Below are positions 1 to 64,000 of a stretch of 64,000 bases of DNA, in pieces. Under the pieces are notes generated by a model. It saw only the letters and a list, made by a program, of their open reading frames with translations. It had not been told where the DNA came from and did not search any database. The stretch is from Methanobacteriota archaeon (GTDB taxonomy: Archaea; Halobacteriota; Methanomicrobia; Methanomicrobiales; Methanomicrobiaceae). The stretch spans positions 35,151 through 99,150 of the forward strand of contig JAENYT010000006.1 in NCBI GenBank assembly GCA_016841665.1. Reading direction: 5' to 3'. Position numbers and translations under genes: made by a program. The stretch's first letter is position 1. Each line of letters starts with the position of its first letter.

Positions 1-432
1 CCCGTGCATCAGGACGGTGCCTTTCGCCGCATCGGCATCCGCCGGCACGGTGAGGGCGTAGAGCGACGAGCCCCGGTAGGGCACCCGGTGCCGCTCGATG
101 CCGTCGTCCCGAAACAGGGCATAGAAGAGATCGATGAACCGGTCGTAGCAGCGGTCCCTGTCGGGATCGTCCGTCATCATGTAGAATGCCGCGCCGCGGT
201 AGTAGATCGCGGCGTTCCTGAGCCGCCCTTCCGACTCGGCCTCCTCGGCAAGCCGCAGCATTTCTGTTTTCCAGTCAGAAAAGTCACGGATGCTCCGGCC
301 GGCCCGTTCCATGTCCTCGAAGCGGGCGAATCCCAGCGAGTGCCAGCGGTTCAGCTGGAAGTTGAACATCTGGTTCTCGTGGAAGCGATGGTAGCCGACG
401 GGCAGGTCGAAGCGGGATGTGTGCGCACCCAT
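1..432 (-). CDS. 5' part of a gene running off the left edge; hypothetical protein, possibly alpha/beta-hydrolase family
   Basis: Not in the ORF track because it is open at the window edge. My reverse-strand translation from the ATG at 432-430 reads MGAHTSRFDLPVGYHRFHENQMFNFQLNRWHSLGFARFEDMERAG...GTVLMHG with no stop down to base 1. The overlapping + ORF 4..630 is Arg/Pro/Gly-rich shadow. The family guess is weak and from memory only. Confidence 0.45.
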   Translation of the reverse strand, partial: MGAHTSRFDLPVGYHRFHENQMFNFQLNRWHSLGFARFEDMERAGRSIRDFSDWKTEMLRLAEEAESEGRLRNAAIYYRGAAFYMMTDDPDRDRCYDRFIDLFYALFRDDGIERHRVPYRGSSLYALTVPADADAAKGTVLMHG

Positions 433-607
433 GATTGCTCTACTGATAATCAGGCGCGGGGTATATGGAGGTGCTGGAAGGGGAGGATGACAGATGGTTC
501 AATGGTGCAGCTCATTCAGAACCGAAAACTAAAATTTCCATCGCGCCGTGGGCAGGCGTGCCCTGCATCCCAGACACCAGGCCGCAAACCGAAAACCTGC
601 CGCCGCG

Positions 608-1462
608 TCAGTACACACCCTCGCCGGTGATGAGAACGCCCTTCACCGGATAGGTGTCGCTGCATTCACCGATAAACTCATGACGCACTCTCTCCCGGTA
701 CGAGTTCAACCGCCAGCCCAGGACCCACCACTGGTTGATCCCCTGGAATTCGGTCGAGATGGTGAGGACGTTCTCGTCATCGGCATCGTATGAGAGGATA
801 AACGGCACCTCCACGACAAATCCTGAGGACCCGGGGCTTACATAGTAGCCTTCCCCCATGAATCCGTCGGAACTGCTGAAATTGCTCACAATCCGGTAGG
901 GCATGAACAGGGGCTCATTTCCTATCGGCATTCGGGTAGCGATCTCGTGGCCGGGATCGTTGTTATACATATGAAGCTCCATTTCGACGAGCACCGGCGT
1001 CTCTTCCGAATATCTGTCGGAGTAGATGTGAGTCGGTTGGGGCAGATCCGACTCGTTTTCTCCCGGCATGATCGCGATCGGTTCGATACGGTTTTTATAG
1101 AGGGGATCGATCCGGTCGGCCGAGATATTCAGCATGGGAACACCGTTGACCTTCTCAATCCTTGCAGATATATTGTCGCTGTCGAAATGAGTGAAACCGA
1201 CAAGGGACATATTGAGGACCGTCTCATTTGTTCCTGAATCCGGATTGTAATAGGAAGGAACAGGAATCAGGAGGACTGCATTTTCAAGGGGCCCTGTCGT
1301 GGAAAGCTTCAATTCGTAGATATATACCGACTCGGAATTCTCAGCTGCGGATTGACCCAGAAATCCTATGAAAACTGCGATGGATACGAATAGCAGTACC
1401 ACCAGAATCACCATCGCGATGAGTACTTTCCTGAGAATTTTCAATAGATTCCCCATAATCAC
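608..1462 (-). CDS. hypothetical membrane-anchored extracellular protein
   Basis: 284-aa ORF. The N-terminus MIMGNLLKILRKVLIAMVILVVLLFVSIAVFIGFLG is a single TM anchor. The rest is hydrophilic with several N-x-S/T sequons (NET, NMS, NIS, NES). Visibly more AT-rich than its neighbours. No recognisable catalytic motif. Confidence 0.6.
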   Translation of the reverse strand: MIMGNLLKILRKVLIAMVILVVLLFVSIAVFIGFLGQSAAENSESVYIYELKLSTTGPLENAVLLIPVPSYYNPDSGTNETVLNMSLVGFTHFDSDNISARIEKVNGVPMLNISADRIDPLYKNRIEPIAIMPGENESDLPQPTHIYSDRYSEETPVLVEMELHMYNNDPGHEIATRMPIGNEPLFMPYRIVSNFSSSDGFMGEGYYVSPGSSGFVVEVPFILSYDADDENVLTISTEFQGINQWWVLGWRLNSYRERVRHEFIGECSDTYPVKGVLITGEGVY

Positions 1463-1605
1463 TCAGGTATCAGAGAGTGGATGGTATTATAGTCACCTAT
1501 TTCGGGACACCCATTCAATGCACTTCGAACCCTGATAACGGTGGTTCCCTCACCGGGGGATATCCAATCAGGAGAATTCGCCTTTGAACGGATTTTGCCG
1601 GAGAA

Positions 1606-1821
1606 TCAATCACTGCTTTGATCTCCCCGGGAGAATATGGCAATGCCGACAATGGCACTGGCGGTAAGTGTAGCTCCCAAAAACGTCGCATATATTCCAG
1701 GATATTCGCTCCCCAGAAGTAACCCCAGTCCGACTCCTCCGGAAATCGCAATTCCGTATCCAATTCTCTCATGATGTACCATGTGCTCCACCCCGTCCGC
1801 GCCAATGCAGACCATTGTCAT
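1606..1821 (-). CDS. possible small Gly-rich membrane protein
   Basis: 71-aa ORF with two hydrophobic Gly/Ala-rich segments (GYGIAISGGVGLGLLLG, LGATLTASAIVGIAIF). It competes with the overlapping 96-aa ORF 1515..1805 in another frame. Chosen on composition only. Confidence 0.3.
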   Translation of the reverse strand: MTMVCIGADGVEHMVHHERIGYGIAISGGVGLGLLLGSEYPGIYATFLGATLTASAIVGIAIFSRGDQSSD

Positions 1822-2145
1822 GTAGAATAGAAGGGCTACGCCACACCATATGAGATCTCCTGTTTTGTCCGGCGGGCGAGCTTCATTGCTCCTGCTTGCC
1901 CACGTTCGCCGCGGCTTCCCGTCTGCCGTCGGCGGATCACCCGATGGGTGCTGATCTTCAATTCCGGAACCCGGGCGACGTGGCGGTTACGGGTGCGGCC
2001 GCAGGGTAGGCATCTCCCTTCAGCCCGCGTTCGCACGAGCCTTGCCATTGCGTTCGGCATCTCAAAGCACCCGTTGGCGGATCCGGTAGTCCCGCACAAA
2101 TCCGATGATCACGTTTATTTCACCAGGGTATGATCTCCTGATACC

Positions 2146-2940
2146 ATGAACAGGAGTACATTCGCGATTGCAGGGTTCATATTGATCGCCGCCCTCCTCG
2201 GCATAGCGCTCGTCACCACGGCACCGGTGCCGGGCGACACGGAGACGGTGTTCCAGGTTTCCACGATCGACGCGCTTCTCGCGGGCGTGTACGAGGGGAG
2301 CAGTACCGTTGCGGAGGTAAAGGAGCACGGCGACCTCGGGCTGGGCACCCTCGATGCACTCGACGGAGAGATGATTGTGGTGGATGGAACCGTGTACCAG
2401 GTGAAGGATGACGGGTCGGTCGCCGTCGTGACCGACACCATGACGACGCCCTTCGTGGTGGTGACATGGTTTTCACCCGATATCACCAGCGAGATCACCG
2501 GGCCGCTGAACCTCACCGAACTCGAAGCACAGCTCAACAGCACGTTCCCCTTGCAAAACCTCTTCTATGCGATCCGTATCGACGGTTCATTCTCCTCGGT
2601 GACCGCCAGGAGCGTGCCGGCACAGGAAAAGCCCTACCCGCCTCTCGTTGAGGCGGTAAAAAACCAGTCTGTCTTCGAATATACCGATATGCAGGGCACG
2701 ATTGTCGGGTTCTGGTCACCGGCGTTCGTGGAGGGTATCAATGTTCCCGGGTACCATTTCCACGTGATCTCGGATGACCGCACAAAAGGAGGCCACCTCC
2801 TCGACTGCTCGATCGACCACGCGGTGGTACAGATCGACACCACCCCGAATTTCTTCCTCAATCTCCCTCCCGAGGGTGACTTCCATGCTCTGGATCTCGG
2901 CAGCGATAGGGGAGACGAAGTGGAGCAGGTCGAGCGGTGA
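2146..2940 (+). CDS. budA: alpha-acetolactate decarboxylase with N-terminal signal/anchor
   Basis: Collinear with bacterial AlsD/BudA from memory: VFQVSTIDALLAGVYEG, GDLGLGTLDALDGEMIVVDG, TPFVVVTWF, NLFYAIRIDG, ARSVPAQEKPYPPL, GTIVGFWSP, NVPGYHFHVISDDRTKGGHLLD. N-terminus is MNRSTFAIAGFILIAALLGIALVTTA. Confidence 0.88.
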   Translation: MNRSTFAIAGFILIAALLGIALVTTAPVPGDTETVFQVSTIDALLAGVYEGSSTVAEVKEHGDLGLGTLDALDGEMIVVDGTVYQVKDDGSVAVVTDTMTTPFVVVTWFSPDITSEITGPLNLTELEAQLNSTFPLQNLFYAIRIDGSFSSVTARSVPAQEKPYPPLVEAVKNQSVFEYTDMQGTIVGFWSPAFVEGINVPGYHFHVISDDRTKGGHLLDCSIDHAVVQIDTTPNFFLNLPPEGDFHALDLGSDRGDEVEQVER

Positions 2941-3163
2941 GGGGAATATCCAGCACAGCGAGCCGCAGGCGGCGGTAGCGCCCCCGGATCTCTCTCTTCA
3001 CGCCCTGCGGGATGTCCTCGACTCCTGGTGTGAGCATCCCTGGAAGTAGTGGTGATATCCCCGGTATGGGGGGAGGACCTGACCCCGCACCACCCTCTCA
3101 CCATCACTGCTTATAATACCGGGCTCACTGTATAGATCTTTCAGGCATGCGGGGAGGGAAACA

Positions 3164-3970
3164 GTGAGCCGGAGGGAGTATGTCCACGGGTATTCGAAAC
3201 GTGAATCGGATCGGCTCAGCGACCAGGCGGAGACTCTGACCGGGATCCTCCACCACGACACCCGGTACCCGGCGGGATCGCGGGTACTCGAAGCAGGCTG
3301 CGGCATCGGGGCCCAGACCGTCATCCTGGCACGGAACAGCCCGGACGCGCAGATCACGTCGGTGGATATATCCGAAATCTCGCTGGATCAGGCAAAACAA
3401 CGGGTGGCAAAAGAGGGCATCACGAACGTCACGTTCGAGACCGGCGATTTATACAACCTGCGATACGGTCCGGAGAGCTTTGACCACATCTTTGTCTGCT
3501 TCGTCCTTGAACACCTTACAGAGCCCCACCGTGCGCTTGAAGGCTTCCGCCCGCTGCTCAGAGGAGGCGGTACGATAACGGTGATCGAGGGTGATCACGG
3601 CTCGGCGTTCTTCCACCCGGACAGCGGGTGTGCCCGCCGGGCCATCGGGTGCCTGGTCGACCTCCAGCGGGAGATGGGCGGCAATGCCCTGATCGGAAGG
3701 GAACTCTACCCTATCGTCACCGGTGCAGGGTTCCGTGATGTCCATGTTTCTCCGCGGATGGTGTACGTGGATGCGTCCCGGCCCGAACTCATTGAGGGGT
3801 TCACGAAACAGACCTTTACCGCGATGGTCGAAGGCATCGAAAACGACGTGGTAAGCCGGGGCATGATGAGCCGGGAGGACTGGGAGCAGGGGATACGCGA
3901 CCTCTACCGCACCTGCGAGCCGGACGGGGTGTTCTGCTACACGTTCTTCAAGGCGACGGGTAGCAAATAA
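3164..3970 (+). CDS. class I SAM-dependent methyltransferase
   Basis: GTG start. SAM motif I VLEAGCGIGAQT followed by ITSVDIS and DHIFVCFVLEHL (motif II/III-like). The N-terminal YVHGYSKRESDRLSDQA is typical of this UbiE-like subgroup. Confidence 0.8.
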   Translation: MSRREYVHGYSKRESDRLSDQAETLTGILHHDTRYPAGSRVLEAGCGIGAQTVILARNSPDAQITSVDISEISLDQAKQRVAKEGITNVTFETGDLYNLRYGPESFDHIFVCFVLEHLTEPHRALEGFRPLLRGGGTITVIEGDHGSAFFHPDSGCARRAIGCLVDLQREMGGNALIGRELYPIVTGAGFRDVHVSPRMVYVDASRPELIEGFTKQTFTAMVEGIENDVVSRGMMSREDWEQGIRDLYRTCEPDGVFCYTFFKATGSK

Positions 3971-4071
3971 CCGGTCCAGGACGCCACCACGGTTCCGGCG
4001 TCGTGCGTCCATACCACCCCCTGGATCATCCGGCATGCAGGAGATGCAGGCACCAGCACCCCACCGCGGTA

Positions 4072-5076
4072 TCAAGATGAAGCATCCTCGCTTCGCAGAA
4101 TTCCCAGCACCCCTGCAGCGAGCGCCAGCACCGGGCCGAGGAGAAGCCCGGACCATGCAAAAAGGCCGAGGAGACTGATGACGATCATGAGAACACCACC
4201 CTTCCGAGAGGCGTGCCCGTTCCGGTGAAGCCCTGTCCTGATGGCGAACGTTCCCAGGATGACCGCAATAAGCACATAGATGAGAGGAAGCACGGCGACG
4301 GACTCGAGGCCAGTCTTTTCGAGGGCGACCGCAGTCTGGAGGAGCAGCATCAGACCGCTCCCGAGGTAGAGGAGACCCGCACTGATGGCAAGCCAGCCGA
4401 AGAGACCGCCAAGGGAGATCTCGTTCCTCCGCAGTCCGAGCACGAGCAGCCCGTATCCCACGATGAGGGTGAGGACCATCGGGGCGAGGATGAAGGCGAG
4501 TGGCTGGCCTTCCCATCGATGGATGCCGATCACATCGAGGGGCACTCGCAGAAACTCTGTCGGGGAAAAATCCTCACGAAATCCGACGACGAGCCCGAAT
4601 GCACCTCCCGTATCCGGCTCGAAGACCGCAACATGGTAGGTCCCGGCGGCAGGGACTTCCACGGAGTATGCGGCCCCGGGGTAGATGGCCGCGGGGGTGA
4701 AGGGCTCGAACTCGGCCATTTCCGGCACCTGTCCCAGGATCACCGCCGCTCCCACACCTTCCGGCACCTCGACGAAGGGCGGCACTGTTCCGGAAGGTGC
4801 GATGCCGGGGCCCATCACCACCATGCCGGGAGAGAAAGAGGATCGTTCCGGGGTGAAGACGCTGAGCCGGAGCTCTTCACCCTCTTCCATCTCGAACCGG
4901 TAATACTTCGCCGTCCCACCGGCATCGAGGCGGTCGTAGACGACCCATGATTTCGTCGGGTCTTCCACCGCGAGCGCATGGTCAAGGTGATCGTTTTCCC
5001 CGCCCGAGAGCGGCACATGGGCGTATGCTGCGGCAAACAGCGCCACAATGAGAAGGACTGTCAGCCATCCCTTCAC
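4072..5076 (-). CDS. hypothetical membrane protein: secreted N-terminal domain plus about 5 C-terminal TM helices
   Basis: Signal peptide MKGWLTVLLIVALFAAAYA followed by HVPLSGG. A roughly 190-aa beta-rich-looking domain comes next, then hydrophobic helices (LAFILAPMVLTLIVGYGLLVL etc.). The competing ORFs 3449..4516 and 4213..4950 are Arg/His-rich shadows. Confidence 0.6.
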   Translation of the reverse strand: MKGWLTVLLIVALFAAAYAHVPLSGGENDHLDHALAVEDPTKSWVVYDRLDAGGTAKYYRFEMEEGEELRLSVFTPERSSFSPGMVVMGPGIAPSGTVPPFVEVPEGVGAAVILGQVPEMAEFEPFTPAAIYPGAAYSVEVPAAGTYHVAVFEPDTGGAFGLVVGFREDFSPTEFLRVPLDVIGIHRWEGQPLAFILAPMVLTLIVGYGLLVLGLRRNEISLGGLFGWLAISAGLLYLGSGLMLLLQTAVALEKTGLESVAVLPLIYVLIAVILGTFAIRTGLHRNGHASRKGGVLMIVISLLGLFAWSGLLLGPVLALAAGVLGILRSEDASS

Positions 5077-5381
5077 GGTTCATCACTTCCCACCGGATCG
5101 GCCTATCCGAATCCGGCACAAATCCAACCAATGAACTTTTCAGCTACGTCCGCACATATAATCCTTCTCCCCTGCCTGCTCACTCAGCAGCGGCATCTCA
5201 TCCCGCGAAATAGGCCATCATCCACGGGGATTGTGAGGTGCTATGCTTCCCGCAAAGGGGCAGGATCAGGGTACTTCTTCTTGCACCACGCAGATGAGCG
5301 AGAAAAGGAGACATCCTATCGGCCAGGAACAAAAGACACCTTCCGGCAATCTGCCGCGGGAATCAACGGAAAAAAGAGAGA

Positions 5382-6884
5382 TTACTCCGATACCACATCT
5401 TCGTCGCCGGCAGGGGGTTCCTTCACCAAAAAAGAGATGATGACGGCGAGGACGGGGATGGTGATCACGATGCCCCACCCGACGAGGTTCGCAAAGCCGG
5501 GGTAGCCACCGTAGGGATTGGTGATGCCGTCGACCACATTGATGAGGAGGGCGATGGCGAGAAAGCCGGGCACGATGAGCATGATGCAGTAGTCCCACCA
5601 CCTGCCGATCCGCCAGTCCGAGAACTGGTTGACAAACGCCCGCAGCTTCGGCGGACCGTAGACATAGCCGATGAATACCGTCTCGGACAGACCGACAAGG
5701 ATGAGCAGGAAGTACATGATGTAGTGGTCGACAATATCCAGCCAGTAGAGGCCTGAACTGGTCATATAGAAGGTACCGACCACGAACGCCACGACGCAGA
5801 TCACCCCGTTGATCAGCCATTCAGGCTTGCGTATATAATCCTGTATCGCGGCGCTCGTCGCCTCCACCAGCGAAAACGCCGAGTCGATGCCGAGCGTGAC
5901 CAGCATGATGAAGAAGAGCACTCCGAAGAACTCCGGTGCCACCGGCAGGGCGCTGATGGCGGCCGGGTAGGTGACAAAGACCAGCTCGATGCCGCTCCTC
6001 ACCACCTCGGTGACCGCGACCCCGTTGACATGCGCCAGGTACCCGAGCGTGGAGAAGACGGCGAGCCCGGCGAAGATGGAGGTGAAACTGTTGGCGAAGG
6101 CGATGATGATCCCGTTCTTCACCACATCCTGCTCCTCCCCGAGGAACCGTGAATAGGCGATGATGATGGCCATGCCCAGCGAGAGCGAGTAAAAGATCTG
6201 GCCATACGCAGCGATCCACACGTCGATGTTCAGCAGGGCGCCGAAATCGGGGGTGAGGTAGTAGGCGATGCCGTCCATTGCCCCTGGCAGGGTGACCCCG
6301 CGTATGACGAAGACGATGATGAGCAGCCACGGCAACACCACGGTAATCCAGACCATCTTTTCGACGGAACGCACGCCCTTGAAGATGGAGAAATAGATCC
6401 AGAGCCAGGCGACGACCGCCCCGGCCAAAATGAGCATATTGATGGTGCCGAACGTGGAAACCCCCTCGGAAAGGCCGAGGAACGAGCCGTAGAAGAATGC
6501 GCCGGGGTCCGATCCCCAAGCGAGATCGAGCGAGAAGAACGCATAATCGACGCTCCATGCGATGATCACCGCATAGTAGGTGACGATGAGGAACGCAATA
6601 AGCGCCGCGATCCATCCGGCGATATCATATCTCCCGCCCAGGAGCTTTCTGAACGCAAGGGGAGCACCGGCACGGGTTTTGTAGCCGACCCCCATCTCCA
6701 GGATCAGGAGCGGGATGCCGGCAGTGAGGAGCGCAATCAGGTAGGGAATAAGAAATGCACCACCGCCATTTGCATAGGCAATGTAGGGGAACCGCCAGAG
6801 ATTGCCGAGGCCGACGGCGGACCCTACCACGGCGAGGATAAACGTTGTCCGTGAACTCCAAAATTGCTGCTCTGCCATATGCAA
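5382..6884 (-). CDS. sodium-dependent transporter, NSS/SNF family
   Basis: Signature N-terminus WSSRTTFILAVVGSAVGLGNLWRFPYIAYANGGGAFLIPY. About 11-12 hydrophobic helices, 500 aa. Confidence 0.9.
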   Translation of the reverse strand: MHMAEQQFWSSRTTFILAVVGSAVGLGNLWRFPYIAYANGGGAFLIPYLIALLTAGIPLLILEMGVGYKTRAGAPLAFRKLLGGRYDIAGWIAALIAFLIVTYYAVIIAWSVDYAFFSLDLAWGSDPGAFFYGSFLGLSEGVSTFGTINMLILAGAVVAWLWIYFSIFKGVRSVEKMVWITVVLPWLLIIVFVIRGVTLPGAMDGIAYYLTPDFGALLNIDVWIAAYGQIFYSLSLGMAIIIAYSRFLGEEQDVVKNGIIIAFANSFTSIFAGLAVFSTLGYLAHVNGVAVTEVVRSGIELVFVTYPAAISALPVAPEFFGVLFFIMLVTLGIDSAFSLVEATSAAIQDYIRKPEWLINGVICVVAFVVGTFYMTSSGLYWLDIVDHYIMYFLLILVGLSETVFIGYVYGPPKLRAFVNQFSDWRIGRWWDYCIMLIVPGFLAIALLINVVDGITNPYGGYPGFANLVGWGIVITIPVLAVIISFLVKEPPAGDEDVVSE

Positions 6885-7250
6885 CCCCGATGCGCACTAC
6901 ACCGAATGTCGTGAAAAATGTATCTTATATTCTCATCACCCGTATTCAATCGATGCTCCGCAGGGACCTTCACCAGGCCGACCCTCTGGCGATCTCACCG
7001 CACCGGCTCCACAGGGCTGTTCCGGCTGATCATTTTGCCAGGGGAGCGGGGGGATGATACTCCCGCGTCCAGAACATTATGCATCAGCCTCATGGCGTAA
7101 AATCCACATTCATGACCGAATCGGGCAAGATTTAAAAAACAGATCGAATTTTGCATGCCATACGGGTATTCCACGCAGGACAGGATAAATAAACCAAATT
7201 GAAGGTATTTTTGCGAATTAAGCCCTAATTATTCGTTTTTTACGAACACA

Positions 7251-7256
7251 TATATA
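7251..7256 (+). promoter_or_regulatory. candidate TATA box for ablA
   Basis: TATATA in the context acacatatatagcg, about 40 nt upstream of the ATG at 7296. It lies in a clearly AT-rich 400-bp divergent intergenic region. An AAAGGA Shine-Dalgarno-like element sits at 7281-7286. Confidence 0.35.
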
Positions 7257-7295
7257 GCGTGAACTCGGTACTGTACCTGCAAAGGATTGTTCTTG

Positions 7296-8609
7296 ATGCC
7301 CATTTATTCAGCCACGCAGCAGCAGATTGCAGAAAAAATTGAACACGGATCAGAGATCTCTAACTGGAAAGACTGGCGGTGGCACATCCGCCATACCATT
7401 CAGGATATCAGTACGGTCGAGAAACTGTTGGGGATCGAATTTCCCGAGGAGAAAAGGAAACGGCTGCAAGAGACGGTGGAGCGGTTTCCTCTCCGTATCA
7501 CCCCTTACTATCTCTCATTGATCCAGGCCGACGACTATGAAAATGACCCGGTCTTCATGCAGGCCTTCCCCTCTGAAGAGGAGCTCATCGTGGAGAGCTA
7601 TGACATGGAGGACCCCCTCGCCGAGGATACGGACAGCCCCGCAGCCTGTATCACGCACCGTTACCCGGACCGGGTGCTCTTCCTCGTGAGTAATGTCTGT
7701 GCCATGTACTGCCGGCACTGCACCAGGAAGCGGAAAGTCGGCGATGTCGACTCGGTTCCCGACGACCGGGAGATACGGGAGGCTATTGCGTACATCGCGA
7801 ACCACCCCCAGATCCGTGACGTGCTCCTCTCGGGAGGCGACCCGCTCATGCTCCCCGACGACCGCCTCGACTGGATCCTCACCGAGCTGGAAGCCATTGC
7901 GCACGTGGAGGTGATACGTATCGGGACCAGAACCCCGGTCGTCCTCCCCTACCGCATTACCGATGAACTGGCAGCAATGCTCGCCCGCCATCACCCCGTC
8001 TGGATCAACACTCATTTCAACCACCCCCGGGAGATCACCACCTCTTCAAGGCAGGCGCTGGCACGGCTGGCCGACGCCGGCATCCCCCTCGGCAACCAGA
8101 CGGTCCTCCTCGCAGGAGTGAATGACTGCCCCCGGATCATGAAGAGACTGGTACATAAACTGGTCCAGAACCGGGTGCGGCCGTACTACATGTACCAGTG
8201 CGACCTCTCGGAAGGCCTCGCCCATTTCAGGACGCCGGTGGGCAAGGGGATCGAGATCATCGAGAGCCTTATCGGGCATACCAGTGGATTTGCGGTTCCC
8301 ACCTACGTCATCGACGCACCGGGAGGCGCAGGCAAAATCCCCATCATGCCTAACTACCTCATCTCGTGGTCCACGAACAAGGTGGTGCTCAGGAACTACG
8401 AGGGCGTGATCTCCACCTACCGGGAGCCCGACTGCTACCAGGCGGTCTATTGCGACCGCAACTGCGACGAATGTTCGCTGCAGCTCAAACTGGACGACGC
8501 CGACGAATCAAAAGCGGTGGGCATAGAGAAACTCCTCTCCGATTACGACGAGACGATCACGCTGGTGCCTCAGGATACCGACCGGATAGATCGAAGGAAT
8601 GACAACTGA
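7296..8609 (+). CDS. ablA: lysine 2,3-aminomutase (radical SAM)
   Basis: Radical-SAM cluster motif [13 protein letters not shown]. KamA-type blocks [58 protein letters not shown] prefer the ATG at 7296 over the TTG at 7287 given in the track. Confidence 0.9.
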
Positions 8610-9438
8610 CACAATCATCGCCAAAGAGGGGACGGTCATCCAGCACGGGCCGCTGAACGACCGGGTGTACCTGATGAAACTGGGGCCGGGGATTGTGCAG
8701 TTCACCCTCGAGAAGGCGGAGGCGCTGGCCAGAGAACACGGCTATTCCAAGATCTTCGCGAAAGTACCCGCATCGGCGAGAGAGGCATTTGTGGAGCGGG
8801 GGTATACGGTGGAAGCGTTTGTGCCCGGCTTCCTCAATGGGCGGGAAGACGGGTATTTTTTTGCCAAATATCTCGACCCCGGACGGCGCGAACCCGCTGA
8901 TGCGGACATCATCGAGGACGTACTCGCAGCAGCCCTCGCCCGCAGCGACGCGTGCCGGTCATGCTCTCTCCCGCCGGGATTTACCATCCGGCCCGCGGGC
9001 ACCGAAGACGCCCCGGCACTCGCGGCCCTGTACGGATCGGTCTTTGAGACCTACCCCTTTCCCATCCATGATCCCGGCTACATCAGGGAGACGATGCAGT
9101 CGCATATCCACTACTACTGCGCCGTCAGGGAGGGCCGAATCATCGCCGCTTCGTCGGCGGAGACGGACCGAGGCTCGCAGAGCGTGGAGATGACCGATTT
9201 TGCCACACATCCCTCCTACCGGGGCATGGGGCTGTGTGCCGCCCTCCTCGCAACGATGGAGAGGGACATGCAGGATGCGGGCATGCGCACAGCCTACACC
9301 ATCGCCAGGGCGGCCATGTACCCCATCAATATCACCTTTGCCCGTGCAGGCTATGAGTTCGGAGGGACCCTGCGCAACAATACCAACATCTGCGGCGCAT
9401 TCGAGAGCATGAACGTTTGGTACAAAAGGATCAGGTAG
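8599..9438 (+). CDS. ablB: beta-lysine N6-acetyltransferase (GNAT)
   Basis: Overlaps the ablA stop by 11 nt. The C-terminal half is GNAT-like ([26 protein letters not shown]). The position directly downstream of kamA matches the abl operon described in methanogens. Confidence 0.8.
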
Positions 9439-9508
9439 GGGATCATGACAGCCCGCTTTCGGGGCATTATGGGTATCGAAATGTCGGCTCCGGGGGGCAC
9501 GACGGCCC

Positions 9509-9926
9509 TCATTTCTCCAGCCACGGCCGCAGCCCGTCGAGCGGCCGGGTGTTGATCACGTCGCCGGCCTCCAGCCACCCCCGCCGGGCCACCGCCACCC
9601 TGAGATCCTGAAACCGGACATGATCGATGTCGTGGGCATCGGTGCTGATCCCGAGCATGGCCCCGCGTCATGCGCCCTGCGGCAGTGGACATCGGAGAGG
9701 TCGAGCCGGGTGGGAAACGCGTTGATCTCCAGCAGGACGCCTGCGGACGCCGCCTCTTCGAAGACCGTGTCCAGATCAAGGGCATAGGGTTCCCGCATCT
9801 TCTTCTTCTTCGTCGCGCTGGGGTAGGCGCGCGGTTTGTATTCCACCCCCCCTTGCGCTCGAGGAGAACGGCGATCTCGTGCAGGATAGCGGCAATTTTC
9901 GCGTTGGATACCTTCTTTTCAGCCAT
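9509..9926 (-). pseudogene. decayed remnant of a family X DNA polymerase (PolX, HhH + PHP)
   Basis: Three reading frames carry consecutive PolX-like pieces. MAEKKVSNAKIAAILHEIAVLLERKGG is the N-terminal HhH region. After a frameshift comes EYKPRAY. The sequence then jumps straight to PHP C-terminal blocks LLEINAFPTRLDLSD. After another frameshift it reads GISTDAHDIDHVRFQDLRVAVARRGWLEAGDVINTRPL with a stop at 9511-9509. About 140 codons remain where roughly 570 are expected. Confidence 0.55.
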
Positions 9927-9931
9927 CCCGT

Positions 9932-11698
9932 CTATCCGCTCCCCTGCTGGCCGTACATCTGGGCGATCTCCTCCGCGCTGGTGGCCTGTTCGGGGCTTTT
10001 TTCCGGCCTCCAGCGGATGAAGCGGGGAAAACGGAGGGCGAATCCCCGTTTTTCCTCCTCATTCCAGTTGCAGGTATGGGCGGGGCTCTGCGTGATCTCC
10101 GATCCGAGCACCTCGATGACGTACTCCGGCGAGAACCAGAAGTCCGGCTCAGATCGTTTCCGAACCTGACACCGGGATGGCTTTTTTTCTCGTCTCGTTG
10201 CCTCCAGCTTCTCCGGGAGCGCTTCCAGCTCTTCATCCGAAAACCCCGTGCCCACACCGCACACCGTCTGGAATACGTCCTCCTCCTCGTTGTAGGCGGC
10301 ACAGAGCACCGAGCCGAAACCGCCGCTCCGCTTTCCCTTCCCGGCCGCAGCACCGATGATCACGAGGTCGAGGGTGTCGGTGAGTTCGGTCTCGTACTCC
10401 TTCTTCCACTTGATCCACTGCCAGGACCGGTTTCCCGGTTCATAGACCGAATCGCTCGCACAGGATTTGCAGATCACGCCCTCCAGCCCCCTCTTCAGGT
10501 TTGACGAGAACGCGTCATGGATCTCCTCAACCGAGGTGCAGACCTTCATGCCTGAGAGGGTGAGGAACTCGGAGGGTGTCAGGATCTCCTTGAGAAGTGC
10601 CCGCCGCTCAGGGTAGGGAGCACTCATCCTCGAATCCCCTTCCAGATAGAGAAGGTCGAATACCACATACCGCACCGGGACTTCGGCCACATACTTCTCC
10701 ACGTGGTACTTTCTCCGCCGGTGCATCAGTTGCTGGAAAGGCTGAAAGATTCCTTCCCCGGCATCATAGGCCACCACCTCGCCGTCGAGGATGGCGGTTT
10801 GTGCAGCAATGCCCGATCTCACCCCTTCAACCACATCGGGGAACTGATCGGTGATATCGGAGAGGCGCCGGGAGAAGAGGCGGACCTCGTCGCCGTCCTT
10901 ATGCGCCTCGATCCGCTCGCCGTCGTACTTCTCCTCCGCCGCAATCCGCGCAGACGAGATCTTCTCCATGATCTCCTCCAGTTTCCCCACACGCTGGGTG
11001 AGCATGGGACGGATGGGCCTGTTGAGGGATACCCGGATCCGTTTTACGCCGGAAAGACCGCTTTGTTTGAGGATTTTCGCCACATGGCCGATATCCGAAC
11101 AGGTGTAGTAGGCATGTTCGAGCACGGGCCTCAGTTCCTTTGAACCGGATACCGCATGCGACATGCCGTCGAGGAGCGTCCGGTCCCCCGCGCCGAGCCG
11201 CATGGTTCCGGTGGCCAGCCGCGTGATGTAGGAGCGTTCCTTCTCATCTGCCGCTGCCAGCATGGCGGCAAGGATGGTCTTCTTTTTCTTCATGGATCCC
11301 GATCCGGACGCGGTCGCGATCTGCATGAGGCCATCGTGGACGTCCTCTACACGCAGCCCGTTATCCACGGCAATATAGTCGCGGAACTCCTCTTTCCACG
11401 GGATCTCGAGATCCGCGGCCAGGGCGCTCAGCGTCCCCTCGTCCCGCACCCACCGGGACACCTCCTCCTCGTCACGCCCCGAGGCGAGGGCGAGGGCGGA
11501 GATCACTGTTTTTTCGCCGAGCCCCAGGTCCACCTCAGCGTATCCGGGCGCAATATCCCCAAGCACGAAGTAACAGACGGTATCGATATCATCCTCAGAA
11601 GCCTCCATGAAGAGTTCTGCGAGGATCTCGGTCATCTCAATCTGGGATGCAGTCGCCTGAAGGCGTTCAAAGAACGAGACGAGCGTGGAAAACTTCAT
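9932..11698 (-). CDS. lig: ATP-dependent DNA ligase
   Basis: Adenylation motif I EEKYDGERIEAH. Further ligase blocks are LDGEVVAY, EGVICK and WIKWKKEY. The archaeal-type N-terminus MKFSTLVSFFERLQ makes me prefer the ATG at 11698 over the GTG at 11707. Confidence 0.92.
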   Translation of the reverse strand: MKFSTLVSFFERLQATASQIEMTEILAELFMEASEDDIDTVCYFVLGDIAPGYAEVDLGLGEKTVISALALASGRDEEEVSRWVRDEGTLSALAADLEIPWKEEFRDYIAVDNGLRVEDVHDGLMQIATASGSGSMKKKKTILAAMLAAADEKERSYITRLATGTMRLGAGDRTLLDGMSHAVSGSKELRPVLEHAYYTCSDIGHVAKILKQSGLSGVKRIRVSLNRPIRPMLTQRVGKLEEIMEKISSARIAAEEKYDGERIEAHKDGDEVRLFSRRLSDITDQFPDVVEGVRSGIAAQTAILDGEVVAYDAGEGIFQPFQQLMHRRRKYHVEKYVAEVPVRYVVFDLLYLEGDSRMSAPYPERRALLKEILTPSEFLTLSGMKVCTSVEEIHDAFSSNLKRGLEGVICKSCASDSVYEPGNRSWQWIKWKKEYETELTDTLDLVIIGAAAGKGKRSGGFGSVLCAAYNEEEDVFQTVCGVGTGFSDEELEALPEKLEATRREKKPSRCQVRKRSEPDFWFSPEYVIEVLGSEITQSPAHTCNWNEEEKRGFALRFPRFIRWRPEKSPEQATSAEEIAQMYGQQGSG

Positions 11699-11912
11699 GG
11701 GGGGCACTCTCCGTGTCAGGAGGCAACCTCAAGGTATTTATGGGTTGGTGCATCCCGGAGGCGGCGCGCTGGATGAACCGGCGGGGGCCATGCGTCTGCA
11801 CTTCTTTGCTCCGCATACCAGCGCCAGCCCTGGCTACCGCTCCCGAAGGCCCGCAAGGCTCCCCGCACAAACACTTATGCCAGATAGGGGGAATACTCCG
11901 GCGGTGAACACC

Positions 11913-12071
11913 ATGCGTGGCATTCGCTATGGAGAAGGAAGAAGGCGGCGCGGGATTCCGCCGGTGCGGTGCGTCTGCCCACAGTGCGGGTATACCGTCA
12001 TAAAAACCGCCGCAATGCCCTGCCGGAGCCTGAGATGTCCCCAGTGCGGCATGTACCTGGTGGGGGAGTGA
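11913..12071 (+). CDS. small zinc-ribbon protein (two CxxC-type pairs)
   Basis: 52 aa: MRGIRYGEGRRRRGIPPVRCVCPQCGYTVIKTAAMPCRSLRCPQCGMYLVGE. An alternative ATG lies at 11877. It sits 127 nt upstream of the Cu-ATPase on the same strand. Supported only by the Cys pattern. Confidence 0.35.
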   Translation: MRGIRYGEGRRRRGIPPVRCVCPQCGYTVIKTAAMPCRSLRCPQCGMYLVGE

Positions 12072-12198
12072 ACGCCGGGCATTCATAGCACAACGGATCT
12101 GGTCTGAATATAATCTGCAACAGGCGACATCTGGCTGATTTCGGTCATGGCGAGGGAAGGACGCAAAAGAGTGGCGATGCGCCGGAAAGGGATCTGAT

Positions 12199-14172
12199 AT
12201 GAACGGGCAGGGGCACGCATCCCACCACGAGATGATGATCGAGGACTTCAAGCGGCGCTTTCTCGTATCCTTCGCCCTGACCATCCCCATCCTGATCCTC
12301 TCTCCGCAGATCCAGGAGTGGGTCGGGCTCGGGGATTCCCTCAGGTTCCCCGGCGATCTCGTCCTGCTCTTCCTCCTCTCATCGATCGTGTTCTTCTATG
12401 GAGGGTACCCGTTTTACCGGGGCCTCTATAACGAACTGAAGGCACGCCGGCCGGGAATGATGACCCTGATCGGTGTGGCGATTATCAACGCCTACGCGTA
12501 CTCGACCATCGTGGTCTTCGAATTGTTCGGGATCTCGGGCAAGATCTTCTACTGGGAGCTCGCCACCCTGATCGACGTGATGCTGCTCGGGCACTGGATG
12601 GAGATGCGGTCGGTTATAGGGGCCTCGAAAGCGCTGGAGGAGCTGGCGCAGCTGATGCCCTCCATCGCCCACAAGGTGATGCCGGACGGTGATCTTGCCG
12701 ATGTCCCGCTCGAGGAGATCGCACGCGGCGACCGCGTCGTCGTCAAACCCGGCGAACGGGTCCCCGCGGACGGGCAGGTCGTGGAAGGCGCCTCCTCGGT
12801 GGACGAGTCGATGGTCACCGGTGAGTCACGCCCCGTTGCCAAGGAGCCGGAGGATGAGGTGATCGGCGGATCGTTGAACGGGGAAGGATCGATCACCGTT
12901 GAAGTGCAGAAGACGGGAAAGGATTCGTTTATCTCGCAGGTGATCGAGCTCGTGGACGAGGCGCAGGCGGCGAAGTCGCAGACGCAGAATCTGGCGGACC
13001 GTGCCGCATTCTGGCTCACCATCATCGCCCTCAGCGCGGGGCTGATCACCCTGATCGTATGGTATGCGGCGGTGGGGAGCGAGTTTGTCTTCGCACTGGA
13101 GCGCAGCGTGACGGTGATGGTCATCACCTGCCCGCATGCACTCGGGCTTGCCATCCCGCTCGTCGTCACGGTTTCGACCGCACTTGCCGCACAGCAGGGG
13201 TTTTTGATCCGCAACCGCACCTCGTTTGAGAACGCCAGGAACCTCCAGGCGGTGGTCTTTGACAAGACCGGGACGCTCACCGAAGGGCAGTTCGGGGTGA
13301 CCGACACGGTGAAGCTGGCCGGCGAGTGCGACGAGGAGCGGCTGCTCATGTATGCCGGATCGCTGGAGCAGTTCTCGGAGCACCCGATCGCGAAGGCAAT
13401 CGCGGAGGCTGCATCTGACCATCTCGCGGTCGATGGGTTCGAGTCGATCCCCGGCAAAGGGGTGCGGGGGACAATCGATGGTGCGGAGGTTCTCGTGGTG
13501 AGTCCGGGGTACCTCCGGGAGCAGGGGCTGGATGCCGGGGATGAACGGGTTTCCCGCCTCTCATCGCAGGGCAAGACGGTGGTCTACGTGCTCATCGACA
13601 GGGAGGTCTGCGGAGCCGTCGCACTCGCCGATGTGATCCGTGAGGAATCGCGCCAGGCGATCGACACCCTGAAGGAGAGCGGGATCCGCTGCATGATGCT
13701 CACGGGTGACAAGCAGGAGGTGGCGGCATGGGTCTCGGAGGAACTCGCGCTGGACGAGTATTTCGCCGAGGTGCTCCCCCAGGAGAAGGCAGAGAAGATC
13801 AAGGAGATCCAGTCGCGGGGTTTTGTGGTGGCCATGGTGGGCGACGGGGTGAACGATGCCCCGGCACTTGCCCAGGCGGACGTGGGCATCGCCATCGGGG
13901 CCGGAACCGATGTGGCGCTGGAGGCGGCCGACATTATCCTGGTGAAAAACAACCCGAACGACGTGGCCTCGGTGATCGGGCTGGGGAGGGCGACCTACAA
14001 AAAGATGGTGCAGAACCTGCTGTGGGCGACCGGGTACAACGCAGTGGCAATCCCGCTCGCCGCGGGGGTCCTCTACGGGGCAGGAATCTTGCTCACGCCT
14101 GCGGTGGGGGCGTTCCTGATGTCCCTCTCCACCGTGATCGTGGCCGTGAACGCACAACTCCTCAGGGTGTGA
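12199..14172 (+). CDS. copB: heavy-metal P-type ATPase, P1B-3 (CopB-like, CPH motif)
   Basis: TM6 motif VITCPHALGLAIP. Phosphorylation site FDKTGTLTEG. Also HPIAKAI and the hinge MVGDGVNDAPALAQAD. Short His-containing N-terminus MNGQGHASHHEMM and no HMA (CxxC) domain. Confidence 0.9.
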   Translation: MNGQGHASHHEMMIEDFKRRFLVSFALTIPILILSPQIQEWVGLGDSLRFPGDLVLLFLLSSIVFFYGGYPFYRGLYNELKARRPGMMTLIGVAIINAYAYSTIVVFELFGISGKIFYWELATLIDVMLLGHWMEMRSVIGASKALEELAQLMPSIAHKVMPDGDLADVPLEEIARGDRVVVKPGERVPADGQVVEGASSVDESMVTGESRPVAKEPEDEVIGGSLNGEGSITVEVQKTGKDSFISQVIELVDEAQAAKSQTQNLADRAAFWLTIIALSAGLITLIVWYAAVGSEFVFALERSVTVMVITCPHALGLAIPLVVTVSTALAAQQGFLIRNRTSFENARNLQAVVFDKTGTLTEGQFGVTDTVKLAGECDEERLLMYAGSLEQFSEHPIAKAIAEAASDHLAVDGFESIPGKGVRGTIDGAEVLVVSPGYLREQGLDAGDERVSRLSSQGKTVVYVLIDREVCGAVALADVIREESRQAIDTLKESGIRCMMLTGDKQEVAAWVSEELALDEYFAEVLPQEKAEKIKEIQSRGFVVAMVGDGVNDAPALAQADVGIAIGAGTDVALEAADIILVKNNPNDVASVIGLGRATYKKMVQNLLWATGYNAVAIPLAAGVLYGAGILLTPAVGAFLMSLSTVIVAVNAQLLRV

Positions 14173-14214
14173 TCCCTGTTCCCGGGTGCATACGGACGCC
14201 ACCGCATAGTCTCG

Positions 14215-14222
14215 TTTTTTTT
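14215..14222 (+). terminator. oligo-T tract (T8) downstream of copB
   Basis: TTTTTTTT lies 43 nt after the copB stop. Archaeal RNA polymerase terminates at such T-runs. Confidence 0.4.
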
Positions 14223-14581
14223 CGGCGCCGAGAGGGGCCATCCGGCAGCATGCCCTGTGCGCTCGCGGTGTGGAAACCCTGTGCCGCTAGCATCCGGGGC
14301 GGGTGTTCCGGCCTGCGCAATCGGTGCATGCACGTGCATCGCCGGCGATCCGCGGGCTGGATTGTCGCCGTACCCGTCGGCCTGAAATGCCCCGAATTCG
14401 TCCTCCGCACACCCGAAAACCGCGTCTGCTCGTCTCCCGGAGCGTGCGGGAGCATACGCGCATGGTGGCGCGAATCTGCCTGAGAGCAGGGCCCCCACTC
14501 ACCAGTATACCGGGGATCCCACCCTTCGGTGCAGGGGTATTCCTGATTCTTAAATAGATCCTGGATCTAAGGTGTATAGTC

Positions 14582-15760
14582 ATGAACAGCGAGATTCTGT
14601 CATCAATCGAGTTCCAGATGGCTCTCCTTCTCTTCATTGCGCTCGCCGGGTACCTCCTTGCCACCCGGATCAACCAGTCCGCGGTTGTCGGGGAAATTCT
14701 CGTCGGCCTCATTATCGGCCCGAGCATACTCGGATGGATCACCTACACCGACTTCGTCCAGACGCTCGCGGGCTTGGGAGCCGTAATACTCCTTTTCGTC
14801 ATAGGATTTGAGTTCAAAATCGAGGAACTCCTGAATTATAAATATGCAATCATCGGGCTTATCGGCATCATCATTCCCTGGATAGGGGGCTATTTTACCG
14901 CCCTTTTTTTTGGTTTTGATGCGTCAAGTTCAATTTTTGTGGGGACTGCCCTCACCGCAACGAGTATTGCGATCACCGCGAACGTCCTCAAGGAAATCGG
15001 AGTGCTGCAGAGTGAGGTTGCCACTGCGATCATCGCCACCGCAGTGATTGACGACGTGCTCAGCCTGATGGCACTCTCGATCACGACCGATGTGGTGGCC
15101 GGCAGTCTCAGTGTCCTCAGCGTGGGACTGATCCTCATCAAGGAGATCGGATTCCTTGTCATTGCCGGGGCGATCGGGATACGGTTCATTGCACCCCTCC
15201 TCGAAAAAGTTGATAAGACCGCGATTGCCGTGCAATATCCCGAAGTACCTTTTATTTTCGCAATGATGGTAGCGTTCCTCTACGCGGTGATTGCGGAATT
15301 AATGGGGATTTCCGGTATCATCGGGGCATTTGTTGCCGGGGTGTCTCTGGGCAGCGTGAAACTGGTTCACAGCAGGAGCATCTACGAAAGTGCGGAGTCA
15401 CTGTACATCATCTTTGCATCGATTTTCTTCATCTCATTGGGAATCCTTGTCGATATCCATGCGATTTCGGAGCAAACGGTAGTCTTTCTCATAGTTCTGA
15501 CCGCAATCGCCATCATCACGAAAGTCATTGGATGCGGCCTTCCTGCAAAAATCATGGGAATGAACTGGAGGGATTCAATGATTCTCGGATTCGGCATGTC
15601 GCCCCGGGGTGAAGTGGCAATGATTGTCGCACTCCTCGGCCTCAACATGAACCTCATCGGACAGGACATTTTCGCCACCATCGTGATGATGAGCTTGCTC
15701 ACGACCGTCTTTACCCCGATTATCTACCGAAACTGGTTCTATAAGAATGCCGTTACGTGA
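14582..15760 (+). CDS. cation:proton antiporter (CPA2 / Kef-NapA type)
   Basis: 392 aa and about 11-12 TM. The N-terminus LLLFIALAGYLLATRINQSAVVGEILVGLIIGPSILG is typical of Na+/H+ exchanger family proteins. The later block ELMGISGIIGAFVAGVSLG matches the conserved family core. Confidence 0.85.
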   Translation: MNSEILSSIEFQMALLLFIALAGYLLATRINQSAVVGEILVGLIIGPSILGWITYTDFVQTLAGLGAVILLFVIGFEFKIEELLNYKYAIIGLIGIIIPWIGGYFTALFFGFDASSSIFVGTALTATSIAITANVLKEIGVLQSEVATAIIATAVIDDVLSLMALSITTDVVAGSLSVLSVGLILIKEIGFLVIAGAIGIRFIAPLLEKVDKTAIAVQYPEVPFIFAMMVAFLYAVIAELMGISGIIGAFVAGVSLGSVKLVHSRSIYESAESLYIIFASIFFISLGILVDIHAISEQTVVFLIVLTAIAIITKVIGCGLPAKIMGMNWRDSMILGFGMSPRGEVAMIVALLGLNMNLIGQDIFATIVMMSLLTTVFTPIIYRNWFYKNAVT

Positions 15761-15972
15761 TACGGCAAATTATCTCTTTTTCGGTAAATCATCCATATTC
15801 CCGACCCATGGCAGCCGGTCCCGCCCGGGCATGGTCGCCGGCGTGTCCCGCCGGCAGCACCGGCCTGTTCCGGATCACCCCTCCCCCACTGGGCCGGACG
15901 TCCGATGCGCACGAACGAAGGGAGCCACCCGTTCACCATTCCCTGATGTATGGGCACTCTTTTTTGCACTAT

Positions 15973-16437
15973 TCAGGGAACCACCAGGGTTGCGACCTTG
16001 CTGTGCTGCACTGCATAGGAGCTCACGCTCCCGAGCAGCAACAGCGCGATCCCCCCTCTGCCGCGTGAGCCCATGACGATGAGATCGGCATCGATGATCC
16101 CTGCAAACCGTAAAATCTCTTCCCGTGGATCTCCGATCTTTTGATGCGTGCGCACCGGCATGGAAAACTCCGCGGCAATATCGGCGATCCGTTTCTCCAT
16201 CTTTGCACTCTCTTCTTTGATGGTGCGGGCAAACGTCTCCAGTGCGGGATCTTCCCTGACGCCCAGGCGCGAGACTCCAGAGGAGATTCCGGGGAAATCC
16301 CCGGGTTTAAAGACGTATATCGCATGAATCTCTATATTCAGTGCTTTTCCTATCTCGAGCGCGGTCCTCAGGGCACGTTCCGAGGGTTCCGAACCATCAA
16401 ATGCGGCGAGAATTTTCGACACCATAGCTCTCGGCAC
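15973..16437 (-). CDS. universal stress protein (UspA family)
   Basis: KILAAFDGSEPSERAL at the N-terminus and the C-terminal ATP-binding block DLIVMGSRGRGGIALLLLGSVSSYAVQHSKVATLVV. Confidence 0.85.
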   Translation of the reverse strand: MPRAMVSKILAAFDGSEPSERALRTALEIGKALNIEIHAIYVFKPGDFPGISSGVSRLGVREDPALETFARTIKEESAKMEKRIADIAAEFSMPVRTHQKIGDPREEILRFAGIIDADLIVMGSRGRGGIALLLLGSVSSYAVQHSKVATLVVP

Positions 16438-16612
16438 TGAAGATAGGGAAGAGGCACATTAAAACTTCCCCCCGGAGTGGCCGGGTATCGGTTGATCGCC
16501 CGGCACCCCCGGTCGCCGGGAGCGGAGGAAACCTCATCCCGTGCCCCATCGGCACTCCGATACCTTTAATTATCACATAGCTGGTGTAAAGCTCTTAAGT
16601 GCCCGGGATCGC

Positions 16613-19312
16613 ATGAATCTGTATTCACTCCAGAAAGAGGACATTCTTTCACGTCTCAACACCTCTGAATCCGGACTCGAGGAGCAGGAGGTCGAACGAC
16701 GACTGTTTGAGGTTGGCCTGAACGAAATCGAGAAACGGAAGAAGAAAAACTATCTCAAAGAATATGTTCTGCAGTACACCCAGTTTTTCGCGATCCTCCT
16801 CGAAGTAGCCGCAGTCCTCTCGTTTATTGCCGATTACTACGCTCCAGGCGAAGGGTTTGATATCCTCGGCTACGCCATCCTCGGGGCTGTCATCATCAAC
16901 GCGACCTTCGCGTTCTGGCAGGAGTACAAAGCGGACAAAACGGTGGAGGCTCTCCTCAAGCTGATCCCCACCCTTGTTAAAGTGCGGCGGGATGGTGAGA
17001 CACGGGAGGTGAATGCCAGGATTATTGTACCGGGCGATGTGCTCATCATCGAGGAAGGGGACAGGATTGCCGCGGATGCGGTGATTCTTGAGGCAAATTC
17101 ACTCTACGTGAATAATGCAACTCTCACCGGCGAGGCACGGCCGGCCAGGCGCATTGATGAGCGGGATATGAGCGAATCCATCCTCGATGCACGGAATGTC
17201 ATTTTCGCGGGGACCACGGTCACCTCGGGCAACGGCCTGGCGGTCGTGTATGCCACAGGAACAGAGACGGAGTTCGGGAAGATCGCTTCGCTCACCAGAG
17301 AGGTGGAAAAGAGGCGCACTCCCATGCAGATAGAGATCATCCGCATCACCCGCATCCTCACCTTTGCCGCACTCCTGATGGGCGTGGTCTTTTTCATTCT
17401 CGGTTATCTCTCTGGTCAGGGGTTTCTCGTCGCGGCGATATTTGCGCTTTCGCTGATCGTTGCCAACGTGCCTGAGGGGATGCTCCCTACCATTACCCTT
17501 TCACTTTCTCTCGCAAGTCGCAATATGGCGCGAAGAAACGCCCTGATAAAAAACCTGGACTCGGTCCAGACCCTCGGCAGCGCCACGGTCATCTGCACCG
17601 ACAAGACGGGAACAATCACCCGCAATGAGATGACTCTCAAGGAAATCTATCTCTCGAGCGGAGAGGAGATCTCGGTTTCCGGCGAGGGCTACTACCAGAG
17701 CGGAGAATTCACCATTCAAAATGAAACACCGGCATCTATGGAGAGGTTGCGGTTTTTTCTCACCGCAGGCATGCTAAACTGCCGGGCCGCCATTCAGGAA
17801 TATCAGGTATTTGGCGATCCGACAGAACTCTCCATCGTTGCGGCAGCAAGGAAAGCGGATATCGATACGAGCGGCTACACCAAATGCAGGGAGATCCCGT
17901 TTTCCAGTGAACGCAAAATGATGTCCACCTTATACGAAAAGGATGGAAAATCCTTCATTTTTTCCAAAGGTGCGGTTGAAGTTCTGGTTCCGCTCTCGGA
18001 CTTCTATATCAACGAAGACGGGGAGGCAAGGCCCTTCCGCGAGAAGGAGAAGGAAGAGTTCGTTGCCCGGGCCGAAGTGTTCGAGCGGGAAGCCTATCGC
18101 GTCCTCGCCGTCGCCTACGGATCGGAGCAGGAGGAACGCGGCCTGACCATGCTGGGCCTCATTGCCATCATGGATCTCCCGAGGGAAGAGGTCTACGATG
18201 CGGTGAAAAAATGTCACAGGGCGGGCATCCGTGTGCTCATGCTCACCGGAGACAATCCCCTCACCGCGGAGGCAATTGCACAAAAGATCGGGCTTGATGT
18301 GGATGTGGTGCTCACCGGCGACGATACGCGGAAGATGCCCGATGAAGACCTGCAGGAACTTCTCACCGCACAAAATGTGCTCTTCGCGAGGATGAGGTCT
18401 GAGCATAAGCTGCGGATCGCCATGCTCCTCCAGAACATCGGGGAGGTGGTGGCCATGACCGGGGACGGGGTGAATGACGCCCCTGCCCTCCGGAAGTCCG
18501 ATATCGGGATATCGATGGGGATCAAGGGAACGGAGGTGGCAAAGGAGGCGGCGGACATGATCCTCCTTGACGACAACTTCGCCTCCATCGTCGCGGCAAT
18601 CGAGGAGGGACGGACGGTCTACTTCAACATCAAGAAATTCGTCACCTATATCCTCTCCTCCAACGTTCCGGAAATCGTCCCCTACATTCTGTTTTTCTTC
18701 CTTCGCATCCCGCTCCCCCTCTCCGTCATCCAGATCCTGACCATCGATCTCGGTTCCGACATGGTGCCCGGACTCGCCCTCGGGAGCGAGGCGCCGGAGG
18801 AGGATATCATGCGGCGGCCTCCGGTGGGAAAACACGAGCGCATTCTGGACAGGGAAGTGTTTAAACGAGGATATGCCTTTCTTGGCGCAATTGAGGGGAC
18901 CGCAGCGATGTTCGCTTTCCTCGGGTTTCTCTTCCTGAACGGGTGGCAATACGGCGACCTCTCCATCACCAATACCGAATTTCATCGCCAGGCGATGACC
19001 ATGACGCTCCTCGGAGCGATCAGCTGCCAGCTCTTCAATGCATGGACCCTGCGGTCGTGGGAATTCTCTGCGTTCAGCAGGGGATTGCTGAAAAACAAAT
19101 TATTGATCCTGGCGATCGTGCTCGAGCTCATCTGGATCTATACCCTCCTCAACGTGGGAGCCGTACAATTCATCTTCAATACCGCCCATGTGCCGTCGAT
19201 ATATCTCCTGCTGCTGGTCCCGTTCCCCATTCTGCTTTTTGCAAGCCATGAACTGTACAAGTACCGAATCCGGCAGAGAAGAACGCAGGGGGACGGGTCT
19301 GTGCCGGATTGA
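16613..19312 (+). CDS. cation-transporting P-type ATPase (P2 type, Ca2+/Na+-like)
   Basis: ICTDKTGTITRNEM (phosphorylation site), TGEARP, MLTGDNPLTA, AMTGDGVNDAPALRKSDIGISMG, and the N-terminal cation-ATPase domain LNTSESGLEEQEVERRLFEVGLNEIE. I prefer the ATG at 16613 over the GTG at 16541. Confidence 0.9.
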   Translation: MNLYSLQKEDILSRLNTSESGLEEQEVERRLFEVGLNEIEKRKKKNYLKEYVLQYTQFFAILLEVAAVLSFIADYYAPGEGFDILGYAILGAVIINATFAFWQEYKADKTVEALLKLIPTLVKVRRDGETREVNARIIVPGDVLIIEEGDRIAADAVILEANSLYVNNATLTGEARPARRIDERDMSESILDARNVIFAGTTVTSGNGLAVVYATGTETEFGKIASLTREVEKRRTPMQIEIIRITRILTFAALLMGVVFFILGYLSGQGFLVAAIFALSLIVANVPEGMLPTITLSLSLASRNMARRNALIKNLDSVQTLGSATVICTDKTGTITRNEMTLKEIYLSSGEEISVSGEGYYQSGEFTIQNETPASMERLRFFLTAGMLNCRAAIQEYQVFGDPTELSIVAAARKADIDTSGYTKCREIPFSSERKMMSTLYEKDGKSFIFSKGAVEVLVPLSDFYINEDGEARPFREKEKEEFVARAEVFEREAYRVLAVAYGSEQEERGLTMLGLIAIMDLPREEVYDAVKKCHRAGIRVLMLTGDNPLTAEAIAQKIGLDVDVVLTGDDTRKMPDEDLQELLTAQNVLFARMRSEHKLRIAMLLQNIGEVVAMTGDGVNDAPALRKSDIGISMGIKGTEVAKEAADMILLDDNFASIVAAIEEGRTVYFNIKKFVTYILSSNVPEIVPYILFFFLRIPLPLSVIQILTIDLGSDMVPGLALGSEAPEEDIMRRPPVGKHERILDREVFKRGYAFLGAIEGTAAMFAFLGFLFLNGWQYGDLSITNTEFHRQAMTMTLLGAISCQLFNAWTLRSWEFSAFSRGLLKNKLLILAIVLELIWIYTLLNVGAVQFIFNTAHVPSIYLLLLVPFPILLFASHELYKYRIRQRRTQGDGSVPD

Positions 19313-19344
19313 GAATGGTGAGACGGGGGTTCACGATGACCGGC

Positions 19345-20022
19345 TCAGAGCCTTCGGTATGCAGGACAGGCCAGTTCGCAGACCCGGCAATGGCTGACAG
19401 TACCTTTCTTGCCGCTTTTTTCCGCCTCCATACGGGACATGCAGCGGGTTCGTGAATACCTTCCCCCTTCCAGCGCGTGCTGGGGGCACTGCGTCTCGCA
19501 GGGGTGATCGCAGGTCTCGCAGGGGGATTCGATGGCGGGGCGGACGGGTGGTTCCGAGTCCATGTCAACCCACAGCGCCCTGAACCGGAGACGCGGCCCG
19601 AACTCGGGGGTGATCACCAGGTTGTTCCTCCCGATGCAGCCGAGACCGGCAAGCACCGCGGCATCCTTGAGGTAGATCCCGCCTTCGTCCACCTGGTAGG
19701 GGATGTCCCGGGCTTCGATGCCGTGTGTTTCCCCCAACCAGGCCACAAGCTCCCGGTTGATCCGCCTGAGCATGCGGTTGCCCGGGGTGCTCCGCCCCTC
19801 CTCCCACAAGTCCATCTCCGGCTTTTGCGGATCATGGTACAGCCCGAGCACGACGATGGTGCCGGAGAAGGTCGAAAATCCCTGCGGCCCTGCCGCCCGT
19901 GCGGAGGGGCAGTCCTTGAGGGCTGCTGCGGGAACGTAACCCGCCACGCTCGCGCCCAGCTCGAGCGCCTTGTTCAGGGTATCGGCGAGGATCTGTGGTG
20001 CACGGCTCATGCTATCACGCAT
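19345..20022 (-). CDS. QueG / reductive-dehalogenase-related Fe-S protein (epoxyqueuosine reductase-like)
   Basis: Block LKDAAVLAGLGCIGRNNLVITPEFGPRLRF resembles the QueG core. C-terminal Cys clusters are CETCDHPCETQCP and CRVCELACP. The start is uncertain (20022 or 20010). The upstream 58 codons of the track ORF look non-coding. Confidence 0.6.
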   Translation of the reverse strand: MRDSMSRAPQILADTLNKALELGASVAGYVPAAALKDCPSARAAGPQGFSTFSGTIVVLGLYHDPQKPEMDLWEEGRSTPGNRMLRRINRELVAWLGETHGIEARDIPYQVDEGGIYLKDAAVLAGLGCIGRNNLVITPEFGPRLRFRALWVDMDSEPPVRPAIESPCETCDHPCETQCPQHALEGGRYSRTRCMSRMEAEKSGKKGTVSHCRVCELACPAYRRL

Positions 20023-20249
20023 CCCAGGCACAGGACCGCGAGTATGCCGTAGAGAGGTTTCGGACTCATCATGCAGCACCGCATACCGTTTCGGATAGCA
20101 AATCCATGGGGGGAAGGCCCCAAATACATTTCGCAGCGGAGAGACGAAGGTGAGGGCTGCAACAGGAACGGTCGAATACCATGCCGGAGAACCCACGCAA
20201 CAAAACCAATGGTTCTATTAATCCCCGCCCGAAAACCTTCCCGTGTTCC

Positions 20250-21446
20250 ATGCCCGACGCCACAATTCCGTTTGACCGGAGAGCCGCCTACGCCGTCATC
20301 CTGCTCTTCGGGGTGGTGAGCCTCTTCGGCGATGTCATCTACGAGGGGGCGAGGAGCGTCACCGGCCCCTACCTCTACCTTCTGGGGGGGACGGCGCTGG
20401 TGGTGGGGATCGTGGCAGGGCTGGGGGAGTTTCTCGGCTATGCCCTCCGGCTGGTATCCGGGTACGTGGCCGACACGACCCACCGCTACTGGGCGCTCAC
20501 CTTTCTCGGCTACGGGATGCTGATCGCCGTCCCCCTGATCGCCCTCGCCGGTTCCTGGGAGATCGCGGCCCTCCTCTTTATCATCGAACGGATGGGCAAG
20601 GGCATCCGGGCACCGGCGAAGGACGCCATCCTCTCAAACGTGACCGCCCGCGTGGGGAGGGGCTGGGGATTCGGCATCCATGAATGCCTCGACCAGATCG
20701 GGGCTGTCATCGGACCGCTCATCTTCTCTGCCGCCTTTTTCCTCCGGGGCGACTACCGGGTGGGGTTCGCCCTGCTCCTCATCCCCTTCGTGCTGATGAT
20801 GGCGGCCCTTGTCGTCACCCGACGCAGGGTCCCTGCTCCCCCTGAGCTCGAGGCGGCCATCAAAGCTCCCCGGCAAATCCCGCCCGCAGAGGCCCTCATC
20901 CCCTACGGCGTGTTCACCGCCCTCACCATGGCCGGCTTCGTGGCCTTCCCCCTCATCGCCTTCCACTATACCGCCACCGGGGTGGTGCCGGAGGCCCAGA
21001 TCCCCCTCCTCTACGCCGTGGCCATGGGCGTGGATGCGGTGGTGGCGCTCGCTGCAGGGCGGGCCTACGACCGCTTCGGCCTTGCCACCCTCGCCGCCGC
21101 CCCGGTGATCAGCATGGCCATCCCCTTCTTCGCCTTCGGCTCTTCCTTCGGACCCGCCCTCATCGGAGCGGTGCTCTGGGGCGCGGTGATGGGGATCCAG
21201 GAGACCATTCTCCGGGCCGCGGTGGCCGACTATACCCACCTCTCCAAACGCGGGCGTGCCTACGGGATCTTCAATACGGTGTACGGGGCGGCATGGTTTG
21301 CAGGAAGCGTGGTGCTCGGCTGGGCCTACGGCGTCTCGATATCGCTGATTCTCGCCTTTGTGGTGGGAATGCAGGCGCTGGCGCTGCTGGTGTTTTTGTA
21401 TGCGAAACAACGGATGGAGCGGGCGGAAGCGGCGACCGCAGGATGA
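20250..21446 (+). CDS. MFS transporter
   Basis: About 12 TM helices with an MFS-like loop GKGIRAPAKDAILS between TM2 and TM3. 398 aa counted from the ATG at 20250. Confidence 0.8.
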   Translation: MPDATIPFDRRAAYAVILLFGVVSLFGDVIYEGARSVTGPYLYLLGGTALVVGIVAGLGEFLGYALRLVSGYVADTTHRYWALTFLGYGMLIAVPLIALAGSWEIAALLFIIERMGKGIRAPAKDAILSNVTARVGRGWGFGIHECLDQIGAVIGPLIFSAAFFLRGDYRVGFALLLIPFVLMMAALVVTRRRVPAPPELEAAIKAPRQIPPAEALIPYGVFTALTMAGFVAFPLIAFHYTATGVVPEAQIPLLYAVAMGVDAVVALAAGRAYDRFGLATLAAAPVISMAIPFFAFGSSFGPALIGAVLWGAVMGIQETILRAAVADYTHLSKRGRAYGIFNTVYGAAWFAGSVVLGWAYGVSISLILAFVVGMQALALLVFLYAKQRMERAEAATAG

Positions 21447-21527
21447 ACCGCAGGGTACAGGCCTTCGGTGAGAATCCCCCGAACACCACATTTTTCTGCT
21501 CTCCCGCCCATCCCCTGTGCGAATTGC

Positions 21528-22367
21528 ATGGAGCTCTTTGTCCTGGTTGACAACGCCACCTTCATCGACCGCTATTTCCGGGGCGAGCCCGCACTTTCCC
21601 TCTTCCTCAGGGACGGGTATGCGAGCATCCTCTTCGATACCGGGTATTCCGACCTCTTCCTCGATAATGCCCACAGAATGGGGGTTGAGCCCCTCGAAGC
21701 GGACTGGATCGTGCTCTCCCATGGCCATAGCGACCATACCGGCGGGCTGGAGCCGCTGGTCAAGCGCACCATTGAGGCCTCGATCGAGGGCAGGGAGGTG
21801 GCATCGCCCTCGTTCCTGGCCCATCCCGGCCTGTTTGCCCCGAAACGGGACGATGAGGGGAGGGATATCGGGTGCTTCATCGCCCGTGACACCCTTGCCT
21901 CCATCGGCGAGATCCGGCTGAGTCCGAACCCGGTCTGGATCACCGACCGTATCGTGTTCCTCGGGGAGATCGCACGAAGGCATGAGTTCGAGGGGAGGCA
22001 GGCGGTAGGAGAGGTCCTGCGGGACGGGCGCTGGGTGCCTGATGTGGTCACCGACGATACAGGGATTGCGTGCCTGACGGAGAAAGGGCTGGTGGTCATC
22101 GCCGGGTGCGCCCATTCGGGGATCTGCAACATCATCGAGCAGGCGCGCGAGGTTACCGGGGAGAGGCGCGTGGCCGACGTCATCGGGGGCTTCCACCTCC
22201 TGGTCGCGCCGGAGGAACAGGTCCGGGCCACATGCCACTACTTCGAGAGGCTGCAGCCTGCGGCGGTCCACGCCTGCCACTGCACCGGATTCCGGGCCAC
22301 CTGTGCACTGGCAGAGGTCGCCCCCCTGCACGAGGTCGGCGTCGGCCTGCAGCTCCGGTTCGACTGA
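21528..22367 (+). CDS. MBL-fold metallo-hydrolase (COG1237-like)
   Basis: MELFVLVDNATF...SILFDTGYSD...IVLSHGHSDHTGGL (HxHxDH motif), later AGCAHSG. The family includes a methanopterin-pathway enzyme, but I cannot assign the function from sequence alone. Confidence 0.75.
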   Translation: MELFVLVDNATFIDRYFRGEPALSLFLRDGYASILFDTGYSDLFLDNAHRMGVEPLEADWIVLSHGHSDHTGGLEPLVKRTIEASIEGREVASPSFLAHPGLFAPKRDDEGRDIGCFIARDTLASIGEIRLSPNPVWITDRIVFLGEIARRHEFEGRQAVGEVLRDGRWVPDVVTDDTGIACLTEKGLVVIAGCAHSGICNIIEQAREVTGERRVADVIGGFHLLVAPEEQVRATCHYFERLQPAAVHACHCTGFRATCALAEVAPLHEVGVGLQLRFD

Positions 22368-22894
22368 GACGGCCGGAAAGGACGGCCAAAAGAAGTCATC
22401 GGAGGGTTTGCAGCAGTGTTTCCTGATCACCGGTCCATCCTGCACCGGCCGCTTCTTCCCTCGGCGATGTCGCACCCTATTTCGAAAATGGGGCATTTCA
22501 TGGGAGCGCCCCGCGCGTCATCTTGGCGATCACGATCCAGAACCCCTCGCCCCGTAGATAATGTCGAACGAGGGAACGCCGATCTCCTCCAGCATGGTGC
22601 GAAGAGGCGCCTCGTGCCCGGGCAGGTTGATCCGGCTGGTGCTCATCCCGCCGCGGGGTGCATGCGGGTCCTGCTTATGGTGAAGATCGTAACGCGACCC
22701 TGCGGCACGATACGGCCACCCCCGACGTTGCGCGGATGCGCGACATCCCTGCGCATGCCCCGGTATCCCTATCCCTTCGAATGCCTAGGGTACAGGGGGT
22801 AAATGCGTCGCATTTATGCCCTAAATTGCGCCCAAATTCCTTAAAACAAGATCACAGTGTTTTTATGAGCTTACAATAATATTTGCACTGATCT

Positions 22895-25594
22895 ATGGAT
22901 CCCATCCGCGTACTGGTCGTCGATGATGAGCCGGCCATGGCCATGGTCACCAAACTCTATCTCGAGGATCGCAACGGGTATGCCTGCGATGTGTGCGCAT
23001 CCGCACCTGAAGCGCTGCACAAACTCGAGGCATCACCCTTTGACATCATCGTATCCGACTACCAGATGCCCGGCATGGACGGGATCGCATTCCTCAAAGC
23101 GGTACGTGCACGGTTCGAGTACATTCCCTTCATTCTCTTCACCGGACGCAGCAGAGAGGATGTGGTCATTGAAGCGCTCAACAACGGCGCCGATTTTTAC
23201 CTGCAGAAAGGGGTGGATCCGGAAGCCCAGTTCGCCGAACTCGCCCACAAGATCCGCCACGCCTTCGAGCGACGGCGCTCGAATGAGGCGCTTTTGGAGT
23301 CGGAATCTCTCAAACGCATCATCCTGGACAACGTGACAGAAGACGTGGTCTTCCAGGACGCAGAGTGCAGGATCATCTGGGCAAACCGGGCCGCGCACTA
23401 TTCCACAGGCAGGCTGGGGGAAGAGATCGCCGGGAGGTATTGCTACGAGGTCTGGCAGAAGCGCTCGCAGCCATGCGAAAACTGCCCGGTGCTGATGGCG
23501 ATTCACACCGGCGAGCCGCATGCAGGGCTCACCACCGTGCCCGGAGGCGGGGAATGGATCGTGCAGGGCATTCCGGTGCGGGATGCAAAGGGCGATATCA
23601 TCGGTGCCGTGAGAACCGGCCTCGAAGTCACCGCGTTGAAGGCCGTTGAAGACGAGCGCATGCAGAGCAAAGAACAGCTGGATCTCGCCATAGAAGCAGC
23701 GAACCTTGCCGTCTGGGACTGGTACCCCGCAGAACGAAGGGTTCTCTACAGCGATGTATACGCGGCGATGCTCGGCTATGGACCGGATGACCTTGCGCTG
23801 CACGATGGCACGTTTGCCCACATGGTGCACCCGGACGACCTCCCGGCAACGGTACGCGCCATCCACGAACATTTCGAGGGGAATACGCCCATTGCAAAGG
23901 CCGAGTTCCGGATGCGCTGCAGGGACGGGGCGTGGAAATGGATCTATGCCTGCGGCAGAGCGGTCGAGCGGGATAACGACGGAACTCCCCTGCGCGTGGT
24001 GGGGGTGCACCAGGACATCAACGAGTGCAAGGCGATGGAACAAACGCTGCGTGAGAGCGAACAGCGCTTGAAAACCGCCATCGAAGGGGCCGGAATCTGT
24101 GTCTGGGAAAAGGATCTCAGATCCGCGAGGGTAATAAATACTGACAATATCGCTGGGATTCTCGGCTACGCCCCCGAAGAGCTGGAGACTGCCGATAAAG
24201 ACCCGCAGGCATGGGTGCACCCTGCGGATCTCGCCGGTGTGCAGGCAGCGCTCGCTGGAAATCTCTCCGGCATAGCAGAATTCGCAGAGGCAACATTCAG
24301 GCTCAAAAGCGGGGACGGCACGTGGAAATGGTTTACCACACGGGGCAGGACGGTCGAGTGGGATGCACAGGGAACCCCGATCCGGAGACTGGGCATCCTG
24401 CAGGATATCACCACGAACAAGAATCTGGAGTCGCAGATCATCGCGGGAAGGGATCTCGCCTTCGGCCTCGCCGGGGCGTCGTCGCCTGAGAAAGCATTTT
24501 CCCTGTGCATCTCATTTGCGATGGATGTCTCGGGCATGGACTGCGGAGGACTGTTTCTCTACGATGAGGAGTCCGGTGAGATGATACTCGTCCATGCGGT
24601 GGGATTATCCGATGGATTCGTTAAAAAAGAGGCCGAAAAAAAGAGATCCCCCGGGAGAATTCGGGAAGTTCTTGAGGGGGGGCCGCGGTATCCAGGACTG
24701 GCCGATCTCGACGACTATCACCGGCAGCTGCTCGGAGAGGAAGGAATCCGGGCCGTGGCGGTTCTCCCTGTCCTCTTCGAAGGAAGGCCCATCGGGTGCA
24801 TCAACATCGCCTCCCATACGCAGGACGAGATCCCGGAAGAGTCCCGCAAAGCACTGGAGGCCATGACCGCAGAGATCGGGAGCGCCATCGCCCGCATCCA
24901 GGCGAGGGAGGGATTGAAAAAGAGCAATGAAGCCCTGAAATCGGCAAATCATGTCCTCAACCTGCTCTCCAGCGTCACCAGACATGACATCCTCAACCAG
25001 GTGAGTGCATTGAAGGCATATCTCATCCTTATCGAGGAGGATGGGCTTGAAAGCCCCTGCACACGAGATTTCTGCAGGCGGATGAAAGCTATCACCGATA
25101 CCATCCGCCGCCAGATCACCTTCACCGGCGATTACCAGAATATGGGAGAGAGAGACCCCGAATGGCAGCATGTGGTGTCGGTGATGGAGCGGGCGGCGGC
25201 TGCCGCCGTCATGAACGGTATTCACCTGGATGTGGCTGCGGGCTCGCTGGAGGTCTTTGCCGATCCCATGCTGGAAAAGGTATTTTTCAATCTCCTCGAG
25301 AATGCGGTCAGCCACGGGCAGTGCGTATCGAGAATCAGTGTTGCGGTTCGTGAGGTGGACGGGCACGCCCTCCTGATCGTTGAGGACGACGGGGTGGGCA
25401 TTCCCGGAGATATGAAGCAGCATATCTTCGAAAAAGGCGTGGGGGCAAACACTGGGTACGGCCTGTTTCTGGTGAGAGAGATCCTCGAGATCACCGGAAT
25501 GACCATCCAGGAGACCGGCGAGGAAGGAGAGGGGGCACGGTTCGAGATCCATATCCCGGAAGGGAGATGGCGTACCGGCACCTCATATGAATAA
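22895..25594 (+). CDS. hybrid sensor: receiver + multiple PAS + GAF-like + histidine kinase
   Basis: Receiver: IRVLVVDDEP...DIIVSDYQMPGMDG...LFTGRSRE...GADFYLQKG. Several PAS blocks carry W..W motifs. H-box LNLLSSVTRHDILNQ. ATPase blocks NLLENAVSHG, VEDDGVGIP and GYGLFLVREI. Confidence 0.9.
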   Translation: MDPIRVLVVDDEPAMAMVTKLYLEDRNGYACDVCASAPEALHKLEASPFDIIVSDYQMPGMDGIAFLKAVRARFEYIPFILFTGRSREDVVIEALNNGADFYLQKGVDPEAQFAELAHKIRHAFERRRSNEALLESESLKRIILDNVTEDVVFQDAECRIIWANRAAHYSTGRLGEEIAGRYCYEVWQKRSQPCENCPVLMAIHTGEPHAGLTTVPGGGEWIVQGIPVRDAKGDIIGAVRTGLEVTALKAVEDERMQSKEQLDLAIEAANLAVWDWYPAERRVLYSDVYAAMLGYGPDDLALHDGTFAHMVHPDDLPATVRAIHEHFEGNTPIAKAEFRMRCRDGAWKWIYACGRAVERDNDGTPLRVVGVHQDINECKAMEQTLRESEQRLKTAIEGAGICVWEKDLRSARVINTDNIAGILGYAPEELETADKDPQAWVHPADLAGVQAALAGNLSGIAEFAEATFRLKSGDGTWKWFTTRGRTVEWDAQGTPIRRLGILQDITTNKNLESQIIAGRDLAFGLAGASSPEKAFSLCISFAMDVSGMDCGGLFLYDEESGEMILVHAVGLSDGFVKKEAEKKRSPGRIREVLEGGPRYPGLADLDDYHRQLLGEEGIRAVAVLPVLFEGRPIGCINIASHTQDEIPEESRKALEAMTAEIGSAIARIQAREGLKKSNEALKSANHVLNLLSSVTRHDILNQVSALKAYLILIEEDGLESPCTRDFCRRMKAITDTIRRQITFTGDYQNMGERDPEWQHVVSVMERAAAAAVMNGIHLDVAAGSLEVFADPMLEKVFFNLLENAVSHGQCVSRISVAVREVDGHALLIVEDDGVGIPGDMKQHIFEKGVGANTGYGLFLVREILEITGMTIQETGEEGEGARFEIHIPEGRWRTGTSYE

Positions 25595-25768
25595 GCAGGT
25601 GTCGCTGGCACCGGTCTGCGGGGAAACCCCTGCAAAGAGCAACCTTATATCCCTTATTTTAGGCAATAAGCCAAAATTCTGAGAGATATATAGGAAAGCA
25701 TTTATATCGGCAGGAATAATCCTTTCCCAGCATATAACTGCTTCTTTCGTTGATCGGGGGTGCCGGTG

Positions 25769-26212
25769 ATGACTCGCGTGCTGATCGTTGGTGATGATGC
25801 CTTTCTTCTGGCGTATGCGAAAACCCGTCTCGAACAGGACTGCGGGATCCATGTCACCACCACCCCGTCGACACCCGCCGCATTGTCGCAGCTGAAATGC
25901 CAGACATTCGATGTCATCGTGGTCGATCACGCCAGGCCGGCCATGCAGCGGTTGCCGTTTCTTGACAGGATCGAGGAGGCGAACCGGGACGTGCCGGTGA
26001 TCTTCTGCAGCAGGCAGAACCGCAGGGATATCACAGACGGGTTCTCCTTCAAGGGAAAGAAAATCCTGCTCCACAAATCCGACGATATGGACCTTTTCTG
26101 TGATGACCTCGGCGAGATTCTTCACTGCATCAGGGGCGAGTATGGGGCAGATGAACGATACTCCCCCCCCGTTTCGGCCTCCAGCTGGATCGAGAGGATT
26201 TTTTTGGTATAA
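25769..26212 (+). CDS. stand-alone receiver-domain protein (divergent CheY-like)
   Basis: MTRVLIVGDDAFLL...FDVIVVDHARP...PVIFCSRQ fits the beta1 DD pair, the phospho-acceptor Asp and the beta4 pattern. There is no output domain. I prefer the ATG at 25769 to the GTG at 25760. Confidence 0.6.
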   Translation: MTRVLIVGDDAFLLAYAKTRLEQDCGIHVTTTPSTPAALSQLKCQTFDVIVVDHARPAMQRLPFLDRIEEANRDVPVIFCSRQNRRDITDGFSFKGKKILLHKSDDMDLFCDDLGEILHCIRGEYGADERYSPPVSASSWIERIFLV

Positions 26213-26243
26213 AAAAGGAGAGGCCGCCTTCATTCGGCGCCGG

Positions 26244-28529
26244 TCACGCCGCAAACGACGCCGTCCACCCGGGCCGTGCGGGAGGACTCGCATCGAGCAT
26301 TGCGCGCCACTGCTCATCGGTCAGGCGTTCTGCCATCGGCTGCGTAAATTCGTGATAGGTCATCACCGGCCCGACGCCGCAGAGGATCCGCCCGTCCGGC
26401 AGCCGGTAGGCGACCACGATCATGTCCACGTAGCCCACACCCTCTTCCAGCACCATCCTGCTGTTGGCGTCGGTGTGGACGTCAGCGACGATCGTGGTCT
26501 TCTTCGCCTGATCGTCCACATCCTCGATGACCCCCTCGAGCGCATCGCCGAAATCCCTGATGAATGCGTAGTCGTCTTCGGAGAGCTCCTCGTGTTCGAG
26601 TTCTCGGATTGAGATGTCCTCCAGGCGCTCAAGGACCGCTTCAAGCCGGTCAAGCCTCGCCTTTGATGCGCTGTCCAGCACCTCCATCTCCTCCAGCCCG
26701 GCGTTGGTCATCCGGGTGAGGGCAAGCAGGCGGTGATAGAACTCTGGGACCGGCTCGACATAGCCCACCACCGGTTGTTCTTCGGGCGGCATGGCGGTAG
26801 CCTCCATGGTATAGCTCTGTTTGGCGTAGAGGATGGTGTCGTGGCGCAGCTCCGTCCACGAGGCGAGGGCGCAATTCAGCTGCTTGTCCTGCCATGCCTC
26901 GCCCTGCATGAAAGTGGGATACCCGGGCCCGTAGTCGGCAAGGAGCGGTTTGAGAGAGTAGAGCCAGCTCCAGTAGAGGTTCCTGTTCCAGTCCGCAACC
27001 GTGAAGTTTCCAAACTCCGACTCCAGTTCTGCATACCGGGCGGCATAGAGGGAGTACTCGTCGTTACCCGTCTCGTCGAGGATCGCCTTGGCACGATCCG
27101 ATCCCAGCAGCGCCATCACGTCGAGGCCCATCGGAAATCCCCGTATCGATCCCACCAGAGTGAAGGGCTGCCGGGTGCCCGTATAGGTACCGGTGTACGG
27201 CCCTACCAGGCGGGAGAACAGGTAGGAGTCGGGGATGAACCGCTGGCCCATCAGCCGGAAGCCCTTGGTGCTCTCCAGGCACTGGTCCGCCTGCTCCGGC
27301 GAGTAGGGGGGCGGGATCTGGCAGTTGCCCGTGCCGCCGTAGATCTGCGGTGAACGGTAAGCGGCAAGTTCCGCTTTGAGCGCCGCCACCTCATCCTCGC
27401 TCACCGCTGCCGGATCGAACGTCCCGCCGAACACCTCGCGCATGGCCTCGAGGTACTCGTAGCAGCCAAGGTCGTCGGAGAAGCCCACATAGAAGGCCGT
27501 CACGGTATACATCCTGTCCCAGAGCGCCTGTGTTGCCGGATCCGCGGCGATCGCCGCGGTGATCTGCGCCGCACCGGTGGTCTGGATCCTGGCATCCTCG
27601 GCGGAGACGAGGGCATCGGGAGTGCCCCCTTTCAGGAGGAAGCTCATCCTGCCGTACCACATCATCGCCTTGAAGTAGTTCTTGAGCTTCTCGGAGCGGG
27701 TGTAGTGGCCGCGGGGCACGTACTGGGAGTAGTCCTCGTCGTAGTGGAAGATCGGAGAGGTCGCAAATCCCTCATGGCCCTCGATCAGGGCAAGTTCCGC
27801 CTCCACTTCGTCGCGCACCGCCGCGGGGACGCTGACGCGGTAGCGGTCCGCCTCCTCACGGGAAAAATGCGTCTCCTCGTAACGCCACGCTTCCTCCTCC
27901 GGGATGATCTGGTCGGGCTGGGGGGCGAGCAGACTCAACCCCACGGCGAAAAATGCGGCGTTTCGCCGGGCTGCTTCCTTCGTCTCTCCCTCGGCACTGG
28001 CGTGAACGGCAAGCGACTCCTGGAGAAGATGGTCGCTCACCTGCCAGATGCCGTCATAGAATTCACGCTCCTCGATCCGGCGGAGGGTCTCATCAAACTG
28101 GATGTGGTAGAGGTGGAGGAGCGAGTCGCTCGTGATAAAGATAGGCAACTGGCGCTCCTTCAGGATCTCATAGGGCCTGGTAATGTCCTCCTCCTGCGGG
28201 TTGAAGGGGTTGGCGATCACCACGAACCCGTGCTCTGCAAGCAGGGATTCGGCGTGTGTGTCGAGGGGGACCTTCAAGACAACATCGCCATAGTTCGAGA
28301 TATCTTCCGGCGCAAGCGGGAGATCGTAGGCCGGCACCCGGGCGTCGATCTCGAGCGCCGGGCTTGCATAGTACTGCGCAAAGCTCGCTGCCGTGGTGTT
28401 TGCCCCGGAGAGGTTCACCGCCTCCACGGTGAGGGGCTGGAGATGTGCCGGCTGCTCCGTCTGCACGCAGGCAGCAGTGATGACCGCGGCGCAGACCGCG
28501 GCCAGAAAGAGTATGGTCCGTGCATTCAT
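26244..28529 (-). CDS. large secreted protein, DUF3160-like
   Basis: Signal peptide MNARTILFLAAVCAAVITAAC (the Cys suggests a possible lipid anchor). 761 aa. The block QLPIFITSDSLLHLYHIQFDETLRRIEEREFY matches my recollection of DUF3160. Family call is moderate. Confidence 0.65.
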   Translation of the reverse strand: MNARTILFLAAVCAAVITAACVQTEQPAHLQPLTVEAVNLSGANTTAASFAQYYASPALEIDARVPAYDLPLAPEDISNYGDVVLKVPLDTHAESLLAEHGFVVIANPFNPQEEDITRPYEILKERQLPIFITSDSLLHLYHIQFDETLRRIEEREFYDGIWQVSDHLLQESLAVHASAEGETKEAARRNAAFFAVGLSLLAPQPDQIIPEEEAWRYEETHFSREEADRYRVSVPAAVRDEVEAELALIEGHEGFATSPIFHYDEDYSQYVPRGHYTRSEKLKNYFKAMMWYGRMSFLLKGGTPDALVSAEDARIQTTGAAQITAAIAADPATQALWDRMYTVTAFYVGFSDDLGCYEYLEAMREVFGGTFDPAAVSEDEVAALKAELAAYRSPQIYGGTGNCQIPPPYSPEQADQCLESTKGFRLMGQRFIPDSYLFSRLVGPYTGTYTGTRQPFTLVGSIRGFPMGLDVMALLGSDRAKAILDETGNDEYSLYAARYAELESEFGNFTVADWNRNLYWSWLYSLKPLLADYGPGYPTFMQGEAWQDKQLNCALASWTELRHDTILYAKQSYTMEATAMPPEEQPVVGYVEPVPEFYHRLLALTRMTNAGLEEMEVLDSASKARLDRLEAVLERLEDISIRELEHEELSEDDYAFIRDFGDALEGVIEDVDDQAKKTTIVADVHTDANSRMVLEEGVGYVDMIVVAYRLPDGRILCGVGPVMTYHEFTQPMAERLTDEQWRAMLDASPPARPGWTASFAA

Positions 28530-28671
28530 TCTGTCACCAGTGAACCATGGGAAGTTAAGCAAAAATACCTATGGTACACTTCGAAAATCTTCGAAGTATC
28601 CCGGCGGGCATTAAACAACTCCAATTGATAAAAAGGATTTTATAATCTACCATATATTTTGGTGAGATACT

Positions 28672-28929
28672 ATGACCGGAAAGCACAGTATCCTGTGTGT
28701 GGGGGCATTGGTCATGGTTCTGCTGGTAGCTGGGATCGTATCTGTATCCGCTATGCTGCCGACAGAAAATGAGACCGCCCCTGCACCCGGCACCGCATCC
28801 TGCGCATCGCTGTCGATGGAATGGGGGTGCCGGCAGTCGAAATATAAGGATAAACTCTCATCGCAATCATCCATTTACACCCTCATCTTACCATATCTGC
28901 ACCGAAATGACACAAAAATCGAATCATAA
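28672..28929 (+). CDS. possible small secreted protein
   Basis: 85-aa ORF with signal-like MTGKHSILCVGALVMVLLVAGIVSVSA. A GGTGAG Shine-Dalgarno-like element lies about 8 nt upstream of the ATG. No homology recognised. Confidence 0.35.
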   Translation: MTGKHSILCVGALVMVLLVAGIVSVSAMLPTENETAPAPGTASCASLSMEWGCRQSKYKDKLSSQSSIYTLILPYLHRNDTKIES

Positions 28930-28965
28930 CCTAATTATCCTGCTCCGACGCAGTAACCAGTACGA

Positions 28966-31611
28966 ATGGGTGTCGCATCAGCTTTCGGTTCGATTAATCG
29001 GCACACAGTACTCGATCACCTTATCCTCGTGATCATTTTCTTCACCATCCTGTTCGCCGAAGTCACCATCTATATCCTCTCCGGAGGGGCAAGTTTCCTC
29101 CTCGCCCACCTGCTCTACTTCCCTGTTCTCTTTGTCGCCTATGAGTATCCCCGGCGCGGCATTCTGCTCTCCACCCTGATCGGGTTTTGCTATATCATCA
29201 TCTCCTACACCGTGCTGTACCCGGCAATGCTCGAGCTCATCCCGGCCACCATGCAGTTCTATGCCTACGTAAGCATCGCAGTGGCGGCATCATACATCTC
29301 CGGCGAGCTGAAGATGAACGAGCTGAAATACCGCAACATATTTGCCAACAGCGGGATCGGCATCTGCCTGGTGAACCTGAGAACCCGTACCATTGTGGAG
29401 GCAAACCCCCAGTGCCCCCTTTTCCTGAAACAGGACACGTCCTGTCATCGCATTGATGAAATCTGGCAGGAAGGCAGCGACTGTGAGGAGTTCTTTGCGC
29501 TGCTTGAGGTCCGCGGCACTATCCGTGACTACGAATTGCGCACCGTGCAGGCCGACGGCACCCACCAGGATCTTCTCATCTCCGCGGGGGTTCTGCCCAA
29601 TGATCTGGCCGTATTCGCCCTTACCGATATCACGGGGCGGCAGCAAGAACTTGATTCACTGCGCAGGAGCGAGCAGAGGTTCCGTGAGCTGACCGATTCC
29701 CTGCCCCACCCGATTTTCGAGATCAACAGCGCATTGCAGGTGACCTATGCCAACCGGACTGCGCTCGAAATCTACCTGTTTACCCCCGAAGATCTCCGTC
29801 AGGGGCTTGATGTGGAGGAGACGGTTGCCCCGGAGGGGCGGGATCAGGCCCATCTCTACCTGGAGAATGCCCTGCAGGGGGGTACTCCCGAACCCGTTGA
29901 GTACCTGGCATGCCGGAAGGACGGCACAGTCTTTCCGGCCCTCATATTCATCCGGCCTATCATTTGCGACCACCACATCACCGGCATCCGGGGAAGCATC
30001 ATCGATATCACCGACCGCAAACAGGCAGAGGAGCGGCAGGCGGAGAACATCAGGAACCTGGAGTTCCTCTCCGGGACGGCCACGGACTTCGTGGATTTTC
30101 CCTCCGACCTTGATCTCTACCAGTATATCTGCGATCGCCTCGCCGAGATCGTGCCCGGTGCCATCACGTTCATCTCCGAGGTGGATAGCTCGCACGCAAT
30201 GGTAACGGTGCGGGCACGCTGCCTTTCCGACACACAACATGAAATCTTCACCAGGGACCTTGGATGTGATCTGATTGGCCTCTCCTTCTCCCTGCCTCAT
30301 GAGGCAGCAGAGATTATGAAAATGGGCACGCTGGTGGAGATACCTGATGGGTTGAACGGTGTCACCTTCGGGCAGTATCCTGAAGATGAATGCGAGCGCG
30401 TCGAGAAAGAATGCGCAATCGTCAGGATCTTCGGGACAGGGATTTCCTGGCAGGATCATCTCTTCGGCTGTGCACTCATCATGCTTCCAGAAGGCTGTGA
30501 ATTGGAAAACCGGGACCTCGTCGAGGCATTTCTCCACCAGGCGACGGTCGCCCTTCGGCGAAAATTCACCGAGGACGACCTTCATGAGAGCGAAGCAACG
30601 TACCGTACCCTCTTCGAGAGTTCGAACGACGCCATCTTTCTTCTCAGCGATACGATCATCGACTGCAACGAACAGCTCAGCCGCCTGTTCGGCCACCCAA
30701 AAGAGGAGATCATTGGGCGGAGGCCGGAAGAATTTTCCCCAGAAAAACAGCCCGACGGGAGAGATTCTGCCGATGCTGCACGGGAAATGATAGAGGCAGC
30801 GCTCTCGGGAGAATCGCTGTTTTCCGCATGGCAGCACCGGCACCGGGACGGGAACCTCATCTACACCGAGATCCTGCTCAAGCGGATCATGCTCCACGGT
30901 CAGGCGGTGCTGCTCGCCACTGTCCATGACGTGACCGAACGGGTGCGGTCAGAGGAGGCACTCCGTGATGCGAACAGGAAACTCGGCCTGCTCTCCAGCA
31001 TCACCCGCCATGACATCCTCAACCAGGTGACTGCGGCCCGTCTCTACTACGAAATGCTCGACGATCCCTCGTTCGGGCTCTGGGAGCGCGATCGCGCCCT
31101 CTCCCAGATCAGAGCTGCCATCTACAATATCCAGGATATTGTCGAATTCGCGAGCATCTATGAGAATATAGGGGTTAAAGAACCCCGGTGGCAGAGGGTG
31201 GGATATACCGCCCTGCAGGCGGCGGGAGCGTTCGATATGCAGCAGATCGCCATTCATGTCGATGCCGGCAACCTTGAGATCTACGCCGATCCCCTGCTGG
31301 AGAAAGTCTTTTTCAATCTCTTCGACAATGCCGTGCGGCACGCTGATGCGGTGTCCGCGATTCAGGTCACCTTCCGCACGAAGGGAAGCGATGCGATCGT
31401 TTCCGTGGAGGATGACGGGCCGGGTATTCCTGCCGGCCAGAAGGAAGAGATTTTCAAGCAGGGTGTGGGGAAAAATACCGGAAAAGGGTTGTTCCTGGGC
31501 AGGGAGATTCTTGCCATCACCGGAATCACCATCCGGGAGACCGGCGGGGAAGAGGAGGGGGCGCGGTTTGAAATCCATATCCCTGAGGAAAAATGGCGGA
31601 TCGGCGAATAA
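28966..31611 (+). CDS. membrane-associated PAS/GAF sensor histidine kinase
   Basis: About 4 N-terminal TM helices, then PAS repeats. H-box LGLLSSITRHDILNQ. ATPase blocks NLFDNAVRHA, VEDDGPGIP and GKGLFLGREI. The C-terminus is near-identical in style to the other kinases here. Confidence 0.85.
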   Translation: MGVASAFGSINRHTVLDHLILVIIFFTILFAEVTIYILSGGASFLLAHLLYFPVLFVAYEYPRRGILLSTLIGFCYIIISYTVLYPAMLELIPATMQFYAYVSIAVAASYISGELKMNELKYRNIFANSGIGICLVNLRTRTIVEANPQCPLFLKQDTSCHRIDEIWQEGSDCEEFFALLEVRGTIRDYELRTVQADGTHQDLLISAGVLPNDLAVFALTDITGRQQELDSLRRSEQRFRELTDSLPHPIFEINSALQVTYANRTALEIYLFTPEDLRQGLDVEETVAPEGRDQAHLYLENALQGGTPEPVEYLACRKDGTVFPALIFIRPIICDHHITGIRGSIIDITDRKQAEERQAENIRNLEFLSGTATDFVDFPSDLDLYQYICDRLAEIVPGAITFISEVDSSHAMVTVRARCLSDTQHEIFTRDLGCDLIGLSFSLPHEAAEIMKMGTLVEIPDGLNGVTFGQYPEDECERVEKECAIVRIFGTGISWQDHLFGCALIMLPEGCELENRDLVEAFLHQATVALRRKFTEDDLHESEATYRTLFESSNDAIFLLSDTIIDCNEQLSRLFGHPKEEIIGRRPEEFSPEKQPDGRDSADAAREMIEAALSGESLFSAWQHRHRDGNLIYTEILLKRIMLHGQAVLLATVHDVTERVRSEEALRDANRKLGLLSSITRHDILNQVTAARLYYEMLDDPSFGLWERDRALSQIRAAIYNIQDIVEFASIYENIGVKEPRWQRVGYTALQAAGAFDMQQIAIHVDAGNLEIYADPLLEKVFFNLFDNAVRHADAVSAIQVTFRTKGSDAIVSVEDDGPGIPAGQKEEIFKQGVGKNTGKGLFLGREILAITGITIRETGGEEEGARFEIHIPEEKWRIGE

Positions 31612-31912
31612 TTTTTGCGTTCCTCACCGGCCGTTCAGACATCAGCTGAAACGCTCGAAGAGAGGGGCACCGGATTCTCATTCGGTCCGGGTGCCCGGAT
31701 ATGCGGTCTGAAACGTACTGTGTCCCGAATATCTCGCCTCTCCCCCCGGATGATGCGTCGTGATCGTTTCCCCGAACCCTCCCATCGCACGGCCTTCGAT
31801 CCCCGACCAGCCGAAGCGGGGTGAGGCGCCCGCAACGGGAAGTAATACAAAAATTGATTTTTGTATGAATCCTATACTCCTCCATCTGCGTTCATCATAA
31901 AGGAGTACGACC

Positions 31913-32473
31913 ATGCACACACCAGAGATCCAGCCACATTCACGCGAGATAGTCCTGCGCCCTGTGGGCGTGATTCGCAACACGATTGCGGAACCCTTCC
32001 TGGTTGCAGGTGACGACGGGCTTGCCATGCGCGGAGAAATGGCCACTGCGATGGCAGAGATTCGCGAAAAACGGGAGGAGATTTCCGAGATTATCATCGA
32101 TGAGGGGCTGGCCGACATTCTCGACGGCATCGAGGAGTATTCCCACGTAACCGTGCTCTACTGGGCCCACCAGGTGCCGGACCAGGGACGGAGGCTCAGC
32201 AAGGTGCATCCCATGGGCAGGAAGGACTACCCCCTGGTCGGGATCTACTCCACCTGCAGCCCTGCCCGGCCAAACCCGGTGCTCCTCACCGTCGGTTCCC
32301 TGCGCAGTCGGCGCGGGAACGTGCTGGAGGTTGCGGGCATGGACGCCGTCGACGGGAGCCCTGTCATCGATATCAAACCCTACGTTGCGGACTTTTTTCC
32401 CCGGGAAGGTGTGCGCATCCCCGCATGGATGCAGCGGATCCAGCGGGAGGTGGAGGAGGGCACCCGGGGATGA
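31913..32473 (+). CDS. trmO: tRNA (t6A37) methyltransferase TrmO / YaeB (UPF0066) family
   Basis: VGVIRNT, SHVTVLYWAH, and the family signature VGIYSTCSPARPNPVLLTV...LEVAGMDAVDGSPVIDIKPYV. Confidence 0.8.
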   Translation: MHTPEIQPHSREIVLRPVGVIRNTIAEPFLVAGDDGLAMRGEMATAMAEIREKREEISEIIIDEGLADILDGIEEYSHVTVLYWAHQVPDQGRRLSKVHPMGRKDYPLVGIYSTCSPARPNPVLLTVGSLRSRRGNVLEVAGMDAVDGSPVIDIKPYVADFFPREGVRIPAWMQRIQREVEEGTRG

Positions 32474-32497
32474 ACCCCTGCCTGACTACCAGAACAC

Positions 32498-33319
32498 ATG
32501 CGGGGAACCATCATAGATGTCACAGAAATCAAGGAGAGAGATGAAACCATGGAACCAAACAGCACAGGAACGGCTGCAGCAGCCGACGATAGCGCACGAA
32601 TCGCACAGCTGAAGGAAAAACCCCGGCATGAGTTTTTCCAGGCGATACTGGACGACGACAGGGTTCGATGCCTCGTCAAGACCGGAGAGATCCACGGCCA
32701 CTACTGCCCGGGGAGCGCCCTCGGCGTCATGGCCGCACTCTACGGGCTCCGGCAAATGGGGGAGGAGGCCGTGCGGGCCGAAGGCATCAACGAGAACCTC
32801 ATGGCCGTCGTCGAGATCAATTCCTGCTTTGTGGATGGGATACAGGCGGTATCGGGCTGCACTCTGGGCAACAATGCACTGGTGTATCGTGATCTGGGGC
32901 GGACGGCGGTGACCTTTGCCATCCGCGGGACAGAAACGGGAATACGCATCCGTGCCAGGCCGGAATTCCGCTCCCTGATCGATAAGGCCGTGCCGGAGTT
33001 CTCCCTGCTCATGGAAAAGGTGATAATGAAGCGGGCGGGGAGTGCGGAGGAACGGACGGCGTTCAGGGAAAAAGCGCGTGAAGCCGCGTTCGCCCTTCTT
33101 GAGATGCCCTACGAGGATCTCCTGATCGCTGAAATGGTCCGCCCGGACCTGCCTGCAAGAGCCCCGATCACGGAGAGCGTCGTCTGTCCCGGCTGCGGCG
33201 AAGTGGTGATGGCCACGAAAGTGGTGCCCGAGGGAGAGGAACAGGGCCTCTGTTTCATGTGCGCAGGCCGCTATCGCGAGGTCGAAGGACAGGGGATCGT
33301 CGATAAAGTGCAGAACTAA
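32498..33319 (+). CDS. FmdE-family protein with C-terminal zinc ribbon
   Basis: HGHYCPGSALGV and FVDGIQAVSGCTLGNN are FmdE/FwdE-domain hallmarks. The C-terminus CPGCGEVV...CFMCAG is a Cys4 ribbon. The start may be an internal Met (MEPNST). Confidence 0.75.
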   Translation: MRGTIIDVTEIKERDETMEPNSTGTAAAADDSARIAQLKEKPRHEFFQAILDDDRVRCLVKTGEIHGHYCPGSALGVMAALYGLRQMGEEAVRAEGINENLMAVVEINSCFVDGIQAVSGCTLGNNALVYRDLGRTAVTFAIRGTETGIRIRARPEFRSLIDKAVPEFSLLMEKVIMKRAGSAEERTAFREKAREAAFALLEMPYEDLLIAEMVRPDLPARAPITESVVCPGCGEVVMATKVVPEGEEQGLCFMCAGRYREVEGQGIVDKVQN

Positions 33320-33684
33320 GACGAAAATTTTTTGCACGGGGCGGTCTGCGTGGGATCCCCATGCCGCAGAAGGTGGCATCTCCCGAACCGGGCAACGAAT
33401 TCATCGAATTTATGGCGCAGAAGAAGGAAGGATCCCCAGCGAGAGTTCTGAAACATAGCTATCATACAAGGGCACAGAACATTCGCAGAATCCTGATACT
33501 ATCGGCGCTCTTCGAGGCGGAAGATGAGTTCCCTGGATTCTTCACGCCACACCGATGAAAGAAGTCAGTATGAGCAGAGAATTAACCATCCGAACCGCGT
33601 GCACCACGCAACCCGCAAGGCGAACAAGGCCATCGTGAAAGAGGTAGAATACCTCACGACAGCTCCATTAAAACGATAATTCTC

Positions 33685-34371
33685 TCATGAGTGGCGGGGC
33701 GTATCAGCATGGGCGGAAAGCCCTCTCCGATGATGTTTGGCATCTGTCCATCGCCGATCCTGCCTTGCTTCGATCGCTTTAAGCCTTTTTTTCAGTTTTT
33801 CCAGATTTTCCTCCTTGTTGTAGAACCGCTCGATGGTTTCCAGGCATTCAATATTCATTTTGGTAATATGGACGAGCTCCTGCCTGCCCACATCGATGCT
33901 GAAAAACTCCACCATTCTGTCCCATTCCTCAGTCCCGAAGGGGATGATCCGGTCGATCACCGTAATCACGTGTTGAGGGGAGATATTCAGCTCCCAGTTT
34001 TTTTCATAGAGATCAACCACGTTGATGATACCGTTCTTGAAATCGAGATCGGTTATCATGCCAAAGAGCGTCTCGTACTCGTCTCGTTCAATCCGAAGCC
34101 CATATTCGATAATATCGCCGATTGACGGCGTACGTGTGGAAAACACAAGAATGTCTCCGGGGAGATAAATATCTGCCCAGAGCGTATCGGCGATGGTTAC
34201 CCCGGTGAAATGTCGTCCCGATATGTCAGCATATGCGGATTTAACAAACCATCGCCGCATTCCCGGCTGCAACTCCTCCATGATCCGGAAGAGTGTCTCC
34301 ATAGGATGTGGTTGTCTGAGGATTTTTTCTGCCAGTGTTTTGGCATCCGTACCCCAGAGGAAGGGACGCAT
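33685..34371 (-). CDS. orphan hypothetical protein in an AT-rich island
   Basis: 228-aa ORF with coding-like composition and a coiled, charged C-terminus (EENLEKLKKRLKAIEARQDRR). A very AT-rich TATA-like tract lies immediately upstream at 34375-34420. No motif recognised. Confidence 0.5.
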   Translation of the reverse strand: MRPFLWGTDAKTLAEKILRQPHPMETLFRIMEELQPGMRRWFVKSAYADISGRHFTGVTIADTLWADIYLPGDILVFSTRTPSIGDIIEYGLRIERDEYETLFGMITDLDFKNGIINVVDLYEKNWELNISPQHVITVIDRIIPFGTEEWDRMVEFFSIDVGRQELVHITKMNIECLETIERFYNKEENLEKLKKRLKAIEARQDRRWTDAKHHRRGLSAHADTPRHS

Positions 34372-34870
34372 GTATTATCATTAAAGAATATTTAATATAA
34401 TATATAATATATCCGTCATATGGTGCTTCGCAATCCCCCGGGGTGGCAACCGCAGCGCAAAGCAGACATCGAATCTGCATGGTATATGTCTTTTCTGTCG
34501 GCCGGATGATTGCACCGGAGGATTTGGTCAACGAATCTCAGCGATTATTCTGAATACTCAGGTGCTTCCACCCCTGAGATGCTGGTATTTCGCCTTTCCA
34601 CAGAAGCAATAGCAATTTTTTCGTCATTGCTCACGTCCGAAATGTCCACGCACGCCATCAAAATCTTTTTAGTGTGATTTGGAGGGGAAAGGGCAGGGAA
34701 ACATGAAATCAGAGGGTCATTGTGGGTTTTGGCAGAATTAGAGGGAGAGAAACAGACCATAGTTAAAAAAAAGCAGCTTTGTCATCTGGAATCAGAATCG
34801 AGCCACAAATAGGAATAATATAACATAAGTATAATATATTCAAAATTAAAAACGCTTTTATTCCCTCTTT

Positions 34871-34882
34871 TTTTAAATAATA
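34871..34882 (+). promoter_or_regulatory. candidate TATA/BRE for the 1208-aa kinase gene
   Basis: TTTTAAATAATA lies about 40 nt upstream of the ATG at 34919, in an AT-rich intergenic region. Confidence 0.3.
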
Positions 34883-34918
34883 GCATAATCTACCAGGCGT
34901 TCTGGTGTGTGAGAACCG

Positions 34919-37900
34919 ATGTATACCCTACTTCTCGTGGATGACGAACCGATCCTGCTCAAAGCGGCGAAGAAGTTCCTCGAAAAACATGCAGATTTCA
35001 GATGTGACACATGTACGTCAGGATCGGAAGCGCTCGAACGGATCCAGGCTGCATCCTACGATGCCGTGGTCAGCGACTACGAGATGCCGGTGATGAACGG
35101 CATTGATCTTTTGAAAACGATCAGGGAACGGCAACCTGATCTTCCGTTCATCCTGTTCACGGGACGGGGGAGGGAGGAGGTGGCAATCGAGGCGCTCAAC
35201 AGCGGTGCAGACTTCTACGTCCAGAAGGGAGGGGATATCAAGGCCCAGTTCGCCGATCTGTCTCACAAGATCCGTCATGCCGCAGAGAAGGCGCAGAGCG
35301 CCAGGCGGCTCCGGGACCTCAACCAGGCGCTCGAAGGGGAAAAAGAGCGCCTCCGGGTGACCCTGCGATCGATCGGCGACGGCGTTATCGTCACCGATAC
35401 CGAAGGGGTGGTGGTCTCGCTCAACCGCGTGGCCGAGGAGCTCTGCGGCTGGAAGAGCAAGGCGGCGGCAGGACACCCCCTCACCGACGTGTTTCACATC
35501 ATCAACGAAAAGACCGGGGCGGTGTGCACCAACCCGGTGCAGAAGGTGCTGGAGAGCGGGCATATCGTCGGCCTCGCCAACCACACCGCCCTCATCAGCC
35601 GCGATGGCACCAGAAGAGCGATCGCCGACAGCGCCGCACCCATCCGCGATGCCGGGGATGCGGTCATCGGGGTGGTGCTCGTCTTCCGCGATGTGACTGC
35701 GGAGAAGGAGGCGGAACGCACACACCTCCGGCTGTCGGCTGTCGCCGGATCCTCCGTCGATGCGATCTATACCGTCACGCCCGAGGGCATCATTGCCACC
35801 TGGAACAGGGGGGCGGAGCAAATTTACGGCTATACCGCTGAAGAGGTCGTCGGCCGGCACGTCTCGGTGGTGGCGCCTCCCGATCTTGGCAATGAATCCT
35901 CCGAACTGATGGCGCGGGTGAAGGCTGGAGACCTGGTCGAGCAATACGAAACATACCGCTACCGGAAGGGCGGAAAGAAAATCCACATAACCCTGGCCGT
36001 GTCCCCGCTTGTCGATGCCGAAGGGGAGTTCCTTGGTTTTTCCGGCATTTCACGGGATATCACGGAGAGGAAACGGTATGAGCAGAGGATCGAGCACCTC
36101 AACCGCGTGCTCCTCTCCATCCGCAACATGAACCAGATTATCGTGGAAGAAACCGATACGGAGCGGCTGCTCCAGAGGATCTGCGATTCGCTCACCGAAA
36201 GCGGGGGGTATCACCATGCGTGGATCGCACTCTACGATGATACAGGGCGCCTTGCGGTGCGTGCCGGGTCCGGGCTCGAAGAGCGGCTGCATGTCCTCAA
36301 CGACCAGTTCTGCGGCGGTCGGATTGCCGGATGCGCCAGAAAAGCGCTTGATTCACCGTTGAGCATCATCACCAGAGATCCCGCATCCTCCTGCACCGAT
36401 TGCCCGCTGGTGCCGATGTATGAAGGACGGGGAGCAATGACCGTCCGCATCAAGCGCGGGGATACCATCTACGGCCTGATCTCCCTCTCGATGCCCCGCG
36501 CGCTGATCGATGATGAGGAGGAGCTAAACCTGTTCCAGGAGGTTGCTGCGGACATCGGCATTGCCCTGCACGGCATCGGCCTGGAACAGGAGCGGGTAGC
36601 AGCGGTACGGGCGCTCGCAGAGGAAAAAGAGCGCCTCCGCGTAACCCTGCGATCGATCGGCGACGGCGTTATCGTCACCGATACCGAAGGTCTGGTGGTC
36701 TTTCTCAACCCCGTTGCCGAGGAACTCTGCGGCTGGAAGAGCAGGGAGGCGGCAGGACACCCGCTCACCGATGTGTTCCACATCATCAACGAAAAAACCC
36801 GCAGGGTCTGCACCAACCCGGTGCAGAAGGTGCTGGAGAGCGGGCATATCGTCGGCCTCGCCAACCACACCGCCCTCATCAGCCGCAGCGGCGAAGAGCG
36901 GATCATTGCCGACAGCGCCGCACCCATCCACGACGCCGGGGATGCGGTCATCGGGGTGGTGCTCGTCTTCCGCGACGTGACCGCAGAGAAGCGGGCCGAG
37001 ATGGAGCGTCTCCGGCTGACCGCCATTGCCGAATCCTCCGAGAATGCCATCTTCAACGCATCGCCCGACGGCATTATTCTCGGCTGGAATGCGGGTGCGG
37101 AGCGGATGACCGGGTATGCGGCCGCGGAGATCATCGGGTCGCACATCTCCACGCTGGCACCGCCGGGTAGAAAGAAGGAATCCAGGAAGAACGTCGAGCG
37201 GATGAGGAATGATAGGTGCGTCCTCCAGCTGGAGACGGTGCAGGCGAGAAAGGACGGGAGTCTCATCGATATCGCCGCCACCATCCTGCCCCTCCTCGAT
37301 GAAGACGGCGATTATGTGGGCTTCTCGGGGATCATTCGCGACATCACCGGGAAAAAAGAGGCAGAGAAGCGGATGGAGCATATCAACCGTGTGCTTTTCG
37401 CTATCCGCAATGTCAACCAGCTCATCACCCAGGTCAGGGATGAGGAAACCCTGCTCAAAAAGGTGTGCGACACGCTCATCGAGACGCGAGGCTTTTACAG
37501 TGCCTGGATCGCCCTTTTCGGCGAAGCGGGCACCTTCACCAGGGCTGTGGAAGCGGGCCTGGGTGACGGGTTCCTGCCCATGGCCGAACGTCTCTCCCGG
37601 GGCGAATTGACGCGGTGCGGGCGCAGGGCGCTTGAGAATCCGGGCGTCATCGTCACGAAGAACCCTGCGTCCTCCTGCCGGGACTGCCCGGTTGCCTCCC
37701 GCTCCCGCGGCAGGGCTGCTATGACCAGACGGCTCGAATGGGAAGACCGGGTGTACGGTCTGCTCTCCCTCTCCATCCCCCCCGAGATGGCAGACGACGA
37801 GGAGGAACAGGCGCTGTTCGAGGAGGTTGCCTCGGACATCGGGTTCGCCCTGCACACCTACGAGATCGATCGGGATCGCACACGGGCGGAAGAGGCGCTC

Positions 37901-38545
37901 TTTGAGGCGAACACCAAACTGAACCTGCTCTCCAGCATCACCCGCCACGATCTCATCAACCAGACGACCGGGATCTCGGCGATGATGCTCCTGCTCGCGG
38001 AAGATCTCGAGGGGAACCCGGCCGCGCAGGAGTACTGCGAGTATGTGCAGGAGGCCCTCGACACCATCAACCGGCAGATCTCCTTCACCCGCGACTACGA
38101 GAACATGGGGGTGAACCGGCCGGAGTGGCAGCAGGTTGCGGCGGTGATCGAGCGGGCGGCCGAAACCACGCTCGCCAATGGCATATCCCTCGAGAACCAA
38201 ACCGGATCTCTTGAAATCTACGCCGATCCCATGGTGGAGCGGGTCTTTTTCAACCTGCTGGACAATGCCGCCCGCCACGGCAATCAGGTCAGCGTAATAC
38301 GGGTACTGTCGGCCACGGAAGACGGTCAGTGCAGGATCACCGTGGAAGACGACGGAGACGGCATCCCCGCATCCGAGAAAGAGACAATCTTCGAGAGGGG
38401 TTTCGGTAAAAATACAGGATACGGCCTGTTTTTGGCACGCGCCATTCTCGACATCACCGGGATATCGATCCGCGAGACCGGCGAGGAGGGGAAGGGCGCC
38501 CGGTTCGAGATCGTGGTCCCCAACGGCCAGTGGCGTGCAGCGTAA
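34919..38545 (+). CDS. hybrid sensor: receiver + 2 x (PAS-PAS-GAF) + histidine kinase
   Basis: Receiver: LLLVDDEP...DAVVSDYEMPVMNG...LFTGRGRE...GADFYVQKG. H-box LNLLSSITRHDLINQ. ATPase blocks NLLDNAARHG, VEDDGDGIP and GYGLFLARAI. Confidence 0.9.
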   Translation: MYTLLLVDDEPILLKAAKKFLEKHADFRCDTCTSGSEALERIQAASYDAVVSDYEMPVMNGIDLLKTIRERQPDLPFILFTGRGREEVAIEALNSGADFYVQKGGDIKAQFADLSHKIRHAAEKAQSARRLRDLNQALEGEKERLRVTLRSIGDGVIVTDTEGVVVSLNRVAEELCGWKSKAAAGHPLTDVFHIINEKTGAVCTNPVQKVLESGHIVGLANHTALISRDGTRRAIADSAAPIRDAGDAVIGVVLVFRDVTAEKEAERTHLRLSAVAGSSVDAIYTVTPEGIIATWNRGAEQIYGYTAEEVVGRHVSVVAPPDLGNESSELMARVKAGDLVEQYETYRYRKGGKKIHITLAVSPLVDAEGEFLGFSGISRDITERKRYEQRIEHLNRVLLSIRNMNQIIVEETDTERLLQRICDSLTESGGYHHAWIALYDDTGRLAVRAGSGLEERLHVLNDQFCGGRIAGCARKALDSPLSIITRDPASSCTDCPLVPMYEGRGAMTVRIKRGDTIYGLISLSMPRALIDDEEELNLFQEVAADIGIALHGIGLEQERVAAVRALAEEKERLRVTLRSIGDGVIVTDTEGLVVFLNPVAEELCGWKSREAAGHPLTDVFHIINEKTRRVCTNPVQKVLESGHIVGLANHTALISRSGEERIIADSAAPIHDAGDAVIGVVLVFRDVTAEKRAEMERLRLTAIAESSENAIFNASPDGIILGWNAGAERMTGYAAAEIIGSHISTLAPPGRKKESRKNVERMRNDRCVLQLETVQARKDGSLIDIAATILPLLDEDGDYVGFSGIIRDITGKKEAEKRMEHINRVLFAIRNVNQLITQVRDEETLLKKVCDTLIETRGFYSAWIALFGEAGTFTRAVEAGLGDGFLPMAERLSRGELTRCGRRALENPGVIVTKNPASSCRDCPVASRSRGRAAMTRRLEWEDRVYGLLSLSIPPEMADDEEEQALFEEVASDIGFALHTYEIDRDRTRAEEALFEANTKLNLLSSITRHDLINQTTGISAMMLLLAEDLEGNPAAQEYCEYVQEALDTINRQISFTRDYENMGVNRPEWQQVAAVIERAAETTLANGISLENQTGSLEIYADPMVERVFFNLLDNAARHGNQVSVIRVLSATEDGQCRITVEDDGDGIPASEKETIFERGFGKNTGYGLFLARAILDITGISIRETGEEGKGARFEIVVPNGQWRAA
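35339..37906 (+). repeat. in-frame tandem duplication, 2 x 1284 nt (428 codons), of a PAS-PAS-GAF module
   Basis: GAAAAAGAGCGCCTCCG...CGATCGATCGGCGACGGCGTTATCGTCACCGATACCGAAGG occurs at 35339 and again at 36623. The protein segments EKERLRVTLRSIGDGVIVTDTEG...VLVFRDVTAEK are near-identical. The following PAS and GAF parts align collinearly but are much more diverged. Confidence 0.85.
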
Positions 38546-38610
38546 CCACCGCGTACTCCCCCGGATTCACTCACTCATTATTATGGTATATTATTTATAT
38601 TTTATAATAT

Positions 38611-39339
38611 ATGTTATACCGATGCTCTATGGCAGTTGAACAATCCGTATCCACGGTTACGCAATCCGTAACCAGCATTGGCGATGCCATCATGCAGATG
38701 TTCTCGTCGGTCATCCTTTACCTTCCGAACATCATCGCCGCGATCATCATCCTGCTCATCGGCTGGATTGCCGGCCGTATCATCGGCGGGATCGTGGCAA
38801 AATTCCTGGACAGGATCGGTGTCGACGACGCACTGCGCAAGACCTCGGTCGGAAAGGCTATCGAACAATCGGGAACGAACGTGGTGGTGTTCTTTGACCT
38901 GATCGTCAGGTGGTTTATCTACCTGATCGCTATTCTCGCTGCGGCAAACGTCCTGCAGCTGGAATTCCTGACCGTGCTCATCTCCTCCATCGTGGCATAC
39001 CTGCCCAATATCGCCGCATTCCTGATCATCCTCATCGCGGGATTCATCCTCATCGACTACTTCGCCGACTTCATGATCGGCTGGGGCGAGACCCAGAAGG
39101 TCGAGTACATCAGGCCCATCACCATGCTCCTGCGGGTCTTCTTCTACTTCGTCGTGGTCATGCTCGCCCTGACCCAGCTCCTCCTCGACCTGACCATCAT
39201 CTATATCTTCATCACCCCCCTCGCCTGGGGTATCGGCATCGGTATCGGCGCGGCTATCGCCATCATCGTGGGGCTCGGCCTCAAGGACCGGGCGCCCGAG
39301 ATCATGGACTCCCTGATGAGCGAAGTGAAAAAAGAATAA
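38611..39339 (+). CDS. membrane protein with conserved TM-helix repeats (mechanosensitive-channel-associated type)
   Basis: Repeated module YLPNIIAAIIILLIGWIAGRIIG / YLPNIAAFLIILIAGFILIDYF is typical of the conserved-TM-helix repeat family. 4-5 TM. An alternative start MAVEQS lies at 38629. Confidence 0.65.
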   Translation: MLYRCSMAVEQSVSTVTQSVTSIGDAIMQMFSSVILYLPNIIAAIIILLIGWIAGRIIGGIVAKFLDRIGVDDALRKTSVGKAIEQSGTNVVVFFDLIVRWFIYLIAILAAANVLQLEFLTVLISSIVAYLPNIAAFLIILIAGFILIDYFADFMIGWGETQKVEYIRPITMLLRVFFYFVVVMLALTQLLLDLTIIYIFITPLAWGIGIGIGAAIAIIVGLGLKDRAPEIMDSLMSEVKKE

Positions 39340-39343
39340 TCTC

Positions 39344-39351
39344 TTTTTTTT
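39344..39351 (+). terminator. oligo-T tract (T8) after the TM-helix-repeat gene
   Basis: TTTTTTTT begins 5 nt after the stop codon at 39337-39339. Confidence 0.4.
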
Positions 39352-39562
39352 ACACACTGTGATGTGTCAGAAGACGCCGGCAGTGTTCCGGGTATGAAAA
39401 TCCCGGTGACGAGGCGGCCTGGAAACGCGTGTGGAAGTGTCCAGACACCCTGGTCTCGACCTTTGCCCCTTTCACGGCGCCGATGACCGTCGCGAAGAGG
39501 GGGAAGGAATTTGAGATCCGCAGGAGGCTGGATGAATGGTGGCATTGTCATGCAGGAACATG

Positions 39563-41128
39563 TCATTCCTCTATAACCGGAGCAAGGGTGAACCGTATGG
39601 CGAGACCTTCATCAGGCCGGCCGGGTATACGATCCTCCGCCCATATTCTGCCGCAGTAGCGCTCAACAAGCATGCGGGCGATTATCAGGCCAAGATTCCT
39701 TTTTGCGTCTTCATGCGAGAGAGCACGGGGGTGTGCGAACAGCTCCGGTTTATCTTCATCGGGAATGCCCGGGCCTGAGTCCTCCACCGAAACCCGGAGC
39801 ATCCCATCCTTGTCTTCTCCTACGTCGATGCTGATGTGCACATCTTTCTTTCTGGACAGTATCCTGTTCCTGATAATATGGGCAAACAGTTCCGCAAGGA
39901 GATCGTCTGCAAGCACGGTCAGGCCCGTATTTTGGACCGAGATGGTGGCGTAGGGAAATCGCTCCCTCATTGATCCGAATATGCCGTCCAGTTCGACTTC
40001 ATCAAATTCATCCGGTGAATCGGTCAATCTGCGGATGGTGGAGATATCATTCGTGATCTCGACCACTTCACGGATATCTTCATTCAGTTTTTCCGCATAG
40101 CACCCCGCGGCGCCATGCAGCAGTTCGGTGACGATTCTGGTGTGCTCCATCATGGAGTGCTCCAGGGATTTCATGTCCTGCCCAAGAAGATCGAAATAGC
40201 ATTGCTCCTCCAGATAGGCCTCCTCGAGCTGTTCCTGCAGCATTCCCCTGAGAATCGTACCGCCGATCTCCCTGCCGATCGATTCCAGGATTGTTTTCTC
40301 CCTCTCCGAGAAATGATGCCCTGTCCTCTGTCCGATGTAGAGCGCTCCCACCACGATTGAATCCGAAACGAGGGGAATCCCGGCGAAAGACAACGCATCG
40401 ACCTCTTCAAGGATACGGGTATCGAGCATCCCCGGGGGGCATTCCGGCAGGTTTTCTACATACCGGGGCTGGCATGCACAGAATACGAGGTTGTACGGCC
40501 AGTCACGAATGAATATCGAGGATTTTTCTTCGATAAATGATGCCGGGACGCCATAATTGGCCTTCATCGTTGCCGTTCGCCCGTCAGGCGATTTCAGGTA
40601 GATCCACCCCATATCACAATCCAGCAGATTGAGGGTGATTTTCAGGATCATCTCCAGCATTTCACCAAGAATGAGGGATGAATTCGCCACGCGGATGATC
40701 TCGTTGATAATTGAGAGCTGGTTATGCTGTTCGATAATTTCCTTCTGCGCCCTCCGCTGCTCCACCGCAAGCCTGATCTTATACGAAAGATCGGCAAATT
40801 GCGCTTCGGTATCCGTGCCCTTCCGGATATAGTAGTCAATACCGTTGTCCAGGGCCTCAATAACCACCTCTTCCCGCCCCTTCCCGGTGAAAAGAATGAA
40901 GGGGAAGGTGGGATCGAGGGCGCGAACCCCCTTGAGAAACTCGATCCCATCCATCCCGGGGATTTTGTAGTCGGAAACGACGGCATCATACTGCGCCGAT
41001 GCTAATGTTTCCAGCGCTTCTACGGCTGATTCAACCGTATCGACCTCGAACTCACCAGTCTTTTCGAGAAAAATTTTAGATACATCCAAGATCGATGGTT
41101 CGTCATCTACTATCAGAACACGAATCAT
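39563..41128 (-). CDS. hybrid sensor: receiver + GAF + histidine kinase
   Basis: Receiver: IRVLIVDDEPSIL...DAVVSDYKIPGMDG...LFTGKGRE...GIDYYIRKG. The central region is GAF-like. C-terminal ATPase blocks are VEDSGPGIPDEDK and LGLIIARMLVE. Confidence 0.85.
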   Translation of the reverse strand: MIRVLIVDDEPSILDVSKIFLEKTGEFEVDTVESAVEALETLASAQYDAVVSDYKIPGMDGIEFLKGVRALDPTFPFILFTGKGREEVVIEALDNGIDYYIRKGTDTEAQFADLSYKIRLAVEQRRAQKEIIEQHNQLSIINEIIRVANSSLILGEMLEMILKITLNLLDCDMGWIYLKSPDGRTATMKANYGVPASFIEEKSSIFIRDWPYNLVFCACQPRYVENLPECPPGMLDTRILEEVDALSFAGIPLVSDSIVVGALYIGQRTGHHFSEREKTILESIGREIGGTILRGMLQEQLEEAYLEEQCYFDLLGQDMKSLEHSMMEHTRIVTELLHGAAGCYAEKLNEDIREVVEITNDISTIRRLTDSPDEFDEVELDGIFGSMRERFPYATISVQNTGLTVLADDLLAELFAHIIRNRILSRKKDVHISIDVGEDKDGMLRVSVEDSGPGIPDEDKPELFAHPRALSHEDAKRNLGLIIARMLVERYCGRIWAEDRIPGRPDEGLAIRFTLAPVIEE

Positions 41129-41853
41129 TGTATCCTCCGGAGAGGGATTATTCCCCGTACATTTTTGATAGAGTCAGCATTATAATTGTTGCACCAATGA
41201 CTGCAACCACTACAATTCCATGCACCGAATGAAAGGGATCTCCGAATCATTCTCAGGATGTGGCGCTGCAACGCACCGTTTTGTGCAGGAATAAAAACAC
41301 ATTGTCATGCAGGACACTTCTCCTCGAACGCGCTGCACCGCGCACCAGACCCCGGCGTTTGCCTTTGATCGTCCGGCATCACCAGGTGCCGGGTGCGCGA
41401 AAATCTCTCACCACCCCCATCGATCTTCGTACATAGTTCACCGTCAGGACAACCACGATGTACATTGCAATACTGCACCAAATACGGGATTACAGCAGGA
41501 ATAACAGTTCGTGTACCGGTGCTTCAACAGGCAGGAACTCCAGTACCACCATCACGATTCCGAGAGTGAGGAGCAATACATGCAGGCCAACTGCGATTCT
41601 TCTACAATCATCTGATTTCATTCATATGCGTGGGATAGAGCGATATAAAAATATTATTCGGTTATTTATATATTATTTGCAGAAACACTCCATCACGCAC
41701 CGAATCCGCGCCGCCCCCGCGCATACGCACCCGGAGATGAGACGACGCGTGGCTTTTAATGAGAACACGGGGCAGGAGCCGCGGCACCGGTGGGTTGATG
41801 ACGACAGGTAAAACACACCCGAAATGGCAACTATTATCACGATCTTTTAAAAA

Positions 41854-42132
41854 ATGATGCCTATGGTACCGGTGCCCCGCGTGGTATTGAAGAAGTATCT
41901 CGTCGACGTGGGGCTGGGCATCTCGTTTTTCCTCTGCTTTTTCACCGGGATCCTCAAGCTCCCCGGATTGGTCCAGTTCTTCCATCGGGCTTCGATCGAC
42001 CTGCCTTCAGTCCAGATCACCCAGATCCACGACGCAAGCGGCGTGATATTCGGGGTCTTTGCACTGGTGCACCTCGCCCTAAACCGGAAATGGCTGGTAT
42101 CCGTCACCCGGAAACTGCTCGGGCGGGAGTGA
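41854..42132 (+). CDS. small membrane protein, DUF4405-like
   Basis: 92 aa with 2 TM. FLCFFTGILKLPG and ...IHDASGVIFGVFALVHLALNRKW match the DUF4405 pattern as I recall it. The start codon is uncertain because a TATA-like TTTTAAAAAA abuts the first ATG. Confidence 0.5.
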   Translation: MMPMVPVPRVVLKKYLVDVGLGISFFLCFFTGILKLPGLVQFFHRASIDLPSVQITQIHDASGVIFGVFALVHLALNRKWLVSVTRKLLGRE

Positions 42133-42269
42133 GCGGCGCACCCCTGCCTGCGCCCTCTTCCGGGCGGTGACACACGGCGCCCGTCTTTCGGTTGTGCTCT
42201 CTTTTCCGAATTATTTTTGGGCGAATCCAATACAACCGAGAAAGATTCGGGGCCGGTTCATTAGCACCG

Positions 42270-42284
42270 AATTGCAAATCAATT
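42270..42284. promoter_or_regulatory. perfect 5-5-5 palindrome AATTGcaaatCAATT upstream of feoA
   Basis: Seen directly, 16-30 nt upstream of the feoA ATG at 42300. It is a possible operator for the DtxR-type regulator encoded at the end of the locus. No consensus comparison was possible. Confidence 0.25.
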
Positions 42285-42299
42285 GTACAGAACACCAAC

Positions 42300-42518
42300 A
42301 TGCACCTCACAGAGTTGTCTTCGGGAGAGGCCGCCCGGATCATTGCCATCGAGGGCGGCCAGGGCCTTCGCCAGCAGCTGGCGCTGCGGGGACTCGCCGA
42401 AGGGCGGGTGGTTACCAGGATCTCCGGCGCATTCGGCCCGGTGGTCCTCAAAATCGACCACGACATCATCGTCATCGGCCGCGGAATGGCACAGAAAATC
42501 CGCATCACAAGGATATGA
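42300..42518 (+). CDS. feoA: FeoA family protein (copy 1)
   Basis: MHLTELSSGEAARIIAIEGGQGLRQQLALRGLAEGRVVTRI... is a typical FeoA SH3-like domain, 72 aa. Confidence 0.85.
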   Translation: MHLTELSSGEAARIIAIEGGQGLRQQLALRGLAEGRVVTRISGAFGPVVLKIDHDIIVIGRGMAQKIRITRI

Positions 42519-42748
42519 GCATGCAAAAACGATTATCTGAACTTGAATTTAGCGAATCAGGCACTGTCCGGGATATTTTCGCCTCCCGTCACGAGCTCAA
42601 CTGCCTGGGTGTCCGGGTACGCAAGCACCTGACCATGATCACCCGCCAGCCCATCAAGGGGCCAGTGGTCGTGGCGGTGGACGACATGGAGGTGGCGATG
42701 GGGCTGGAGACAGCACGATGCGTGATCGTCGAGGTCGACCGTCCCTAG
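42515..42748 (+). CDS. feoA: FeoA family protein (copy 2)
   Basis: MSMQKRLSELEFSESGTVRDIFASRHELNCLGVRVRKHLTMI... Its start overlaps the stop of copy 1 (ATGA). Confidence 0.8.
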   Translation: MSMQKRLSELEFSESGTVRDIFASRHELNCLGVRVRKHLTMITRQPIKGPVVVAVDDMEVAMGLETARCVIVEVDRP

Positions 42749-42761
42749 GGAGGAAGCAATC

Positions 42762-43370
42762 GTGGCAGCACACAACCACCGGTATACCATCCTGATGATG
42801 GGCAACCCCAACGTCGGGAAAAGCGCCCTCTTCAACCGGCTCACCGGAGCAAACGCCGTCGTGTCCAACTACCCCGGGACCACCGTCGACGTGACGAGGG
42901 GATTTTTGCGTAAAGAAAGGCTTGAGTACGAGATCATCGACGTTCCCGGCGCCTACTCGCTGGAAGCACGGGACGCCGCCGAGGAGGTTGCAGTCCGCAT
43001 CCTTGGCGGCCACCCCGATGCGGTGGTCATGGTGGTCCTCGATGCAACAAGGGTCGAGCGGGGACTCTACCTGGCGCTGGAGGTGATGGAACACGGCAAT
43101 CCGCTGTTCGTCGCCCTCAACATGATCGACGCTGCCCGGGAGCGGGAGGTTTCCGTGGATGTGGCAACCCTGCAGGAGATCCTCGGCGTCCCCGTGGTAC
43201 CGACATCGGCCGTCCGCGGCGAGGGAATGCTCGACCTGGTGGAGGCGGTGCACCGGGCGCAGCCGCCCGATATCGCCGCCATCGAGGCGCGGGCGTTCGG
43301 TGAGGTGAAATGCCCGGCGGGAGAAAGGCCCCTCAGCATTGCCGGAACCGCCGGAGGGGTGCCCGAATGA
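42762..43370 (+). CDS. feoB: FeoB N-terminal GTPase domain (separate polypeptide)
   Basis: G1 MMGNPNVGKSALFNRLTG, G2 region YPGTTV, G3 DVPGAYS, G4 ALNMID. 202 aa with a GTG start. Confidence 0.9.
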   Translation: MAAHNHRYTILMMGNPNVGKSALFNRLTGANAVVSNYPGTTVDVTRGFLRKERLEYEIIDVPGAYSLEARDAAEEVAVRILGGHPDAVVMVVLDATRVERGLYLALEVMEHGNPLFVALNMIDAAREREVSVDVATLQEILGVPVVPTSAVRGEGMLDLVEAVHRAQPPDIAAIEARAFGEVKCPAGERPLSIAGTAGGVPE

Positions 43371-44581
43371 GTATTTCCCCATCCCGGCGCTGGGAGCTCG
43401 TCGACTGCATCGCCCGCCGGACAGTCAGCGCCGGCGCCTGCCGCCCGACCCTCGGCGGGGTGCTCGGCGAGCTCACCGTAAAACCGCTCACCGGCATTCC
43501 CACCGCACTGGCGGTGCTCTACGCCTTCTGGAGCGTCTTCGGATCCTTTGCCGGCGCCCTCGTCACCGACGGGTTCATGGTCAGGATTTTTGACGGCTAC
43601 TGGCTCCCCTGGATGCAGGCGGTCTGGCCTGACCCGGGGAGCGTGCACTACTTTCTCTTTGTGGGCGATCCGGCGGCAGAGACCTGCTTCGAGGCCTTCG
43701 GCATGCTGACCTCCGGGCTGTTCGTCTCCTTCGGCGTGGTGCTGCCGGCGATCCTTGTCTTCTACCTGATGATGACGTTGCTCGAGGACTCCGGCTACCT
43801 CCCCCGCCTCGCGGTGCTGATGGATACCCTGCTGCACAAGATCGGGCTGCACGGCTATGCGATCGTCCCGGCGATTCTGGGGCTGGGCTGCAACGTGCCC
43901 GCGGTGACGGCCACCCGCACCCTGGAGACCAGAAAGCAGCGGTTTATCATGATGACATTGCTCGCCCTCTTCATCCCCTGCGGTGCACAGCTGGGCATCA
44001 TGCTGCAGGCGGTCCCCGATACGGTGGGATGGGTGCTCCTCTACCTGCTGATCGGGTTCGTGGTCTTCGGGTTCGCGTTGAGCAGGGTGATCCCGGGGAG
44101 CAACCCGGAGATTTTGATCGACGTCCCGCCCTACCGCTGGCCGCAGCGAACGAACGTGGCGAAAAAACTCTGGAACAAGACAAGGGGCTTTCTCACCAAT
44201 GCCGTACCCTTCGTGATGCTCGGCATTCTCATCGTCAACGTCCTCTACCTGACCGGGTTCATCGGATGGCTCGCCGACCTCGCAGCGCCGCTCTTCGTCA
44301 CCTGGTTCGGGGTGCCCAAAGAGACGGTGGGCCCGCTTCTCGCCGCATTCCTGCGAAAAGACCTCGCCGTGGCCCAGCTCTCCACCATTCCCATGACCCC
44401 TTACCAGATGATCACCGCCGTGGTGCTCATCTCCATCTACTTCCCCTGCGTGGCGACCTTCGCCATGATGGTGCGGGAGGGGCCCCGGCAGCTGCTGGCG
44501 GCGATGGGGGTGCTGGCGGTGGTGGTGATGATCTACGGCGGCCTGATCCATGCCGTCGGCATCCTGCTAGGGGTGGCCTGA
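43367..44581 (+). CDS. feoB: FeoB C-terminal membrane (nucleoside-recognition / gate) domain
   Basis: The ATG at 43367 overlaps the TGA of the G-domain ORF (ATGA). About 8 TM. FeoB permease blocks: YLPRLAVLMDTLLHKIGLHGYAIVPAILGLGCNVPAV, FIPCGAQ and YFPCVATFAMM. Confidence 0.85.
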   Translation: MSISPSRRWELVDCIARRTVSAGACRPTLGGVLGELTVKPLTGIPTALAVLYAFWSVFGSFAGALVTDGFMVRIFDGYWLPWMQAVWPDPGSVHYFLFVGDPAAETCFEAFGMLTSGLFVSFGVVLPAILVFYLMMTLLEDSGYLPRLAVLMDTLLHKIGLHGYAIVPAILGLGCNVPAVTATRTLETRKQRFIMMTLLALFIPCGAQLGIMLQAVPDTVGWVLLYLLIGFVVFGFALSRVIPGSNPEILIDVPPYRWPQRTNVAKKLWNKTRGFLTNAVPFVMLGILIVNVLYLTGFIGWLADLAAPLFVTWFGVPKETVGPLLAAFLRKDLAVAQLSTIPMTPYQMITAVVLISIYFPCVATFAMMVREGPRQLLAAMGVLAVVVMIYGGLIHAVGILLGVA

Positions 44582-45085
44582 ATGAAGACGTGCGGCAGGG
44601 GAGCGGAGATCTTCGCCACGGCCCTGGGGGTGGTGGCGATGGCATGCGGCGCGGCGAACATCCTGGTATGGGCCGGGCTATACGACGGCATCGAAATCGG
44701 GATCCTGGCCATCGGCGGCACCGATTTCTTCCGCTGGGTGTGGGGCAGCCTGGTCGTGGCCTTCGGCGGCGTCATGATGCTCAGCGGAGCACGGAACATG
44801 CACACCGTTTCGAGTTACGGAAAAGTGCTCCTCGGGACCGTCATGGTCTGGATCGTTGCGGTGACCGACATCCTCGCCCTCATCTGCGAGAGCATTCCCG
44901 CGGGGGACGGGCCGCAGTTCTTCAACTCGGCCGCCGGGTTCATCGGGGCCTTCGCACCGCCCTACCCGCCGGCGGTAGTCCTGCTGCCGTTCACGCTGGC
45001 GATCGCCTGCTTCCTCTACGCCGGGAGGGGGTTGACGAAGGTTTATGAGGAAACCGGTCAGGCAGGCGATGCGAACCACTTTTGA
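44582..45085 (+). CDS. hypothetical 4-TM membrane protein co-oriented with feoB
   Basis: The ATG directly follows the feoB stop (TGAATG). 167 aa with four hydrophobic segments. No motif recognised. Confidence 0.55.
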   Translation: MKTCGRGAEIFATALGVVAMACGAANILVWAGLYDGIEIGILAIGGTDFFRWVWGSLVVAFGGVMMLSGARNMHTVSSYGKVLLGTVMVWIVAVTDILALICESIPAGDGPQFFNSAAGFIGAFAPPYPPAVVLLPFTLAIACFLYAGRGLTKVYEETGQAGDANHF

Positions 45086-45091
45086 TGGACC

Positions 45092-45556
45092 ATGCACAAC
45101 GGATATGCAGTGAACGAACTCAGCAGAACCGCGGAAGACTACCTCGAGGCCATCCTCAACATCACGCAGCAAAAGGGATATGCCCGCACCAAGGACGTGG
45201 CATGCGAACTCGACCTGTCCCCCTCGAGCGTCGTCGAGATGTTTCGCAAACTTGACAGGATGGGGCTCATCGAGTACCGGCGGTACGAGGGCGTGATCCT
45301 CAAACCGGCGGGCCGCGAGATCGCCGAGGCCATCAAGTTCCGCCACGACACCCTGAAGGAGTTTTTGCTCAGGATCAGGGTTCCCGAAGAGATCGCGGAC
45401 AATGATGCGTGCTTTATGGAGCACGAGCTCCACCCGGAGACCGTCCGGCAGATCAGGGTGCTGATCGAGGTGCTGCGAAACGATCCGGACCTCTGCGACA
45501 GGATCCAGAAGAGCATGGCCACCAAGAACCAGGAGAACACCATCCCAAAGGCCTGA
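45092..45556 (+). CDS. metal-dependent transcriptional regulator, DtxR/MntR/IdeR family
   Basis: N-terminal wHTH TAEDYLEAILNITQQKGYARTKDVACELDLSPSSVVEMFRKLDRMGLIEY, then the dimerisation/metal-site region GREIAEAIKFRHDTLKEFL...MEHELHPET. Confidence 0.85.
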   Translation: MHNGYAVNELSRTAEDYLEAILNITQQKGYARTKDVACELDLSPSSVVEMFRKLDRMGLIEYRRYEGVILKPAGREIAEAIKFRHDTLKEFLLRIRVPEEIADNDACFMEHELHPETVRQIRVLIEVLRNDPDLCDRIQKSMATKNQENTIPKA

Positions 45557-45820
45557 GACAGGCACAACCACCACAGCAGCGCACCTTCTGGTGCACCAGC
45601 AATCACGGAGCCGGAACGACAGGGCATATCGTGATCAGGAGGGTACGTTTAAATAAGGTCAGCTACCTTTCTCGTTCAGATTCATCCGGATATCGGCCAT
45701 GAGCACTGCCCGGCGTCATGCACCCATAAAGCCACCAGCCATCTGTTGCAGTATGAGCGTACCACCATTCAATCTCGAAATATTCCGGATGTTTCTGGAA
45801 TTTTCAGGAGTGGAGAAAAA

Positions 45821-46558
45821 ATGGTGCAAAACGCGATGAGAGCGTACCTCACCGAGCTGATCGGGACGTTCGCCCTGGTGCTGATCGGGGTCGGGAGTGC
45901 TGTGCTCGCCGGGGATGCGATGGGAGATCTGGGGATCGCACTGGCCTTCGGCCTGGTGCAGCTGGCGATGGTCTACGCCATCGGGGCGATTTCGGGCAGC
46001 CATATAAATCCGGCGGTCAGCGTGGGAATGCTCGTCTCGGGACGGATAGGGGGCAGAGACGCCCTCGCCTACATCATCGTCCAGTGCATCGGGGCGATCC
46101 TCGCCGCCGGGGTGATCCTCGCCATTGCCACCGGCAACCCAGCCTACTCGCTTGCGGCGGACGGGCTGGGCCAGAACGGATTCGGTGCCGCGTCACCGGC
46201 CGGGTTTTCGATGCAGGCGGCTTTCATCTCCGAAGTGGTGATGACCGCTCTGTTCGTCTTTGTGATACTGGCCGCCACTGGCAGGGAGGCGCAAAAAGGG
46301 TTTGCCGGTCTTGCCATCGGGCTGACGCTGGGGATGATCCACATCGCCACGATCCCGGTGGACGGCACCTCGGTCAACCCCGCGCGGAGCCTCGGCCCGG
46401 CGGTGTTTGCGGGAGGTGAGGCACTCTCCCAGCTCTGGCTCTTCTGGGCTGCCCCGATCCTCGGGGCCATCCTGGGGGCCATCATCTGGCGCTACCTGCT
46501 CGAAGTCCCGCAGGTTGAGCCGGCGGAGGCGAGAGAGAGGGCAGCCGCCCACGCCTGA
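45821..46558 (+). CDS. aqpM: aquaporin (MIP family, AqpM-like)
   Basis: Two NPA boxes: SGSHINPAVSVG and DGTSVNPARSLGPAV. Six TM. GGAGTGGAG lies upstream of the ATG at 45821. Confidence 0.9.
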   Translation: MVQNAMRAYLTELIGTFALVLIGVGSAVLAGDAMGDLGIALAFGLVQLAMVYAIGAISGSHINPAVSVGMLVSGRIGGRDALAYIIVQCIGAILAAGVILAIATGNPAYSLAADGLGQNGFGAASPAGFSMQAAFISEVVMTALFVFVILAATGREAQKGFAGLAIGLTLGMIHIATIPVDGTSVNPARSLGPAVFAGGEALSQLWLFWAAPILGAILGAIIWRYLLEVPQVEPAEARERAAAHA

Positions 46559-46693
46559 ATATTCAAAAACATCATCTTTTTTCAGGATTGGCTCCGTCAG
46601 GAAGCGTGAGAGTCCACCGGATTGCGATCAATACCTTTTTCATACTAAACACACAAATATGAATTGTTTGATTAATATGAAACGGGGCCGATC

Positions 46694-47308
46694 ATGTTCT
46701 CTGACCAGCACCAGAGGACCGCACGCACGACCGGGGCAGGTGAACGTATGCCCGGTATCTGTTTCCGGATGATGTCGGCAATGTTCTGGCTCCGTGACCG
46801 CATCAGGCCTCCCGACCTGATCCTCAACAGCATGGGGATTCACGAAGGGATGACCGTCGTGGACTACGGTTGCGGCCCGGGGAGCTACCTCAAGAGGGCA
46901 TCGGAGCTCGTCGGTGATGCCGGCACGGTCTATGCGGTGGACATCCACGAGCTCGCCATCGCCTCGGTCTCAAAGCGCATCAGCAGGGAGGAACTCGGGA
47001 ATGTCATCCCCGTCCTTGCGAGGGGCTACGAATCCGGCCTTGGGGCCGAGACGGCCGATCTCGTCTATGCCCTCGACATGTTCCATATGGTCGAGGATCC
47101 CCATGCGTTCCTGACAGAACTCCGGCGGATTGCAAAGCCGGATGCCACCCTGATTATCGACGACGGGCACCAGCCGCGGGAGAGGACACGCAGCCTCATC
47201 CAGCGATCGACATGTTGGGTGATCGAGGAGGAGAAGCCTGAGTTCCTGCGCTGCCGGCCCGCACAGGGAAACTCCCCTGAAAAGTGCCCGGCTGTATCGT
47301 CGGAATAA
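46694..47308 (+). CDS. class I SAM-dependent methyltransferase
   Basis: Motif I VVDYGCGPGSY, then VYAVDIHE and ADLVYALDMFHMV. The start is uncertain (alternative ATG at 46748). Confidence 0.7.
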   Translation: MFSDQHQRTARTTGAGERMPGICFRMMSAMFWLRDRIRPPDLILNSMGIHEGMTVVDYGCGPGSYLKRASELVGDAGTVYAVDIHELAIASVSKRISREELGNVIPVLARGYESGLGAETADLVYALDMFHMVEDPHAFLTELRRIAKPDATLIIDDGHQPRERTRSLIQRSTCWVIEEEKPEFLRCRPAQGNSPEKCPAVSSE

Positions 47309-47363
47309 CGGAAATCGCGCATTGCAGTCGAACAAACCATTACATGAATGAGGTAACCCACGT

Positions 47364-47615
47364 ATGTTCCATAACCACCACCCCCATGACGAGAAAAAGC
47401 ACATCTTCGGCACCGTCAAGGTCGGCGAACGCGGCCAGATCGTCATCCCCAAAGACGCCAGAGAACTCTTCGATATCAAACCGGGCGACACGCTGATGGT
47501 CCTCGGTGACGAAAATCACGGCATCGCCATCGTCAAAGCGGACAAGTTTCGCCAGATCGCTATGAAAATGCTGCAGATGTTCGAACAGGCGCCGGAGGAA
47601 CCGCCGGAGGAGTGA
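47364..47615 (+). CDS. AbrB/MazE/SpoVT-family DNA-binding protein
   Basis: Swapped-hairpin motif GTVKVGERGQIVIPKDARELFDIKPGDTLMVLGD. 83 aa with a His-rich N-terminus (MFHNHHPHDEKKH). Confidence 0.75.
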   Translation: MFHNHHPHDEKKHIFGTVKVGERGQIVIPKDARELFDIKPGDTLMVLGDENHGIAIVKADKFRQIAMKMLQMFEQAPEEPPEE

Positions 47616-47721
47616 GATCATGGGGGCATACCGGTGCGCACTTCCCGCCCGGAACGCCACCGCGGATTCCTCGCCGCACTCGACCATCCACAGTCCACAC
47701 AATACTCAAGGAATACTACCT

Positions 47722-48705
47722 ATGCCCGCAATATCTGCAGAGAACCTGACAAAGAACTTCGACGATTTCGTCGCCGTGGACAGCATCTCCTTCGCGATCG
47801 ACGAAGGGGAGATCTTCGGCCTGCTCGGCCCCAACGGGGCGGGCAAGACGACCACCATCTCCATGCTCTCCACCATGCTCAAACCCACCGCCGGGAAGGC
47901 GACAGTCAACGGATGCGACATCCTCGACCAGGAGGACGGGGTGCGCAAATCCATCGGCATCGTCTTCCAGGACCAGAGCCTGGACGAAGAACTGACCGCC
48001 TACGAGAACATGGACTTCCATGGCCGCCTCTACCGCATCCCCGGCGAGCAGCGGAAGGAGAAGATCGGCGAACTGCTCGCCCTCGTGGGGCTTGAAGACC
48101 GCCGGCACGACCTGGTGAAGACCTACTCCGGGGGAATGCGGCGTCGCCTGGAGATCGCCCGGGGGCTGCTCCACGAGCCAAAAGTGCTCTTCCTGGACGA
48201 GCCCACGCTCGGCCTCGATCCGCAGACCAGAAACCACCTCTGGGAGTACATCGAGCGGCTGAACAGGGAGAAGGGCATCACCATCATCCTCACCACCCAC
48301 TATATGGACGAGGCCGACCGCCTCTGCGACCGGGTGGCGATCATCGACCACGGCACCATCATCGCTATGGACACCTCGCAGGCGCTCAAAAACCAGATCG
48401 GCGGTGACGTGGTTATTGTCGAATCACCCGACCCCGATGCGGCCGCCGATGTCCTCAACGCCCCGTGGGTCGCGAACATCGAGCGCCGGGACGGGTCGGT
48501 CGTCCTCTCCATGCAGGACGCCGAGCACCACATCCCGGAAATCGTGACCGATCTTCACCGGCACGACATCGCCATCACTTCTCTCTCCGTCCACAATCCG
48601 ACGCTCGAAGATGTATTCCTGCACTTCACCGGCCGGTCCATCCGGGAGGAGACGGCCTCGGGAATGGAGACGATGCGGATGTTCCACCAGCGGATGAGGC
48701 GGTAG
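47722..48705 (+). CDS. ABC transporter ATP-binding protein (DrrA/ABC-2 type)
   Basis: Walker A GPNGAGKTT, Q-loop, signature YSGGMRRRLEIA, Walker B LFLDEPTLGLD, H-loop TTHYMDEA. I prefer the ATG at 47722. Confidence 0.9.
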   Translation: MPAISAENLTKNFDDFVAVDSISFAIDEGEIFGLLGPNGAGKTTTISMLSTMLKPTAGKATVNGCDILDQEDGVRKSIGIVFQDQSLDEELTAYENMDFHGRLYRIPGEQRKEKIGELLALVGLEDRRHDLVKTYSGGMRRRLEIARGLLHEPKVLFLDEPTLGLDPQTRNHLWEYIERLNREKGITIILTTHYMDEADRLCDRVAIIDHGTIIAMDTSQALKNQIGGDVVIVESPDPDAAADVLNAPWVANIERRDGSVVLSMQDAEHHIPEIVTDLHRHDIAITSLSVHNPTLEDVFLHFTGRSIREETASGMETMRMFHQRMRR

Positions 48706-48707
48706 GC

Positions 48708-49457
48708 GTGGACATCATCTATACCATCTGGCTGCGCAACATCAAGCGCTACCTGCGGTCGAAGAGCAGGATCGTGGGCAGTCTCGGCATGCCCCTCTTC
48801 TTCATGCTGGTCTTAGGCTTCGGGCTGAATTCGGTGGTGCAGATCCCTGATACCGGGCAGGGCTACTTCGAGTTCATCATCCCCGGCATCGTGGCCATGA
48901 GCGTGCTCTTCACCTCGGTCTTCTCGGGGATCCAGATTATCTGGGACAAACAGTTCGGGTTCCTCAAAGAGACGCTGGTCGCTCCCGTCTCCCGGCTGGA
49001 GATCATGCTCGGCCAGACCTTCGGGGGGGCGAGCACGGCGTTCATCCAGGGGCTGATCATTCTGGTCCTCTCCCTGTTCATCGGGCTTTCCCTCTCCAGC
49101 GCAGCCGGGTTCGTCATCGCCTTCCTCTTCATGGTGCTGATCGGCATCGCTTTCACCGCCTTCGGCATTGCCATCGCCTCGAGGATGGAGGATATGCACG
49201 GCTTCCAGCTGATCATGAACTTCGTCATCTTCCCCATCTTCGGGCTCTCCGGGGCGCTCTTTCCCATCAGCAGCCTGCCCGCGTGGGTCCAGCCCCTGAC
49301 CCTGCTCGACCCCCTCACCTACGGGGTGGAGGGGATCCGCTACGGGCTCACCGGAGCATCGCAGATCAATCCGGTGGTGAGTTTCATCGTGCTGACGGCA
49401 TTTTCCGGCCTCATGACGGTTGCGGGGGCATGGCTCTTCCGGAAAATGAGCATCTGA
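48708..49457 (+). CDS. ABC-2 type transporter permease
   Basis: GTG start 3 nt after the ATPase stop. VDIIYTIWLRNIKRYLRSKSRIVGSLGMPLFFMLVLGFG is a typical ABC-2 N-terminus. Six TM. Confidence 0.8.
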   Translation: MDIIYTIWLRNIKRYLRSKSRIVGSLGMPLFFMLVLGFGLNSVVQIPDTGQGYFEFIIPGIVAMSVLFTSVFSGIQIIWDKQFGFLKETLVAPVSRLEIMLGQTFGGASTAFIQGLIILVLSLFIGLSLSSAAGFVIAFLFMVLIGIAFTAFGIAIASRMEDMHGFQLIMNFVIFPIFGLSGALFPISSLPAWVQPLTLLDPLTYGVEGIRYGLTGASQINPVVSFIVLTAFSGLMTVAGAWLFRKMSI

Positions 49458-49519
49458 TGCCTCCGCATCCCCTGCAATTCTCCTCCGGGGCGGTGGTGCG
49501 AGTGCACCCCACGCCCTGC

Positions 49520-50260
49520 TCACCGCACCTCCACCACTGCCTCTTCATCGAACGGGTTGGTCCGCATGGCCAGCGAGAAGAGGTAGGGGTAGACGCCCTT
49601 GAGATAATGCATGTATCCCAGCCACTGGCGGATCAGGTGTCCGTAGACCCGCTCGATGTCACCCCCGATATGGGCACGATCGGTCTCCGAGACCGCGGTC
49701 AGGTCTTTTCGCCGCATCAGTTCCTCGGTCATGTGAAAGGTGGCGCGGAGGAGTTCGGTGAATGACTCATGCTCCAAAAGCACCGGATTTTCAAGCAGCC
49801 TGAGCAGGAAATCTTCTTTGTGGGAGAGAAAATCCCTGAGCGCAGGGAGATCCAGCTCCTCGACGGCTATGTGCGTCGGATGGCCGGCAAGATAGGCCCG
49901 AACACGGGAGAATTCCTCCTCCGTCCAGTCGCCGGTGACGACCATATACTCCTTGATGGTGGGGAGATCGGGATCGTGGTCTGAAAAGAGCGCGAGCAGG
50001 TGGGTGCCTACGGCGCTGAAAAAGGTCCCGATCACCATATTCAGCTTCTCGAGCTTCTGCCGGCGGTCCCGCTGTTCAAGGAGCCGGTGGATCACGAGGG
50101 TGACCAGGAGAACCTCGACCGGCACAAAGGCGATATCCCCCATAAGGTAGATGCCGATATGGTGAAGATCCTCGAAGATCAGGAAATGGACGAAATACAG
50201 GATGGCTGATGCCGCAACAAGAGCAATGGCAAAGGAGATCTCCCATCGTCTGTCATTCAT
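49520..50260 (-). CDS. hypothetical membrane protein (2-3 N-terminal TM + helical soluble domain)
   Basis: From the ATG at 50260: MNDRRWEISFAIALVAASAILYFVHFLIF...IAFVPVEVLLVTLVIHRLL, then a charged helical region. The upstream 48 codons of the track ORF look non-coding. Confidence 0.55.
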   Translation of the reverse strand: MNDRRWEISFAIALVAASAILYFVHFLIFEDLHHIGIYLMGDIAFVPVEVLLVTLVIHRLLEQRDRRQKLEKLNMVIGTFFSAVGTHLLALFSDHDPDLPTIKEYMVVTGDWTEEEFSRVRAYLAGHPTHIAVEELDLPALRDFLSHKEDFLLRLLENPVLLEHESFTELLRATFHMTEELMRRKDLTAVSETDRAHIGGDIERVYGHLIRQWLGYMHYLKGVYPYLFSLAMRTNPFDEEAVVEVR

Positions 50261-50487
50261 AGGCTGCCGTCCTTTGCAGGTAGGATGTCGTCTTTGACCA
50301 GATAAAATGAGTGCCAGACACATTGGCATCCGGATCCGCAGGTCCCCTTCTGTCTTTTGCTGCCGGCACCCTGACGCACCCGCGGGTGAACCGGACGCAC
50401 ACAATGGAGATGAATCATAGAACGTTCTAAGAACAGCATCCCCGGAGGGAACGCTGCATGGAACCCGGGGGGATCAGGATCGTTAGG

Positions 50488-50841
50488 TCAATCCTCGTGG
50501 ACTTGCCGTATACGCATCACCGAGATGCCTTCTGGCACACATGACGTGTTCGTTCCGGCAGGCACCGCGAGAATGTGTTCGAGAATTGCCACGTTCTGGC
50601 CGGAGAGGATATCCATATAATGATGAATCCGCTTCACATGGTCCTCGGTGATCATTTTCGCCACCTCGACGGCACAGGAACTGCGTTCAATTCTGCCACC
50701 GGTTGTCTTTTCTATCAGGAAGTCAGGCTGAATGCCATGCACCTCATTTCGTGCATAGATTTTCCAGCCTCGTTGTTCCGGGTACCACTGCTGCAGTTGT
50801 TTTCGGACATGGGGGTACATGTCTTCTTTACTGATGGACAT
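50488..50841 (-). CDS. small hypothetical protein, possible PD-(D/E)xK nuclease fold
   Basis: 117 aa from the ATG at 50841. The pattern IQPDFLIEK...SCAVEVAKMIT loosely resembles the D...E-x-K core of restriction-endonuclease-like folds. The assignment is weak. Confidence 0.4.
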   Translation of the reverse strand: MSISKEDMYPHVRKQLQQWYPEQRGWKIYARNEVHGIQPDFLIEKTTGGRIERSSCAVEVAKMITEDHVKRIHHYMDILSGQNVAILEHILAVPAGTNTSCVPEGISVMRIRQVHED

Positions 50842-50874
50842 TGAGGCCCAAAAAATAGTATATTCTTTCAACAT

Positions 50875-50884
50875 TATATATATA
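50875..50884 (-). promoter_or_regulatory. candidate TATA box for the 117-aa gene
   Basis: A TATATATATA run lies 34-43 nt upstream of the ATG at 50841, in a short, strikingly AT-rich patch. Confidence 0.35.
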
Positions 50885-50963
50885 CATATTGGCTGTGTGG
50901 TTTTCCCGGCACCATTCAGTGTTTGAAGAGGCGGTACTGCCCGGAGAGGGGATGAAATTCCCT

Positions 50964-51563
50964 TCACCTCACAAACTCACTCTTCCTCACGCCAACCCCC
51001 AGCGTTTGCAGCGCCCGCTCGATGGGCGACGTACCCTCCTGATACGTCGTCCTGGCGATGTAGTCGAGGATGGCGCTCTCGGTTTCCTGCTCCCAGCCTT
51101 CAGTCATCTTCGCCCCTGGCGACCACATGCACTCGAAGTCGTCCCGTGTCAACGCTTTTACGAGCGGGTCGATGGCCCGGGGATCGCCGATCTCTCCCAG
51201 TGCCCAGGCGGCAATCCAGGCAAAATCGGTGCACTCGTTGTCGAGCGCCTGTACCAGCGGCCCGACCGCCCTTGAGTCCCCGATCCTGCCCAGAGCCCAT
51301 GCACCCACCATATTCAGTGTGAACTCGCCCTCTCCCACCACGAAGCCGCGGGAAAAATTCAGGCACCCGATCAGCGGCTCGACGGCACGGGCATCCCCCA
51401 CATGGCCGAGCGCCCAGGCGGCCTTCCAGTGTCTGGCGATATCATCGGCATCGAGGGCCTCGATCAGCGCCGGCACCGGATCATCGGGCAGACCGGAAAA
51501 CTCCTCCTCCCAGTTCCAGACAGACGCGGATCCCTCATTATTCCTTTCATCCATTCCCTGCAT
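50964..51563 (-). CDS. HEAT-repeat (PBS-lyase-like) protein
   Basis: Repeated units: AAWALGHVGDARAVEPLIGCL, GAWALGRIGDSRAVGPLVQAL, AAWALGEIGDPRAIDPLVKAL. Start taken at the ATG at 51563. Confidence 0.7.
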   Translation of the reverse strand: MQGMDERNNEGSASVWNWEEEFSGLPDDPVPALIEALDADDIARHWKAAWALGHVGDARAVEPLIGCLNFSRGFVVGEGEFTLNMVGAWALGRIGDSRAVGPLVQALDNECTDFAWIAAWALGEIGDPRAIDPLVKALTRDDFECMWSPGAKMTEGWEQETESAILDYIARTTYQEGTSPIERALQTLGVGVRKSEFVR

Positions 51564-51653
51564 TTTGCGCCTCCTGTCCCCCTGTTCACCGCGCCGACAT
51601 ATATACTCTCGCTCGCATAGCACACCGGTACACAACCTCCAAAGTGATTAATC

Positions 51654-52496
51654 ATGACCGAATTCACGATCAAAGAGATCGGCGAGCGATTCTCCACGGC
51701 ATTCCACCTCCGCACATCCCCCCTCGCCGTCTATGGTGCGGACGCAGTGCCGGAGGGAGCGGTGCATCTGTCTTCCATCCACCGCTGCATCGCCGTTACC
51801 ATGTACCGTATGGCATCAGGGCAGGTCGATGCAGATGCTGTCTGGCTGGGCGGGGAGCATACAGCAGGGTGCTGCCCGGGGGGCCTCTCCCACACGGGTT
51901 TTATGGAGCGGTCCGACGATATCGCGTGGTTTGTCTCCACCGGACGGAAAGATGTCAGGGGCGGGGCGGCAGAATACCTCAAGGCTGGGCCCCAACTGGT
52001 GGAGAAGTGCTTCCAGGCAGCAGGCCCGATCACGCCGCCGGGACGGTACCTGGTGATCGAGCGCGCATCGTCGGTCCCCAAAGGGAAGGCGGACGTGCGA
52101 TCCCTCTGCATGTTCGGCGATGCAGAAACCATCCGCAACATTGCCGCGCTCGTGCATTTCGACCGGGATGAGCCGTTCTTCCCGGTGCTCGTCCCTTGGG
52201 GGCCGGCCTGCGCCACGTTCGTCACCTACCCGGCCGAACTGGCGGCACGGGCGCCAAACGATTCGGTGTTCATGGGCCCGCAGGATCCCACGGTCAACTG
52301 GTCCCTCCCGCCAGATCTCATGGGCATCGGCATTCCTCTCCGCATCGCACGGCGGATGGCGGATAACATCGACCGTTCGTTTGTGGTGAGGCGCCCCGGC
52401 GTTGCATTTCCCGGCCACGAAAGGTGTGGCGAAGGGAGGGGAGGGGATCAGGATCACCCTGCATCCTCAACATCTTTGCCTTCAAACGCCCCATAG
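51654..52496 (+). CDS. hypothetical protein, DUF169-like (COG2043)
   Basis: 280 aa. The N-terminus LRTSPLAVYGAD...HRCIAVTM and the later Cys-containing blocks resemble DUF169 as I recall it. Not verified. Confidence 0.45.
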   Translation: MTEFTIKEIGERFSTAFHLRTSPLAVYGADAVPEGAVHLSSIHRCIAVTMYRMASGQVDADAVWLGGEHTAGCCPGGLSHTGFMERSDDIAWFVSTGRKDVRGGAAEYLKAGPQLVEKCFQAAGPITPPGRYLVIERASSVPKGKADVRSLCMFGDAETIRNIAALVHFDRDEPFFPVLVPWGPACATFVTYPAELAARAPNDSVFMGPQDPTVNWSLPPDLMGIGIPLRIARRMADNIDRSFVVRRPGVAFPGHERCGEGRGGDQDHPASSTSLPSNAP

Positions 52497-52503
52497 AACT
52501 ACT

Positions 52504-52668
52504 ATGGCATTATTTCGCCGCTGCCCCGAATGCGGAACCGAGTTCCAGGTTCCCACATCGTGCTGCTCATGCACCTCCTGCCACGGCACCTACCTGTGCC
52601 CCCATTGCGGGCTGGTGCTCCGCGATCCTGTCCGGGTGGTGCTCTCCCATAGATGGGACGATGAATGA
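52504..52668 (+). CDS. small zinc-ribbon protein
   Basis: MALFRRCPECGTEFQVPTSCCSCTSCHGTYLCPHCGLVL... has CxxC ... CxxC pairs. 54 aa. Supported only by the Cys pattern and its position after the preceding gene. Confidence 0.35.
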   Translation: MALFRRCPECGTEFQVPTSCCSCTSCHGTYLCPHCGLVLRDPVRVVLSHRWDDE

Positions 52669-52721
52669 GGTGGGTAGAGCTCTCCCGAACAGGGTGCCCA
52701 CCCCTCAATGCACGCTGGCCG

Positions 52722-53591
52722 TCACCCACGATCGGACCCTGAGGCGTTGCCCTCCACCAGCTCTCCGAGATAGACGTCCCAGGATCCCTCCCGGCCGTCA
52801 TGCCAGGCAAGCGTGTCTTCAAAGAGCGCGGGTGCCTGCGGGTCCGTGCCCCCGACGGGGATTGGCATCACCTCACCGGTGGAACGGTTGCAGGAGGCAA
52901 GCGAGACCGTCGCGTTGTCGACCACTTCCCAGACGAGACGGTCACCGGAGATGGCAGGCGACCCCTGCGTCCCGGGGATGATGCAGACCTCCCGCTCCTC
53001 GCCGGTGGACACATCGTAGAGGAAGATGTCCCAGTCATCGTAACGGTTGTCGGCGAAGACTATCACATCGTGCCAGAGTGCAGGCTCCATCTGGTCGGCC
53101 GGATGGTCCGTGATCCGGACAGTTTCCCCTGTTGGGAGGTCGTACGAGAAAAGGTCGTAATTTCCCGTGCGGTTCTCCGCCCACACGATCCGGTCACCCC
53201 AGATGGCGGGATCGCGTTCCTCGCCGGCATCGCTGGTGATCTGTGCCTCTTCTCCGGTGGTCAGGTTGTAGAGATAGATATCCGCATTCCCGTTTCGGTA
53301 GTCCTCCCACACCAGGCGGTCTGCGTAGAGGGAGGGATACATGCGATCCGCCGCATCATCGGTGACCCGGCGCACCTCCCCCGTCGACCTGTCCAGGAGC
53401 ATGATATCGAAGGTCTCGTTGTCCAGCTCCTGGTAGACCAGCAAATCGCCGTACAGCGCCGGTTCGCTCTGATCGAGCGCACCCACTGCCGCCGGCATTT
53501 CGTTCTCGATAGCATACCCACCTGCTGCGGAAGCCACCGCCATACAGGCCACTACCATCATCAGCACCACACCTCTCATGCTATCCACCAT
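52722..53591 (-). CDS. secreted six-bladed beta-propeller repeat protein
   Basis: Signal peptide MRGVVLMMVVACMAVASAAG, then six repeats of about 42 aa. Examples: PSLYADRLVWEDYRNGNADIYLYNLTTGEEAQIT and PAIWGDRIVWAENRTGNYDLFSYDLPTGETVRIT. Confidence 0.7.
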   Translation of the reverse strand: MVDSMRGVVLMMVVACMAVASAAGGYAIENEMPAAVGALDQSEPALYGDLLVYQELDNETFDIMLLDRSTGEVRRVTDDAADRMYPSLYADRLVWEDYRNGNADIYLYNLTTGEEAQITSDAGEERDPAIWGDRIVWAENRTGNYDLFSYDLPTGETVRITDHPADQMEPALWHDVIVFADNRYDDWDIFLYDVSTGEEREVCIIPGTQGSPAISGDRLVWEVVDNATVSLASCNRSTGEVMPIPVGGTDPQAPALFEDTLAWHDGREGSWDVYLGELVEGNASGSDRG

Positions 53592-53646
53592 GGACGGAGC
53601 GAATAGTGTGCGGCGTATATATATGCGTTCGCGCGTGGTGCGGCGG

Positions 53647-54222
53647 TCAGCCCAGGTCCCCGCGGATCAACCTGTCGATATCCGCCCGCTCCGCCGTCTG
53701 CAGCAGTTCAAACTCAATGCTCACCGATGCCGTCTCCCTGCCTGCCTTCTCCATGGCACGCTCGATGATCCGGGCCGCCTGCGCGAGCCCACCGTTCTTC
53801 CAGTGCTCCTTGATGACCGCATTGGTGATTTTTTTGGCTATTTCACTGCCGAATACCACAAACGCGCTCCCCTCGCCCTGCTGGGTAACGGTGCCCTCCC
53901 CGCCCTCGAACTCCACGATAGCATACCTCCCGGCGGAGGCATAGAGCCGACGTTTGCGCACCCTGCCTCCCTCGCTCGAGGTCACTTCTCCGACCAGCAC
54001 TCTGTCGCGTATCGTCACCTTGCACCGGTCATCGTAGACAAACAACCGGACGCCAAGCGCTTCCGCACGACGATGCAGCTCCTCGTCGACGACGATACGG
54101 CCCGAATAGAGCTCCCGCTCCAGGCGTTCAACGCTCGCATCGTCCCCGAGAAAAAAGACCGATCTCCTGTCGCCGGCCATCACGGCGCCATTCCTTCCCA
54201 CAAAGGCAATCACCAGGCTCAT
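53647..54222 (-). CDS. hypothetical protein, DUF2121-like (archaeal)
   Basis: From the ATG at 54222: MSLVIAFVGRNGAVMAGDRRSV... resembles the N-terminus of archaeal DUF2121 proteins as I recall them. 191 aa. Confidence 0.5.
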   Translation of the reverse strand: MSLVIAFVGRNGAVMAGDRRSVFFLGDDASVERLERELYSGRIVVDEELHRRAEALGVRLFVYDDRCKVTIRDRVLVGEVTSSEGGRVRKRRLYASAGRYAIVEFEGGEGTVTQQGEGSAFVVFGSEIAKKITNAVIKEHWKNGGLAQAARIIERAMEKAGRETASVSIEFELLQTAERADIDRLIRGDLG

Positions 54223-54349
54223 ATCGCATTTCTCCTGTTGCAGTGCGGTGCATGTCATGCAACCGCAATGACGTCGATTACGCGTTTCTCTCCATTCACG
54301 TGGGCGGGATCATCGATATCGCTGTCGGGTGGGGCATCGGTCCCGCGGC

Positions 54350-55432
54350 TCAGCCGTGCCGGTGGCGGTGGTGGATGTCGGGGTGGTGGTGGTGCTCGTG
54401 GACGGTTGCCTCGTGGGCGTGGAGGTGGGAGTGGCCTCCCCGACGGTCGAGCGGCGGGTCGCCGGAAGTATGCCCATGGTCGTGGTGCAGATCATCGTGG
54501 TGGTGGCGGTGTTCGTGCACCTCTGCGGGATGGTGGTGCACATGGCAGTGCCGCTCGGAGAGCATCAGGAAGAGTCCTCCCGCCATCAGGGGAAGCGCGA
54601 GGATCACGGCCGCACCCGGGATCTCCCGAAAGACCAGGAATGAGATAATAACGCCGAATAGTGGATTGATCCCGAATATCGCCCCGGCTCTTGCCGCGCC
54701 GAGGCCGCGCAGCGCTTTGAGGTAGCAGATGACCACCAGTCCGCCGAAGGAGAGAAATCCCACCACCATCGCTGCGATGACCGTGTGATGCGCGGGGAGC
54801 GATTCTCCCAGCAGCACGGCAACCCCCATCATGATCACCCCTGCCGCCCATCCCTTGATGACCACGATGCGCACAGGATCCCTGCCGGCGAGTGTGCGGT
54901 TGATGTTGACTTCGATCCCCCAGAAGACGCAGGTGAGCAGCACGCCGAGAGCCCCGAGGGAAAACCCGAGCGCCGAGCCGGGGCTGTAGGTGAGCGCCAT
55001 ACAGGCGAGGGTGATGATGGCGAGAGCGGCCCAGACACGCTTTCCTACAGGCTCCCTGAACATGGCAGACGCAACAAACGTGGTGACCACCGCTTCAAAA
55101 CTCAGGAGCAGCGAGGCGGTGATTGCGGGGGTGCACGCGAGGCTCATCATCAGGACGACCGTGGGCAGGATCGACCCGAGGACGAGAGAGAGCGCAAGCA
55201 GAGGGTAGTCTTCCCGCACCAGCGGTGCTTCGACGCTCTTCCGCCCGTTGCTCCGCCATGCGGTGAGTACAAAATAGCCGCTCATGCCCAGGCCTGCGCC
55301 GAGAAAGAGCAGCCCGCTGAGCGTCAGCGGCGCAACGCCCTGCACCAGCAGTTTGGAGAGCGGAGCCCCGGCTCCGAAGCACACCGCGGCGGCAAGGGCG
55401 GATGCGATGGAAACACGGGCATCACGGGACAT
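54350..55432 (-). CDS. EamA/DMT-family transporter with extremely His-rich C-terminal tail
   Basis: Ten TM helices in two EamA-like halves. The last 66 residues contain 27 His: HCHVHHHPAEVHEHRHHHDDLHHDHGH...HEHHHHPDIHHRHRHG. Confidence 0.85.
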   Translation of the reverse strand: MSRDARVSIASALAAAVCFGAGAPLSKLLVQGVAPLTLSGLLFLGAGLGMSGYFVLTAWRSNGRKSVEAPLVREDYPLLALSLVLGSILPTVVLMMSLACTPAITASLLLSFEAVVTTFVASAMFREPVGKRVWAALAIITLACMALTYSPGSALGFSLGALGVLLTCVFWGIEVNINRTLAGRDPVRIVVIKGWAAGVIMMGVAVLLGESLPAHHTVIAAMVVGFLSFGGLVVICYLKALRGLGAARAGAIFGINPLFGVIISFLVFREIPGAAVILALPLMAGGLFLMLSERHCHVHHHPAEVHEHRHHHDDLHHDHGHTSGDPPLDRRGGHSHLHAHEATVHEHHHHPDIHHRHRHG

Positions 55433-55486
55433 CGGCTATCCATATCATATGGGCTATTCTCCGGATGAAATGATGCCGAGGGGCCG

Positions 55487-56116
55487 TCAGCCTGAAATTG
55501 CAGCAAATGAAGATGCGAGCGCATCAAGACGGACGGTATCGAGGTCCTCAGCAAGCAGCCCGAACAGCAGGCGGTCGTGGAAGCCGCCCCGTGCGTGCCA
55601 GTACTTCCGCTGGCAGCCTTCGGCAACAAAGCCGCATTTCTCCATCACCCGCCTCGATCCGGCATGGCCGGCGGCACAATCCCCGTTCAGGCGGTACGCT
55701 CCTGCCACAAGGAAGGCGTAATACACGAGAAACCCGCACGCTTCGGTGCCGTAGCCCCGGTTCCAGTGCGGCTCGTCGATCTGGTAGCCGATGAGGTAGG
55801 CACCCGAGCTGAAATCGATACCCAGCAGGGCGCACTGGCCGACGAACCGCCCGCTAGCCTTTGTCCTGAGGGTAAACACCGGATTTTCGGGCAGTGATCC
55901 GCGTGCGAGTGCCTCCCCGATACTCTCCACGAGCGGGGCGAAGTAGCTTTTCGTCACCTCAACCGGGTTGGGCCCGAAAAAGAGCCATTCGCAGACGGAA
56001 TCCTTTGCAAGCATCCGGCAGATGTCGGGGAGATCACCCTCTTCGATGTACCGGAACGCGAGGTTCTCTCCCGTCCAGCCCGCCGGCACCGGCACGTCGC
56101 CTCCCGCACCTGCCAT
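55487..56116 (-). CDS. GNAT family N-acetyltransferase (RimJ/RimL-like)
   Basis: IGYQIDEPHWNRGYGTEA..., AGHAGSRRVMEKCGF and EG...LLFGLL form a typical acetyl-CoA-binding core. Confidence 0.8.
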   Translation of the reverse strand: MAGAGGDVPVPAGWTGENLAFRYIEEGDLPDICRMLAKDSVCEWLFFGPNPVEVTKSYFAPLVESIGEALARGSLPENPVFTLRTKASGRFVGQCALLGIDFSSGAYLIGYQIDEPHWNRGYGTEACGFLVYYAFLVAGAYRLNGDCAAGHAGSRRVMEKCGFVAEGCQRKYWHARGGFHDRLLFGLLAEDLDTVRLDALASSFAAISG

Positions 56117-56814
56117 CAGCGGTCCTCCAGTGCATAGTCCACCGCGGCGAGAGCGTGGATCCGCGTCGTGTCATAGACCGGGAGGGAGACGTCCTCCGCC
56201 CCGATGAGCAGCGGGATCTCAGTGCAGCCAAGAATCACCGCTTCCGCGCCCTGATCGGCGAGCCTGCCGATGATCGCAGCCATCGCCGCACGGGAGGAAG
56301 CGTCGATCAGGCCGCGGCAGAGCTCATCGAAGATGATCCTGTCGACGATCTCCCGGTCGCCGGCACCAGGCACGATCACCTCAAGCCCGAATCGCTCCTC
56401 CAGCCTTCGCCGGTAAAACGAACCCTCCATGGTGTACCGCGTGCCCAGCAGACCGACGGTTGCATGCCCGTCTGCGGCGATCCGCCCTCCGGTAGCATCG
56501 GCGATGTGGATGAGGGGGACGGAGGAGGCATCTGCGATGCGATCTGCGAGGGCGTGCATGGTGTTGGTGCAGATGACCAGGCACCCCGCACCGCCCCTTT
56601 CAAGCGTGCGGGCGGCGCTCCTGAGCAGATCAGCGAGCGTATCCCACTCCCCCGCGTGCATCAGCTCTGCAATTTTTGCAAAATCAAAGGAGTAGAGGAT
56701 GCATGGCGCCGAATGGAGGCCTCCCAACCTGCGGCTCACCTCCTCATTGATGATGCGGTAGTATACCAGGGATGACTCCCAGCTCATCCCTCCGATAAGG
56801 CCGATCGTCTTCAT
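56116..56814 (-). CDS. aspartate/glutamate racemase family protein
   Basis: MKTIGLIGGMSWESSLVYYRIINEEV. The two catalytic-Cys regions are LVICTNTMH and VILGCTEIPLL. Its stop overlaps the GNAT start by 1 nt (TGATG). Confidence 0.85.
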   Translation of the reverse strand: MKTIGLIGGMSWESSLVYYRIINEEVSRRLGGLHSAPCILYSFDFAKIAELMHAGEWDTLADLLRSAARTLERGGAGCLVICTNTMHALADRIADASSVPLIHIADATGGRIAADGHATVGLLGTRYTMEGSFYRRRLEERFGLEVIVPGAGDREIVDRIIFDELCRGLIDASSRAAMAAIIGRLADQGAEAVILGCTEIPLLIGAEDVSLPVYDTTRIHALAAVDYALEDR

Positions 56815-56957
56815 CGTCTCACGTCTTCACGAGAGGATGGGATAGCATGGGTATTAGGGGTTGGGATACCCGAAAACCTGCGTTCGTGCGCAGCGTTGTG
56901 AGAAAAAAGAGATGTACCACGGGGACGATGCCGGCCGGATGCGGAAAAGTGGTGAGT

Positions 56958-57311
56958 TCAGGGTCTGCCTCCGATGCTCTCCACATCGAGGTCGACTTCG
57001 ATGCCACCCTGGACAGCAAACACGAGATTGTAGACGATGGCTGCAATGGCACCGCCGACGAACCCCCCGATGGCCCAGACGATCATGGCAAGGATAATGC
57101 CGCCGATGCCTGCGCCGATTGCGGCGATAATTCCAAGGTCAAATGCCGGAACGACCGCAATAACCCCGAGAATCCCGGCGACGAGCCCATACAGCGCACT
57201 CAGGACTGCAAAGAACAGTGCTACCGACCACACTCCAAGATGCTTAACCCGTACTTTCTCTTTCGTCAAACGCTTCACCCCCTCAGGGACGCTACGACAT
57301 AGAATAGCCAA
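56958..57311 (-). CDS. small Gly/Ala/Ile-rich membrane protein
   Basis: Three hydrophobic helices (VWSVALFFAVLSALYGLVAGILGVIAVV, IIAAIGAGIGGIILAMIVWAIGGFVGGAIAAIVY). The track start is a TTG, so the true start is uncertain. Confidence 0.45.
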   Translation of the reverse strand: MAILCRSVPEGVKRLTKEKVRVKHLGVWSVALFFAVLSALYGLVAGILGVIAVVPAFDLGIIAAIGAGIGGIILAMIVWAIGGFVGGAIAAIVYNLVFAVQGGIEVDLDVESIGGRP

Positions 57312-57988
57312 AAAGATATTAAAATATTGCTATTGTTATAAAAATCCCCGATCAGCAGGCCACGTGCCGCAAAGGAGCCATTCCATACCTTCCTGAGAGA
57401 ATTGGGGTATCATTGCCCCGTTTGTCTCCACCCCCTATCGGGTGCCCTTCAGGGATGCGCGGCCTGCGGGATTAATCAGCCATCACCGTATGAACATACC
57501 ATACATGCCGCAACGAAGGCAAATACCGATAAGAATGGAGTATATGCCTCATTTTCCACCGGAGCATATGAAATGTCATGAACAATTCCGGCAAATGTTG
57601 ATGTAGCCGGAAATAAAAATATATGAATATGAGTGCGGACACCACCACGTTCGCCTACCATTTCATCATGGGGGCAATCATCACCCAGGTCCTTCTTCTG
57701 GCAATTTCATCACAATGCGGACCGCTGGGCACCGCCGGGACGATCCAGGACCCCGGCGCCGTCTGGGAATGCATAGCCGGCCAGCTGACCGCCACCCGTC
57801 TTCTCCTGTTCGGGCTGTTCGACTGCGTCGGAGGGATCGGGTTCAGCGCCCTTGTGAATGGAAGGATGAACCGTCTGTTCACGCATTCCTGAACATTTCT
57901 GTCCCGGTTCCGGCCAGCATAACCCTTTTTCTGCACACCTGCAAATAGATCAGGGCACATTTTCCACCGCATCGCAGGCACTCATTCC

Positions 57989-59395
57989 ATGACCACAGAT
58001 CCCACCAGCACTCCGGAGACCACAACCAGAGGCGTCCATATCCTCACCGGCGACCCGAAGAAGGCCATCATCGAACTTGCATGGCCCATGATCGTCGCCA
58101 TGGTCCTGCTCTCCGTCTACCAGATCGTCGACGCCGCGTGGGTCGCCGGCCTCGGATCGGACGCACTCGCCGCCGTGGGGTTCGCGGGTCCGGTCTTCAT
58201 GGTGCTCATCGGGCTGGGCGTGGGGCTCGGGGCGGGCGTGACTTCGGCTGTGGCAAGGCGCATCGGGGCCGGAAACCGGGCAGGCGCAGACAACGTGGCC
58301 CTCCATGCGGTCCTTCTCTCGGTGCTCATCTCCGCGGTGCTCACCGTCCCGCTGGTCATCCTTGCAGAACCGATCTTCGTGACTCTCGGGGCAGGCGAGG
58401 TGGCAGGGCTCGCCGCGGAGTATGGTGCAATCGTCTTCGGCGGCGCCGTCTTCGTCATCTTCAGCAATATCGCCTACGCCATTCTCAGGGGCGAGGGCGA
58501 TACCCGGCGGACGATGTATGCCATGGGGCTTTCGTCGGTGCTCAATATGATCCTCGATCCCCTCCTCATCTACCAGGCCGGGCTCGGCATCGCCGGGGCC
58601 GCATGGGCGACCGTCATATCCATCGCCGCCGTATCGGCACTGCTGCTCTACTGGTTTTTTATCAAGCGCGACACCTACGTCTCGCTCTCTCCTGTGGAGT
58701 TCGCCTACGACCGGGATGCCGTGGCCGATATCCTGACGGTGGGGTTTCCGGCGAGCCTGGAATTTTTACTCATGGCCTCGGTCACCATCATCCTCAACGT
58801 CATTCTGGTCGGCGTCGCCGGGACGGACGCGGTCGCCGTGTACACCACCGGGTGGCGGATGGTGATGTTCGCCATCATCCCCATCATCGGCCTCGGCACG
58901 GCGGTGGTCTCTGTGGCGGGTGCGGCGTACGGAGCCCGTCGCTTTGAGCGCATGGAGATGGTGCACGGTTATGCGACCACACTTGGCGTGGGGATCGGGA
59001 TCGCCACGAGCGCCATCACCTGGATGCTCGCCCCCTTCATTGCAGCACTGTTCACCTATTCGCCGGAGAGCGCCCACCTTGCCGCCCCTCTGGTGGCCTT
59101 CCTCAGGACAATGTGCTTCTTTTATCCCTTCGTGCCTCCCGGCGCGATCTCCAGCTCAATCTTCCAGGGAACGGGCAAGGGATTCACCTCGCTGTTCCTC
59201 AACGTGCTGCGGTCGTTTATCTTCATCGCCGTATTCGCCTACCTCCTCGCATTGGTGTTCGGGTGGGGCGCCGAGGGCGTCTGGTGGGGCATCGTACTCG
59301 GCGATATCATCGGCGGCATCGCAGCCTACGGGTGGGCGCGGCTGTACCTCTCCAGGCTGCGGGCGATACGGGGTGAACCCGCGCATTCCGACTAA
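57989..59395 (+). CDS. MATE family efflux transporter
   Basis: 468 aa and 12 TM. The N-terminus ILTGDPKKAIIELAWPMIVAMVLLSVYQIVDAAWVAGLG and the internal repeat are typical of MATE/NorM proteins. Confidence 0.9.
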   Translation: MTTDPTSTPETTTRGVHILTGDPKKAIIELAWPMIVAMVLLSVYQIVDAAWVAGLGSDALAAVGFAGPVFMVLIGLGVGLGAGVTSAVARRIGAGNRAGADNVALHAVLLSVLISAVLTVPLVILAEPIFVTLGAGEVAGLAAEYGAIVFGGAVFVIFSNIAYAILRGEGDTRRTMYAMGLSSVLNMILDPLLIYQAGLGIAGAAWATVISIAAVSALLLYWFFIKRDTYVSLSPVEFAYDRDAVADILTVGFPASLEFLLMASVTIILNVILVGVAGTDAVAVYTTGWRMVMFAIIPIIGLGTAVVSVAGAAYGARRFERMEMVHGYATTLGVGIGIATSAITWMLAPFIAALFTYSPESAHLAAPLVAFLRTMCFFYPFVPPGAISSSIFQGTGKGFTSLFLNVLRSFIFIAVFAYLLALVFGWGAEGVWWGIVLGDIIGGIAAYGWARLYLSRLRAIRGEPAHSD

Positions 59396-59457
59396 ACGGA
59401 CAACGTAGGGTAAGAACCAATCCATTTATCCGTTTTCGTGCCCGATTATCACCCAGA

Positions 59458-59808
59458 ATGGCTGCCTATCGCAAAGGCGACGTGATACAGGCGAACGTCC
59501 GTATCGACGGAAGAGGAGAGGCAAAGGTCCGGCCGGTGGTGGTGATCGAGCAGGAGGGGGAGGAAACGCTCCGCGTCCTTCCCATGACCTCCAGTCTCCC
59601 TGCCGACACTCCCCACATCCCCGTCGATCTCCTCGATTTCGTCGAGGGAGGACTCGATATGCACAAGATCAGCTACGTACTTACCGCCAGCGAGTGCAGG
59701 GTGCATACCTCGGAGGTCAGGGGCAGGAAGGGCAGGCTTGCACGGGAGCCGATGGAAACGATCGTCGCCGCGATCCCCACCGGGCCGAAACGATCCGGGA
59801 CTGGATGA
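59458..59808 (+). CDS. PemK/MazF-like toxin-fold protein (solitary)
   Basis: [14 protein letters not shown]...[13 protein letters not shown]...LRVLPMTSS...HIPVDL...[20 protein letters not shown] follows the PemK/MazF SH3-like pattern (GD.v, RP.vV, .P.TS). A TATA-like ATTTATCC lies about 30 nt upstream, so the transcript may be leaderless. Confidence 0.55.
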
Positions 59809-59962
59809 GGGCGATCGCAGGGTTCGGGACGGCACCCGCGCGGCGGAAGGAAAGACCCATCGTTCCCGGAGAAGGGTTTGCAGGGAACAGCACCTCTTTT
59901 TAAGGGGCATCTTTTTTATTGTAGCAGTGCATAGTAAAAGAAAATCAGTTATCTTTCATGGA

Positions 59963-60292
59963 GTGAGACACCTGGCCAACAATACGCGGAAAAATAAACC
60001 GGGCGGGGGGGGAGAGCCGGCGATCATACGAGTGCGCCTCCCGAACAAACGGAACAATGAGATGTTCGCTATGGCCGACCTGATGCTTGGCGCAAACCAC
60101 ATCCGGGTCAAGTGCTTCGACGGCGTCACGCGTGTCGGGAGGATCAAGGGCAAGATCAAGAAGCGTGTCTGGATTCGCGAGGGCGACGTGCTCATCGTCG
60201 TGCCCTGGAGTTTCCAGGACGAAAAATGCGACATCATCTACCGTTATACCGGGCCACAGGTGGAGTGGCTGCGGAGAAACGGGTATCTCTGA
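59963..60292 (+). CDS. eif1a: translation initiation factor aIF-1A
   Basis: [74 protein letters not shown] is the S1-like aIF-1A core. A GTG start at 59963 gives a typical length of 109 aa. The upstream part of the track ORF (59738-) is non-coding-looking. Confidence 0.85.
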
Positions 60293-60388
60293 AGGGCCTG
60301 TCCACGCATCCCGGCGTGATGCGTCGGTGTTTGCTAGAATGAGGGGAACGAAAGATCACTCCCCAAGTATTATTTTTTAAAAAAGAGT

Positions 60389-61201
60389 TCAGATATTGGT
60401 GATGGTAATATTGTACTGTTTGACGATCACCTGATCGATGCCCTCGATAACGTAATAATCCCCCTGTATGTCCAAGCCACCCTGTATGATTGAAGATCCG
60501 GTGAAGTAGTTATGCCATGCCTGCGAATAATCATTTGATCCATCCGGCGTGTATTTCACCCTTAAATCCGTATTCCCCACCGAGGAAGAGAGTTCATGTA
60601 CTTTCGGCTCTTCCAGCCGGCTCATCTGGAGGTTGCCGATGCCGTTGAGGGAAAGATCGCGGTTGTTTTTGGTTTTGAGAGCGGTGAGGAATATTACCAC
60701 CGTTTTCTTATGCGTTATCTCATTATCATCATAGAACCACCGCGGTTCAGCGAGCATGACCGATCCAGACGCGTCCTGCTGCCGTCTTACCACCGCACCG
60801 TTTTCAAATGAGATCACCGCCGTTCCCTGGTCGGAGACATAGCGCAGTTCGCCGGGGGAAAAGTGCAGATCGTTCCAGGTTCCGTTGTCCAACCATTCGA
60901 ACTCAAAATCCTGGTTTGTGTCCGCCGTTTCATACACGCTCATCGCCCCGCCGGAGACCCGCAGCGCGGTGTCCTTGTAGGGCACGTTGCTGTAGCTGAG
61001 CAGTTTCATGTCGTTCTGGATCGTGATCATCGTCTGCTCCATGGTGCGTTCGTCCGCCCCGATCTGGTGCTGGAGCAGCATCGGGTACCCGTAGAGGGAG
61101 ACAAGGCCAATGCCGGCGATCACGATAGAGAAGATGATGATAAACCCGATCGATTCGGAAACTGCGCATTCATCCATTCGAAAATTCCCGTGTTTGCTCA
61201 T
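60389..61201 (-). CDS. archaeal type IV pilin-like protein (class III signal peptide)
   Basis: The N-terminus MSKHGNFRMDECAVSESIGFIIIFSIVIAGIGLVSLYG resembles the (D/R)-A-V-S-E-x-x-G-F pilin/archaellin-type N-terminal domain. Last gene of an overlapping operon. Confidence 0.6.
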   Translation of the reverse strand: MSKHGNFRMDECAVSESIGFIIIFSIVIAGIGLVSLYGYPMLLQHQIGADERTMEQTMITIQNDMKLLSYSNVPYKDTALRVSGGAMSVYETADTNQDFEFEWLDNGTWNDLHFSPGELRYVSDQGTAVISFENGAVVRRQQDASGSVMLAEPRWFYDDNEITHKKTVVIFLTALKTKNNRDLSLNGIGNLQMSRLEEPKVHELSSSVGNTDLRVKYTPDGSNDYSQAWHNYFTGSSIIQGGLDIQGDYYVIEGIDQVIVKQYNITITNI

Positions 61202-61674
61202 GAATATCCACTCGAGTTATAGGAGATCATGTTCAGTCCTTTTCCGCTCGTCTCTCCGGTCACCGGCCGGGTCGCTCCGATACCTCCCAGTGCAATCGTA
61301 CTGCGGAGGTTGTAGTCGGTCACCATGATCCGCTGTGCCGCGCCCGTTTTGCCCGGTTCGAGCTGCACCCAGTAGTCCTGGTTCGCCACATCGTTGGGAA
61401 GGTCGAACTTCGTGGTGATCGTCCCGTTTCCGGGGGCGATTACGTAGAGATCCACGATGCGCACGCTAACCCCGTTGCCGATGTCAGTGAACTTGTGGTA
61501 CTTGAGGGTGTCCGAGGGGCCCTGGATGAAGGCGGCGTTGACCGCGAACATGATGATGACCAGGAGCACCACCAGTACGCCGGAGACGGAGAGGTACTCG
61601 AGCAGGCTGGAAAGCCCCTCTTCCTCATGGAATCGGTTGTGATAACGGTTGTGATAACAGGAACGTCTCATCAT
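61198..61674 (-). CDS. type IV pilin-like protein
   Basis: ...HEEEGLSSLLEYLSVSGVLVVLLVIIMFAVNAAF has a charged leader, a G, then a hydrophobic helix of about 22 residues. 4-nt overlap with the downstream gene. The start is uncertain because of a 50-nt overlap with the upstream gene. Confidence 0.5.
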   Translation of the reverse strand: MMRRSCYHNRYHNRFHEEEGLSSLLEYLSVSGVLVVLLVIIMFAVNAAFIQGPSDTLKYHKFTDIGNGVSVRIVDLYVIAPGNGTITTKFDLPNDVANQDYWVQLEPGKTGAAQRIMVTDYNLRSTIALGGIGATRPVTGETSGKGLNMISYNSSGYS

Positions 61675-62038
61675 ATTCGGTCACCCCGTTGTTGTAATGG
61701 ATAATGATCCGGGTATAGCTATAGTACGAGTCATTAACCGCCCCCGGCGTGATGGAGCACTCAACCACGGCGTTTTTTCGGGCCATGGAGATGACTTTGA
61801 GGTCATCCATCAAATTTGTCCTTTTAGCGGTAGTGTAAGTTTCCCAATCCTTGGCGATATCAATGATTTCACTGCGGGTATCCTGGATCTCGGTCTTGGG
61901 AAATTCCAGCACCGCCTCCGATGTGGTCTGCCCCACCACCGTGGACTGGGTGATGATGAGAGCCAAAAAGAAGATGCCGACACAGACCATGAAACCCATC
62001 AGCACGATCCACTGGCCCTCGTCGTTCAGCCTCTCCAT
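61625..62038 (-). CDS. type IV pilin-like protein
   Basis: MERLNDEGQWIVLMGFMVCVGIFFLALIITQS fits the class III leader pattern (D/E-G then Q plus a hydrophobic helix). Confidence 0.5.
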   Translation of the reverse strand: MERLNDEGQWIVLMGFMVCVGIFFLALIITQSTVVGQTTSEAVLEFPKTEIQDTRSEIIDIAKDWETYTTAKRTNLMDDLKVISMARKNAVVECSITPGAVNDSYYSYTRIIIHYNNGVTEYDETFLLSQPLSQPIP

Positions 62039-62562
62039 AGCAACACCTCCACGAGTAAAAGCTGAGGATCACGCTGGTCGGCCGCTGGAATCCCCGGAAT
62101 ATTCGCAGTGTCCGCATCCACCGATACCCAACGCGTTACCCGAACCGCCGGCTCCCTGCTCACCAAGTCGCTCCTTATCGAAGAGGAGAGGGGATAACTT
62201 GCCACCTCGCCCGAGTCAGTGCGGTAATAGACCGAAGCGTTGTACTGGAGATCATTAACGCAGGTATCTGTCGACTCCGTTATCCTTTTGAGAGATTCAG
62301 TAAAATTGGCATAGAACCACGCGTGAGAATAGCTTTGACCCAGAATGATATTCTCAAGCTTGCTCGTATCACCGTAGTAATCGGGCGTGTCCATCATGGC
62401 CAGTGCATCGCTGCCCAGCTGTTCGAGCTGCATATCCGCGATGTGCACGTCGCCGGGCGTATACACCGTCGTGGTCCCAAGCACAAGGTAGGCGGTGATC
62501 AGCATGAGCACGCCGGCGGCGAATCCTTCGAGGGTATACATCTGCGCCTGATCGTTTACCAT
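62026..62562 (-). CDS. type IV pilin-like protein
   Basis: MVNDQAQMYTLEGFAAGVLMLITAYLVLGTT. The Q-x-YTLEG-hydrophobic motif resembles pilin-like families of haloarchaeal and methanomicrobial Tad-like loci as I recall them. Confidence 0.55.
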   Translation of the reverse strand: MVNDQAQMYTLEGFAAGVLMLITAYLVLGTTTVYTPGDVHIADMQLEQLGSDALAMMDTPDYYGDTSKLENIILGQSYSHAWFYANFTESLKRITESTDTCVNDLQYNASVYYRTDSGEVASYPLSSSIRSDLVSREPAVRVTRWVSVDADTANIPGIPAADQRDPQLLLVEVLLWRG

Positions 62563-63638
62563 ACGGACACCTCCAGGACACCCGGCGTGAGGGTGGGCAG
62601 GTTCATCGGGCTGTTGGCGGACGTATCATACGTATAGTAGATTGTTCCGTCCATATAATCCTTCGATGTATTCCACTGACCTTCTTCGTAGTAATACCTG
62701 AGACTCATATTCACCATAAGCACGGTATCGGTCTCATAGGCAAATGGCAGAGGCGGGTTAAGTTTCAGATATATGTCATCCACATTCTTAATTGAGAAAT
62801 TATAATCCAGGGGCTTGGCGGTGCCGTTGACTTTATAGATATAACTCTCGTTGTCAAAATCATCATAGGCGAAGGGAATCTCACCCAAGACGCCTTCTTT
62901 GTAAAACCTGATGTTGTTGATAAAAACATCAAGAACGTCGGTAGTGTTCAGATTGGATTTGAAATTGTGTATGGTAACTTCCATCGGCTCTGTTCTCATA
63001 TCCATGCGATATTCGTCGCCAATCGATTTGTCGTAGAGCTCGGTGTAATTCAGGAGGATAGTGAAGTAAGTATTGGTTACAGATGTATTCTCCGAAACGG
63101 TTTTGTGATAGATGGAGTTATTACAATCGACGTCTGCGGAATGCAGTCCCTTCACCTTGACCAGGCGGCGGATGTAGCCGTAACTTCGTTCGGGGACCGG
63201 ATCGCCCAGTGGAGTATGATCTACTGGATCACCCTCAATTCTCAGCGCGATGTTGTAGGCATAGGGTGCATAGGGCATATCGGCAAAGATTACCTTCTGC
63301 CCGTATTCCTCTTCGGTGAAGAAGGAAGTATTGAAAAATCGTTCAATTTTCGACCGGGAGAGCACATTGGGGGTATTGTCGGAGACCGCGAGGCCCAGGC
63401 GGGCGATATCGTCTTTGTGGTACTCGTCCTCGAGCTCCCAGGGCGGGTTGGCGGGCCAGCCGGGGTCTTCCACGAGGATGACCGCCGTGCGGTAGGCGAC
63501 CGCATCATAATCGATATTCTGGCTTTCCAGGCCGATCATGATGCCCGGAACCATGTTGATCACCATGATGAGGGCGAGAATAAAGATGGTAAACCCGGCA
63601 AGAAAATCCACGGAAAGCATTCCCCGGTCATTCATCAC
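62556..63638 (-). CDS. large type IV pilin-like protein
   Basis: MMNDRGMLSVDFLAGFTIFILALIMVINMV fits [KRDE]-G followed by a hydrophobic run. 360 aa with many N-x-S/T sequons. Confidence 0.6.
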   Translation of the reverse strand: MMNDRGMLSVDFLAGFTIFILALIMVINMVPGIMIGLESQNIDYDAVAYRTAVILVEDPGWPANPPWELEDEYHKDDIARLGLAVSDNTPNVLSRSKIERFFNTSFFTEEEYGQKVIFADMPYAPYAYNIALRIEGDPVDHTPLGDPVPERSYGYIRRLVKVKGLHSADVDCNNSIYHKTVSENTSVTNTYFTILLNYTELYDKSIGDEYRMDMRTEPMEVTIHNFKSNLNTTDVLDVFINNIRFYKEGVLGEIPFAYDDFDNESYIYKVNGTAKPLDYNFSIKNVDDIYLKLNPPLPFAYETDTVLMVNMSLRYYYEEGQWNTSKDYMDGTIYYTYDTSANSPMNLPTLTPGVLEVSVW

Positions 63639-64000
63639 TCTGATACGATCAACTCCCCTGAATCAGCATTGAAGGCAAGATCACTCAATCGGTTCCCATT
63701 CTTGGCGTAGACCCTGTACACACCATCGATCAGCTCGAGGCTGATCTCCGTAGCATTGGAGATCTCGAGCTTTTCCTGTATGGTATCGCCCTGCATCGCG
63801 AAGAGATCGGTCGGGCTGAGAATCGTCTCCGTATCGATGGTGGAAGTGGTATAATGCTCCGGCCACGAGAGCGATCTCCACGTGAACCTGTTGTAGACAA
63901 GGATTGCAGTCGTATTGTCCTGCGTGGTGACGCCGAGGATCCAGGTGGATGCATCCCCGGAGAGATCCATACCATCGCCGTTGATCCGGTGGATGGTCAT
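63635..64000 (-). CDS. C-terminal part of a further gene of the same operon (truncated by the window edge)
   Basis: The frame is open to base 64000. The stop overlaps the next gene's start by 4 nt. The N-terminus is not visible, so pilin status is unknown. Confidence 0.4.
   Translation of the reverse strand: MTIHRINGDGMDLSGDASTWILGVTTQDNTTAILVYNRFTWRSLSWPEHYTTSTIDTETILSPTDLFAMQGDTIQEKLEISNATEISLELIDGVYRVYAKNGNRLSDLAFNADSGELIVSE

Follow-up and report, generated by a model that had tools for sequence, protein, structure and literature searches.

Euryarchaeal type IV pili of clade 2 are encoded by loci whose organisation is typified by the PilB4 locus of Haloferax volcanii (Makarova et al. 2016, Fig. 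4B; PMC4858521), and this pilus corresponds to "system 2" of Sivabalasarma & Albers 2026. The pilin sets of the clade are exchangeable and are sometimes found away from the ATPase/TadC module (PMC4858521). For instance, AF0751-0756 of A. fulgidus appears as a pilin-only row in Table S4 of that study, and its supplement shows that the clade 2 ATPases of Methanoculleus genomes are encoded elsewhere. In the Euryarchaeota, pilin sets can act in trans to ATPase/TadC modules, and the two evolve independently of each other (PMC4858521; PMC6491452). The locus described here belongs to this already catalogued, experimentally unstudied archaeal pilus system, and its pilin set is detached from the motor.

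The window (the whole stretch of 64,000 nucleotides that was analysed) ends within an operon on the minus strand, for which an initial annotation made from the sequence had proposed at least six pilin-like genes. The operon has exactly six genes, and five of them (g2-g6) are pilin-like; the first, g1, encodes a signal-peptide/lipoprotein-like protein instead. The features are the following:

63635..64000, running past the window end, minus strand: 3' part of g1 (121 of 190 codons), first gene of the operon
62556..63638, minus strand: g2, DUF7287 pilin-like protein of 360 aa, with a GTG start or an ATG start one codon on
62026..62562, minus strand: g3, DUF7288 pilin-like protein of 178 aa
61625..62038, minus strand: g4, small pilin-like protein of 137 aa, DUF7261-like
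61198..61674, minus strand: g5, small pilin-like protein of 158 aa, DUF7266-like
60389..61201, minus strand: g6, DUF7289 pilin-like protein of 270 aa, last gene of the operon
60373..60388, minus strand: oligo-T/A-rich stretch immediately 3' of the g6 stop, TGA ACTCTTTTTTAAAAAATAATAC, read directly from the sequence

The six reading frames and their overlaps, which amount to 4, 50, 13, 7 and 4 nt (the last being that of g1 and g2), were reproduced exactly. An independent gene call in the closest genome (L001) gave junctions of 4, 7, 13 and 38 nt, with g6 following after a 20-nt gap, so that the g2/g3 overlap of 7 nt is kept there. Shine-Dalgarno-like sequences are located within the preceding gene 6-7 nt 5' of the starts of g3 (GGAGGTG, 6 nt from the ATG), g4 (GGAGGTG) and g5 (GGGGTGA). 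Oligo-T is a general signal of archaeal termination, and the stretch at 60373..60388 is the putative transcription end of the operon. The dN/dS values relative to L001 range from 0.15 to 0.30 for all six genes; therefore, g1-g6 are real genes under selection. The stretch is also more AT-rich than its surroundings, as had been remarked before (GC 0.523 versus 0.589 in the rest of the window, with the lowest 500-nt windows at 0.446). The lower GC content is common to 43 of the 49 related loci; it therefore characterises the operon itself and does not indicate recent transfer.

The ATG at position 64000 is an internal Met of g1 and not its start. To look beyond the window we have used a contig (L088) that is 98.3% identical to the window over its last 478 nt and stands in for the sequence past 64000; alignment to it places the g1 start at ~64207 in window coordinates. 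Full-length g1 orthologues have 190 aa and the N-terminus MDYRSFLVLIIITLCFICGC, which in P0279 (190 aa, 98% identity to g1) forms a signal peptide with a CGC lipobox-like motif. This type of N-terminus recurs in 52 g1 orthologues, and the class III-type N-terminus (charged leader, G/A at -1, hydrophobic helix) is absent from g1. The protein matches nothing in Pfam or NCBIfam, its AF2 model is of low confidence (pLDDT 48.7) and its dN/dS is 0.24. Neither the Methanocella nor the haloarchaeal-type loci contain the gene. Judged by its sequence, g1 is a Methanomicrobiales-specific, lipoprotein-like protein, predicted to be secreted or membrane-anchored, and not a pilin.

The N-termini of g2-g6 had been read correctly in the initial annotation, and all five indeed carry a class III-type signal, consisting of the leader [N/D][D/E]x[G/A] and a hydrophobic helix after it. 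They read MMNDRG/MLSVDFLAGF... (g2), MVNDQA/QMYTLEGFAAGVLML... (g3), MERLNDEG/QWIVLMGF... (g4), ...HEEEG/LSSLLEYLSVSGVLVV... (g5) and ...MDECA/VSESIGFIIIF... (g6), the slash marking the predicted cleavage position. Among the 52-76 orthologues per gene, position -1 is G or A in 100% of the cases, with [N/D][D/E]x before it and a mature N-terminus that hardly varies after it (in g3, ND[ES]G/QLYTIEG is kept in 60 orthologues), and the hydrophobic window of ~20 residues has a mean Kyte-Doolittle value of 1.9-2.9. We have re-implemented the strict FlaFind 1.2 motif, [KRDE][GA][ALIFQMVED][ILMVTAS] (PMC4307647), which occurs in 12 of 963 ORFs as background. In the window it is matched by g2 (RGML) and g5 (EGLS). 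At the shared site it is missed by g3, g4 and g6 through a Q or C at -2 or a W at +2: the only match in g3 is at a different site (EGFA), none of the g4 orthologues conforms (W at +2), and g6 fails in the window protein (C at -2) and matches in 49 of 76 orthologues.

Three of the proteins belong to Pfam families with scores above the cut-off of 27 bits, namely g2 to DUF7287 (E=9.3e-10, 39.7 bits, residues 3-105), g3 to DUF7288 (E=8.9e-14, 52.7 bits) and g6 to DUF7289 (E=4e-17, 63 bits). The matches of g4 to DUF7261 (E=0.09, 13.4 bits, cut-off 27) and of g5 to DUF7266 (E=1.1e-3, 19.1 bits, cut-off 27.6) are below the cut-offs, that of g4 being faint. The g4 profile, built from 53 orthologues, finds a 151-aa Methanocella protein at 9e-22, and this counterpart in turn matches DUF7261 at 4.7e-4. 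Likewise, the profile of the g5 orthologues finds the Methanocella DUF7266 protein at 5e-31 and the DUF7266 protein of a haloarchaeal-type locus (L084) at 5.8e-4; the L084 protein scores 24.3 bits against Pilin_N (PF07790), just under the cut-off of 25.2 bits. The designations DUF7261-like and DUF7266-like are thus transitive, running through the Methanocella and L084 proteins and through gene position. Taken as a set, the g2-g6 profiles match the Methanocella DUF7287, DUF7288, weak DUF7261, DUF7266 and DUF7289 proteins one-to-one (E 3.5e-10 to 5e-31, Z=1e5). Profile-profile similarity among the five families is weak, at best 24% probability. The AF2 model of g6 (pLDDT 85.8), whose closest homologues are all from Methanomicrobiales, has a helix at residues 11-70 followed by a beta-rich domain of 17 strands, and such a 60-residue N-terminal helix with a beta domain corresponds to the pilin "lollipop". 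The five proteins g2-g6 are thereby supported as archaeal type IV pilin-like proteins, and g5 is a candidate for the main filament subunit. That they are not archaellins, as had been claimed, agrees with the lack of any archaellin or Fla family match in the six proteins; moreover, the flanks of the operon contain no FlaF/G/H/I/J or archaellin genes.

The gene order, the overlaps and the N-terminal motifs are kept across the Methanomicrobiales families and into Methanocella. In L084, a PilB of 972 aa (PilB3_N, T2SSE and PilB3_C) and a T2SSF protein of 681 aa are directly followed by DUF7287, DUF7288, DUF7261, DUF7266 and DUF7289, so that g4 sits at the DUF7261 position. This family order 3' of PilB and PilC, seen in one metagenomic lineage (L084/L085) and in the literature, is that of the window, which therefore represents the pilin set of a clade 2/system 2 pilus with its motor detached. 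The relatives also provide a functional clue. The C-terminal domain of g2 (~250 aa) is variable and AT-rich, and in one locus (L029) the g2 orthologue reaches 1256 aa, being fused to PKD, DUF2341 and Laminin_G_3 domains (two of each). Elsewhere DUF7266 is combined with PKD and Laminin_G and DUF7289 with VWA, as fusions or neighbours, and Big_1/Invasin_D3 and VWA giants adjoin the operon in Methanoregulaceae and Methanocella. The association with PKD, laminin-G and VWA domains points to adhesion.

Since the window cuts the first gene and transcription runs from right to left, the operon could have been the distal end of a complete pilus locus, with PilB/TadA, PilC/TadC, a prepilin peptidase and the major pilin directly past 64000; in L084, the same pilin set does come directly after PilB and PilC. 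This expectation of the initial annotation is contradicted by L088, in which g1 reaches ~207 nt past the window. On its upstream side come 145 nt of intergenic sequence, a promoter region with a TATA-like box, and then hisG and a DUF1015 gene. The same housekeeping genes lie 5' of the operon in L001 and, with the order g1-g6, in ~50 Methanomicrobiales loci, the count covering those long enough to include the upstream side. None of the Methanomicrobiales loci examined has an ATPase or TadC gene beside the pilin set, and none of the 40 window ORFs scanned encodes T2SSE, T2SSF or an A24 peptidase. A complete locus is therefore very improbable. The initial annotation had further held that a lack of adjacent ATPase and platform genes would speak against a pilus system; they are indeed lacking here, but this test is too strict, because homologous pilin sets adjoin PilB and PilC in another lineage (L084).

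The missing motor genes, together with the GC content below that of the flanks, could also be taken to indicate a decaying, non-functional remnant of a pilus locus after motor loss. The probability of this is close to nil considering the six intact genes with their low dN/dS, the conservation of order, overlaps and N-terminal motifs as far as Methanocella, and the recurrence of the GC offset in related loci. A less remote, though still unlikely, explanation is that g1 and the five pilin-like proteins together make up a short, stoichiometric complex that is anchored in the membrane, instead of a long pilus, and has no dedicated motor, such as a pseudopilus, a bindosome-like platform or a tip/priming complex shared by several machines. 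It would account for the absence of a motor in cis across the whole order, for the conserved lipoprotein-like g1 translationally coupled to g2, and for the big adhesin domains attached to single members. In addition, the tight overlaps and internal Shine-Dalgarno sites suggest that the proteins are made in near-equimolar amounts, an unusual situation for a major filament subunit, and the five-member set resembles, by analogy, bacterial minor-pilin/pseudopilin sets. On the other hand, homologous pilins share an operon with PilB and PilC in L084, and Makarova et al. give such sets a PilA-like predicted major pilin, with g5 at the matching position. In its strongest form, to which we would give little weight, the Methanomicrobiales five-pilin module would be permanently uncoupled from a motor and joined to the lipoprotein-like partner, and might build a membrane-anchored complex of its own with fixed stoichiometry (a pseudopilus, a tip or a docking platform for large VWA/Ig adhesins), the ATPase being unneeded or shared among PilB/PilC machines. 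If true, such a motor-free or motor-shared five-pilin complex would be a mode of use undescribed for archaeal pilins.

We consider it likely that the locus is a self-contained six-gene operon encoding the pilin set of a euryarchaeal type IV pilus of clade 2/system 2, with the motor encoded elsewhere. The promoter would lie shortly past the window end, between hisG and g1, and translation would be coupled via the overlapping stops and starts and the internal Shine-Dalgarno sites. The proteins g2-g6 would then enter the membrane, and a prepilin (class III signal) peptidase, itself encoded elsewhere, would cleave them behind the conserved G/A; their assembly is assumed to be carried out by a PilB ATPase and a PilC/TadC platform from another site in the genome, acting in trans. 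A multi-pilin initiation/tip complex, possibly with g5 as its main subunit, would fit this coupled and roughly equimolar layout, and the role of the structure would be surface or cell adhesion.

Systems of this type are known from computational catalogues only, as had been stated at the outset, and the PDB contains no relative by sequence or by fold (g6 included), so that there is no solved structure among these pilin families. To our knowledge, no filament, signal-peptide processing or adhesion phenotype has been demonstrated for any of their members. The families occur widely among methanogens and haloarchaea (936 g6 homologues alone, 1081 representative clusters). With its fixed position in the genome, its coupled translation and its variable adhesin modules, the strongly conserved six-gene unit of the Methanomicrobiales is a convenient model for the organisation of a multi-pilin set and for the way in which such a set finds a distant motor. 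For annotation, it follows that pilin operons of this kind should not imply an adjacent secretion ATPase.

A comparison with known systems places the locus closest to the clade 2/system 2 pilus, with which it shares the presence of several different pilin-like genes in one operon and the frequent occurrence of large adhesin-like neighbours. A possible membership of arCOG06117, 04652, 07777/06552, 03926 and 02911 is suggested by the order and sizes of the genes listed in Table S4 of PMC4858521. Unlike the clade 2 loci, the window set lacks an adjoining ATPase/TadC module, has a fixed place beside hisG and starts with the extra gene g1. The PilA1-6 pili of H. volcanii, assembled by PilB3-PilC3, are similar in their class III signals, in having pilins encoded in trans to the motor and in their adhesion role. 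However, PilA1-6 are paralogous major pilins (arCOG02416) encoded by scattered single genes, whereas the window encodes five unrelated-looking families in one coupled operon, none of which by itself reaches Pilin_N/PilA similarity. Bacteria, too, group the genes of four to five distinct low-abundance pilin-like proteins, which associate with a large adhesin of the VWA type, as in FimU-PilVWXE of the T4aP with PilY1, GspH-I-J-K of the T2SS, and modular pilins with VWA/lectin modules; adhesin modules can in fact be grafted on a pilin N-terminus. The likeness is an analogy of layout and not one of membership: no relation of the window pilins to these bacterial sets was detected by sequence or fold, and the window has an archaeal-type signal motif and no outer-membrane secretin context. 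Finally, the Epd pilus of Methanococcus maripaludis (system 1) likewise belongs to a methanogen and contains several minor pilins, all of which are needed for piliation. Its locus, an 11-gene cluster, includes an ATPase of its own, two platform genes and a peptidase dedicated to the system, and its pilin families differ from those of the window.

Six consecutive minus-strand ORFs occupy the end of the window with the coordinates that the initial annotation had assigned to them, and in the direction of transcription, from g1 to g6, they overlap by 4, 7, 13, 50 and 4 nt.

63635 to beyond 64000, minus strand: g1, truncated by the window end
62556-63638, minus strand: g2, 360 aa
62026-62562, minus strand: g3, 178 aa
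61625-62038, minus strand: g4, 137 aa
61198-61674, minus strand: g5, 158 aa
60389-61201, minus strand: g6, 270 aa

The sequence GGAGGTG is found 6 nt 5' of the starts of both g3 and g4, and GGGGTGA precedes the start of g5, each time within the gene before it. Directly 3' of the g6 stop there is a T6/A6 stretch.

The families of the encoded proteins could be assigned to a varying extent. In Pfam, g2 belongs to DUF7287 (39.7 bits), g3 to DUF7288 (52.7 bits) and g6 to DUF7289 (63 bits), all above the gathering score, and the resemblance of g5 to DUF7266 (E=1e-3) and of g4 to DUF7261 (E=0.09) stays below threshold. A search of NCBIfam with all six operon proteins gave no match. Orthologues were taken from 80 genome loci of Methanomicrobiales, and for each gene 52-76 sequences entered the alignment. 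The N-termini of g2-g6 proved almost invariant and follow one plan, [N/D][D/E]x[G/A] and then the mature end; all aligned orthologues have G or A at position -1, and a strongly hydrophobic stretch comes next.

Conserved mature N-termini of the pilin-like proteins
g2: xLSxDFLAGF
g3: QLYTIEG
g4: QWIVLMGF
g5: VSxLxEY
g6: VSEAIGF

At this shared site the FlaFind 1.2 motif (as given in PMC4307647) is present in the window's g2 and g5 as well as in the majority of g6 orthologues; g3, g4 and the g6 of the window are near-misses. In g3, class III cleavage could take place at either of two candidate sites, NDQA/QMY and LEG/FAAG (cleavage at the slash), the former at the position common to the other four genes and the latter fitting the strict FlaFind motif.

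The first gene is of a different kind. The ATG at 64000 is an internal methionine of g1, and a protein 98% identical to its visible part has 190 aa and the N-terminus MDYRSFLVLIIITLCFICGCITAP, a predicted ordinary signal peptide with a CGC lipobox-like motif at its end. Signal peptide and lipobox-like pattern are common to most g1 orthologues; in Methanoregula a plain hydrophobic anchor takes their place. No Pfam family was matched by g1 at E values up to 10. Its AlphaFold2 model, made with seven close homologues, was of low confidence (pLDDT 48.7) and was therefore kept out of the fold search. Two helix-plus-three-strand repeats hinted at in g1 were supported neither by internal profile comparison nor by Pfam (E up to 10). 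Since the N-terminus of g1 is not pilin-type, the operon holds five pilin-like genes plus one predicted secreted or lipid-anchored partner, and the initial count of six pilin-like genes is borne out by the N-termini of g2-g6 but has to be given up for g1.

The AlphaFold2 model of g6 (18 homologues, mean pLDDT 85.8) consists of a helix (residues 11-70) followed by a beta-rich domain, in other words the predicted 'lollipop' architecture of a pilin. When this model was compared with the PDB by Foldseek, no convincing hit was obtained (best E 2.7e-3, TM <=0.15, mostly coronavirus spikes), and sequence and profile searches of the PDB with g6 and g5 found nothing. Profile-profile comparison among the six families yielded weak signals (g5-g6 24%, g2-g4 18%, g3-g4 15%), and so the N-terminal pattern they share is the one sign of a common origin of the five families.

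The genomic context upstream of the operon was recovered from a contig (L088) that is 98.3% identical to the last 478 nt of the window. On this contig g1 runs 207 nt further than the window end and is preceded by a 145-nt non-coding gap (L088:2435-2578, corresponding to ~64208-64352 beyond the window), which carries a TATA-like TTTATATGG about 38 nt 5' of the g1 ATG and is probably the promoter region of the operon. Upstream of the gap follow hisG and a DUF1015 gene, both oriented like g1. In the closest genome (77-78% protein identity) the 5' side reads thiolase, Trm5, HMG-CoA reductase, acetyltransferase, DUF1015, hisG and then g1-g6, and 3' of g6 the genes eIF-1A, PemK and MatE agree with those of the window. 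According to the ORF map of the 80 loci, the order g1-g6 and the upstream genes are the same in Methanoculleus, Methanogenium, Methanoplanus, Methanofollis and Methanoregula. The upstream comparison covers about 50 of the 80 loci, namely those on contigs that reach far enough, and in these no ATPase or platform gene adjoins the operon. Moreover, T2SSE, T2SSF and Peptidase_A24 were absent from the 40 window ORFs scanned. The central prediction of the initial annotation, that motor genes would lie beyond 64000, was therefore wrong: in L088 and in the closest genome hisG and DUF1015 are found there instead.

The operon is indeed the AT-rich stretch that had been noticed before, with a GC content of 0.523 versus 0.589 in the remaining window and a minimum of 0.446 in the 3' two-thirds of g2. 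The GC content is low at all codon positions (GC2 0.33-0.43 and GC3 0.63-0.77, versus about 0.47 and about 0.8 in neighbouring genes), and of 49 related loci 43 show the same offset. Since this offset, like the synteny, extends across the order, recent horizontal transfer was rejected as the cause; the low GC goes back to the composition of the extracellular proteins themselves. Compared with the closest genome, dN/dS is 0.15-0.30 in every gene of the operon.

Several other features of the window were recorded.

7287-9438, plus strand: lysine-2,3-aminomutase (radical SAM and LAM_C), then an overlapping GNAT acetyltransferase
22895-25594, plus strand; 28966-31611, plus strand; 34919-38545, plus strand; 39563-41128, minus strand: large multi-PAS/GAF histidine kinases
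26244-28562, minus strand: DUF3160 protein of 772 aa (E=4e-218) with a signal-like N-terminus
53647-54258, minus strand: connectase, MJ0548-type
56958-57311, minus strand: glycine-rich small membrane protein of 117 aa (…GIIAAIGAGIGGIILAMIVWAIGGFVGGAIAAIVYNL…), without annotation, in an AT-rich patch (57250-57750, GC 0.49)
59458-59808, plus strand: PemK/MazF-like toxin gene (116 aa, weak PemK_toxin match) between MatE and eIF-1A

The aminomutase-acetyltransferase pair is presumably of the ablA/ablB type, for the osmolyte N-epsilon-acetyl-beta-lysine. The four kinases lie within 19 kb and form an unusually dense sensor cluster; an N-terminal receiver domain is present in three. The PemK/MazF-like gene is syntenic in the closest genome and has no obvious antitoxin ORF adjoining it.

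The same families recur at distant loci, and an exhaustive profile search retrieved 1081 g6-related representative clusters. In Methanocella the operon comprises a Big_1/VWA giant (1280 aa), proteins of 244 aa and 151 aa (the latter weakly DUF7261), DUF7266 and DUF7289, with a convergent DUF7287-DUF7288 pair adjoining; like the Methanomicrobiales locus it lies beside HMG-CoA reductase, and the motor is absent. On a metagenomic contig (L084/L085) the operon starts with PilB (PilB3_N, T2SSE and PilB3_C, 972 aa) and T2SSF (681 aa) and continues with DUF7287, DUF7288, DUF7261, DUF7266 and DUF7289 in the order of the window, followed by a divergent DUF7289+DUF7305 gene. Judged from its composition and the PilB3_N/C domains this contig is halophile-like; a homology search with a halophile-like DUF7289 protein returned only 5 proteins. 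The Methanomicrobiales orthologue profiles match only their positional counterparts in both loci.

A functional theme is suggested by the modules that relatives carry on or beside these pilins. In 'modular pilins' of up to 1256 aa, the N-termini of DUF7287, DUF7266 or DUF7289 are fused to PKD, DUF2341, Laminin_G_3 or VWA: one g2 orthologue has PKD, DUF2341 and Laminin_G_3 domains, two of each, and relatives combine DUF7266 with PKD and Laminin_G, and DUF7289 with VWA. In addition, secreted Big_1/Invasin_D3 and VWA proteins (727-1280 aa) are direct neighbours of the operon in Methanoregulaceae, and in Methanocella the first gene of the operon encodes one; the window has no equivalent gene.

Adhesin-like genes in related loci (L-numbers)
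Modular pilins: L029:4910-8680; L086:1005-3623; L086:4606-6879
Big_1/Invasin_D3 and VWA genes: L052:3423-6752; L078:3382-6636; L081:10859-14290; L050:11537-13720; L059:11496-14063; L082:4420-8262

Because of these modules we favour an adhesion pilus as the putative product of the operon. Transcription would start at a promoter of the operon itself, with coupled translation of its genes. The conserved G/A would mark the point behind which a peptidase from another locus cuts the products, and their assembly would fall to a PilB/TadC pair that is likewise encoded at another locus. A tip or priming complex is suggested by the use of five different families and by the near-equimolar design. As bulk subunit g5 would be the likeliest candidate, given its DUF7266 position, at which the L084 protein nearly reaches the Pilin_N cut-off (24.3 versus 25.2 bits). 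The main alternative, which we consider unlikely, is a structure different from a conventional pilus, built by this detached and coupled unit of five pilins and a lipoprotein.

The organization of the pilin set fits the second euryarchaeal clade 2 type (the H. volcanii PilB4 locus) of Makarova et al. 2016 (PMC4858521), who described that pilin sets and ATPase/TadC modules evolve independently and can act in trans. In their Table S4, A. fulgidus has a pilin-only row, A. profundus has a pilin row adjacent to TadC and ATPase, and the tables list clade 2 ATPases at other loci of Methanoculleus genomes. In Haloferax, PilB-PilC pairs and pilin sets cross-complement (PMC6491452); for PilB4 the literature holds expression data only. 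The families are already in Pfam as DUFs, and pilin sets with a motor in trans have been described. The system type was catalogued in 2016 (arCOG-based census) and again in a 2026 preprint that used MacSyFinder (Sivabalasarma & Albers), and is experimentally untouched. Specific to the present operon are the order-wide detachment of the motor, the fixed location at the hisG side and the added g1.
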